Origin: Squalus acanthias | Taxonomy: Eukaryota | DNA length: 64,000 bases | NCBI GenBank assembly: GCA_030390025.1 | Contig: CM059432.1 | Coordinates: 74,774,001-74,838,000 of the forward strand | Direction of reading: 5' to 3' | Part shown: in pieces, positions 1 to 64,000 of the stretch | Position numbering within the stretch: position 1 is the first letter of the stretch | Layout: each line of letters begins with the position of its first letter | Position numbers and translations under genes: made by a program | Notes under the pieces: generated by a model | The model's input: only the letters and a program-made list of their open reading frames with translations | What the model was told of the DNA's origin: nothing | The model's database searches: none

Positions 1-3000
1 CAGGACAGGGGATCAATACAAGGGATCAGGACAAGGGATCAGAATAAGGGATCAGGAGAAGGGATCAATACAAGGGATCAAGACAATGGATTCATAGAAG
101 GGATCAATACCAGTGATCAGTACAAGAGATCAATAGAAAGAATCAATACAAGGGATCAGTAGAAGGGATTAATAGAAGGAATCAATACAAGGGATCAATA
201 CAAGGGATCAGGACAGGGGATCAATACAAGGGATCAGAACAACGGATCAATCCATAGAACAGTACAAGGGATCAAAACAAGTTATCAATAAAAGGGATCA
301 GTTCAAGGGACTAATACAAGGGATCAGGACAGGGGATCAATACAAGGGATCAGGACAAGGGATCAGAATAAGGGATCAGGAGAAGGGATCAATACAAGGG
401 ATCAAGACAATGGATTCATAGAAGGGATCAATACCAGTGATCAGTACAAGAGATCAATAGAAAGAATCAATACAAGGGATCAGTAGAAGGGATTAATAGA
501 AGGAATCAATACAAGGGATCAATACAAGGGATCAGGACAGGGGATCAATACAAGGGATCAGAACAACGGATCAATCCATAGAACAGTACAAGGGATCAAA
601 ACAAGTTATCAATAAAATGGATCCGTTCAAGGGACTAATACAAGGGATCAGGACAGGGGATCAATACAAGGGATCAGGACAAGGGATCAGAATAAGGGAT
701 CAGGAGAAGGGATCAATACAAGGGATCAAGACAATGGATTAATAGAAGGGATCAATACCAGTGATCAGTACAAGAGATCAATAGAAAGAATCAATACAAG
801 GGATCAGTAGAAGGGAATAATAGAAGGAATCAATACAAGGAATCAATACAAGGGATCAGGACAGGGGATCAATACAAGGGATCAGGACAAGGGATCAATA
901 CATAGAACAGTACAAGGGATCAGTACAAGGGATCAATACAAGTGATCAATACAAGGGATCAATACATGGGATCAATTCAAGGGATCAATAAAAAGGGATC
1001 AAAACAAGTGATCAAGACAGAGGATTAATACAAGGGATTAATAGAAGGGATAAATAAAAGGGGTCAGTAGAAGGGATTAGTAGAAGGAATCAATACAAGG
1101 GATCAAGACAATGGATTAATAGAAGGGATCAATACAAAGGATCAATAGAAAGGATATATAAATTGGATCAGGACAGGGGATCAGGACAAGGGATCAGGTC
1201 AAGGGATCAAGACAAAGGATCAATACAAGGGATCAGTACAAGGGATCAAGAAGGGATCAATAAAAAGAACAATTACAAGGGATCAGGACAGGGGATAAGG
1301 ACAAGGGATCAATATAATGGATAAATAGAAGGGATCAATACAAGGGATCAGGACAGGGGATCAGGACAAGGGATCAGGTCAAGGGATCAAGACAAAGGAT
1401 CAATACAAGGGATCAGTACAAGGGATCAAGAAGGGATCAATAAAAAGAACAATTACAAGGGATCAGGACAGGGGATAAGGACAAGGGATCAATATAATGG
1501 ATTAATAGAAGGGATCAATACAAGGGACCAGGACAGGGGATCAGGACAAGAGATCAGGACAAGGGATCAATACAAGGGATCAATAGAAGGGATCAATAGA
1601 AGGGATCAATACAAGGGATCAATACAAGGGATCAATTGAAGGGATCAGTACAAGGGATCAATACAGGGGATCAATACAAGGGATTAATAGAAGGGATAAA
1701 TACAAGGGATCAATACAAGGGATCAATAGAAGGGATAAATACAAGTGATCAGGACAGAGGATCAGGACAAGGGTCAGGACAAGGGATCAATACAAGGGAT
1801 CAATAGAAGGGATAAATACAAGGGATCAGGAAAGGGGATCAGGACAAGGGATCAGGAGAAGGGATCAATACAAGGGATCAGTACAGGGGATCAATACAAG
1901 GGATTAATACAAGGGATCAGAACAAGGGATCAATACATGGAACAGTACAAGGGATCATTACAAGGAATTAATAGAAGGGATCATTATAAGGGATCAGTAC
2001 AAGAGATCATTAGAAGGGATCAATACAAGGGATCAGTACAAGGGATAAATACAAGGGATCAATACAAGGAATCGATAAAAATGGTTCAATACAAGTGATC
2101 AGTACAAGCGATCAATACAAGGGATCAATAGAACGGATAAATACAAGGGAGCAGGACAGGGGATCAGGACAAGGGTTCAGGACAAGGGATCAATACAAGG
2201 GATCAAGACAATGAATTAATAAAAGGATCAATACAAGGGATCAATACAAGGGATCAGTACAAGGGATCAATAGAAGGAATCAATGCAAGGGATTAATAGA
2301 ATGGATCAATACAAGGGATCAGTACAAGGAATGAATACAAGGGATCAGGACAGGGGATCAATACAAGGGATGAGAACAAGGGATCAATAAAAGTGATCAA
2401 TAGAATGGATAAACACAAGGGATCAGGACAGGTGATCAAAATAGGGGATCAGGAGTAGGGATCAACACAAGGGATCAAGACAATGGATTAATAGAAGGGA
2501 TCAGTACAAGAGATCAATAGCAAGAATCAATACAAGGGATCAGTACAAGGGATTAATAGAAGGAATCAATACAAGGAATCAATACAAGGGATCAGGACAG
2601 GGGATCAATACAAGGGATCAGAACAAGGGATCAATACATAGAACAGTACAACGGATCAGTACAAGGGATCAATACAAGTGATCAATACAATGGATCAATA
2701 CACGGGATCAATACAAGGGATCAATAAAAAGGGATCAAAACAAGTGATCAAGACAGAGGATTAATACAAGGGATTAATAGAAGGGATAAATAAAAGGGGT
2801 CAGTAGAAGGGATTAATAGAAGGAATCAATACAAGGGATCAAGACAATGGATTAATAGAAGGGATCAATACAAAGGATCAATAGAAAGGATATATACAAG
2901 GGATCAGGACAGGGGATCAGGACAAGGGATCAGGTCAAGGGATCAAGACAAAGGAGCAATACAAGGGATCAGTACAAGGGATCAAGAAGGGATCAATAAA

Positions 3001-5979
3001 AAGAACAATTACAAGGGATCAGGACCGGGGATAAGGACAAGGGATCAATATAATGGATTAATAGAAGGGATCAATACAAGGGACCAGAACAGGGGATCAG
3101 GACAAGAGATCAGGACAAGGGATCAATACAAGGGATCAATACAAGGGATCAATAGAAGGGATCAATACAAGGGATCAATACAAGGGATCAATTGAAGGGA
3201 TCAATATAAGGGATCAATACAAGGGATCAATACAAGGGATCAATACAATGGATTAATAGAAGGGATCAATATAAAGGATCAATAGAAGGGATAAATAGAA
3301 GGGATCAGAACAGGGGATTAGGACAAGGGATCAGGACAAGGGATCAATACAAGGGATCAGGACAAGGGATCAATACAAGGGATCAAGACAAGGGATCAAT
3401 ACAAGAGATCAATAAAAAGGGATCAATACAAGTGATCTGTACAAGGGATCAGTTCAAGAGATCAATACAAGGGATCAATAAAAAGGGATCAGTACAAGGG
3501 ATCAGTACAAGGGATCAGTTCAAGGGACTAATACAAGGGATCAATCTATGGGATCAATACAAGGGATCAGTACAAGGGGATCAACATAACGGGTCAATAG
3601 AAGGGATCAATACAAGGGATCAATACAAGGTATCATTAGAAGAGAACAATAAAAGGGATCAATATGAGTGATCAATTCAAGGGATCAGTACAAGGGATCA
3701 ATAGAAGGGATAAATACAAGGGATCAGGACAGGGGTTCAGGAGAAGGAATCAGGACAAGGGATCAATACAAGGGATAACTACAAGGGATCAATACAATGG
3801 ATCAATACAAGGGATCAATACAAGGGATTAATAGAAGGGATAACTACAAGGGATCAATACAAGGGGTCAGTAAAAGGGATCAGTACATGGGATCAATACA
3901 AGGGACCAATACAAGGGATTAATAGAAGGGATCATTAGAAGGGATCAGTACAAGAGATCAATACAAGGGATCAATACCAGGGATCAATACAAGGGATCAG
4001 TACAAGTGATCAATACAAGGGATCAATACAAGGGATCAATACACGGGATCAATACAAGAGATTAATAGAAGGGATAAATACAAGGGATCAGGACAGGGGA
4101 TCAGGATAAGGGACCAGGACACGGGATCAATACAAGGGATAAATACAATGGATTAATAGAATGGATCAATACAAGCGATCAGTACAAGGGATCAGTTCAA
4201 GGGATTAATAGAAGGAATCAATACAAGGGATCAATACAAGGGATCAGGACAGGGGATCAATACAAGGGATCAGAACAACGGATCAATCCATAGAACAGTA
4301 CAAGGGATCAAAACAAGTTATCAATACAAGGGATCAGTTCAAGGGACTAATACAAGGGATCAGGACAGGGGATCAATACAAGGGATCAGGACAAGGGATC
4401 AGAATAAGGGATCAGGAGAAGGGATCAATACAAGGGATCAAGACAATGGATTAATAGAAGGGATCAATACCAGTGATCAGTACAAGAGATCAATAGAAAG
4501 AATCAATACACGGGACCAATAGAAGGGATTAATAGAAGGAATCAATACAAGGGATCAATACAAGGGATCAGGACAGGGGATCAATACAAGGGATCAGAAC
4601 AACGGATCAATCCATCGAACAGTACAAGGGATCAAAACAAGTTATCAATACAAGGGATCAGTTCAAGGGACTAATACAAGGGATCAGGACAGGGGATCAA
4701 TACAAGGGATCAGGACAAGGGATCAGAATAAGGGATCAGGAGAAGGGATCAATACAAGGGATCAAGACAATGGATTAATAGAAGGGATCAATACCAGTGA
4801 TCAGTACAAGAGATCAATAGAAAGAATCAATACAAGGGATCAGTAGAAGGGATTAATAGAAGGAATCAATACAAGGGATCAATACAAGGGATCAGGACAG
4901 GGGATCAATACAAGGGATCAGAACAACGGATCAATCCATAGAACAGTACAAGGTATCAAAACAAGTTATCAATACAAGGGATCAGTTCAAGGGACTAATA
5001 CAAGGGATCAGGACAGGGGATCAATACAAGGGATCAGGACAAGGGATCAGAATAAGGGATCAGGAGAAGTGATCAATACAAGGGATCAAGACAATGGATT
5101 AATAGAAGGGATCAATACCAGTGATCAGTACAAGAGATCAATAGAAAGAATCAATACAAGGGATCAGTAGAAGGGATTAATAGAAGGAATCAATACAAGG
5201 AATCAATACAAGGGATCAGTACAGGGGATCAATACAAGGGATCAGAACAAGGGATCAATCCATAGAACAGTACAAGGGATCAGTACAAGGGATCAATACA
5301 AGTGATCAATACAAGGGATCAATACACGGGATCAATACAAGGGATCAATAACAAGGGATCAAAGCAAGTGATCAAGACAGAGGATTAATACAAGGGATTA
5401 ATAGAAGGGATAAATAAAAGGGGTCAGTAGAAGGGATTAATAGAAGGAATCAATACAAGGGATCAAGACAATGGATTAATAGAAGGGATCAATACAAAGG
5501 ATCAATAGAAAGGATATATACAAGGGATCAGGACAGGGGATCAGGACAAGGGATCAGGTCAAGGGATCAAGAAGGGATCAATAAAAAGAACAATTACAAG
5601 GGATCAGGACAGGGGATAAGGACAAGGGATCAATATAATGGATTAATAGAAGGGATCAATACAAGGGACCAGGACAGGGGATCAGGACAAGAGATCAGGA
5701 CAAGGGATCAATACAAGGGATCAATACAAGGGATCAATAGAAGAGATCAATACAAGGGATCAATACAAGGGATCAATTGAAGGGATAAATATAAGGGATC
5801 AATACAAGGGATCAATACAAGGGATCAATACAATGGATTAATAGAAGGGATCAATACAAAGGATCAATAGAAAGGATATATACAAGGGATCAGGACAGGG
5901 GATCAGGACAAGGGATCAGGTCAAGGGATCAAGACAAAGGATCAATACAAGGGATCAATAAAAAGGGATCAATACAAGT
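1..5979 (+). repeat. 13-bp satellite array (GGGATCAATACAA and variants), block 1
   Basis: Continuous head-to-tail ~13-bp monomers, with variants GGGATCAGGACAG, GGGATTAATAGAA and GGGATCAGTACAA. The + strand is purine-rich. Confidence 0.98.
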
Positions 5980-6725
5980 GAAAAGGGGAAGTGCAACAAG
6001 ACCTGGTTGTCCTTGTGCTCCAGTCGCTGAAGGTAAGCATTCACGTGCAGCAGGCGGTTAAGAAGGCAAATGGTATGTTGGCCTTCATAGCGAGAGGATT
6101 CGAGTACAGGAGCAAGGATGTCTTGCTGCAGTTGTACAGGGCCTTGGTGAGACCACACCTGGAGTATTGTGTGCAGTTTTGGTCGCCTTACCTGAGGAAG
6201 GATGTTCTTGCCATGGAGGGAGTGCAGCGAAGATTCACCAGACTGATATCTGGGATGGCAGGAATGACGTATGAAGAGAGATTGGATCAATTAGGCTTAT
6301 ATTCGCGAGAGTTTAGAAGAATGAGAGGGGATCTCATTGAAACTTATAAAATTCTAACAGGACTGGACAGACTAGATGCAGGAAGGATGTTCCCGATGGC
6401 GGGGGAGTCCAGAACCAGGGGTCACAGTCTAAGGATAAGGGGTAAGCCATTTAGGACGGAGATGAGGAGGAATTTCTTCACCCAGAGAGTGGTGAACCTG
6501 TGGAATTCTCTACCACAGAAGGCAGTTGAGGCCAATTCATTAAATATATTCAAGAAGGAGTTAGATATATTTCTTAAGGCTAAAGGGATCAAGGGATATG
6601 GGGAGAAAGCAGGGACAGGGTACTGAATTTGGATGATCAGCCATGATCTCATTAAATGGTGGAACAGGCTCGAGGGGCTGAATGGCCTACTCCTGCTCCT
6701 ATCTTCTATGCTTCTATGTTTCTAT
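5980..6725 (+). mobile_element. 5'-truncated CR1-clade LINE (ORF2 3' end, 3'UTR and (TTTCTATG)-like tail)
   Basis: Encodes CR1 ORF2 C-terminal motifs (LYRALVRPHLEYCVQFWSP, RRNFFTQRVVNLWNSLP). Ends in CTTCTATG CTTCTATG TTTCTAT. Closely similar to 38021-38767. Confidence 0.96.
5991..6626 (+). pseudogene. CR1 ORF2 C-terminal fragment (lacks endonuclease and RT core)
   Basis: 211-aa open frame that matches the end of the ORF2 in the long LINE. It has no native start. Confidence 0.9.
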
Positions 6726-9700
6726 CACTACAAGGGAATAGTTCAAGAGATCAATACAAAGGATCAATAAAAAGGGAATGATACAAGTGATCAGTACAAG
6801 GGATCAGTTCAAGGGACTAATACAAGGGATCAATACAAGGGATCAATACAAGGGATCAATGCAAGGGATTAATAGAAGGGATTAATAGAAGGGATCAATA
6901 CAAGGTATCAGTAGAAGGGGATCAGTACAAGGGATCAATACAAGGGATCAATAAATGTGATCAATTCAAGGGATCAATAGAAGGGATCCATACAACAGAT
7001 CAACAGAAGAGATCAATACAAGTTATCATTAGAAGAGAACAATAAAAGGGATCAATACGAGTGATCAATTCAAGGGATCAGTACAAGGGATCAATATAAT
7101 TGATCAATAGAATGGATAAACACAAGGGATCAGGCCAGAGGATAAGCACAATGGATCAGGACAACGGATCAAATCAAGGGATCAGTACAAGGGATCAATA
7201 CAAGTGATCACTACAAGGATCAATACAAGGGATCAATACAAAGGATCAATACAAGGGATCAATAAAAAGGGATCAATACAAGTGATCAGTACAAGGGATC
7301 AGTACAAGGGACAAATACAAGGGATCAATCTAAGGGATCAATCCAAGGGTTTAGTACAAGGGAATCAGTGCAAGGGATCAGTAAAAGGGATCAATACTAA
7401 CGATCAGGACAAGGGATCAATACAAGGGATCCATATAAGGGATCAGTACAAGGGATCAGTGCAATATATCAGAACAAGGGATCAATACAATTGACCAATA
7501 GAAGGGATCAATACAAGGGATCAACACGAGTGATCAATACAAGGGATCAGGACAGGGGATGAGCTAAATGGATCAGTACAGCGGATCAATAGAAAGGTTC
7601 AATACAAGGGTTCAGTACAAGGGATCAATACAAGATATCAGTACAAGAGATCAGGAAAGGGAATCAATACAAGGGATCAGAACAAGGGATCAATACAAGG
7701 GATTAATAGAAGGGATCAGTACAAGAGATCATTAGAAGGGATCAATACAAGGGATCAATACAAGGGATTAATAGAATGGATAAATACAAGGGATCAGAAC
7801 AGGGGATCAGGACAGGGGACCAGGATAAGGGATCAGGAGAAGCGATCAATACAAGTTATCAAGACAATGGATTAATAGAAGGAATCAGTACAGGGGATTA
7901 ATAGAAGGAATCAATACAAGGGATCAGTACAAGGGATCAGGACAGGGGATCAATACAAGGGATCAATACAAGGGATCAATACAAGGGATCAATACAAGGG
8001 ATCAATAAAAGGGATTCATAGAAGGGATAAATACAAGGGATCAGGACAGGGGATCAGGACAAGGGTCAGGACAAGGGATCAATACAAGGGATCAATACAA
8101 GGGATCAATACAAGGGATCAATAAAAAGGGGTCAATACAAGTGATCAGTACAAGGGATCAGTTCAAGATATCAATACAAGGGATCAGGACAGGGGTTGAG
8201 GACAATGAATCAGGACAGTGGATCAAGAGAAGTCTCAATACAAGGGTTCAGTACAAAGGATCAATACAAGGGATCAATAGAAGGGGTCAATAGAAGGGGT
8301 AAATACAATGGATTAATAGAAGGGATCAATATAAAGGTTCAATAGAAGGGATAAATACAAGGGATCAGGACAGGGGATCAGGACAAGGGATCAGGACAAG
8401 GGATCAATACAAGGGATCAGGAGAATGGATTAATAGAAGGGATCAATATAAAGGTTCAATAGAAGGGATAAATACAAGGGATCAGGACAGGGGATCAGGA
8501 CAAGGGATCAATACAAGGGATCAGGACAAGGGATCAATACAAGGGATCAAGGCAAGGGATCAATACAAGGGATCAATAAAAAGGGATCAATACAAGAGAT
8601 CAGTATAAGGGATCAGTTCAAGAGATCAATACAAGGGATCAATAAAAAGAGATCAATACAAGTGATCATTACAAGGGGATCAATATAATGGGTCAATAGA
8701 AGGGATCAATACAAAGGATCATTAGAAGACAACAATAAAAGGGATCAATACAAGTGATCAATTCAAGGGATCAGTACAAGGGATCAAGAAGGGAGCAATA
8801 GAAGTGATAATTACAAGGGATCAGTGCAGGGGATCAGGACAGGGGATAAGGACAAGGGATCAATACAATGGATTAATAGAAGGGATCAATACAAGCTATC
8901 AATAAAAGGGATAAATACAAGGGATCAGGACAGGGGATTGGGAGAAGGAATCAGGACAAGGAATCAATACAAGGGATCAGTACAAGGGATCAATACAAGG
9001 GATCAATACAAGGGATCAATACAACGGATTAATAGAAGGGATAACTACAAGGGATCAATACAAGGGGTCAGTAAAAGGAATCAGTACAAGGGATCATTAC
9101 AAGGGATTAATAGAAGGGATCATTACAAGGGACCAGTACAAGAGATCAATAGAAGGGATCAATACAAGGGATCAATATAAGGGATTAATACAAGGGATCA
9201 GTACAGGAGATCAGGACAAGGGATCAGGACAAGGGATCAATACAAGGGATCAATACAAGGAATCAATAAAAAGGGTTCAATACAAGTGATCAGTAGAAGG
9301 GATAAGTTCAAAGGACTAATACAAGGGATCAATCTAAGGGATCAATACAAAGGAGCAGTACAAGGGGATCAATATAAGGGATCAATACATGGGATCAATA
9401 CAAGGAATCATTAGAAGAGAACAATAAAAGGGATCAATACAAGTGATCAGTACAAGGGATCAAGAAGGGCTCAATAGAAGGGATAAATACAAGGGTTCAG
9501 GACAGGGGATAAGGACAAGGGATCAATACAATAGATTAATAGAAGGGATCAATACAAGGTATCAATACAGGGGATCAGTACAAGGGATCAGTACAAGGGA
9601 TCAATACAAGGGATCAATACAAGGGATTAATAGAAGGGATAAATACAAAGTATCAGGACAGGTGATCAGAATAAGGGATCAGGAGAAGGGATCAATACAA

Positions 9701-10463
9701 GGGATCAAGACAATGGATTAATAAAAGGATCAATACAAGGGATCAATACAAGAGATCAGTAGAAAGAATCAATACAAGGGATCAGTACAAGGGATTAATA
9801 GAATGAATCAATACATAGAACAGTACAAGGGATCAGTACAAGGGATCAGTTCAAGAGATCAATACAAGGGATCAATAAAAAGGGATCAATACAAGTGATC
9901 AGAACAAGGGATCAGTTCAAGGGACTAATACAAGGGATCAATCTAAGGGATCAATACAAGGGAGCAGTACAAGGGGATCAATATAACGAATCAATAGAAG
10001 GGATCAATACAAGATATCATTAGAGGAGAACAATAAAAGGGATCAATACAAGTGATCAATTCAAGGGATCAGTACCAGGGATCAAGAAGGGATCAATAGA
10101 AGGGATACATACAAGGGATCAGGACAGGGGATCAGGACAAGGGATCAGAACAAGGGATCAATACAAGGGATCAATACAAGGGAATAATAGAAGGGATCAA
10201 TAAAAGGGATCAGTACAAGGGATCAATACAAGGAATCAATACAAGGGATTAATAGAATGGATCAATACAAGGGGTCAGTACAGGGAATCAATACAAGGGA
10301 TCAGAACAAGGGATCAATAAAAGTGTTCAATATAATGGATAAATACAAGGGATCAGGACAGGTGATCAGAATAAGGGATCAGGAGTAGGGATCAATAAAA
10401 GGGATCAGTACAAGGGATCAGTACAAGGGATCAATACAAGGGATCAATACAAGGGATTATTAG
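6726..10463 (+). repeat. 13-bp satellite array, block 2
   Basis: Same monomer family as block 1. Confidence 0.98.
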
Positions 10464-10516
10464 TGTTGTGGAGAAATTATTTCACTCAATTCTGTATCAT
10501 AGGTACAAGCAAACAG

Positions 10517-10522
10517 TTTATT
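10517..10522 (-). terminator. Poly(A) signal AATAAA in the 3' LTR
   Basis: TTTATT on the + strand, about 90 bp downstream (minus sense) of the LTR TATA box. Confidence 0.7.
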
Positions 10523-10859
10523 AATGTTCAAAGATCTTTGGGAGAAGATGTCATAAACCCCTTGGCTTAGTGACTACGTCTTCTCGAAATTACAGCGGTA
10601 TGAGATTCCTTTTATACATTAATCATCCAATCACATAGCCTTAGCAACAGATTTCTAATTATAATATGTACGTTAGGTTCAAATGTTACTTCCCTACCGA
10701 AACTACAAGCATAGCGGTTTGCCTCAGATTTGTCCAACTCGGACTAGCCAGTCTAGCCAGTCATGCGGTGATTGTGTAATCGTTGTACTATTATTGCCTT
10801 GGTGGCCTCCTTGGTGGGCCTCAATGTTGACCACAGACATTACTCATCGCACTGTCAGC

Positions 10860-10948
10860 GAAACCATTTTCTATTTACGAATTTACTTCTTACGGCACAT
10901 TTTTAAGAAACCATTTTCTATTTACGAATTTACTTCTTACGGCACATT
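10860..10948. repeat. 47-bp-period direct repeat in LTR U3 (also at ~21361-21449)
   Basis: GAAACCATTTTCTATTTACGAATTTACTTCTTACGGCACATT occurs twice in each LTR. Confidence 0.9.
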
Positions 10949-10998
10949 CTTTAATTTTACATTTCTTATTAAAATCCTATAATAAATTTACTCCTACA

Positions 10999-11012
10999 AT
11001 TCCTCCTGTTGG
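10999..11012 (-). other. Polypurine-tract-like segment
   Basis: The minus strand reads CCAACAGGAGGAAT directly before the TG of the 3' LTR. It is short and imperfect. Confidence 0.65.
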
Positions 11013-11140
11013 TCCCTGATCAAATCTCCTTTGTGACAGGGAACCAGCATCATACGGATTTCTGGTAATGTAAGTAGATATGTTTACATTCCAGGAGCTC
11101 ACAGTCCATCAGTCAGACTGTGACATTCTTGTATAGGGAC

Positions 11141-11997
11141 TCATATCCATACATCTCTCTCTCTGGGTGTCACTTGATTAACCATCATGACACTTACAGC
11201 AGGCCGTGACTTTTGAGCGCAACAACATTTTAACAATAGGACCAGACCATACATCATTAATATTATAACAAAGAACAAAATCAATCCTTGTACTACTGAT
11301 GTCCCGAGTGATCCCAACCATCCAGTTGCCCAGCCCCAAAGGGTGGATGCCGGAGGTTGTTTTAATTTCTTTACTTCCTCCTGTATGTGTTCTGCCAAAT
11401 TAGTTATATTTTCTGAACTGTCAGGAATGTATGTGCAGCACTCTGTCCCAATCAATGCACACGTTCCCCTTTTTCTGCTAGGAGGTAATCAAGTGCCATT
11501 CGGTTCTGTAGCGTCACTGTCCTTATCGCTACCATCTCGGCGTTAATGTCTATTAGAGATTCTGCTGTATCATTCCCAACCTGTTCTAAAACCTCTGCCA
11601 ACAACCGTATCTCTTTAATAGCTCTCGCGACTCCGTATGGGGGTAGATAGATCGCGAAGTATCTTTCAGCCTCATTAATTTCTCGTTTATAAGATAGGCT
11701 GGGTGTTCCTTGAGTGATGTACAAAGGGTACGACATACCCCAATGAAGTAAGTGTTATTATAGGCTTCATACCTACTCCATATGTTATTCATTATCATGA
11801 TTTTACCCTTCCATGGCCCCCCACTGGTCATGTTTGGAGTTGTACCGAGATTCCACGTCCCATACGTGAAGGTTGCACCACCGTACCCACTCCTGGTCAC
11901 CTGTAATTCATATTTCTGCTCGCATTTACTCCAACCCAATGTTAAGCAAATCAGAATGATGCATGATGCCCAGACCAATCCCCTTACTCAAATTCAA
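11141..11997 (-). pseudogene. env: Retroviral envelope, gamma-type TM, frameshifted with a strongly shortened SU
   Basis: Signal-like VWASCIILICLTLG, a YKR cleavage-like site, ISD LQNRMALDYLLAEKG, C-ALIGTE-CC (CX6CC) and a TM helix LILFFVIILMMYGLVLLL. Split over ORFs 11586-11978, 11452-11736 and 11141-11455. Confidence 0.92.
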
Positions 11998-13879
11998 TTC
12001 ATTGTTCCGGTGTTCCAATTCTGCCCCGCCTGGGGTATCCTCTGTTTCTTCTATCTTTCCTGATGTTACCCCGCCTGGGGTCTCCTCTATATTGCTTTGG
12101 ATCTTCTCTTTCGGTGCTCAATTAATTTGTTGGTGCTGGTTAGTCATAGGCATGAGTACCCAATTGGCTTATGTATCTTACTACATAGGTTACATATATC
12201 AAATACACTATAAATTCAGTCTTACAATCATTTCAAGCGACATTACAGTTTAACATCTAATCAACAAATCATGGACTTAAAAGATTCTCCAGATCTCTCT
12301 TGAGTCATATCCATCTTGTGGATAATTCTTAATAAACATGATTTCTCCTTAGACCTCAATTATCCCAATCCAGATTCCATGTAACTCTCCACTTCAACTT
12401 CAATTTCAATCCCTCTAACAGGTACCAGTGTATTTAACTCTATTCTGATTGTTTCATTAATTAGATAGTTTCTCGATGGAGTATGTGTCAATGCTTTAAA
12501 GGTTATCTCGCTCTCCTGAACCACATCAACCACCTCATGTTTTGCTGTTGTAGCATGTCTGAGACCCGTTCTTCAGTGCAGATTCACCATACATTCCCGG
12601 ATGGCAACTGCCTCACATGTAACAAATCACATTTGCACACTCATATCGGTATCTCCATCATGCCACATGTGCCTTTCTCAGGCCTTCAGGTATCTTATCA
12701 AAAGATTGTCTGGAGGTCTTTGTTCATCTTCCTCTGCATGGTCCCGATGTCTTTGGTAGTGGCCAGGCTATCAAATTCAGCTTTCTTAAAAAGTTCATTA
12801 TAGGCAGGGACACAAATGTCTCCAAGAGAAAGCTATCAATTTACTATTCTTAGCTACTCTTTCCTGACTTTCACTAGAAAGTTTGGAAAATTCTCAATTG
12901 GTGGTGTAATTCTCCTGTTTCTATCTCACCCTCAATCACTTCCTTTCTCCATTTTACACATCCTATTAATTACCATTCATATCTCATTCATGAGCCCTGG
13001 AGGAACTTTACTGTCCAGTAAAATATTTAAGATTGAAAACATAGATCAAACATTGTCACTTGGTCCAAGTTATTAACACCTTTTATTTATCATTACTTTA
13101 GAGGATCTTTTATTTTCCCAAAAGTAACCCAATATATAGTGCCTGAGTTCATTTTGTCATTTCAAAATTATCCTGAAATCCAAACAGCAGTACTGTTGAA
13201 CTGACAGGTTTTGTCAATGTTCAATTTCATTTCTATAACTTAAACAGCCGTCAGTGGAAAGGGTTAACTCCTTTGCAGGGTTTTTTTTTAAGAAGGCGGA
13301 GCGAAACATTGTCAGACGCACGCAATTGCGTCATTTTACGTAAATTAAAAAAAAACTCTCCTGATCGGAAAAGACAGTTGCGTTTCCACACTTTAACTGA
13401 ACACGAACAGAACAGATAAAACAAAACAAACTAGTACATGCTTGTAGAAAACCATAAATTACATCATATTTCTTATTGTCCTTTCTTCAGATGCCTTTCC
13501 AAAATACTGTAAAAACATTGGGGTAGAAATTAGGTCGCGCCCCATTTGGGGCGCAAATATCGTCCGGACGCAAATATTAGCGCCTGGCGCTAATTATCGG
13601 CACTGACAGGAAACTTCACTTTTACCGCCCCGGGAGGTGAGTGGAGCGCTAAATTAGGCGCTGCACACCTCTCTTAAGGCGCAAAGGCCAAGGAGTGAGG
13701 CGCTAACTCAGCGCACGAGCGCAGCGCAGCTGCTGCCAGTTAGCGAGGGAACACAGACACAATGGCGCCGGACACTTCTTAAAGCGGGGGGGGGGGCCAC
13801 TTGCTCCCCAGCCACACCCTGCTCATTGCAGCCTTGAATCTCAGCCTGGAGAGACCTGTAATCCATTTTGCTGCCAAGC

Positions 13880-15756
13880 ATGGAGAGGGTGAGAGAACGC
13901 GCTCATCGCTTCACCGAGCGGGCCTTGGATGCTCTGGTTGGCGCAGTGGAGCGCAGACGATGCATGCTGTTCCCGGAGAGTGGCAGGAGGCCTTTGCCAC
14001 GTGAGTTCAGAAGAGTGTGGAGGGAGGTGGCTCAGAGCGTCTCCTCCAGGAGCATGGTGCCCAGGACCCATGTTCAATGCCGCAAAAAGTTCAACGACCT
14101 CACTCGGGTCGTCAGGGTGAGTGGCTTTTTCTCAATACCTCTCCATCCCTCCATCTCAACCTCACTCTATGGCCAGAGGGTCTTAAAACCCCAATGCACA
14201 ACACTCATCCAACACCTATGGCCCTTTCATCAAACACACACACACATTCCACACTTTGCATACAGTAAGGGCTATTCACCTATGGGAGGCACATCAGGCA
14301 AGACCATGGCTGCATACAGTAAGGGCTATTCACCTATGGGAGGCACATCAGGCAAGACCATGGCTGCATACAGTAAGGGCTATTCACCTATGGGAGGCAC
14401 ATCAGGCAAGACCATGGCTGTATATTTACTCAGATGCTGTCCTTTTTCTTGCAGGCTAAGCTGGCTCATAATCGGAGACAGCAGCAACGGATGGGTGGAG
14501 GGCGGCTTCAGCTGCAACCCCTCAGCGATCTGGAGGAGCGCGTCCACAGGATTGTGGCAAGCCGGGTGATCGGTCCCGTCGCCACTGGAGACGCCGACCC
14601 CGTTGTGGACAGCAATGGTAAGGTCATCACCTTTTTGTCCTCTGTCCTTCCACTTGTCCCTCACAATACCAGCCTTTGACACTTTCAATCCAACTTGCTA
14701 ACTCGCTGCACTTATTCCTCCCTTACTGCCACCCTGTCCTCACGCTAAAGCCACTCTTGTACCTCCCTGCTTTCAGATGGTGATTCACCAGCTGAGGAGA
14801 CGGGCCCTGAAGCTGCCACTGGGAGTGATGCTGCAGCTGAGGAGGAAGAGGAAGCCGGAGCATCAGTGCCACCCTCTCCCGAGGAAGCCCATGGCCACAC
14901 TGGGAACACGCCTTCCCCGGAGGGGAGCAGGGGGGAAGGGGCTGATGATGGTGAAGCTCCAGGACCCAGCGGGCTGCAGCAACGCCATGGGGGGGGTAGG
15001 GAAGAACGGGGGCCTTCTCCCCAGAGGGAGAGTATGCCAGACACTCCTACTGCAATGGACGCAGAGGAGGAGCGGCTGATTGCAGAAATGAACAGCCAGG
15101 CGGTGGGCATGCACACTGAGCTCATGGGTGCAGTGGGAAGGGTGCCCGAATGCATTGAATCACTGGCAAGGAGTGTGGAGCACTTCGCTGTAGCACAGGC
15201 GGATGCCACACTAAAGCTTAGTGCTGCAATTCAGTCACTGGCTGCCAGGAACCCATCTGAGACTGCTCTCATGCAGACTCAGATTGAGGCCACGCGAGCA
15301 CTGACTGCTGCCATCCTCGATGGTTCGTGCACATGTCCCCGGGGCTGTCACCGCGCCGCAGCAGGCCAGCAATCTGTTCTCCGGCAAATTGCTCCGGATG
15401 CTGAAGTGCTGCCCCGTAGGAGTGCCAGTGTGTCGGGCGAGCAGGGAGTTGCTGTCCTCTCTCACGATGACAGCATTCCTGCTGCCAACACTGTCACTTC
15501 TCCACTGCACTTGCCACCGCCTGTAGGACAGACTGCTGCCGCCCATGCAGAGTTGGTGCAGTCTGCAGCCGGGCCCTCCAGGCCCAGAAGTGGTCGAGGC
15601 CGTCCTTCAGGGGCATCTGCAGTGTCAGGGTCTGACGAGCAGCAGCCTTCCACCAGCCTTGCTGCAGCCACTGAGGTCCCATTACGGAGGAGCAGTAGGG
15701 TTAGAAGGGGGGAAGTGCGCAAGGGAAGGAGATCACCCTCGAAGGGCAAAAAGTAG
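13880..15756 (+). CDS. Harbinger Myb/SANT-like DNA-binding protein, predicted 3 exons (13880-14116, 14455-14617, 14777-15756), 459 aa
   Basis: Exon 1 encodes RFTERALDALV...WREVA...RTHVQCRKKFNDL (trihelix/MADF-type Myb). Splice sites are AGG|GTGAGT, TTGCAG|GCT, ATG|GTAAGG and TTTCAG|AT. Phases 0 and 1 join into one open frame of 1380 nt. The C-terminus is basic and NLS-like. Confidence 0.85.
14257..14424. repeat. 54-bp minisatellite, 3 copies, in Myb gene intron 1
   Basis: TGCATACAGTAAGGGCTATTCACCTATGGGAGGCACATCAGGCAAGACCATGGC repeated perfectly three times. Confidence 0.95.
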
Positions 15757-15883
15757 GAGGTGTGCCAAAATGCTGGTCATTTTTTTATTAAAGGCCGAGG
15801 TTCATGGTCCAACTTTTGTTTAGTGTTTTGGACATTATCTCCAGGTTGTGAGAACCAGTTATGTTATTGACTGTTTTTTTGTG

Positions 15884-15939
15884 TTTATTTCTATGAGTTT
15901 GTCATGAGGAATTGACACACACAGAGTTTGTAAAATAAA
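15884..15939. terminator. Candidate poly(A) signals for the two convergent Harbinger genes
   Basis: AATAAA on + at 15934-15939 and TTTATT (AATAAA on -) at 15884-15889, between the two stop codons. Confidence 0.5.
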
Positions 15940-16050
15940 TAAGTTTCTGTATTCAAAATATACATGGCTGGTGGTTGGAATTATTGGTGCCTTGGCCGGC
16001 TTAGGGGTTGCGTGCTGGGTTGATTAGTGTTTGTAGCAATGGCAGGGGCC

Positions 16051-17211
16051 CTAGAAGCGGCTTGCTATTAGTCGTTGACGGACGGCCCTTGCAGTTTGAC
16101 CATTGTGAGCCGCCCTCCCGCCTTGGTGCTGCTGATGATCATCGTCCTCGTCCTCTTCCTCCTCTTCCTCCTCCTCCTCTGGTGGTGCTACAAGGCCTGG
16201 TGGCATTGGCTGGGTCCTGAGGATTGCCATGTTGTGCAACATGCAGCACACGACTACGAAGTTCGAAACTTGCTCAGGCGAGTACTGCAGGGCTCCTCCG
16301 GAATGGTCCAGACAGCGGAACCGTTGTTTCAGCACGCCGATTGTGCGCTCAATAATGCTCCTGGTTGCTTGATGGCTTTCATTGTACCGCAGCTCAGCAG
16401 GGGTGTTTGGCGTACGGAGCGGTGTCATCAGCCAGGTGCTCAATGCGTACCCCTTGTCCCCCAGAAGCCAACCAACTGGCTGATGCGGTGCCTCGAAAAG
16501 TTCTGCCACAGTAGTCTGGTGCAGGATGAAGGCATCGTGGCAGCTGCCCGGATAGTGGGCATTGACAGCGAGTATCACCTGTCTGTGGTCACAGACCAAC
16601 TGCACATTCAAGGAATGGAACCCCTTTCTATTCCTGAATTCCTCTGCATTCTCTCGCGGGGCACGCAAAGCCACATGCGTGCAGTCAATGGCGCCCTGCA
16701 CCATGGGGAAGTCCGCTACCCTCGCAAAGCCCAGAGCACGGTCACGCTGCTTGTCTGGGGTCATAGGGAAAGAGATGAAGTCTCGTCTCCTTCTGAAGAG
16801 GGCATTGGTGACCTGCCGGATGCAGCGATGCACCGCAAACTGGGAGATATTGGCGAGGTCCCCAACAGCAGCTTGGAATGAGCCAGTGGCGTAGAAGTTC
16901 AAAGCCACTGTGACCTTCACTGCCACCGACAGAGATGTCCTGGACCTCAGCTGAGGCTGCAGATCTGGCTGCAGCAGGTGGCAGAGCTCAGTGACCACCT
17001 CCTTGCTGAATCGCAGCCTTCGCAAACACAGCTCCTCGGACATATGGATGTAGGAGAGCTGTTCACGATATACCCTGGGAGGGTAAGCTCTCCTGTACAT
17101 GCGCCTGATGGCCCTCCTCCGTCTGGCCATCATTGCCACTCTCTGTCTGCGTCTCACTATCCTCCGATTCAGCTGGAGCAGGACGACGCCCCCAATCATT
17201 GCAGCCCCCAT
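16051..17211 (-). CDS. Harbinger DDE transposase (HARBI1-family), 386 aa, uninterrupted
   Basis: Catalytic motifs GAIDCTHV, LGDKGY and IERTIGVLKQRF, plus NRKGFHSLNVQLVCD, PGSCHDAFIL and CCMLHN. N-terminal HTH-like region and an acidic tail. Confidence 0.96.
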   Translation of the reverse strand: MGAAMIGGVVLLQLNRRIVRRRQRVAMMARRRRAIRRMYRRAYPPRVYREQLSYIHMSEELCLRRLRFSKEVVTELCHLLQPDLQPQLRSRTSLSVAVKVTVALNFYATGSFQAAVGDLANISQFAVHRCIRQVTNALFRRRRDFISFPMTPDKQRDRALGFARVADFPMVQGAIDCTHVALRAPRENAEEFRNRKGFHSLNVQLVCDHRQVILAVNAHYPGSCHDAFILHQTTVAELFEAPHQPVGWLLGDKGYALSTWLMTPLRTPNTPAELRYNESHQATRSIIERTIGVLKQRFRCLDHSGGALQYSPEQVSNFVVVCCMLHNMAILRTQPMPPGLVAPPEEEEEEEEEDEDDDHQQHQGGRAAHNGQTARAVRQRLIASRF

Positions 17212-17315
17212 ATTCTCTTTGCCAGAAAAGTAATGAGGTACAGCAACTAAAGTAGCAACAAAGTTAGGATGAACTAGGCCAAACTACCTCACAAAGCGTT
17301 GAGTCAATGTAGAAG

Positions 17316-17353
17316 TCTCTCTCTCTCTCTCTCCGAATCTCTCTCTCTCTCTC
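17316..17353. repeat. (CT)n microsatellite upstream of the transposase start
   Basis: Two CT runs separated by CGAAT. A (GA)n counterpart is present in the MITE at ~35329-35344. Confidence 0.85.
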
Positions 17354-17949
17354 AGAACGAGTGGTGCATAAATGTCGACCACAGAAAAAGACAGGAAGAG
17401 GCCCCCTTTAAATAGCGCCCCCCCCAGCCCCACACCGATTGATAACGTTCCAGTCTTCCGGTCGTTGGAAGCGCCAGGCGGTAAGGCAGGGGGCGCCACT
17501 CAATTTCCGCTCCGGGGCGCCCCAAGGGCGTTGCACCATGGAATGACGTCACAATCTGCGCGCGCAGGTGGTCGCAGCGGTAAGTTTTAGCGCCGCCGCA
17601 CAATCTCAAGTTAAGTTCTCGAGCGGCGCAAACAGCGCTGCGCCCGGGCGTTAGCGGCTTAACGCCCCATTAGCGCCCTCTTAAGGCGCTAACGGGAGGC
17701 GCAACCAAGTGAATTTTCCCCCCATTGAATATAACTGGAGAAAAATTAGTTTTTCACATTTAAGCAAATCAAATCAAACTGCTTTGGAAGATTTCACCAT
17801 AGCAACCGCGACTCCAAGGTTAAATCTTAGACCGAAACTTAATCTTTGTTAAACAAACTTTTTGTTGTTCTTCTCAGTTTTACACACCAGCTTAACTTAA
17901 ATTGTAGTTCAAAGTTTTTTTCAATTCTTGGGGCACAATCTATTGCAGC

Positions 17950-18425
17950 CACACATCGTGGCATTGCCTTCGCTACTGGATCCCTCTTTAACTAACCGTT
18001 GAATCGGCTCTGCTTTCCCTGCAAAGTCTGATATAAAATTCCTGCAGTAGTTAAATAGTCCCAACATTTTCCTCACTCCCCGGACGGTCTCTGGCCTTGG
18101 CATGTCTTTATGGCTGCCTTTTTGGGTTCAATTTAAAGCCAGCTTTCTTAAGTGTAATGCTCCCATATGTCCTTTGGCATCCTCTGATGCAATCATTATG
18201 TCATCGACATATTGAAGTAGGGCACTCTGATATTTTGATAGGTTTAACTCGTCTAAGGCTTGACTCAGTACATGGTGGAATATATTTGGATTATTGTGGA
18301 ACCCCTGCGGGACCCTGGTTCATGTATACTGTCTATCCCTGACAGTAAAGGCGAATTTCCCTTGTGATTCCTCTGCCAATGGTATGGATCAGAACCCGTT
18401 CCGTGTCCAAGACTGTAAATATTTT
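17950..18425 (-). pseudogene. pol: Retroviral reverse transcriptase fragments
   Basis: Manual minus-strand translation gives FTVLD..NGF*SIPLAEESQGKFAFTV, RVPQGFHNNPNIFH, LLQYVDDIMIAS (YVDD at 18200-18211) and MPRPETVRGVRKMLGLFNYCRNFI. Stops and deletions are present. Confidence 0.92.
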
Positions 18426-19159
18426 AAAGTCTGGTTTCAGACCATTAAATATCTTATTCAATGTGATCTACACAAATTTACACCAACCAAAATTTCACCG
18501 TGGCCACAATGAAAGTCCGGTTTTAATAGGTTAATTCACCTCTAACTCCAATTCAATCCAGATCAGTTTTTTTAAACTAACCAGTATCACTTGGAAAAGA
18601 AAAAAACCACACTAACAAAGAAACAATTACTCATGCCTTGTAAACATTCAAATTCATTTTCTTCCAGGCACATTGGCAACTGTGACTTCAAGGCTGAAGC
18701 TTATCTTTTGTAAAACAAGTAACAAACTTAAAACAACACACTTGTCCGTCATTCAAGACAGGTCTCCAAAGGGTTAAACAGCTTTTAGCTCTCTGTACAA
18801 AAGAGTGGGTGGAGCTAAAACAAAACTGACTTCTGTTTTTTTTTAAAACAGACTTTCAGACAAAGGAAATACTATAACTTCTTAAACATTCACAGTCAGG
18901 AAAACTTTCTCCCTTTAACACACACTTCCACACAAACTTAGATCCCAGCATTCCTTTTAAGATTCCTTTCACTCAACAAATCTTGTGTTTATTTGTCTCG
19001 GCACAGACATTAATAACTTCCATGTCGGTAAAACTTTAAATTTCTCTCTTTTTTCTTTTTACATAGGTGTCTCAGCAGCTTTCCTGGCTTTCCAAATCCT
19101 TTTTTTTTTGTCTAAGCTGAGTTTTCAGATTGGTTAGCCTGCAAATTAGATCTTTTCCT

Positions 19160-19306
19160 TCTTTATCTTTGGTTTGTCGGACGGGGCAAATCAGTTAAAG
19201 ATACTGATGCTCCTGTATCAACTAGCATTTCACACGATTGGCCCCCTAATAATGCTGCAATGTAGACTCAGTTATCCGAGCCTCCTTTTACTGGGGCCAC
19301 CTCCCG
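19160..19306 (-). pseudogene. pro: Retroviral aspartic protease, N-terminal fragment
   Basis: Manual translation gives VYIAALLGGQSCEMLVDTGASVSLT (DTG at 19211-19219), in frame with the Gag stop. One internal TGA. Confidence 0.88.
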
Positions 19307-20350
19307 TCATTGACTCTTCCCCTTTGACTGGAGGTACTCCATAAAGTCCCTTCTATTCTCCGGACTGAGATAAGCGCCCTGTGTCTGGTCCACGTCTCCT
19401 TTCTTCTGCCAGCAGTTGTGACTCTGGTGTCCTAGCTTACCACAATAGTCACATCCCCCTTTCTTTCCACTCCTGCAATCCTTCGCCATATGTCCCACTT
19501 TTCCACAAGTATAACAGCTCCCCTGAATCCTCTTGTACGGTTGCGATGCACCCCCCTGCTGCTACCTCTTACTGATTGAATTTTTCCCCAATTTATAGTA
19601 GGACCCCCAAGCGCTGTTTCTACTGCGGTCTTAAAGGGTCCATATGCTGCCCATTGCACCGCCCGTCCGGCACTCGGAGGTACTACATCTGCCCATTCTC
19701 CATCCTGCATGCCTGCAGCGGGGTTTACATTTCTCCATTTGTCGGCTGGGCATGATGCCCTAACTAACTGATGGATATCCTTACAGTGTAAATCATGGAT
19801 GTCCCACATTCCCTCTAGATTTCTCCAGAACTCGGCGTTCTGACTACGGGGTTTGAGGGTTCCCAAATCTTTGAGAACAGCTTGTTTTTCAAGAGGCGTG
19901 AAAGCCCGATATCGACTGTTGGCTGCCGCTGGATATCGTATTACGGGTGCCATCAGCACTACCGGAACGTCCCCTTCGTTTTCGATTGGGGCCGAGGCAT
20001 ACGGTGGGGGCCTTTCTTTATCCTCACCATTTCTATTCCCTCTATTTGTCAATTCCATCCGTTCTATTATACTTTCTAATTCGGCTATTCTCTTTCCTTG
20101 TTCTTCCATCTTACTGGTTTGTGTCTTAACCCCTTTTGTTATCATTATCAACTGATGTATTAAAATTACTCCTGCCTTTCTAGTTTTCTTTTGTTTCTGC
20201 TTCTCCCACCACTCCCGTTGCACCATTAGGTTTCCTAGTGGATCCCATCCATCCTTCTTCATTTATCAATAAAACCCTTTTGGTCCTCGGCGTAGAGCCG
20301 ACTCATGGATCCTGGCGGGCCCCAATCTGGTTCCTCGCCCGCCGCCATAA
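19307..20350 (-). pseudogene. gag: Retroviral Gag, frameshifted and partly deleted, with two CCHC zinc knuckles
   Basis: ORF 19432-20262 has a PPPY late-domain motif and a CA-like region. In a shifted frame are CYTCGKVGHMAKDC and CDYCGKLGHQSHNC, ending at TGA 19307-19309. The exact start is uncertain. Confidence 0.88.
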
Positions 20351-20935
20351 TGTATTATTCTTTGTCACTAGTTTACCGCGTTCCGGTCCACCCTAGCAAC
20401 TCGTTTTCAGAGGTTCTGCCTATCGTCCACCACTTGTATGATGGTGGCCTGACTTGTAACTATCTTGCTCTCAGAGGTGAAGGTTTCACTTGTCTCAGAG
20501 GTGATGTTTCACTTGTAGCCATTAATACATTATCACAATTCTTCACGTAATACCATCCAATAGATCCCGCAACGCAACGCAACGCAGCAGAGAGGTTCTT
20601 ACAAATTCTTTGTCTGTCTCGGATTCCCAACTAACTCTGGCCGTCACGTGGGGTCCAATCGCCCTCTTAATTTCGGCTCAGCATGGGTCCTCGAGACATT
20701 TACATTCCGAAATAACACATCAGGCTTCAATCATCTTAACCACTATTAATACATTACAAACACTTCATGTGCCACCTAGGTTTTAATAAACTGTTTCCCT
20801 ACCGTTACAGACACCAGATTCGTTTGATACTGTGTTGCCGAACACACCCCCCTTCCGAGTGACCCAATTTCTGGGCGGTCAAAGATTTGACTACTTGCCC
20901 CGTTCACTGGTACAGGCGGTTTTCAGCTCCGAAGT

Positions 20936-20953
20936 ATCCTGTTCGTGACGCCA
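20936..20953 (-). other. Primer binding site complementary to tRNA-Ser (probably CGA)
   Basis: Minus strand TGGCGTCACGAACAGGAT, 2 nt from the LTR end. The + strand ATCCTGTTCGTGACG-CCA matches my recollection of a vertebrate tRNA-Ser(CGA) 3' end (not searched). Confidence 0.8.
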
Positions 20954-20955
20954 TT

Positions 20956-21484
20956 TGTTGTGGAGAAATTATTTCACTCCATTCTGTATCATAGGTACAA
21001 GCAAACAGTTTATTAATGTTCAAAGATCTTTGGGAGAAGATGTCATAAACCCCTTGGCTTAGTGACTACGTCTTCTCGAAATTACAGCGGTATGAGATTC
21101 CTTTTATACATTAATCATCCAATCACATAGCCTTAGCAACAGATTTCTAATTAAAATATGTGCGTTAGGTTCAAATGTTACTTCCCTACCGAAACTACAA
21201 GCATAGCGGTTTGCCTCACATTTGTCCAACTCGGACTAGCCGGTCTAGCCAGTCTAGCCAGTCATGCGGTGATTGTGTAATCGTTGTACTATTATTGCCT
21301 TGGTGGCCTCCTTGGTGGGCCTCAATGTTGAACACAGACATTACTCATTGCACTGTCAGCGAAACCATTTTCTATTTACGAATTTACTTCTGACGGCACA
21401 TTTTTAAGAAACCATTTTCTATTTACGAATTTACTTCTTACAGCACATTCTTTAATTTTACATTTCTTATTAAAATCCTATAAT
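20956..21484 (-). repeat. ERV 5' LTR (outer ~15 bp missing)
   Basis: Direct repeat of 10464-10983 with about 8 substitutions and one extra 9-bp unit. It lacks the terminal AAATTTACTCCTACA. Confidence 0.95.
21101..21125 (-). promoter_or_regulatory. LTR promoter: TATA box (TATAAAAG) and nearby CCAAT
   Basis: + strand CTTTTATACA at 21101-21110 followed by CCAAT. The same arrangement is in the other LTR at ~10609-10631. Confidence 0.7.
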
Positions 21485-24400
21485 GGATCAATACAAGGAA
21501 TCAATACAAGGGATCAGAACAAGGGATCAATAAAAGTGATCAATATAATGGATAAATACTTGGGATCAGGACAGGTGATCAGAATAAGGGATCAGAGTAG
21601 GGATCAATAAAAGGGATCAGTACAAGGGATCAGTACAAGGGATCAATACAAGGGATCAATACAAGGAATCAATACAAGGAATCAATACAAGGAATTAATA
21701 GAATGGATCAATACAAAGGATCAGTACAAGGAATCAATACAAGGGATCAGGACATGGGGATCAATACAAGGGATGAGAACAAGGGATCAATAAAAGTGAT
21801 CAATAGAATGGATAAATACAAGGGATCAGGACAGGTGATCAGAACAAGGGATCAGAGTAGGGATCAATAAAAGGGATCAGTACAAGGGATCAGTACAAGC
21901 GATCAATACAAGGGATCAATACAAGGAATCAATACAAGGAATCAATACAAGAGATCAATAGAAAGAATCAATACAAGGGATCAGTACAAGGGATTAATAG
22001 AAGGGATTAATAGAAGGGATCAATACAAGGGATCAATACAAGGGATCAGTACAAGAGATCAATAGAAAGAATCAATACAAGGGATCAGTACAAGGGATTA
22101 ATAGAAGGGATTAATAGAAGGAATCAATACAAGGAATCAATACAAGGGATCAGGACAGGGGATCAAAACAAGGAATCAGAACAAGGGAACAATACATAGA
22201 ACAGTGCAAGGGACCAGTACAAGGGATGAATACAAGGGATCAATAGAAGGGATAAATACAAGAGATCAGTACAAGGGATCAATACAAGGGATTAATAGAA
22301 GGGATAAATACAAGGGATCAGTACAAGACATCAGTACAAGGGAGCAATATAAGGGATCAATACAAGGGATCAATAAAAAGGGATCAATACAAGTGATCAG
22401 TACAAGGGATCAGTTCAAGGGACTAATACAAGGGATCAATCTAAGGGATCAATACAAGGGAGCAGTGCAAGGGGATCTATATAATGGATCAATAGAAGGG
22501 ATCAATACAAGGGATCAATACAAGGTATCATTAGAAGAGAAGAATGAAAGGTATCAATATGAGTGAACAATACAAGGTATCAGTACAAGGGATAAAGAAG
22601 GGATCAATAGAGGGATAATTACAAGGGATCAGGACAGGGGATCAGGATAAGGGATCTGGACAAGGGATCAATACAAGGGATCAATACAATGGATCAATAC
22701 AAGGGATTAATACAAAGGGACAATACAAGGGTTGAATAGAATGGATCAACAGAAGGGATCAATACAAGGGATCAATACAATGGATCAGGACAGGGGATCA
22801 ATACAAGGGATCAGAACAATGGATCAATACAAGTGATCAATAGAATGGGTAAATAGAAGGGATCAGGACAGGGGATCAGAATAAGGGATCAATAAAAAGG
22901 GATCAATACAAGTGATCAGTACAAGGGATCCGTTCAAGAGATCAGTACAAGGGATCCGTTCAAGAGATCAACACAAGGGATCAATAAAAAGGGATCAATA
23001 CAAGTGATCAGTACCAGGGACCTGTTCAAGGGATCAATCTATGGGATCAATACAAGGGATCAGTACAAGGGGATCAATATAACGGGTCAATAGAAGGAAT
23101 CAATACAAGGGATAAATACAAGGTATCATTAGAAGAGTACAATAAAAGGGATCAATACGAGTGATCAATTCAAGGGATCAGTACTAGGGATCAAGAAGGG
23201 ATCAATAGAAGGGATAATTACAAGGGATCAGGACAGGGGATCAGGACAGGGGATAAGGACAAGGGATCAATACAATGGATTAATAGAAGGGATCAATAGA
23301 AGGGATAAATACAAGGGATCAGGTCAGGGGATCTGGAGAAGGAATCAGGACAAGGGATCAATACAAGGGATCAATACGAGGGATTAATAGAAGGGATAAA
23401 TACAAGGGATCAGGACAGGGGATCAGGATAAGGGATCAGGACAAGGGATCAATACAAGTTATCAATAGAATGGATAAATACAAGGGATCAGTACAAGGGA
23501 TCAGTTCAAGGGATTACTAGAAGGAATCAATACAAGGGATCAATACAAGGGATCAGGACAGGGGATCAATACAAGGGATCAGGACAGGGGATCAATACAA
23601 GGGATCAGAACAAGGGATCAATACAAGTGATCAATAGAATGGATAAATACAAGGGATCAGGACAGGGGATCAGAATAAGGGATCAGGAGAAGGGATCAAT
23701 ACAAGGTATCAGTACAAGAGATCAATAGAAAGAATCAATACAAGGGATCAGTGCAAGGGATTAATAGAAGGAATCAGTACAAGGGATCAATACAAAGTAT
23801 CATGAGAAGAGATCAATACAAGGGATTAATACAAGTGATCAAGAAGGGATCAGTACAAGTGATCAAGAAGGGATCAATAGAAGGGATAATTACAAGGGAT
23901 CAGGACAAGGGATCAATACAAGGGATTAATAGAAGGGTTAAATACAAGGGATCAATACAAGGGATCATTACAAGGAATCAATAAAAAGAGTTCAATACAA
24001 GTGATCAGTACAAGGGATCAGTTCAAAGGACTAATACAAGGGATCAATCTAATGGATCAATACAAGGGAGCAGTACAAGGGGATCAATATTACGGATCAA
24101 TACAAGGGATCAATACAAGGTATCATTAGAAGAGAACAATAAAAGGGATCAATACGAGTGATCAATTCAAGGGATCTGTACAAGGGATCAAGAAGGGATC
24201 GATAGAAGGGATCATTACAAGGGATCAGGACAAGGGATCAATACAATGGATTAATAGAAGGGATCAATAGAAGGGATCAATACAAGGGATTAATAGAAGG
24301 GATAAATACAAGGGATCAGGACAGGGGATCAGGATAAGGGATCAGGACAAAGGATCAATACAAGGGATCAATACAAGGGATTAATAGAAGGAATCAGTAC

Positions 24401-27400
24401 AAGGGATCAATACAAGGGATCAGGACAGTGGATCAATACAAGGGATCAGAACACGGGATCAATACATAGAACAGTACAAGGGATCAATACATGGGATCAG
24501 TACAAGGGATCAATAAAAAGGGATCAATTCAAGTGATCAGTGCAAGCGATCAATAGAAGGGATCATTACAAGGGATCAATACAAGGGATCAATACAATGG
24601 ATAATTAGAAGGAATCAATACAAGGGATCAGTACAAGGGATCAATACAACGGATCAATACTAGGGATCATTGGAAGGGACCAATACAAGGGCTCAATACG
24701 AGTGATCAATACAAGGGATCAGGACAAAGGATCAATACAACGGATCAATAGAATGGATCAATACATGGGATCAGGACAGGGGATGAGGAAGATGGATAAG
24801 GACAGTGGATCAAAAGAAGTGATCAATACATGGGTTCAGTACAAGGGATCAATACAAGGGATCAACAAAAGGGATCAATAGAAGAGATCAATACAAGGGA
24901 TCAGTAGAAGAGATCAATACAATGGATCAATAAAAGGGATCAACAAAAGGGATCAATAGAAGGGATAAATACAAGGGAACAATACAACGGATCAATAGAA
25001 GGGATCAATACAACGGATCAGTACAAGGGATCAATACAGGGGATCAATACGAGGGATCATTGGAAGGGACCAATACAAGGGATCAATATGAGTGATCAAT
25101 ACAAGGGATCAGGACAAAGGATAAATGCAAGGGATCAATAGAATGAATCAATACACGGGATCAGGGCAGGGGATGAGGACAATGGATCAATAGAAGGGTT
25201 CAATACAAGTGTTCAACAAAAGGGATCAGCAGAAGAGATCAATATAAGCGATCAATACGAGGGATCGATACATGGTATCAGGACAAGGGATCAGTTCAAG
25301 GAACTAATACAAGGGACCAACACAAGATATGAGTACAAAGGGATCAGTACAAGGGATCAGTACAAGGGGATCCATACAAGCCATCAGTACAATATATCAG
25401 AACAAGGGATAATAGAAGGGACCAATACAATAGATTAATAGAAGGGATCAATACAAGGGATCAATACAAGGGACCAATATAAGGGATCAATATGAGTGAT
25501 CAATATAAGGGATCCATACAAGGGATCAATACAAGGGATCAATAGAATGGATAAATACAAGGGATCAGGCCAGGGCATGAGGGCAATGGATCCGGACGGT
25601 GGATCAATAGAAGGGTTTAAGACAAGGGTTCAGTACAAGGGATCAATACAAGGGATCAATAGAAAGGATAAATACAAGGGATCAGGACAGGGGATCAAGA
25701 TAGGGGATAAGGACAAGGGATCAGGACAAGGGATCAATATAAGGGATAAATACAATGGATTAATAGAAGGGATCAATACAAGGGATCAATAGAAGGGATA
25801 AATACAAGGGATCAGGTCAGGGGATCAGGACAAGTGATCAATACAAGGGATCAATTCAAGGGATCAATACAATGGATCAATAAAAGGGATCAATACAAGT
25901 AATCAGTACAAGGGATCAGTTCAAGGGACTAATACAAGGTATCAATCTAAGAGATCAATACAGGGGTTCAGTACAAGGGATCAGTAAAATGGATCAATAC
26001 TAGCGATCAGTACAAGGGATCAATAGAAGGGATCAATACAAGGGATCAATACAATGGATCAATAGAAGGGATCAATACAAATGATCAGTACAAGGGGATC
26101 AGTATAAGGGATCAGTAAAAGGGATCAATACTAACGATCAGTACAAGGAATCAATAGAAGGGATCAATACAAGGGATCAATACAATGGATCAATACAACG
26201 GATCAATAGAAGGGATCATAACAAGGGATCAGTACAAGGGATCAATACAAGGAATCAATACTAGGGATCATTGGAAGGGACCAATACAAGGGATCAATAC
26301 GAGTGATCAATATAAGGGATCAGGACAAAGGATCATTACAAGAGATCAATAGAATGGATCAATACATGGGATCAGGACAGGGGATGAGGACAATGGATCA
26401 GGACAGTGGATCAATACAAGGGATCAACAAAAGGGATCAATAGAAGGGATAAATACAAGGGATCAATAAAAGGGACCAATATAAGTGATCAATACGAGGG
26501 ATCGATACAATGGATCAGCACAAGGGAGCAACACAAGGGATCAATAGAATGGATCAATACAAGGGATCAGGGCAGGGGATCAGGATGAGGGATCAGTTCA
26601 AGGGACTAATACAAGGGATCAACACAAGGGATCAGTACAAAGGGATCAGTACAAGGGCTCAGTAGATGATATCAGTACAAGACATCAGTACAAGGGATCA
26701 ATATAAGGGAGCAATACAAGGGATCAATAAAAAGGGATCAATACAAGTGTACAGTACAAGGGATCAGTTCAAAGGACTAATACAAGGGATCAATCTAAGG
26801 GATCAATACAAGGGAGCAGTGCAAGGGGATCAATATAATGGATCAATAGAAGGGATCAATACAAGGGATCAATACAAGGTATCATTAGAAGAGAAGAATG
26901 AAAGGTATCAATATGAGTGAACAATACAAGGTATCAGTACAAGGGATAAAGAAGGGATCAATAGAGGGATAATTACAAGGGATCAGGACAGGGGATCAGG
27001 ATAAGGGATCTGGACAAGGGATCAATACAAGGGATCAATACAATGGATCAATACAAGGGATTAATACAAAGGGACAATACAAGGGTTGAATAGAATGGAT
27101 CAACAGAAGGGATCAATACAAGGGATCAATACAATGGATCAGGACAGGGGATCAATACAAGGGATCAGAACAATGGATCAATACAAGTGATCAATAGAAT
27201 GGGTAAATAGAAGGGATCAGGACAGGGGATCAGAATAAGGGATCAGGACAAGGGATCAATACAAGGGATCAGTACAAGGGATTAATAGAAGGTTTAAATA
27301 CAAGGGACCAATAAAAGGGATTAATAGAAGGGATCATTATAAGGGATCAGTACAAGAGATCACTAGAAGGGATCAATACCAGGGATCAATTCAATGGATC

Positions 27401-30400
27401 AATACAAGGGATTAATAGAAGGGATCATTATAAGGGATCAGTATAAGAGCTCAATAGAAGGGATCAATACAAGGGATCAATACAAGGGATCAATACAAGG
27501 GATCAGTACATGGGATCAGGACAAGGGATCAGGACAAGGGATCAATACAAGGGATCAGTACACGGGATCAATACAAGGGATCAATTCAAGGAATCAATAA
27601 AAAGAGTTCAATACAAGTGATCAGTACAAGGGATCAGTTCAAAGGACTAATAGAAGGGATCAATCTAAGGGATCAATACAAGGGAGCAGTACAAGGGGAT
27701 CAATATTATGGATCAATAGAAGGGATCAATACAAGGTATCATTAGAAGAGAACAATAAAAGGGATCAATAGGACTGATCAATTCAAGGGATCTGTACAAG
27801 GGATCAAGACAGGATCAATAGAAGGGATCATTACAAGGGATCAGGACAAGGGATCAATACAATGGATTAATAGAAGGGATCAATACAAGGGATCAATACA
27901 AGGGATCAATACAAGGGATCAATACAAGGTATCATTAGAAGTGAACAATAAAAGGGGTCAATATGAGTGATCAATACAAGGGATCAGTACAAGGGATAAA
28001 GAAGGGATCAATAGAAGGGATAATTACAAGGGATCATGACAGGGGATAAGGACAAGGGATCAATACAAGGGATCAATACAAGGGATCAATACAAGGGACC
28101 AATAAAAGGGATTAATAGAATGCATCAATACAAGGGAGCCGTACAAGGGATTAATAGAAGGAATCAATACAAGGGATCAATACAAGGGACCAGGACAGGG
28201 GATAAATACAAGGGATCAGATCAAGGGATCAATACAAGTGATCAATAGAATGGATAAATACAAGGGATCAGGACAGGTGATCAGAATAAGGAATCAGGAG
28301 AAGGGATCAATACAAGGTATCAAGACAATGGATTAATACAAGGGATCAGTACAAGGGAGCAGTACAAGGGGATCAATATAATGGATCAATAGAAGGGATC
28401 AATACAAAGTATCATGAGAAGAGAACAATAAAAGGGATTAATACGAGTGATCAATTCAAGGGATCAGTACAAGTGATCAAGAAGGGATCAATAGAAGGGA
28501 TAATTACAAGGGATCAGGACAAGGGATCAATACAAGGGATTAATAGAAGGGTTAAATACAAGGGATCAATACAAGGGATCATTACAAGGAATCAATAAAA
28601 AGAGTTCAATACAAGTGATCAGTACAAGGGATCAGTTCAAAGGACTAATACAAGGGATCAATCTAATGGATCAATACAAGGGAGCAGTACAAGGGGATCA
28701 ATATTACGGATCAATACAAGGGATCAATACAAGGTATCATTAGAAGAGAACAATAAAAGGGATCAATACGAGTGATCAATTCAAGGGATCTGTACAAGGG
28801 ATCAAGAAGGGATCGATAGAAGGGATCATTACAAGGGATCAGGACAAGGGATCAATACAATGGATTAATAGAAGGGATCAATAGAAGGGATCAATACAAG
28901 GGATTAATAGAAGGGATAAATACAAGGGATCAGGACAGGGGATCAGGATAAGGGATCAGGACAAAGGATCAATACAAGGGATCAATACAAAGGGACTATA
29001 TAATGGTTGCATAGAATGGATCAACAGAAGGTATCAATACAAGGGATCAATACGATGGATCAGGACAGGGGATCAATACAAGGGATCAGAACAAGGGATC
29101 AATACAAGTGATCAATAGCATGGGTAAATACAAGGGATCAGGACTAGGGATCAGAATAAGGGATCAGGACAAGGGATTAATAGAAGGGTTAAATAGAAGG
29201 GATCAATACAAGGGATCAGTACAAGGGATCAGTACAAGGGATCAATACAAAGGATCAATAGAAGGGATAAATACAAGGGATCCAGACAGGGGATCAGGAT
29301 AAGGGACCGGTACAAGGGATCAATACAAGGGATCAATACAATGGATTAATAGAATGTATCAATACAAGGGATCCGTAAAAAGGATCAGTACAAGGGATTA
29401 ATAGAAGGAATCAATACAAGGGACCAGGACAGGTGATCAGAATAAGGGATCAATACAAGGGATTAGTACAAGGTATCAAGATAATGGATTAATACAAGGG
29501 ATCAGTACAAGGGAGCAGTACAAGGGGATCAATATAATGGATCAATAGAAGGGATCAATACAAGGTATCATGAGAAGAGAACAATAAAAGGGATCAATAC
29601 GAGTGATCAATTCAAGGGATCAGTACAAGGGATCAAGAAGGGATCAATAGAAGGGATAATTACAAGGGATCAGGACAAGGGATCAATACAAGGGATTAAT
29701 AGAAGGGTTAAATACAAGGGATCAATACAAGGGATCAGTACAAGGGATCAGTACAAGGGATCAATACAAGGGATCAATACAAGGGATTAATAGAAGGGAT
29801 CATTATAAGTGATCAGTACAAGAGATCAATAGAAGGGATCAATACTAGGGATCAATACAAGGGACCAATACAAGGAATTAATAGAAGGGATAAATACAAG
29901 GGATCCAGACAGGGGATCAGGATAAGGGATCAGGACAAGGTTTCAATACAATGGATTAATAGAATGGATCAATACAAGGGATCCATACAAGGGATCAGTA
30001 CAAGGGATTAATAGAAGGAATCAATACAAGGGATCAATACAAGGGATCAGGGCAGGGGATAAATACAAGGGATCTGATCAAGGGATCAATACAAGTGATC
30101 AATAGAATGGATCAATAGAAGGGAGCAGTACAAGGGGATCAATATAACGGATCAATAGAAGGGATCAATACGAGTGATCAATTCAAGGGATCTGTACAAG
30201 GGATCAAGAAGGGATCAATAGAAGTGATAATTACATGGGATCAGGACAGGGGCTCAGGACAAGTGACCAATACAAGGGATTAATTGAAGGGATCATTATA
30301 AGGGATCAGTACAAGAGATCAATAGAAGGGATCAATACAATGGATTAATAGAATGGATAAATACAAGGGATCAGGACAGGGAATAATGACAATGGATCAG

Positions 30401-33400
30401 GACAGTGGATCATTAGAAGTTTCAAAACAAGGAATCAATACAAGGGATCAATACAAGGGACCAGGACAGGGGATAAATACAAGGGATCAGATCAAGGGAT
30501 CAATACAAGTGATCAATAGAATGGATAAATACAAGGGATCAGGACAGGTGATCAGAATAAGGAATCAGGAGAAGGGATCAATACAAGGTATCAAGACAAT
30601 GGATTAATACAAGGGATCAGTACAAGGGAGCAGTACAAGGGGATCAATATAATGGATCAATAGAAGGGATCAATACAAAGTATCATGAGAAGAGAACAAT
30701 AAAAGGGATTAATACGAGTGATCAATTCAAGGGATCAGTACAAGTGATCAAGAAGGGATCAATAGAAGGGATAATTACAAGGGATCAGGACAAGGGATCA
30801 ATACAAGGGATTAATAGAAGGGTTAAATACAAGGGATCAATACAAGGGATCATTACAAGGAATCAATAAAAAGAGTTCAATACAAGTGATCAGTACAAGG
30901 GATCAGTTCAAAGGACTAATACAAGGGATCAATCTAATGGATCAATACAAGGGAGCAGTACAAGGGGATCAATATTACGGATCAATACAAGGGATCAATA
31001 CAAGGTATCATTAGAAGAGAACAATAAAAGGGATCAATACGAGTGATCAATTCAAGGGATCTGTACAAGGGATCAAGAAGGGATCGATAGAAGGGATCAT
31101 TACAAGGGATCAGGACAAGGGATCAATACAATGGATTAATAGAAGGGATCAATAGAAGGGATCAATACAAGGGATTAATAGAAGGGATAAATACAAGGGA
31201 TCAGGACAGGGGATCAGGATAAGGGATCAGGACAAAGGATCAATACAAGGGATCAATACAAAGGGACTATATAATGGTTGCATAGAATGGATCAACAGAA
31301 GGTATCAATACAAGGGATCAATACGATGGATCAGGACAGGGGATCAATACAAGGGATCAGAACAAGGGATCAATACAAGTGATCAATAGCATGGGTAAAT
31401 ACAAGGGATCAGGACTAGGGATCAGAATAAGGGATCAGGACAAGGGATTAATAGAAGGGTTAAATAGAAGGGATCAATACAAGGGATCAGTACAAGGGAT
31501 CAGTACAAGGGATCAATACAAAGGATCAATAGAAGGGATAAATACAAGGGATCCAGACAGGGGATCAGGATAAGGGACCGGTACAAGGGATCAATACAAG
31601 GGATCAATACAATGGATTAATAGAATGTATCAATACAAGGGATCCGTAAAAAGGATCAGTACAAGGGATTAATAGAAGGAATCAATACAAGGGACCAGGA
31701 CAGGTGATCAGAATAAGGGATCAATACAAGGGATTAGTACAAGGTATCAAGATAATGGATTAATACAAGGGATCAGTACAAGGGAGCAGTACAAGGGGAT
31801 CAATATAATGGATCAATAGAAGGGATCAATACAAGGTATCATGAGAAGAGAACAATAAAAGGGATCAATACGAGTGATCAATTCAAGGGATCAGTACAAG
31901 GGATCAAGAAGGGATCAATAGAAGGGATAATTACAAGGGATCAGGACAAGGGATCAATACAAGGGATTAATAGAAGGGTTAAATACAAGGGATCAATACA
32001 AGGGATCAGTACAAGGGATCAGTACAAGGGATCAATACAAGGGATCAATACAAGGGATTAATAGAAGGGATCATTATAAGTGATCAGTACAAGAGATCAA
32101 TAGAAGGGATCAATACTAGGGATCAATACAAGGGACCAATACAAGGAATTAATAGAAGGGATAAATACAAGGGATCCAGACAGGGGATCAGGATAAGGGA
32201 TCAGGACAAGGTTTCAATACAATGGATTAATAGAATGGATCAATACAAGGGATCCATACAAGGGATCAGTACAAGGGATTAATAGAAGGAATCAATACAA
32301 GGGATCAATACAAGGGATCAGGGCAGGGGATAAATACAAGGGATCTGATCAAGGGATCAATACAAGTGATCAATAGAATGGATCAATAGAAGGGAGCAGT
32401 ACAAGGGGATCAATATAACGGATCAATAGAAGGGATCAATACGAGTGATCAATTCAAGGGATCTGTACAAGGGATCAAGAAGGGATCAATAGAAGTGATA
32501 ATTACATGGGATCAGGACAGGGGCTCAGGACAAGTGACCAATACAAGGGATTAATTGAAGGGATCATTATAAGGGATCAGTACAAGAGATCAATAGAAGG
32601 GATCAATACAAGGGATTAATAGAATGGATAAATACAAGGGATCAGGACAGGGAATAATGACAATGGATCAGGACAGCGGATCATTAGAAGTTTCAAAACA
32701 AGGGTTCAGTACAAGGGATCAAAACAAGGGATCAATAGAAGGGTTAATACAAGGGATCAGGACAGGGGATCAGGACAGGGGATAAGGACAAGGGATCAAT
32801 ACAAGGGATCAGTACAAGGGATCAATACAATTGATTAATAGAAGGGATCAATACAAAGGATCAATAGAAGGGATAAATACAAGCGATCAGGGTAAGGGAT
32901 CAATACAAGGGATCAATACAAGGGATCAATAACAAGGGATCAGTACAAGGGATCAGTTCAAGAGATCAATACAAGGGATCAATCTATGGGATCAATTCAA
33001 GGGATCAGTACAAGGGGATCAATATAACGGGTCAATAGAAGGGATCAATACAAGGGATCAATACAAGGGATCAATACATAGAACAGTAGAAGGGATTGGT
33101 ACACGGGATCAGTACAAGGGATCAATACAAGTGATCAATACAAGGGATCAATACACGGGATCAATACAAGGGATCAATAAAAAGGGATCAATACAAGTGA
33201 TCAGTACAAGGGATCAGTTGAAGGGGCTAATACAAGGGATCAATACAAGGGGATCAATACAACAGATCAATAGAATGGATCAATACAAGGGATCAATACA
33301 AGGTACCATTAGAAGAGAACAATAAAAGGGATCAATACAAGTGATCAATACAAGGGATCAGTACAAGGGATAAATATAAGTGATCAATAGAATGGGTAAA

Positions 33401-33522
33401 TACAAGGGATCAGGACAGGGGATGAGGTCAATGGACCAGGACAGCGGATCAATAAAAGTTTCAATACAAGGGTTCAGTACAAGTGATCAATACAAGGGAT
33501 CAATAGAAGGGATCAATAGAAG
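21485..33522 (+). repeat. 13-bp satellite array, block 3
   Basis: Same monomer family. Includes a 2271-bp tandem duplication. Confidence 0.98.
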
Positions 33523-33830
33523 AGCAGCGAGAGCGGCCCTGGGTGGAGATTGAGCGCAGAGACCGAGGATTTAAGGAGCGGGGAGAGAGAGAAGTAAAAA
33601 GTAATCGAAGTGTGACATCACCAGAAAGCAGGTAAGTGATTGGTTGGTGAGTATTTCTCTCTTTACCACTTTTTTCCAAACTTAATTTTTGTGGTTTCTA
33701 GTTTCTAGGGTCTCGGTTGTGTAGCGGGGAGTGTGAGTAAACAAGGGCCCTTGAGTATATCATTTAATTGTAGTGTAATTTGTGGTATCGTTTTGATTTA
33801 ATTTAATTTGAATTAATTAAAGGGTAAGTC

Positions 33831-34780
33831 ATGGCAGCACAGCTCGGCCCCGTGGCATGCTCCTCCTGCACTATGTGGGAAATCAGGGACACTTCCTGTG
33901 TCCCTGACGACCATGTGTGCGGGAAGTGTATCCAGCTGCAGCTACTGGTAGACCGCATTGCGGTGCTGGAGCTGCGAATGGATAGATACTGGAGCATTCA
34001 TGATGCTGAAGACATCGTGGATAGCACGTTTAGGGAGTTGGTCACACCACAGGTAAAGGCTGCACAGGCAGGAAGGGAATGAGTGACCGGCAGGCAGAGT
34101 AGTAGGCGCAGGCAGGTAGTGCAGGGGTCCCCTGTGGCCATCCCCCTCTTAAACAGATATACCGCTTTGGATAATGTTGGGGGAGATGGCTCATCGGGGG
34201 AAGGCAGCAGCAGCCAACTTCCTGGCACCATGGGTGGTTCTGCTGCACAGGACAGGAGGAAAAAGAGTGGGAGAGCTATAGTGATAGGGGTTCTATTGTA
34301 AGGGGAATAGATAGGCGTTTCTGCGGCCGCAAACGAGACTCCAGGATGGAATGTTGCCTCCCTGGTGCAAGGGTCAAGGATGTCTCGGAGTGGCTGCAGG
34401 GCATTCTGGAGGGGAAGGGTGAACAGCCAGCTGTCGTGGTGCATATAGGTACCAACGATATAGCTAAAAACCAGGATGAGGTCCTAAAAGCTGAATATAG
34501 GGAGTTAGGAGGTAAAGTAAAAAATAGGACCTCAAAGGTAGTAATCTCAGGATTGCTACCAGTGCCACGTGCTAGTCAGAGTAGAAATAGAAGGATATTT
34601 CAGATGAATACGTGGCTAGAGGAATGGTGCAAGGGGGAGGGATTCAAATTCCTGGGACATTGGAACCGGTTCTGGGGGAGGTGGGACCAGTACAAACTGA
34701 ACGGTTTGCACCTGGGCAGGACCGGGACCGATGTCCTTGGGGGAGTGTTTGCTAGTGCTGTTGGGGAGGGTTTAAAGTAA
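33831..34780 (+). pseudogene. CR1 ORF1 (zinc finger/leucine zipper plus SGNH esterase), disrupted
   Basis: CSSC...HVCGKC, CCLPGARVKDV, VVVHIGTND and (D>N)GLHL. Stop at 34080-34082 and a frameshift at the VIG(D)S motif near 34290. Confidence 0.9.
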
Positions 34781-34944
34781 AATGGCAGGGGGTTGGGAAC
34801 CTGTGCCGGGAGACAGAGGAAAGGGAAGCGAGGATAGAAGCAAAAGATAGGAAGGAGAAAAGCAAAAGTGTAAGGCAGAGAAATCAAGTGTGTAAATCTA
34901 ACAGGGCCACAGTAAATAATAATTCTAAGAGTGTTAAAAAAACA

Positions 34945-37900
34945 AGCTTGAAGGCTTTGGGGGAAAAATTCAGTTGGTTGCGCCTCCCGTTAGCGCCTTA
35001 AGAGAGCACTAATGGGGCGCAAAGCAACTAGCGCCCGGGCACGGCGATGTTTGCGCTGCTCGCGAAATTAACTAGACATTTTGCGGTGGCGCTAAACACT
35101 ACCGCCACGATCTCCTGCGGCGGCAGATCGTGACGTCAGTCGAGTGCGCAACGCCCCGGTAGTGCCCCGGAGCATATATTGAGTGGCGCCCCCTGCCTTA
35201 CCGCCTGCCGCTAGCAATGACAGGTTGAGGGGAACGTTTTGCAGTCAGGAAGGGACTGGGGGAACGCTATTTAAAGGCGACCGCTTCCTGCCTTTTATTG
35301 TTGGTGACATTTTTGAATCACACATTCTGAGAGAGAGAGAGAGACTTCTGGAGAGATACAACGCTGTGTGAAGGAGTTTTGTGTACTGAGCTGCACTTTG
35401 CAGTTTCATTTTGATTTGCCCTTCCTTGTATTGATTTAGAAGAGACTGTGGGTGCTGCACTCTGAGCTCTTTCCCTGGTACTCTCCATTGTTCTTTCCAG
35501 CAGATTTGATGTACAGGTCTCTCCAGGCCGAGATTCAAGGCTACAATGAGCAGGATGTGGATGGAAAGCAAGATCAACCCTCCCCTTTAAGAACTGGCCC
35601 GTGCCATTGTGTGTGTGTTCCATTGCTGACTGACATCACATGAGCTTCGCCAGCGCTCTGAGGTAGCGCCTCCCTCCTCGGCCTTTGCGCCTTAAGACAG
35701 GTGTGAAGGGCCTGATTTAGCGATCCAATCACCTCCAGGGGCGATAAAAGTCAAGTTTGCAGTCGGAGGCGATAATTAGCGGCAGGCGCTAATCTTTGCG
35801 CCCGGCCGATAATTGCGCCCCAAATGGGGCAATACTGAATTTCTCCCCATTTGTGTCTTAATGCGAGGAGCATTCATAATAAGGTGGATGAATTAGCTGC
35901 ACAAATAGATGTAAACGGATATGATATAATTGGGATTACGGAGACATGGCTCCAGGGTGACCAAGGCTGGGAATTCAACATCCAGGGGTATTCAATATTC
36001 AGGAAGGACAGGCAAAAAGGAAAAGGAGGTGAGGTAGCATTGCTGGTTAAAGAGGAGATTAACACAATAGTAAGGAAGGATATTAGCTCTGATGATGTGG
36101 AATCTGTATGGGTAGAGCTGAGAAATACCAAGGGGCAGAAAATGTTAGTGGGAGTTGTATACAGACCTCCAAACAGTAATGCTGAGGTTGGGGATGGCAT
36201 TAAACAGGAAATTAGAGACGCGTGCAATAAGGGTACAACAGGTATCATGGGTGACTTTAATCTACATATAGATTAGTATAATTTATAATTTATAGATTAA
36301 CCAAATTAGTAACAATACTGTGGAGGGGGAATTCCTAGAGTGTATACGGGATGGTTTCCTCGACCAATATGCTGAGGAACCAACTAGAGATCAGGCCATC
36401 TTAGACTGGGTATTATGCAATGAGAAACGATTGCTTAGCAATCTTGTTGTGCAAGGCCCCTTGGGGAGGAGCGATCATAATATGATAGAATTCTTCATTA
36501 AGATGAAGAGTGAAGTAGTTGACTCAGAGACTAGGGTCCTGAATTTAAATAAAAGAAACTACGATGGTATGAGGTGCGAATTGGCTAGGATGGATTGGGG
36601 AACATTACTTAAAGGGTTGACGGTGGATAGGCTATGGCAAACATTTAAAGATCGCATGGATGAACTACAGAATTTGTTCATCCCTGTCTGGCATAAAAAT
36701 AAAACAAAAAAGGTGACACAACCGTGGCTAACAAGGGAAATTAGGGATAGCATAAGATCCAAGGAGAGGACATATAAATTGGCCAGAAACAGCAGCAAAC
36801 CTGAGGATTGGGAGCAGTTTAGGTTTCAGCAAAGGTGGACAAAAGGATTAATTAAGAGGGGGAAAATAGAATATGAGAGTAAGCTTTCAGGGAACATAAA
36901 AACTGACTGTAAAAGCTTCTATAAATATGTGAAGAGAAAAAGATTGGTGAAGTCAAGTGTCGGTCCCTTGCAGTCAGAATCAGGGGAATTTATAATGGGG
37001 AACAAAGAAATGGCTGACCAATTAAATACACACTTTGGTTCTGTCTTCACAAAGGAGGACACAAATAGCCTCCCAGAGATGTCGGGGAACATATGGTCTA
37101 ATGAGAGGGAGTAACTGAATGAAATCAGTATTTGTAGGGAAATGGTGTTCGGGAATTTGACAGGATTGAAGGCCGATAAATCCCCAGGGCCTGATAATCT
37201 ACATCCTAGGGTACTTAAGGAAGTGGCCCTAGAAATAGTGGATGCATTGCTGGTCATCTTCCAAAATTCTATAGACTCTTGCACAGTTCCCATGGATTGG
37301 AGGGTAGCTAATGTAACCCCACTATTTAAAAAAGGTGGTAGAGAGAAAACGGGGAATTATAGACCGGTAAGCCTGACATCGGTAGTGGGGAAAATGCTAG
37401 AGTCCATTATAAAAGATGTAATAGCAGAGCACTTGGAAAACAGTGACAGGATCGGACAAAGTCAACATGGATTTACAAAAGGTAAATCGTGCTTGACTAA
37501 TCTACTGGAATTTTTTGAGGATGTAACTGGTAGAATAGATAAGGGAGAACCAGTGGATGTGGTGTATTTGGACTTTCAGAAGGCTTTCGATAAGGTCCCG
37601 CATAAGAGATTAGCATGTAAAGTTAAAGCACATGGGATTGGGGGTAAGGCACTGACTTGGATAGAGAACTGGTTGGCAGACAGGAAGCAAAGAGTTGGAA
37701 TAAACGTGTCTTTTTCCGAGTGGCAGGCAATGACTAGTGGGGTACCACAGGGATCGGTGCTAGGACCCCAGCTATTCACAATATATATAAATGATCTAGA
37801 CTAGGGAACTTGATGTGATATCTCCAAGTTTGCAGATGACACAAAGCTGGGTGGGCGTGTGTGCTGTGAGGAGGATGCAGAGAAACTCCAGTATGATTTG

Positions 37901-38668
37901 GACAGGTTGGGTGATTGGGCAGATGCATGGCAGATGCAGTATAATGTGGATAAATGCAAGGTTATCCACTTTGGTGGCAAAAACAGGAAGGCAGATTATT
38001 ATCTGAACGGCAATAGATTGGGAGAAGGGGAAGTGCAACGAGACCTGGGTGTCCTTGTGCACCAGTCGCTGAAGGTAAGCATGCAGGTGCAGCAGGCGGT
38101 TAAGAAGGCAAATGGTATGTTGGCCTTCATAGCGAGAGGATTCGAGTACAGGAGCAAGGATGTCTTGCTACAGTTGTACAGGGCCTTGGTGAGACCACAC
38201 CTTGAGTATTGTGTGCAGTTTTGGTCGCCTTACCTGAGGAAGGATGTTCTTGCCATGGAGGGAGTGCAGCGAAGATTCACCAGACTGATAGGTGGGATGG
38301 CAGGAATGATGTATGAGGAGAGATTGGGTCGATTGGGCTTATATTTGATGGAGTTTAGAAGAATGAGAGGGGATCTCATTGAAACTTATAAAATTCTAAC
38401 AGGACTAGACAGACTAGATGCAGGAAGGATGTTCCCAATGACGGAGGAGTCCAGAACCAGGGGTCACAGTCTAAAGATAAGGGGTAAGCCATTTAGGACA
38501 GAGATGAGGAGGAATTTCTTCACCCAGAGAGTGGTGAACCTCTGGAATTCTCTACCACAGAAGGCAGTTGAGGCCAATTCATTAAATATATTCAAGAATG
38601 AGTTAGATATATTTCTTAAGGCTAAAGGGATCAAGGGATATGGGGAGAAAGCAGGGACAGGGTACTGA
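34945..38668 (+). pseudogene. CR1 ORF2 (APE endonuclease plus reverse transcriptase), disrupted by a MITE, stops and frameshifts
   Basis: LKAL|CLNARSI split by the insertion. Also ITETWL, YRPP, GDFN, SDHN, NYRPVSLTS, YLDFQKAFDKVPH, GVPQGSVLGP and SKFADDTK (~37822-37845). Confidence 0.93.
34959..35849 (-). mobile_element. Non-autonomous Harbinger derivative (MITE-like, 891 bp), opposite orientation to the autonomous copy
   Basis: TIRs GGGGGAAAAATTCAGT / ACTGAATTTCTCCCCA and TSD TTT. Removing it restores GCT TTG TGT CTT AAT in the LINE ORF2. Both ends align to the ends of 13520-17723. Confidence 0.93.
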
Positions 38669-38767
38669 ATTTGGATGATCAACCATGATCTCATTAAATG
38701 GCGGAGCAGGCTCGAGGGGCCGAATGGCCTACTCCTGCTACTATCTTCTATGTTTCTATGTTTTTAT

Positions 38768-41700
38768 AAGTACAAGGGATTAGGACAGCGGATCAGGAAA
38801 GGGGATAAGGACAAGCGATCAATACAATGGATTAATAGAAGGGATCAATACAAAGGATCAATAGAAGGGATAAATACAAGGGATCAGGACAGGGGATCAG
38901 GGCAAGGAATCAGGACAAGGGATCAATACAAGGGTTCAGTACAAGGGATCAATAGAAGGGATCAATAGAAGGGATCAATAGAAGGGATAAATACAAGTGA
39001 TCAGGACAGGCGATCAGGACAGGGGATAAGGACAAATGATCTATACAAGGGATCAATACAAAGGATCAATAGAAGGGATAAATACAATGGATCAATAGAA
39101 GGGATCAGGACAGCGGATCAGGACAGTAGACCAGGACAAGGGATCAATACAAGGGATCAATACAAAGGATCAATAGAAGGGATAAATACAAGGGATCAGG
39201 ACAGGGGATCAGGACAAGGGATCAGGACAAGGGATCAATACACGGGATCAGTACAAGAGATCAATATAAGTGATCAGTACAAGGGATCAGTACAAGAGAT
39301 CAATACAAGGGATCAGTTCAAGGGACTGATACAAGGGATCTATCCAAGGGATCAATACAAGGGGATCAATACAATGGATCAATAGAAGGGATCAATACAA
39401 GGGATCAATACAAGCTATCATTAGAAGAGAAAAATAAAAGGGATCAATACGAGTGATTAATTCAAGGGATCAATACAAGTGATCAATAGAAGGGATCAAT
39501 AGAAGGGATAAAAACAAGGGATCAGGTCAGGGGATCAGGACAGCGGATAAGGACAAGGGATCAATAAAAAGGGGTCAATACAAGTGATCAGTAAAAAGGG
39601 ATCAATACAAGTGATCAGTACAAGGGATCAGTTCAAGGGACTAATACAAGGGATCAATACAAGGGATCAATACAAGGGATCAGTACAAGGGATCAATACA
39701 AGGGATTAATTCAAGGGATCAATACAAGTGATCAGTACAAGGGATCAGTTCAAGGGACTAATACAAGGGATCAATACAAGGGATCAGTACAAGGGGATCA
39801 TTACAACGGATCAATAGAAGGGATCAATACAAGGGATCAGTACAAGGGATCAGTTCAAGGGACTAATACAAGGGATCAATACAAGGGATCAGTACAAGGG
39901 GATCATTACAACAGATCAATACAAGGGATCAATACAAGGGATCAATACAAGGGATCAGTACAAGGGATCAATACAAGGGATTAATACAAGGGATAAATAC
40001 AAGGGATCAGGACAGGGGATCAATACAAGGGACCAATACAAGGGTTCTATAAAAAGGGATCAATACAAGTGATCAGTACAAGGGATCAGTTCAAGGGACT
40101 AATACAAGGGATCAATACAAGGGATCAGTACAAGGGGATCATTACAACGGATCAATAGAAGGGATCAATACAAGGGATCAGTACAAGGGATCAGTTCAAG
40201 GGACTAATATAAGGGATCAATACAAGGGATCAGTACAAGGGGATCATTACAACAGATCAATAGAAGGGATCAATACAAGGGATCAATACAAGGTATCATT
40301 AGAAGAGAAAAATAAAAGGGATCAATACGAGTGATTAATTCAAGGGATCAATAGAAGGGATAAAAACAAGGGATCAGGTCAGGGGATCAGGACAGGGGAT
40401 CAATAAAAGGGGTCAATACAAGTGATCAGTACAAGGGACAAATGCAAGGGATCAATCAAAGGTATCAGTGCAAGGGGATCAGAACAAGGGATCAGGACAG
40501 GGGATAAATACAAGGGATCAATACATGTGATCAGTACCAGGGATCAGTTCAAGGAACTAATACAAGGGATCAATCCAAGGGATCAATACACGGGATCAGT
40601 ACAAGGGGATCAATAAAATGGATCAATAGAATGGATAAATACAAGGGATCAATACAAGGTATCATTAGAAGAGAACAATAAAAGGGATCGATATGAGTGA
40701 TCAATGCAAGGGATCAGTACAAGGGATCAATACAATGATCAATAGAATGGATAAATACAAGGGATCAGGACAGGGGATGAGGACACTGGAACAGGACAGC
40801 AGATCAATAGAAGTTTCAATACAAGGGTTCAGTACAAGGGATCAATACAAGGGATCAGGATAGGGATCAGGACAAGGGATCAATACAAGGGATGAATACA
40901 ATGGATTAATAGCAGGGATCAGTACAAGAGATCAATAGAAAGAATCAATACAAGGGATCAGTACAAGGGATTAATACAAGGGATCAATACAAGGGATCAA
41001 TAAAGGTTATCAGTACAAGGGATCAGTTTAAGGGACTAATACAAGGGATCAATCTAAGGGATCAATACAAGGGATCAGTACAAGGGGATCAATACAACGG
41101 ATCAATAGAATGGATCAATACAAGGGATCAATACAAGGTATCATTAGAAGAGAACAATAAAAGGGACCAATACGAGTGATCAATACAAGGGTTCAGTACA
41201 AGGGATCAATACAAGGGATCAATAGAAGGGATAAATAGAAGGGATAAATACAAGGGATCAGGGCAGGGGATCAGGACAGGGGATAAGGACAAGGGATCAA
41301 TACATGAGATCAATAGAAGGGAATCAATACAAGGGATCAGGACAAGGGATCAGGACAAGGGATCAATACAAGGGATCAATAAAAGGGGATTAATAGAAGG
41401 GATAAATACAAGGGATCAATCAAAGGTATCAGTACAAGGGGATCAGAACAACGGATCAGGAGAGGGGATCAATACAAGGGATCAGTACAAGGGATCAATA
41501 CAAGGGATAAATACAAGGGATCAGGACAGGGGATCAGGGCAAGGAATCAGGACAAGGGATCAATACAAGGGTTCAGTACAAGGGATCAATAGAAGGGATC
41601 AATAGAAGGGATCAATAGAAGGGATAAATACAAGTGATCAGGACAGGCGATCAGGACAGGGGATAAGGACAAATGATCTATACAAGGGATCAATACAAAG

Positions 41701-44700
41701 GATCAATAGAAGGGATAAATACAATGGATCAATAGAAGGGATCAGGACAGCGGATCAGGACAGTAGACCAGGACAAGGGATCAATACAAGGGATCAATAC
41801 AAAGGATCAATAGAAGGGATAAATACAAGGGATCAGGACAGGGGATCAGGACAAGGGATCAGGACAAGGGATCAATACACGGGATCAGTACAAGAGATCA
41901 ATATAAGTGATCAGTACAAGGGATCAGTACAAGAGATCAATACAAGGGATCAGTTCAAGGGACTGATACAAGGGATCTATCCAAGGGATCAATACAAGGG
42001 GATCAATACAATGGATCAATAGAAGGGATCAATACAAGGGATCAATACAAGCTATCATTAGAAGAGAAAAATAAAAGGGATCAATACGAGTGATTAATTC
42101 AAGGGATCAATACAAGTGATCAATAGAAGGGATCAATAGAAGGGATAAAAACAAGGGATCAGGTCAGGGGATCAGGACAGCGGATAAGGACAAGGGATCA
42201 ATAAAAAGGGGTCAATACAAGTGATCAGTAAAAAGGGATCAATACAAGTGATCAGTACAAGGGATCAGTTCAAGGGACTAATACAAGGGATCAATACAAG
42301 GGATCAGTACAAGGGGATCATTACAACAGATCAATACAAGGGATCAATACAAGGGATCAATACAAGGGATCAGTACAAGGGATCAATACAAGGGATTAAT
42401 TCAAGGGATCAATACAAGTGATCAGTACAAGGGATCAGTTCAAGGGACTAATACAAGGGATCAATACAAGGGATCAGTACAAGGGGATCATTACAACGGA
42501 TCAATAGAAGGGATCAATACAAGGGATCAGTACAAGGGATCAGTTCAAGGGACTAATACAAGGGATCAATACAAGGGATCAGTACAAGGGGATCATTACA
42601 ACAGATCAATACAAGGGATCAATACAAGGGATCAATACAAGGGATCAGTACAAGGGATCAATACAAGGGATTAATACAAGGGATAAATACAAGGGATCAG
42701 GACAGGGGATCAATACAAGGGACCAATACAAGGGATCAATAAAAAGGGATCAATACAAGTGATCAGTACAAGGGATCAGTTCAAGGGACTAATACAAGGG
42801 ATCAATACAAGGGATCAGTACAAGGGGATCATTACAACGGATCAATAGAAGGGATCAATACAAGGGATCAGTACAAGGGATCAGTTCAAGGGACTAATAT
42901 AAGGGATCAATACAAGGGATCAGTACAAGGGGATCATTACAACAGATCAATAGAAGGGATCAATACAAGGGATCAATACAAGGTATCATTAGAAGAGAAA
43001 AATAAAAGGGATCAATACGAGTGATTAATTCAAGGGATCAATAGAAGGGATAAAAACAAGGGATCAGGTCAGGGGATCAGGACAGGGGATCAATAAAAGG
43101 GGTCAATACAAGTGATCAGTACAAGGGACAAATACAAGGGATCAATCAAAGGTATCAGTGCAAGGGGATCAGAACAAGGGATCAGGACAGGGGATAAATA
43201 CAAGGGATCAATACATGTGATCAGTACCAGGGATCAGTTCAAGGAACTAATACAAGGGATCAATCCAAGGGATCAATACACGGGATCAGTACAAGGGGAT
43301 CAATAAAATGGATCAATAGAATGGATAAATACAAGGGATCAATACAAGGTATCATTAGAAGAGAACAATAAAAGGGATCGATATGAGTGATCAATGCAAG
43401 GGATCAGTACAAGGGATCAATACAATGATCAATAGAATGGATAAATACAAGGGATCAGGACAGGGGATGAGGACACTGGAACAGGACAGCAGATCAATAG
43501 AAGTTTCAATACAAGGGTTCAGTACAAGGGATCAATACAAGGGATCAGGATAGGGATCAGGACAAGGGATCAATACAAGGGATGAATACAATGGATTAAT
43601 AGCAGGGATCAGTACAAGAGATCAATAGAAAGAATCAATACAAGGGATCAGTACAAGGGATTAATACAAGGGATCAATACAAGGGATCAATAAAGGTTAT
43701 CAGTACAAGGGATCAGTTTAAGGGACTAATACAAGTGATGAATCTAAGGGATCAATACAAGGGATCAGTACAAGGGGATCAATACAACGGATCAATAGAA
43801 TGGATCAATACAAGGGATCAATACAAGGTATCATTAGAAGAGAACAATAAAAGGGACCAATACGAGTGATCAATACAAGGGTTCAGTACAAGGGATCAAT
43901 ACAAGGGATCAATAGAAGGGATAAATAGAAGGGATAAATACAAGGGATCAGGGCAGGGGATCAGGACAGGGGATAAGGACAAGGGATCAATACATGAGAT
44001 CAATAGAAGGGAATCAATACAAGGGATCAGGACAAGGGATCAGGACAAGGGATCAATACAAGGGATCAATAAAAGGGGATTAATAGAAGGGATAAATACA
44101 AGGGATCAATCAAAGGTATCAGTACAAGGGGATCAGAACAACGGATCAGGAGAGGGGATCAATACAAGGGATCAGTACAAGGGATCAATACAAGGGATAA
44201 ATACAAGGGATCAATCTAAGGGATCAATACACGGGATCAGTACAAGGGGATCAATAAAATGGATTAATAGAATGGATCAATACACGGGATCAATACAAGG
44301 TATCATTAGAAGAGAACAATAAAAGGGATCGATATGAGTGATCAATACAAGGGATCAGGACAGGGATCAATACAAGGGATAAATACAAGGGATGAATACA
44401 AGGGATTAATAGAAGGGATAAATACAAGGGATCAATACAAGGGATTAATAGAAGGGATAAATACAAGGGATCATGACAGGGGATCAGGACAGGGGATCAG
44501 GTTAAGGGATCAGGATAAGGGATCAGGAGAAGGGATCACTATAAGGGATCAATACAATGGATTAATAGAAGGGATCAGTACAAGGGATCAGAACAAGGGA
44601 TCAATACATAGAACAGTACAAGGGATCAGTACAAGGGATCAATAGAATGGATAAATACAAGGGATCAATACAAGGGATCAATACAAGGGATTAATAGAAG

Positions 44701-46250
44701 GGATAAATACAAGGGATCAATACAAGGGATTAATAGAAGGGATAAATACATGGGATCATGACAGGTGATCAGGACAGGGGATCAGGAAAAGGGATCAGGA
44801 GAAGGGATCAATACAATGGATTAATAGAAGGGATAAATACAAGGGATCAGTACAAGGGATCAATACATAGAACAGTACAAGGGATCAGTACAAGGGATCA
44901 ATAGAATGGATAAATACAAGGGATCAGGACAGGCGATCAGAATAAGGGATCGGGAGAAGGGATCAATACAAGGGATCAAGACAATGGATTAATAGAAGGG
45001 ATCAATACAAGGTATCAATACAAGGGATCAGTAGAAGGGATTAATAGAAGGAATCAATACCAGGAATCAATACCAGGAATCAATACAAGGGATCAGGACA
45101 GGGGATCAGTACAAGGTATCAGAACGAAGGATCAATACATAGAACAGTACAAGGGATCAGTACAAGGGATCAGTACAAGGGATCAATAAAAAGGGATCAA
45201 TTCAAGGGATCAGTTCAAGGGACTAATACAAGGGATCAATCTAAGGGATCAATACAAGGGATCAGTACAAGGGGATCAATACAATGGATCAATAGAAGGG
45301 ATCAATAACAGGGATCAATAGAAGTGATCAATACAAGGGATCAATAAAATGGATCAATACAAGGAACAATAGAAGGGACCAATACAAGGGATCAATAGAA
45401 GGGATCAGTAGACTGGATCAACAAAAGGGTTCAATAGAAGGGATAAATATAAGGGATCAGGACAGTGGATCAGGACAGTGGATCAGGACAAGGGATCAAT
45501 ACAAGGGATCAATAGAGGTGATCAATACAAGGGATCAATAGAAGGGATCAGGACAGCAGATCAGGACAAGGGATCAATACAAGGGATCAATAGAGATGAT
45601 CAATAGAAGGGATCAGGACAGCGGATCAGGACAGTGGATCAGGACAAGAGACCAGGACAAGGGATCAATACAATGGATCAATACAATGGATTAATAGAAG
45701 TGATCACTACAAGGGATCAATAGAAGGGATCAATACAAGGGATCAATAGAAGGGATCAATACAAGGGATCAATAGAAGGGACCAATTAAAGGGATTAATA
45801 CAATGAATTCATATTCAGGATCAAAACAAGGGATTAATAAAAGGGATCAATACAATGGATCAATATAAGCGATCAGTACAAGAGATCAATAGAAGGGCTC
45901 AATACAAGGTATCAGGACAGGGGATCAGTACAAGGGATCAATAGAAGGAATCAATACAAGGGATAAATAGAAGGGATCTGGACAGGGGATCAATACAAGG
46001 TATCAGAACAACGGATCAATACAAGGGATCTGTACAAGGGATCAATACAAGGGATTAATAGAAGGGATCAATACAATGGATCAATACAGGGATCAAAACA
46101 AGGGATTAATAGAAGGGATCAATACAAGGGTTCAGGACAGGGGATCAATACAAGGGATCAATAAAAGGGATTAATACAAGGGATCAATACAAGGGATCAA
46201 CAAAAGGGATCAATGGAAGGGATAAATACAGTGGATCAATACAAGGGATC
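38768..46250 (+). repeat. 13-bp satellite array, block 4a (AGGACAG / AATAGAA variant domain)
   Basis: Same variant set as blocks 1-3. Includes a ~2.65-kb tandem duplication. Confidence 0.97.
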
Positions 46251-49200
46251 AGTACAAGAGATCAATAGAAGGAATCAATACAAGGGATCAATGCAAGGGA
46301 TCAATACAAGTGATCAGTACAAGGGATCAATGCAATGGATCATTGCAAGGGCTCACTACAAGGGATCAATACAAGGCTCAATACAAGGCATCAATACAAG
46401 GGATCAATACAAGTGATCAATACAAGCGATCAATGCAAGGGATCAATACAAGGGAAAGTAGAAGTGATCAATATAAGGGATCAGTACAAGGAATCTGTAC
46501 AAGGGATCAATACAAGGGATCAGTACAAGGAATCAATACAAGGTGATCAATACTAGGCATCAATAGAAGGGATCAATACAAGGGATCAACACAAGGGATC
46601 ATTGCAAGGGATCAATACAACAGATCAATAAAACGGATCAACACAAGGGATCATTGCAAGGGATCAATACAAGGGATCAGAACAAGGGATCAATATAAGG
46701 TATCAATACGAGGGATCAATACAAGCGATCAATACAAGTGATCAATTCAAGGGATCAATACACAAGATCAATACAAGGGATCAATACAAGGGATCAAGAA
46801 AAGGGATCAATACAAGGGATCATTGCAAGGGATCAATTCAAGAGACCATTGCAAGGCATCAATGCAAGGGATCATTGCAAGGGATCAATACAAGGGATCA
46901 TTGCAAGGGATCAATACAATTGATCAATACAAGGGATCAATACAAGGAATCAATACAAGGGATCATTGCAAGGGAGCAATACAAGGGATCAATACAAGGG
47001 ATCAGAATAAGGGATCAATACAAGGGATCAATACAAGGGATCATTACAAGGAATCAATACAATGGCTCAGTACAAGTAATCAATACAAGGTGATCAATAC
47101 TAGGCATCAATAGAAGGAATCAATACAAGGTATCAATACAAGGGATCATTGCAAGAGATCCATACAACAGATCAATAAAATGGATCAATACAAGGGATCA
47201 TTGCAAGGGATCAATACAATTGATCAATACAAGCGATCAATGCAAGGGATCAATACAAGGGATCAATACAAGGGAGCAGTACAAGTGATCAATACAAGGG
47301 ATCAGTACAAGGAATCTGTACAAGGGATCAATACAAGGGATCAGTACAAGGAATCAATACAATGGCTCAGTACAAGGAATCAATACAAGGTGATCAATAC
47401 TAGGCATCAATAGAAGGGATCAATACAAGAGATCCATACAACAGATCAATAAAAGGGATCAATACAAGGGATCATTGCAAGGGATCAATACAATTGATCA
47501 ATACCAGTGATCAATACAAGGGATCATTGCAAGGGATCAATACAAGGGATCAATACAAGGGATCAGAACAAGGTATCATTACAAGGTATCAATACAAGGG
47601 ATCAATACAAGGGAGCAGTACAAGTGATCAATACAAAGGATCAGTACAAGGAATCAATACGATGGCTCAGTACAAGGGATCAATACAAGGGCTCAGTACA
47701 AGGAATCAATACACTGGATCAATACAAGGCACCATAACGCGGGATCATTGCAAGGGATCAATACAATTGATCAATACAAGGGACAATACAAGGGATCAAT
47801 ACAAGGGATCATTACAAGGGATCAATGCAAGGGATCAATACAATGGATCAGTTCAAGGGATCAAGACAAGGGGATCAATACATTGCATCATTGCATGGGA
47901 TTAATACAAGGGATCAGTACAAGGGATCAATACAAGGGGTCATTGCAAGGGACCAATACAAGCGATCAATGCAAGGGATCAATACAAGGGATCAGTACAA
48001 GGGATCAATACAAGGGATCAATACAAGGAATCAATACAAGGGATCAATTCAAGAGACCATTGCAAGCCATCAATGCAAGGGATCATTGCAAGGGATCAAT
48101 ACAAGGGATCAGTACAAGGGATCAATACTAGGGATCAATACAAGGGATGAATATAAGGTTATCAATACTGTGGACCATTGCATGGGATCAATACAAGGGA
48201 TCAGTACAAGAGATCAATACAAGGGATCATTGCAAGGGAGCAATACAAGAGATCATTGTAAGGGTCAATACAAGGGATCAGTACAAGGGATCAATGCAAG
48301 AGATCAATATAAGTGATCAACACAATGGATTGGTACAAGGGATCAATACAAGGGATCATTGCAAGGGACCAATACAACGGATCAGTGAAAGCGATCAATA
48401 CAAGGTGATCAATACACTGGATCATTGCATGGGATTAATACAAGGGATCAATACAAGGGATCAATACAAGTGTTCATTGCAAGGATTCATTGCAAGTGAC
48501 CAATACAAGGAATCAATACAAGGGATCAATACAAGAGATCATTATAAGAGTCAATACAAGGGATCAGTACAAGTGATCAATAAAAGGGATCAATACAAGG
48601 GACCAATACAATGGATCAATACAAGGAATTACACAAGGGATCATTGCAAGGGACCAATACAATGGATCAATGCACACGATCAATACAAGGGATCAATACA
48701 AGGGATCAGTACATGTGATCAATACAAGGGATCAATACAGGGGATCAATGCAATGGATCAATACAAGGCATCATTGCAAGGTATCAGTACAAGGCATCAG
48801 TACATGTGATCAATACAAGGGATCAATACAAGGGGTCATTGCATGGGATCATTGCAAGGGATCAATACAAGGGATCAATACAAGGGACCAATACATGGGA
48901 TCAATACAAGGGATCAATACAAGGGATCAATACAAGGGATCAATATGAGGAATCATTGCAAGGGATGAATACAAGGGATCAATACAAGGGATCATTACAA
49001 GGGATCAGTACAAAGTATCAATACAAGGGAGCATTAGAAGGGATCAATGCAAGGTATCACTACAAGGCATCAGTACATGTGATCAATACAAGGGATAAAT
49101 ACAAGGGATCTTTACCAGCGATCAATGTAAGGGACCATTGTAAGGGATCAATACAAGGGATCAATATAAGGGAACAATACAAGGGATCAGTACAAGGGAT

Positions 49201-52200
49201 CAATACAAGAGATCATTGCAAAAGACCAATACAAGGAATCAGTACAACGGATCAATACAAGGGGATCAATACAAGGGATCATTGCATGGGATTAATACAA
49301 GGAATCAATACAAGTGATCAGTACAAGGGATCAATACAAGGGATCAATACAAGGGATCAAATCAAGAGAGCATTGCAAGGGATCAATGCAAGGGATCATT
49401 GCATGGGATCAATACAAGTTATCAATATAAGGGATCAATACAAGGGATCAGTGCAAGGGATCATTCCAAGGGATCAATACAAGGCATCATTACAAGGGAT
49501 CAATGCAAGGGAAAAATACAAGGGATTAATACAAGCAATCAATACAAGGGATCAGTTCAAGCAATCAATACAAGGGATCAGTACAAGGTATCAGTACAAG
49601 GGATCAATACAAGGGATCAATACAATTGATCAATACAAGGGATCAATACAAGGGATCAATGCAAGGGATCAATACAAGGGATCAATGCAAGGTATCAGTG
49701 CAAGGAATCAGTATAAGGGATCAACACAAGATCAATACAAGGGATCAATACATGTGCTCAGTAAAATAAGTCGTTACAAGGTGAGCAATACTAGGCATTA
49801 ATACAAGGGATCAACAGAAGGGATCATGCCAGGGATCAATATAAGGTATCAATACAACAGACCAATACATGGGATCATTGCAAGGGATCAATGCAAAGGA
49901 TCAATACAAGGGACCAATACAAGGGATCATTGCAAGGGATCAATGCAACTGATCAATACAAGGGATCATTGCAAGGGATCAATACAAGGGATCAATATAA
50001 GGGAACAACACAAGGGATCAGTACAAGGGATCAATACAAGGGATCATTGCAATAGACCTATAAAAGGGATCAGTACAATGGATCAATACAAGGGGATCAA
50101 TACAAGGGATTAATACAAGGGATCAATTCAAGTGATCAGTACAAGGGATCAATACAAGAGATCAATACAAGGAATCAATACAAGGAATGAATTCAAGAGA
50201 CCATTGCAAGGCATCAATGCAAGGGATCATTGCAAGGGATCAATACAAGGGACCAGTACAAGGAATCAATACAAGGGATCAGTACAAGGAATCAATACAA
50301 GGAATCAATTCAAGAGACCATTGCAAGGCATCAATGCAAGGGATCATTGCAAGGGATCAATACAAGGGATCAGTACAAGGGATCAATACAAGGGATCAAT
50401 ACAAGGGATCAAATCAAGAGAGCATTGCAAGGGATCAATGCAAGGGATCATTGCATGGGATCAATACAAGTTACCAATATAAGGGATCAATACAAGGGAT
50501 CAGTGCAAGGGATCATTCCAAGGGATCAATACAAGGCATCATTACAAGGGATCAATGCAAGGGAAAAATACAAGGGATTAATACAAGGGATTAATACAAG
50601 GGATCAATACAAGTGATCAGTACAAGGGATCAATACAAGAGATCAATACAAGGAATCAATACAAGGAATCAATTCAAGAGACCATTGCAAGGCATCAATG
50701 CAAGGGATCATTGCAAGGGATCAATACAAGGGATCAGTACAAGGAATCAATACAAGGAATCAATTCAAGAGACCATTGCAAGGCATCAATGCAAGGGATC
50801 ATTGCAAGGGATTAATACGAGGGTTCAACACAAGGGATCAGTACAAGAGATCAATACAAGGGATCATTGCAAGGGACCAATACAATGGATCAATGCACAG
50901 GATCAATACGAGGGATCAATACAAGGGATCAGTACAATTGATCAATACAAGGGATCAATACAAGGGATCATTGCAAGGTATCAGTACAAGGCATCAGTAC
51001 ATGTGATCAATACAAGGGATCAATACAAGGGGTCATTGCATGGGATCATTGCAAAGGATAAATACAAGGGATCAATACAAGCGATCAGTCCAAGTGATCA
51101 GTACAAGGAATCAGTACAAGGGATCAAGACAAAGAATTAATACAAGGGACCAATACAAGGGGACCAATACATGGGATCATTGCATGGGATTAATACAAGG
51201 GATCAATACATTGGATCAGTACAAGGGATCAATACAAGGGGTCATTGCAAGGGATCAATACAAGTGATCAGTACAATTGATCAATACAAGGGATCAATAC
51301 AAGGGATCATTGCAAGGGATCAATACATGGGATCAGTACAATTGATCAATACAAGGGATCAATACAAGGCATCATTGCAAGGTATCAGTACAAGGCATCA
51401 GTACATGTGATCAATACAAGGGATCAATACAAGGGGTCATTGCATGGGATCATTGCAAAGGATCAATACAAGAGATCAATACAAGCGATCAGTCCATGTG
51501 ATCAATACAAGGGATCAGTACAAGGAATCAGTACAAGGGATCAAGACAAGGAATCAATACAAGGGACCAATACAAGGGGACCAATACATGTAATCATTGC
51601 ATGGCATTAATACAAGGGATCAATACATTAGATCAGTACAAGGGATCAATACAAGGGGTCATTGCAAGGGACCAATACAAGCGATCAATGCAAGGGATCA
51701 ATACAAGGGATCAGTACAAGGGATCAATACAAGGGATCAATACAAGGAATCAATACAAGGGGATCAATACAAGGGATTAATACAAGGGATCAATTCAAGT
51801 GATCAGTACAAGTGATCAATACAAGAGATCAATACAAGGAATCAATACAAGGAATTAATTCAAGAGACCATTGCAAGGCATCAATGCAAGGGATCATTGC
51901 AAGGGATCAATACAAGGGACCAGTACAAGGAATCAATACAAGGGATCAGTACAAGGAATCAATACAAGGAATCAATTCAAGAGACCATTGCAAGGCATCA
52001 ATGCAAGGGATCATTGCAAGGGATCAATACAAGGGATCAGTACAAGGGATCAATACAAGGGATCAATACAAGGGATCAAATCAAGAGAGCATTGCAAGGG
52101 ATCAATGCAAGGGATCATTGCATGGGATCAATACAAGTTATCAATATAAGGGATCAATACAAGGGATCAGTGCAAGGGATCATTCCAAGGGATCAATACA

Positions 52201-55200
52201 AGGCATCATTACAAGGGATCAATGCAAGGGAAAAATACAAGGGATTAATACAAGGGATTAATACAAGGGATCAATACAAGTGATCAGTACAAGGGATCAA
52301 TACAAGAGATCAATACAAGGAATCAATACAAGGAATCAATTCAAGAGACCATTGCAAGGCATCAATGCAAGGGATCATTGCAAGGGATCAATACAAGGGA
52401 TCAGTACAAGGAATCAATACAAGGAATCAATTCAAGAGACCATTGCAAGGCATCAATGCAAGGGATCATTGCAAGGGATTAATACGAGGGTTCAACACAA
52501 GGGATCAGTACAAGAGATCAATACAAGGGATCATTGCAAGGGACCAATACAATGGATCAATGCACAGGATCAATACGAGGGATCAATACAAGGGATCAGT
52601 ACAATTGATCAATACAAGGGATCAATACAAGGGATCATTGCAAGGTATCAGTACAAGGCATCAGTACATGTGATCAATACAAGGGATCAATACAAGGGGT
52701 CATTGCATGGGATCATTGCAAAGGATAAATACAAGGGATCAATACAAGCGATCAGTCCAAGTGATCAGTACAAGGAATCAGTACAAGGGATCAAGACAAA
52801 GAATTAATACAAGGGACCAATACAAGGGGATCAATACATGGGATCATTGCATGGGATTAATACAAGGGATCAATACATTGGATCAGTACAAGGGATCAAT
52901 ACAAGGGGTCATTGCAAGGGATCAATACAAGTGATCAGTACAATTGATCAATACAAGGGATCAATACAAGGGATCATTGCAAGGGATCAATACATGGGAT
53001 CAGTACAATTGATCAATACAAGGGATCAATACAAGGCATCATTGCAAGGTATCAGTACAAGGCATCAGTACATGTGATCAATACAAGGGATCAATACAAG
53101 GGGTCATTGCATGGGATCATTGCAAAGGATCAATACAAGAGATCAATACAAGCGATCAGTCCATGTGATCAATACAAGGGATCAGTACAAGGAATCAGTA
53201 CAAGGGATCAAGACAAGGAATCAATACAAGGGACCAATACAAGGGGACCAATACATGTAATCATTGCATGGCATTAATACAAGGGATCAATACATTAGAT
53301 CAGTACAAGGGATCAATACAAGGGGTCATTGCAAGGGACCAATACAAGCGATCAATGCAAGGGATCAATACAAGGGATCAGTACAAGGGATCAATACAAG
53401 GGATCAATACAAGGAATCAATACAAGGGATCAATTCAAGAGACCATTGCAAGCCATCAATGCAAGGGATCATTGCAAGGGATCAATACAAGGGATCAGTA
53501 CAAGGGATCAATACTAGGGATCAATACAAGGGATGAATATAAGGTTTTCAATACTGTGGACCATTGCATGGGATCAATACAAGGGGATCAATACAAGGCA
53601 TCATTGCATGGGATGAATATGAGGGATCAATACAAGGGATCAGTACAAGAGATCAATACAAGGGATCATTGCAAGGGAGCAATACAAGAGATCATTGTAA
53701 GGGTCAATACAAGGGATCAGTACAAGGGATCAATGCAAGAGATCAATATAAGTGATCAACACAATGGATTGGTACAAGGGATCAATACAAGGGATCATTG
53801 CAAGGGACCAATACAACGGATCAGTGAAAGGGATCAATACAAGGTGATCAATACACTGGATCATTGCATGGGATTAATACAAGGGATCAATACAAGGGAT
53901 CAATACAAGTGTTCATTGCAAGGATTCATTGCAAGTGACCAATACAAGGGATCAATACAAGGGATCAATACAAGAGATCATTATAAGAGTCAATACAAGG
54001 GATCAGTACAAGTGATCAATAAAAGGAATCATTGCGAGTGATTAATACGAGGGATCAATACAAGGGATCAGCTGAAGGGATCAATACAAGGGACCAATAC
54101 AATGGATCAATACAAGGGATTAATACAAGGGAACATTGCAAGGGACCAATACAAGGGATCATAGCAAGGGATCAGTACAAGGGATCAATACAAGGGATCA
54201 ATACAATGGATCAATACAAGAGATCATTGTAAGGGTCAATACAAGGGATCAGTACAAGTGATCAATGCAAGGTATCAGTACAAGGCATCAGTACATGTGA
54301 TCAATACAAGAGATCAATACAAGGGATTATTGGAGGGGATCATTGCAAGGGATCAATACAAGGGATCAATACAAGGTATCAATACGAGGGATCAATACAA
54401 GCGATCAATACAAGTGATCAATGCAAGGGATCAATACACGAGATCAATACAAGGGATCAATACAAGGGATCAAGAAAAGGGATCAATACAAGGGATCATT
54501 GCAAGGGATCAATACAATTGATCAATACAAGGGATCAATACAAGGAATCAATACAAGGGATCATTGCAAGGGATCAATACAAGGGATCAATACAAGGGAT
54601 CAGAATAAGGGATCAATACAAGGGATCAATACAAGGGATCATTACAAGGAATCAATACAATGGCTCAGTACAAGTAATCAATACAAGGTGATCAATACTA
54701 GGCATCAATAGAAGGAATCAATACAAGGGATCAATACAAGGGATCATTGCAAGAGATCCATACAACAGATCAATAAAATGGATCAATACAAGGGATCATT
54801 GCAAGGGATCAATACAATTGATCAATACAAGCGATCAATGCAAGGGATCAATACAAGGGATCAATACAAGGGAGCAGTACAAGTGATCAATACAAGTGAT
54901 CAGTACAAGGAATCTGTACAAGTGATCAATACAAGGGATCAGTACAAGGAATCAATACAATGTCTCAGTACAAGGAATCAATACAAGGTGATCAATACTA
55001 GGCATCAATAGAAGGGATCAATACAAGAGATCCATACAACAGATCAATAAAAGGGATCAATACAAGGGATCATTGCAAGGGATCATTACAATTGATCAAT
55101 ACCAGGGATCAATACAAGGGATCATTGCAAGGGATCAATACAAGGGATCAATACAAGGGATCAGAACAAGGTATCATTACAAGGTATCAATACAAGGGAT

Positions 55201-58200
55201 CAATACAAGGGAGCAGTACAAGTGATCAATACAAGGGTTCAGTACAAGGAATCAATACGATGGCTCAGTACAAGGGATCAATACAAGGGCTCAGTACAAG
55301 GAATCAATACACGGGATCAATACAAGGCACCATAACGCGGGATCATTGCAAGGGATCAATACAATTGATCAATACAAGGGACAATACAAGGGATCAATAC
55401 AAGGGATCATTACAAGGGATCAATGCAAGGGATCAATACAATGGATCAGTTCAAGGGATCAAGACAAGGGGATCAATACATTGCATCATTGCATGGGATT
55501 AATACAAGGGATCAGTACAAGGGATCAATACAAGTGTTCATTGCAAGGGACCAATACATGGGATCAATACAAGAGATCATTGCATGGGATTAATACAAGG
55601 GATCAATACAAGGGGATCAATACAAGGGATCATTGCATGGGATCAATACAAGGGATCATTGCATGGAATTAATACAAGTGAGCAATACAAGGGATCAGTA
55701 CAAGGGATCATTACAAGGATTCATTGCAAGGGACCAATACAAGGGATCAATACAAGAGATCATTATAAGGGTCAATACAAGGGATCAGTACAAGGGATCA
55801 ATACTAGGGATCAATATAAGGTTATCAATACTGTGGACCATTGCATGGGATCAATACAAGGGATCAATACAAGGGATCAATACAAGGGGATCAATACAAG
55901 GCATCATTGCATGGGATGAATATGAGGGATCAATACAAGGGATCAGTACAAGAGATCAATACAAGGGATCATTGCAAGGGAGCAATACAAGAGATCATTG
56001 TAAGGGTCAATACAAGGGATCAGTACAAGGGATCAATGCAAGAGATCAATATAAGTGATCAACACAATGGATTGGTACAAGGGATCAATACAAGGGATCA
56101 TTGCAAGGGACCAATACAACGGATCAGTGAAAGGGATCAATACAAGGTGATCAATACACTGGATCATTGCATGGGATTAATACAAGGGATCAATACAAGG
56201 GATCAATACAAGTGTTCATTGCAAGGATTCATTGCAAGTGACCAATACAAGGGATCAATACAAGGGATCAATACAAGAGATCATTATAAGAGTCAATACA
56301 AGGGATCAGTACAAGTGATCAATAAAAGGAATCATTGCGAGTGATTAATACGAGGGATCAATACAAGGGATCAGCTGAAGGGATCAATACAAGGGACCAA
56401 TACAATGGATCAATACAAGGGATTAATACAAGGGAACATTGCAAGGGACCAATACAAGGGATCATAGCAAGGGATCAGTACAAGGGATCAATACAAGGGA
56501 TCAATACAATGGATCAATACAAGAGATCATTGTAAGGGTCAATACAAGGGATCAGTACAAGTGATCAATGCAAGGTATCAGTACAAGGCATCAGTACATG
56601 TGATCAATACAAGAGATCAATACAAGGGATTATTGGAGGGGATCATTGCAAGGGATCAATACAAGGGATCAATACAAGGTATCAATACGAGGGATCAATA
56701 CAAGCGATCAATACAAGTGATCAATGCAAGGGATCAATACACGAGATCAATACAAGGGATCAATACAAGGGATCAATAAAAGGGATCAATACAAGGGATC
56801 ATTGCAAGGGATCAATACAATTGATCAATACAAGGGATCAATACAAGGAATCAATACAAGGGATCATTGCAAGGGATCAATACAAGGGATCAATACAAGG
56901 GATCAGAATAAGGGATCAATACAAGGGATCAATACAAGGGATCATTACAAGGAATCAATACAATGGCTCAGTACAAGTAATCAATACAAGGTGATCAATA
57001 CTAGGCATCAATAGAAGGAATCAATACAAGGGATCAATACAAGGGATCATTGCAAGAGATCCATACAACAGATCAATAAAATGGATCAATACAAGGGATC
57101 ATTGCAAGGGATCAATACAATTGATCAATACAAGCGATCAATGCAAGGGATCAATACAAGGGATCAATACAAGGGAGCAGTACAAGTGATCAATACAAGT
57201 GATCAGTACAAGGAATCTGTACAAGTGATCAATACAAGGGATCAGTACAAGGAATCAATACAATGGCTCAGTACAAGGAATCAATACAAGGTGATCAATA
57301 CTAGGCATCAATAGAAGGGATCAATACAAGAGATCCATACAACAGATCAATAAAAGGGATCAATACAAGGGATCATTGCAAGGGATCATTACAATTGATC
57401 AATACCAGGGATCAATACAAGGGATCATTGCAAGGGATCAATACAAGGGATCAATACAAGGGATCAGAACAAGGTATCATTACAAGGTATCAATACAAGG
57501 GATCAATACAAGGGAGCAGTACAAGTGATCAATACAAGGGTTCAGTACAAGGAATCAATACGATGGCTCAGTACAAGGGATCAATACAAGGGCTCAGTAC
57601 AAGGAATCAATACACGGGATCAATACAAGGCACCATAACGCGGGATCATTGCAAGGGATCAATACAATTGATCAATACAAGGGACAATACAAGGGATCAA
57701 TACAAGGGATCATTACAAGGGATCAATGCAAGGGATCAATACAATGGATCAGTTCAAGGGATCAAGACAAGGGGATCAATACATTGCATCATTGCATGGG
57801 ATTAATACAAGGGATCAGTACAAGGGATCAATACAAGTGTTCATTGCAAGGGACCAATACATGGGATCAATACAAGAGATCATTGCATGGGATTAATACA
57901 AGGGATCAATACAAGGGGATCAATACAAGGGATCATTGCATGGGATCAATACAAGGGATCATTGCATGGAATTAATACAAGTGAGCAATACAAGGGATCA
58001 GTACAAGGGATCATTACAAGGATTCATTGCAAGGGACCAATACAAGGGATCAATACAAGAGATCATTATAAGGGTCAATACAAGGGATCAGTACAAGGGA
58101 TCAATACTAGGGATCAATATAAGGTTATCAATACTGTGGACCATTGCATGGGATCAATACAAGGGATCAATACAAGGGATCAATACAAGGGGATCAATAC

Positions 58201-61200
58201 AAGGCATCATTGCATGGGATGAATATGAGGGATCAATACAAGGGATCAGTACAAGAGATCAATACAAGGGATCATTGCAAGGGAGCAATACAAGAGATCA
58301 TTGTAAGGGTCAATACAAGGGATCAGTACAAGGGATCAATGCAAGAGATCAATATAAGTGATCAACACAATGGATTGGTACAAGGGATCAATACAAGGGA
58401 TCATTGCAAGGGACCAATACAACGGATCAGTGAAAGGGATCAATACAAGGTGATCAATACACTGGATCATTGCATGGGATTAATACAAGGGATCAATACA
58501 AGGGATCAATACAAGTGTTCATTGCAAGGATTCATTGCAAGTGACCAATACAAAGGATCAATACAAGGGATCAATACAAGAGATCATTATAAGAGTCAAT
58601 ACAAGGGATCAGTACAAGTGATCAATAAAAGGAATCATTGCGAGTGATTAATACGAGGGATCAATACAAGGGATCAGTAGAAGGGATCAATACAAGGGAC
58701 CAATACAATGGATCAATACAAGGGATTAATACAAGGGAACATTGCAAGGGACCAATACAAGGGATCATAGCAAGGGATCAGTACAAGGGATCAATACAAG
58801 GGATCAATACAATGGATCAATACAAGAGATCATTGTAAGGGTCAATACAAGGGATCAGTACAAGTGATCAATGCAAGGTATCAGTACAAGGCATCAGTAC
58901 ATGTGATCAATACAAGAGATCAATACAAGGGATTATTGGAGGGGATCATTGCAAGGGATCAATACAAGGGATCAATACAAGGTATCAATACGAGGGATCA
59001 ATACAAGCGATCAATACAAGTGATCAATGCAAGGGATCAATACACGAGATCAATACAAGGGATCAATACAAGGGATCAAGAAAAGGGATCAATACAAGGG
59101 ATCATTGCAAGGGATCAATACAATTGATCAATACAAGGGATCAATACAAGTAATCAATACAAGGGATCATTGCAAGGGATCAATACAAGGGATCAATACA
59201 AGGGATCAGAATAAGGGATCAATATAAGGGATCAATACAAGGGATCATTACAAGGAATCAATACAATGGCTCAGTACAAGTAATCAATACAAGGTGATCA
59301 ATACTAGGCATCAATAGAAGGAATCAATACAAGGGATCAATACAAGGGATCGTTGCAAGAGATCCATACAACAGATCAATAAAATGGATCAATACAAGGG
59401 ATCATTGCAAGGGATCAATACAATTGATCAATACAAGCGATCAATGCAAGGGATCAATACAAGGGATCAATACAAGGGAGCAGTACAAGTGATCAATACA
59501 AGTGATCAGTACAAGGAATCTGTACAAGTGATCAATACAAGGGATCAGTACAAGGAATCAATACAATGGCTCAGTACAAGGAATCAATACAAGGTGATCA
59601 ATACTAGGCATCAATAGAAGGGATCAATACAAGAGATCCATACAACAGATCAATAAAAGGGATCAATACAAGGGATCATTGCAAGGGATCAATACAATTG
59701 ATCAATACCAGGGATCAATACAAGGGATCATTGCAAGGGATCAATACAAGGGATCAATACAAGGGATCAGAACAAGGTATCATTACAAGGTATCAATACA
59801 AGGGATCAATACAAGGGAGCAGTACAAGTGATCAATACAAGGGCTCAGTACAAGGAATCAATACACGGGATCAATACAAGGCACCATAACGCGGGATCAT
59901 TGCAAGGGATCAATACAATTGATCAATACAAGGGACAATACAAGGGATCAATACAAGGGATCATTACAAGGGATCAATGCAAGGGATCAATACAATGGAT
60001 CAGTTCAAGGGATCAAGACAAGGGGATCAATACATTGCATCATTGCATGGGATTAATACAAGGGATCAGTACAAGGGATCAATACAAGTGTTCATTGCCA
60101 GGGACCAATACATGGGATCAATACAAGGGATCATTGCATGGGATTAATACAAGGGATCAATACAAGGGGATCAATACAAGGGATCATTGCATGGAATTAA
60201 TACAAGTGACCAATACAAGGGATCAATACAAGAGATCATTATAAGGGTCAATACAAGGGATCAGTACAAGTGATCAATAAAAGGGATCATTGCAAGAGAT
60301 TAATACAAGGGATCAATACAAGGGATCAGTAGAAGGGATCAATACAAGGGAACATTGCAAGGGACCAATACAAGGGATCAATGCAAGGGATCAGTACAAG
60401 GGATCAATACAAGGGATCAATACAATGGATCAATACAAGTGATCATTGCAAGGGACCAATACAAGGGATCAATGCAAAGGATCAATAAAAGGTCTCAATA
60501 CAAGGGATCAGTACAAGGGATCAATATAAGAGATCCTTGTAAGGGTCAATACAAGTGATCAGTAAAAGAGATCAATACAAGGGATTATTGCAAGATATTA
60601 ATACAAGGGATCAGAACATGTGATCAATACAAGGGATCACTAAGAGGGATCTTGCAAGCAATCAATACAAGGGATCAATGCAAGGTACCAGTACAAGGCA
60701 TCAGTACATGTGATCAATACAAGAGATCAATACAAGGGATTATTGGAAGGGATCATTGCAGGGGATCAATACAAGGGATCAATAAAATGGATCGATGCAG
60801 GGATCAATACAAGAGATCAATACAAGTGATCAATGCAAAGGATCAATACAAGTCATCATTGCAAGGTATCAGTACAAGGCATCAGTACATGTGATCAATA
60901 CAAGGGATCAATACTCGGGATCAATACAAGGGATCGTTGTAAGTGTCAATACAAGGGTTCAGTACAAGTGATCAGTACAAATGATCAATGCAAGGGATCA
61001 ATACAAGGGATCAATACAAGGGATCACAACAAGTGATCAATACAAGAAATCATTGTAAGGGTCAATACAAGGGATCATTACAAGGTATCAATGCAAGAGA
61101 GCAGTACAAGGCATCAGTAGATGTGATCAATACAAGAGAATAATACAAGCGATTATTGGAAGGGATCATTGCAAGGGATCAATACAAGGGATCAATAAAA

Positions 61201-64000
61201 TGGATCGATGCAGGGATCAATACAAGAGATCAATACAAGTGATCAATGCAAAGGATCAATACAAGTCATCATTGCAAGGTATCAGTACAAGGCATCAGTA
61301 CATGTGATCAATACAAGGGATCAATACTCGGGATCAATACAAGGGATCGTTGTAAGTGTCAATACAAGGGTTCAGTACAAGTGATCAGTACAAATGATCA
61401 ATGCAAGGGATCAATACAGGGGATCAATACAAGGGATCACAACAAGTGATCAATACAAGAAATCATTGTAAGGGTCAATACAAGGGATCATTACAAGGTA
61501 TCAATGCAAGAGAGCAGTACAAGGCATCAGTAGATGTGATCAATACAAGAGAATAATACAAGCGATTATTGGAAGGGATCATTGCAAGGGATCAATACAA
61601 GGGATCAATAAAATGGATCGATGCAGGGATCAATACAAGAGATCAATACAAGTGATCAATGCAAAGGATCAATACAAGTCATCATTGCAAGGTATCAGTA
61701 CAAGGCATCAGTACATGTGATCAATACAAGGGATCAATACTCGGGATCAATACAAGGGATCGTTGTAAGTGTCAATACAAGGGTTCAGTACAAGTGATCA
61801 GTACAAATGATCAATGCAAGGGATCAATACAAGGGATCAATACAAGGGATCACAACAAGTGATCAATACAAGAAATCATTGTAAGGGTCAATACAAGGGA
61901 TCATTACAAGGTATCAATGCAAGAGAGCAGTACAAGGCATCAGTACATGTGATCAATATAAGAGATTAATACAAGGGATCAATACAAGGGATCATTGCAA
62001 GGGATCAATACAAGGCATCAATACAAGGGATCAGATCAAGGGATCAATACAAGGTATCAATACAAGGGATCATTGCAAGGGATCAATACAATCGATCATT
62101 GCAAGGGATCAATGCAATTGATCAATACAAGGGATCAATACAAGTTATCGTTGCAAAGGATCAATACAAGGGATCAGTACAAGGAATCAATACGATGGCT
62201 CAGTACAAGGTATCAATACAAGGTGATCAATACTAGGCATCAATACAAGGGATCAATACAAGGGATCATTGCAAGGGATCAATACAAGGGATCAATAAAA
62301 GGGATCAATACAAGGGATCATTGCAAGGGAGAATTGCAAGGGACCAATACAAGGGATCAATGCAAGGGACCAATAGAAGTGATCATCGCAAGGGACCAAT
62401 ACAAGGGATCAATGCAAAGGATCAATAAAAGGTCTCAATACAAGGGATCAGTACAAGGGATCAATATAAGAGATCCTTGTAAGGGTCAATACAAGTGATC
62501 AGTAAAAGAGATCAATACAAGGGATCATTGCAAGATATTAATACAAGGGATCAGAACATGTGATCAATACAAGGGATCAATAAGAGGGATCTTGCAAGCA
62601 ATCAATACAAGGGATCAATACAAGGGATCGATACAGGGATCAATACAAGGGGATCAATACAAGGGATCATTGCATGGGATTAATACAAGGGATCAATACA
62701 AGGGGATCAATACAAGGGATCATTGCATGGAATTAATACAAGTGAGCAATACAAGGGATCAGTACAAGGGATCATTACAAGGATTCATTGCGAGGGACCA
62801 ATACAAGGGATCAATACAAGAGATCATTATAAGGGTCAATACAGGGGATCAGTACAAGTGATCAATAAAAGGGATCATTGCAAGAGATTAATACAAGGGA
62901 TCAGTAGAAGGGATCAATACAAGGGAACATTGCAAGAGACCAATACAAGGGATCAATGCAAGGGATCAGTACAAGGGATCAATACAAGGGATCAATACAA
63001 TGGATCAATACAAGAGATCATTGTAAGGGTCAATACAAGGGATCAGTACTAGTGATCAATGCAAGGTAACAGTACAAGGCATCAGTACATGTGATCAATA
63101 CAAGAGATCAATACAAGGGATTATTGGAAGGGATCATTGCAAGGGATCAATACAAGGGATCGATACATGGATCAACACAAGAGATCAATCCAAGGGATCA
63201 ATGCAAAGGATCAATACAAGTCATCATTGCAAGGTATCAGTACAAGGCATCAGTACATGTGATCAATACAAGGGATCATTGCAAGGGACCAATACAAGGG
63301 ATCAATACAAGAGATCAATACAAGGGATCAATACAAGGGATCAGTACACCTGATCAATGCAAGGGATCAATATATGAGATCATTGTAAGTGTCAATACAA
63401 GGGATCAGTACAAGTGATCAGTACAAATTCTCAATGCAAGGGATCAATACAAGGGATCACAACAAGTGATCAATACAAGAGATCATTGTAAGGGTCAATA
63501 CAAGGGACCATTACAAGGGATCAATGCAAGGTACCAGTACAAGGCATCAGTACATGTGATCAATACAAGAGATCAATACAAGGGATTATTGGAAGGGATC
63601 ATTGCAGGGGATCAATACAAGAGATCAATACAAGTGATCAATGCAAAGGATCAATACAAGTCATCATTGCAAGGTATCAGTACAAGGCATCAGTATATGT
63701 GATCAATACAAGGGATCAATACAAGGCATCATTGCAAGGGATCAATACTATTGATCAATACAAGCGATCAATACACGGGATCAATACAAGGGATCATTGT
63801 AAGTGTCAATACAAGGGTTCAGTACAAGTGATCAGTACAAATAATCAATGCAAGGGATCAATACAAGGGATCACAACAAGTGATCAATACAAGAAATCAT
63901 TGTAAGGGTCAATACAAGGGATCATTAAAAGGGATCAATGCAAGAGAGCAGTACAAGGCATCAGTAGATGTGATCAATACAAGAGAATAATACAAGCGAT
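46251..64000 (+). repeat. 13-bp satellite array, block 4b (CATTGCAA / CAATGCAA variant domain)
   Basis: The monomers GGGATCATTGCAA, GGGATCAATGCAA and CATTGCATG dominate the variants. Runs off the window end. Confidence 0.97.

Follow-up and report, generated by a model that had tools for sequence, protein, structure and literature searches.

We describe a structurally complete copy of an abundant elasmobranch family of PIF/Harbinger transposons. It probably transposed into a defective provirus within a satellite array, ~5-15 My ago when dated by a shark clock, and since then has drifted only slightly. The copy lies in a stretch of 64,000 nucleotides from Squalus acanthias (contig CM059432.1; hereafter, the window) and was compared with four sets of contigs, not reads: X1 and X10 are DNA sets, while X17 and X19 are guessed to be RNA, being two of four runs so guessed, none of which is recorded as RNA.

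The transposon, of autonomous type and full length, occupies positions 13520..17723 (4,204 bp), as delimited by Pfam matches, open reading frames, a search for terminal inverted repeats (TIRs) and target site duplications (TSDs), and an empty-site joint. Boundary comparison places the trinucleotide ATT on both sides (13517..13519 and 17724..17726), the left copy being also supported by the empty-site joint. The 12-nt TIRs (13520..13531 on the plus strand, starting with GGGG, and 17712..17723 on the minus strand) are as the preliminary description had reported, though the pair is imperfect, with 9/12 positions matching. Two genes are arranged convergently, a Myb/SANT gene on the plus strand and a transposase gene on the minus strand, and their 3' ends overlap at 15784..15939, where AATAAA signals occur at 15934 (plus), 15889 and 15789 (both minus). 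Transposition of autonomous PIF/Harbinger elements requires both proteins, and the Myb protein binds the ends. The heptamer GCGCTAA is found four times in the CpG-rich left subterminal region (13520..13770) and three times in the right one (17470..17723), that is, seven times in 505 nt of element ends and never in the 3,699 nt of the interior; in 200 shuffles the mean count was 0.29 and the maximum 2. These heptamers are candidate Myb-binding sites. The right subterminal region also contains the palindrome TGACGTCA (17544-17551), and the TATA-like TATTTAAA (17407..17414, minus strand), which precedes the ATG of the transposase gene by ~200 nt, is a putative promoter element of that gene; both motifs are retained in a shorter relative described below.

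The transposase is encoded at 16051..17211 on the minus strand, from an ATG at 17211 to a stop at 16051, with no internal stop. Its 386 amino acids match PF13359 (DDE_Tnp_4, E=2.5e-39) and include the complete catalytic triad D176, D252 and E288, in agreement with the uninterrupted DDE transposase with three acidic residues proposed earlier. The C-terminus carries an acidic tract, which accounts for the best E value (0.02) in a sequence search of the PDB that returned no relative. At residue 285 the window copy differs from 72-100% of the contig depth; at residue 167 it has D, compared with G in 91/116 homologues, a difference that may be family-wide.

The partner gene appears to be spliced, as judged from contig joints for intron 2 and from protein homology alone for intron 1. 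Exon 1 (13880..14116, plus strand throughout) encodes a tri-helix domain (PF13873, E=4.7e-9); intron 1 (14117..14454, 338 nt) encloses 3.1 copies of a 54-nt repeat; exon 2 (14455..14617) is placed by the joined reading frame and by homology; intron 2 (14618..14776, 159 nt) precedes exon 3 (14777..15756), defined by its reading frame, whose product is of low complexity with a basic C-terminus and has no Pfam match. Both introns are GT-AG and the three exons join into 459 codons, exactly the gene that had been predicted from canonical splice sites. Alignment to protein P0007 covers 109 aa with the spliced Myb protein versus 75 aa unspliced, and a search of longer proteins with exon 1 gave one match in 171 candidates. 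A read-through frame extending to 14569 was considered as the main product and rejected because homology ends at the intron-1 donor; one X17 contig continues through this donor site. Of the two junctions proposed for checking, 14617/14777 is present as an exact joint in both guessed-RNA sets (X17 and X19, from different studies) and, among the joints listed, in neither DNA set (X1, X10), the sides of the joint being 19 and 29 letters against a recommended minimum of 31. The other, 14116/14455, is supported by homology; it is not among the joints listed (15 of 57), which is no argument for its absence. At Myb residue 92 the window copy disagrees with 93-100% of the contig depth, through a CpG transition within a motif in which T is present in P0007 as well; at residue 348 it disagrees with 100%.

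The surrounding provirus lies on the minus strand, with a 3' LTR at 10464..10998 (identified by LTR comparison), an interior at 10999..20955 and a 5' LTR at 20956..21483. Its gag-, pol- and env-like frames are all fragmented (the last recognised by eye), with Pfam matches to zf-CCHC (E=4.7e-10) and RVT_1 (E=2.2e-8), and the Harbinger insertion falls in the pol region. The provirus is located in a long tandem satellite array. One of its outer ends is gone, the outermost 16 nt of the right-hand LTR being missing at the point where the 13-nt satellite starts again, and for this reason no proviral target duplication is seen. The LTR pair differs at 8/519 columns (1.54%; Poisson 95% range 0.67-3.04%) and by one 9-nt indel.

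Sister proviruses can be empty at the Harbinger site. In three of the four contig sets (X1, with two contigs, X17 and X19) a joint omits 4,207 nt, equal to the element plus a 3-nt duplication, and leaves a clean site with one ATT; the sides of these joints are likewise short, below the 31-letter recommendation. The two transposon-free joints, summed, amount to 168/168 of the depth at flank positions in X17 and 733/808 in X19. Entry into the endogenous retrovirus by transposition, as first supposed, is thereby upheld against the prospect that most sister proviruses are filled. Five letters of the joint are ambiguous, so that a 5-nt C-ATT-G duplication fits as well as a 3-nt ATT.

Elsewhere in the window, within a CR1-like LINE, lies an inverted, MITE-like non-autonomous relative of 891 bp (34959..35849, minus strand), bounded by the same ends and flanked by a TTT duplication. 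It is ~82% identical to the element at both ends, and 33 CpGs are common to both. The preliminary description had read CpG-rich, undecayed ends as a sign of youth. The enrichment itself is real (observed/expected 0.96 and 1.19 in the ends, compared with gene values of 0.43 and 0.57), but it is no marker of youth, because it persists in so diverged a relative. Both window insertions lie in the palindrome A-N-N-C|WWW|G-N-N-T (C|ATT|G and C|TTT|G), while the looser pattern A-N-N-Y/R-N-N-T has a background frequency of ~2% of positions. A third insertion, seen in X10 by its right flank only, reads ATA and then GAGT, from which an ATA duplication is likely; the motif is thus based on two full sites and one half site.

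The element falls within the PHIS superfamily on its DDE_Tnp_4/HARBI1-type triad, its Myb/SANT second ORF, its 3-bp TSD with an empty site, and TIRs that, at 12 nt and starting with GGGG, agree with a class whose TIRs begin with A or G and are mostly below 60 bp. Its target, judged from the few sites available, appears to fit exactly none of the published TSD groups compared. The narrow PIF/Harbinger group (Han et al. 2015) duplicates TWA and NuwaI CWG, neither of which describes ATT, TTT or the probable ATA. NuwaII has a conserved C and G around the duplication, as here (C|ATT|G, C|TTT|G, and a G after ATA in X10), but its TNA core matches none of the three sites on either strand. Pangu has an ANT duplication, seen at one of three sites, and a motif-free second ORF, in place of which the window element has Myb/SANT. 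As published, NuwaI and NuwaII likewise have two ORFs with Myb/SANT, TIRs starting with GG/GGG and lengths of ~4.2-4.7 kb, and NuwaII, likened here by description, shares both the C|...|G flank and the ambiguity between 3 and 5 nt (PMC4482050). The main-text Nuwa species lists of that paper name no cartilaginous fish, although its family tables could list one or a similar target.

Among characterised vertebrate elements, Harbinger3_DR of zebrafish has, by the published accounts, the same two genes, a DDE transposase and a Myb-like partner (PMC2836001, PMC3016246, PMC9179366), and the same 3-nt duplication within a longer palindrome with adjoining C and G (published consensus AAACACCWGGTCTTT). 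The likeness is again drawn by description. Its duplication is CWG, in contrast to the A/T-only ATT, TTT and probably ATA of the window family; moreover, Harbinger3_DR was reconstructed as a consensus, whereas the reading frames of the window element are open in the native sequence. Harbinger-Snek of sea kraits is also described as an abundant two-ORF vertebrate Harbinger with non-autonomous derivatives; L. colubrina carries 269 copies that are potentially intact, and RNA extends across both ORFs of the intact L. laticaudata copy, from which activity is only suggested (PMC8437027). That family came by horizontal transfer, while the relatives of the window element are chondrichthyan. The earlier assignment to a two-component vertebrate PIF/Harbinger is supported. 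The best transposase matches are 'Putative nuclease HARBI1' models from Pristiophorus japonicus and other elasmobranchs at 61-66% identity, and none of the elasmobranch models listed is close enough to represent the window element's family. In a tree built from 45 of the 120 listed matches, the window transposase groups with seven sawshark models in a clade with 98/98 support. D-D-E is kept in 53/120 of the listed HARBI1 models, many of them partial and automatic.

We propose a mechanism by analogy with Harbinger3_DR of zebrafish and Ping/Pong of rice. The convergent gene pair would be driven by promoters situated in the two element ends; the Myb/SANT protein, made from the spliced transcript, would bind the repeated subterminal heptamers, import the transposase into the nucleus and recruit it to the element ends; and the DDE transposase would excise the element and insert it at palindromic A-N-N-C|WWW|G-N-N-T, duplicating 3 nt. 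The same protein pair may have mobilised the shorter non-coding derivatives.

Near-identical sequence is abundant, and not all copies are diverged: of the 30,674 X1 contigs on 12700-18500, a span that includes provirus flanks, 6,848 show a likeness of 99% or more and a further 11,082 one of 95-99%. Between the window copy and six long pieces from X10 there are 14 differences in 2,189 letters (0.64%), a figure that omits piece 16 (9 differences; it continues into MITE-type sequence) and piece 13 (14 differences; it overlaps a closer piece), and that is close to the per-lineage LTR divergence of 0.77%. The reported whale shark-zebra shark comparison gives dS of 0.061-0.111 over ~50 My (PMC13100897). 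On this clock, which is calibrated on synonymous positions in genes from two other shark species, the LTR difference and the 0.64% divergence would together indicate about 6-13 My (wide range 3-25), with the reservation that LTR differences may include effects of reverse transcription or recombination. The preliminary value of ~1.5% for the LTRs was accurate, but the recency drawn from it is not supported, since on this clock it corresponds to ~7-13 My. The Harbinger insertion may be much later than integration of the provirus. The de novo rate given for the epaulette shark, 7e-10 per generation (PMC10587355), translates into ~1e7 generations and was used only as confirmation of a slow clock.

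Between 47 and 90% of sequence words are found under seven organism labels, and near-identical sequence also occurs under a second label, whose runs cover the provirus too. X10, under a third label, contains transposon pieces that are 99% alike at low depth, with the provirus almost absent; its depth ratio is ~25 compared with ~17 in X1, depth not being a copy number. Trace host DNA would explain this sequence no less well than a genuine second host would, and we make no claim of horizontal transfer.

It is unlikely that the family is mobile in the germ line today and that the window copy inserted very recently and is itself competent. Both ORFs are open, the triad, ends and TSD are intact, the intron-2 joint and the many contigs at least 99% alike are present, a few short pieces show only 0-1 differences (X19 piece 31; X17 pieces 21 and 23), and the empty sites could also stem from excision or from an allele that never received the element. 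Yet the window copy departs from nearly all sister contigs at Myb 92, Myb 348 and transposase 285, and at D167, which may be family-wide, from most homologues; in sharks, 0.64% divergence amounts to millions of years; and near-identical sequence under a second organism label is expected if the family predates the species split. A broader proposition, that some family copies transpose in the germ line now, that the native protein pair works unreconstructed and that C|WWW|G constitutes a further PHIS target group, we hold to be possible but doubtful.

Passive copying, by retroviral replication or satellite-driven segmental duplication, of a Harbinger that had entered an ancestral provirus would make the LTR date uninformative on the transposon. 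The tandem array and the lost proviral end suit such a history, filled-junction contigs are not countable, so that a filled sub-lineage is possible, and the clean empty-site contigs of X1 are low in depth (31) relative to the flanks. We nevertheless regard it as very improbable: empty-site joints occur in all three sets that contain the provirus, and in X17 and X19 almost the whole depth of the flanks is explained by them; in addition, the poly(A) signals of the transposase gene, being on the proviral sense strand, should truncate the genomic transcript. Least credible, to the point of being negligible, is a domesticated, immobile gene pair of the HARBI1/NAIF1 kind. Open frames and the existence of ortholog-like HARBI1-type genes in sharks would allow for one, but the empty site largely refutes it, and the TIRs, TSD, related MITE and location inside a provirus speak against it, as do a full triad, unlike most ortholog-like HARBI1 groups, and clustering with the diverse sawshark models instead of those groups.

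The novelty expected of an intact vertebrate Harbinger was too high, since sea krait cases are already published (PMC8437027). Shark and ray Harbingers, in the literature searched, are barely described. A 2022 survey reports none in the elephant shark and urges study of other cartilaginous fish (PMC9179366), and in the text available from two shark genome papers the superfamily is named once each, as a repeat class (PMC8455134, PMC12498223). Transposition assays of vertebrate Harbingers in that literature concern the reconstructed zebrafish element only. The window copy enlarges a known superfamily by one family and changes no concept; it supplies a full family model with checked boundaries, covering the splice sites, the empty site and the target motif, as well as a native transposase/Myb pair ready for a transposition assay. 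If the family does still transpose, it would be a vertebrate Harbinger that works in its natural form. In sharks, which evolve slowly, a transposon that is intact and 99% identical may be many My old.

The element at 13520-17723 belongs to an abundant family of elasmobranch Harbingers; this well-preserved copy entered a dead provirus, probably several million years ago. It spans 4,204 bp with ATT on either flank, and its 12-nt TIRs pair at 9 of 12 positions, which bears out the location in the preliminary description. The rest of what was observed there is likewise confirmed: the transposase frame (17211 to 16051, minus strand) runs uninterrupted for 386 aa, matches the DDE_Tnp_4 profile (E=2.5e-39) and keeps its three acidic residues (D176, D252, E288), while the Myb/SANT gene on the plus strand consists of three exons that give 459 codons once two GT-AG introns (338 and 159 nt) are taken out, the first exon matching Myb_DNA-bind_5 (E=4.7e-9). 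The two genes are convergent, and poly(A) signals place their 3' ends in overlap. All testable features of the PHIS superfamily are present.

The heptamer GCGCTAA occurs seven times in the two ends (505 nt) and not at all in the interior (3,699 nt), against a mean of 0.29 in 200 shuffles; since it was chosen from the same data, this count is descriptive. Within intron 1 a 54-nt unit is repeated 3.1 times, at 99% identity (14257-14424), and the exon-1 frame is open across the whole intron, up to 14569. A putative short 5'UTR intron, seen by eye immediately upstream of the transposase start codon (17212-17300, minus strand), has a GT donor and a pyrimidine-rich AG acceptor; no joint for it was found among the contig joints listed (15 of 57).

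Four public runs, each in the form of contigs and together bearing three organism labels, were compared with positions 12700-18500; X1 and X10 are taken by guess as DNA, X17 and X19 as RNA. None of the results named in the preliminary description as contrary to a young or active family appeared. The copies are not all diverged: among 30,674 X1 contigs, 6,848 are at least 99% alike, 11,082 are 95-99% and 12,744 are 90-95% alike, with proviral flanks counted in and short contigs swelling the highest class. Splicing is indicated for intron 2: X17 and X19, unlike X1 and X10, have a joint (14617/14777) that leaves out precisely its 159 nt. The sides of this joint, at 19 and 29 letters, are shorter than the 31-letter bridging rule, but in both of the studies concerned it coincides exactly with the predicted splice. 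Sister proviruses can also be empty at this site: in X1, X17 and X19 a joint with sides of 21-28 letters skips 4,207 nt (the element and a single ATT) and equals a clean empty site. This joint and another transposon-free one jointly account for 168/168 (X17) and 733/808 (X19) of the depth at a flank position.

The other predicted junction, 14116/14455, has no joint among the 15 of 57 listed, and one X17 contig continues through the intron-1 donor. Support for intron 1 comes from homology: the spliced Myb protein aligns with the homologue P0007 over 109 residues (E=3e-28), the unspliced one over 75, ending at the donor.

The provirus (10464-21483, minus strand) that carries the element within its pol region has every frame fragmented, and it stands in a window that is mostly satellite with a 13-nt unit. 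The satellite (1-10463 and 21484-64000) is purine-rich with strong strand skew, and both the provirus and a LINE are inserted in it. A comparison of the two LTRs shows 8 differences in 519 columns and one 9-nt indel. No proviral target duplication is visible because the right LTR (the 5' LTR, ending at 21483) is without its outer 16 nt; satellite resumes there, so deletion or satellite recombination took the proviral end and its duplication. Among sister proviral contigs (12700-13519 and 17727-18500) several variants with internal deletions occur, and both RNA-guess runs have coverage here. Compared with most of these contigs, the copy in the window has gained or lost single bases at several places. 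The provirus looks more decayed than the transposon within it.

A second insertion, a non-coding MITE-like relative of 891 bp (34959-35849, inverted), is flanked by a TTT duplication and matches each end of the element at about 82% identity. The two share 33 CpGs at their ends, so the CpG richness previously noted is a family trait and no sign of youth. The MITE lies in a CR1-like LINE (GDSL-esterase ORF1 and RT), where the endonuclease begins; read by eye, the LINE frame is back in register with a single TTT in place of the insertion. MITE-type junctions are present in X10, X17 and X19.

Across six long X10 pieces, two further pieces being left out, 14 of 2,189 letters differ from the copy (0.64%), and these pieces appear close to the common sequence of the family. 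On a clock from whale shark-zebra shark dS (0.061-0.111 over ~50 My; PMC13100897), the copy dates to 6-10 My (range 3-18); the same dS applied to the LTR divergence, 0.77% per lineage, puts the LTR pair at 7-13 My (range 3-25). A mutation rate measured directly in a shark is likewise very low (PMC10587355). Among 40 of 271 variant rows listed, the copy stands apart from almost the whole contig depth at three amino acids. Myb 92 reflects a CpG transition, the contigs and P0007 having T there; the other two are Myb 348 and transposase 285, the latter only three positions away from the catalytic E. Transposase residue 167 is D, perhaps throughout the family, and G in 91 of 116 homologues. The copy is thus complete without being pristine.

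Work on characterised PIF/Harbingers describes both proteins as required, the Myb protein binding the ends and importing the transposase, with excision mostly clean and a target longer than the 3-nt duplication (PMC2836001, PMC9179366). By analogy, the Myb protein of this element would bind its ends and import its transposase, excision would usually be clean and the target would be wider than the duplicated 3 nt. The flanks of both insertions in the window fit A-N-N-C|WWW|G-N-N-T, a looser version of which is found at ~2% of positions; a third right-hand flank, in X10, reads ATA then GAGT. The zebrafish target, as reported in PMC3016246, has the same frame but is built around a CWG core. Judged on three sites, the element has no exact fit among the TSD-based groups set out in PMC4482050, being neither TWA, CWG, TNA nor consistently ANT; a C|...|G flank is held in common with NuwaII.

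Vertebrate Harbingers that are intact or expressed are already described from sea kraits (PMC8437027, with 269 potentially intact copies), newt (PMC5741667) and teleosts (PMC9179366), Han et al. count 88 eukaryotic PIF/Harbinger families in which two ORFs are intact (PMC4482050), and shark genome papers name the superfamily (PMC8455134, PMC12498223). The interpretation in the preliminary description is supported in part, and we consider it possible, if rather unlikely, that this is a natively mobile vertebrate Harbinger with a target group of its own.

A protein search with the transposase gave 389 matches at E<=1e-20, and the best among the 120 listed, with no more than 66% identity, are shark and ray gene models named 'putative nuclease HARBI1'. 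When 45 matches selected from those 120 were placed in a tree with the window protein, the latter grouped with seven sawshark models in a clade with support. These relatives make a cartilaginous fish the most likely host. A 90% cluster around P0056 holds six HARBI1-type proteins of Scyliorhinus torazame (481-484 aa), which suggests that this catshark has a distinct Harbinger family in multiple copies, or else an array of genes.

Five further HARBI1-type clades are fully supported (P0004/P0005; P0009/P0012; P0025/P0028/P0068; P0039/P0041; P0008/P0015/P0018/P0020/P0022/P0030/P0105), with 70-90% identity across shark or ray orders and, in the clusters examined, mostly a single member per species. 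The catalytic E is absent in four of them, and the fifth has other changes in conserved motifs. Judging by their sequences, these ortholog-like clades look like chondrichthyan-specific domesticated Harbinger transposases, one of which could be the true HARBI1; a literature search by title found nothing on such clades among the papers listed. Ortholog-like HARBI1-type genes of sharks and rays with altered catalytic motifs may merit attention in their own right.
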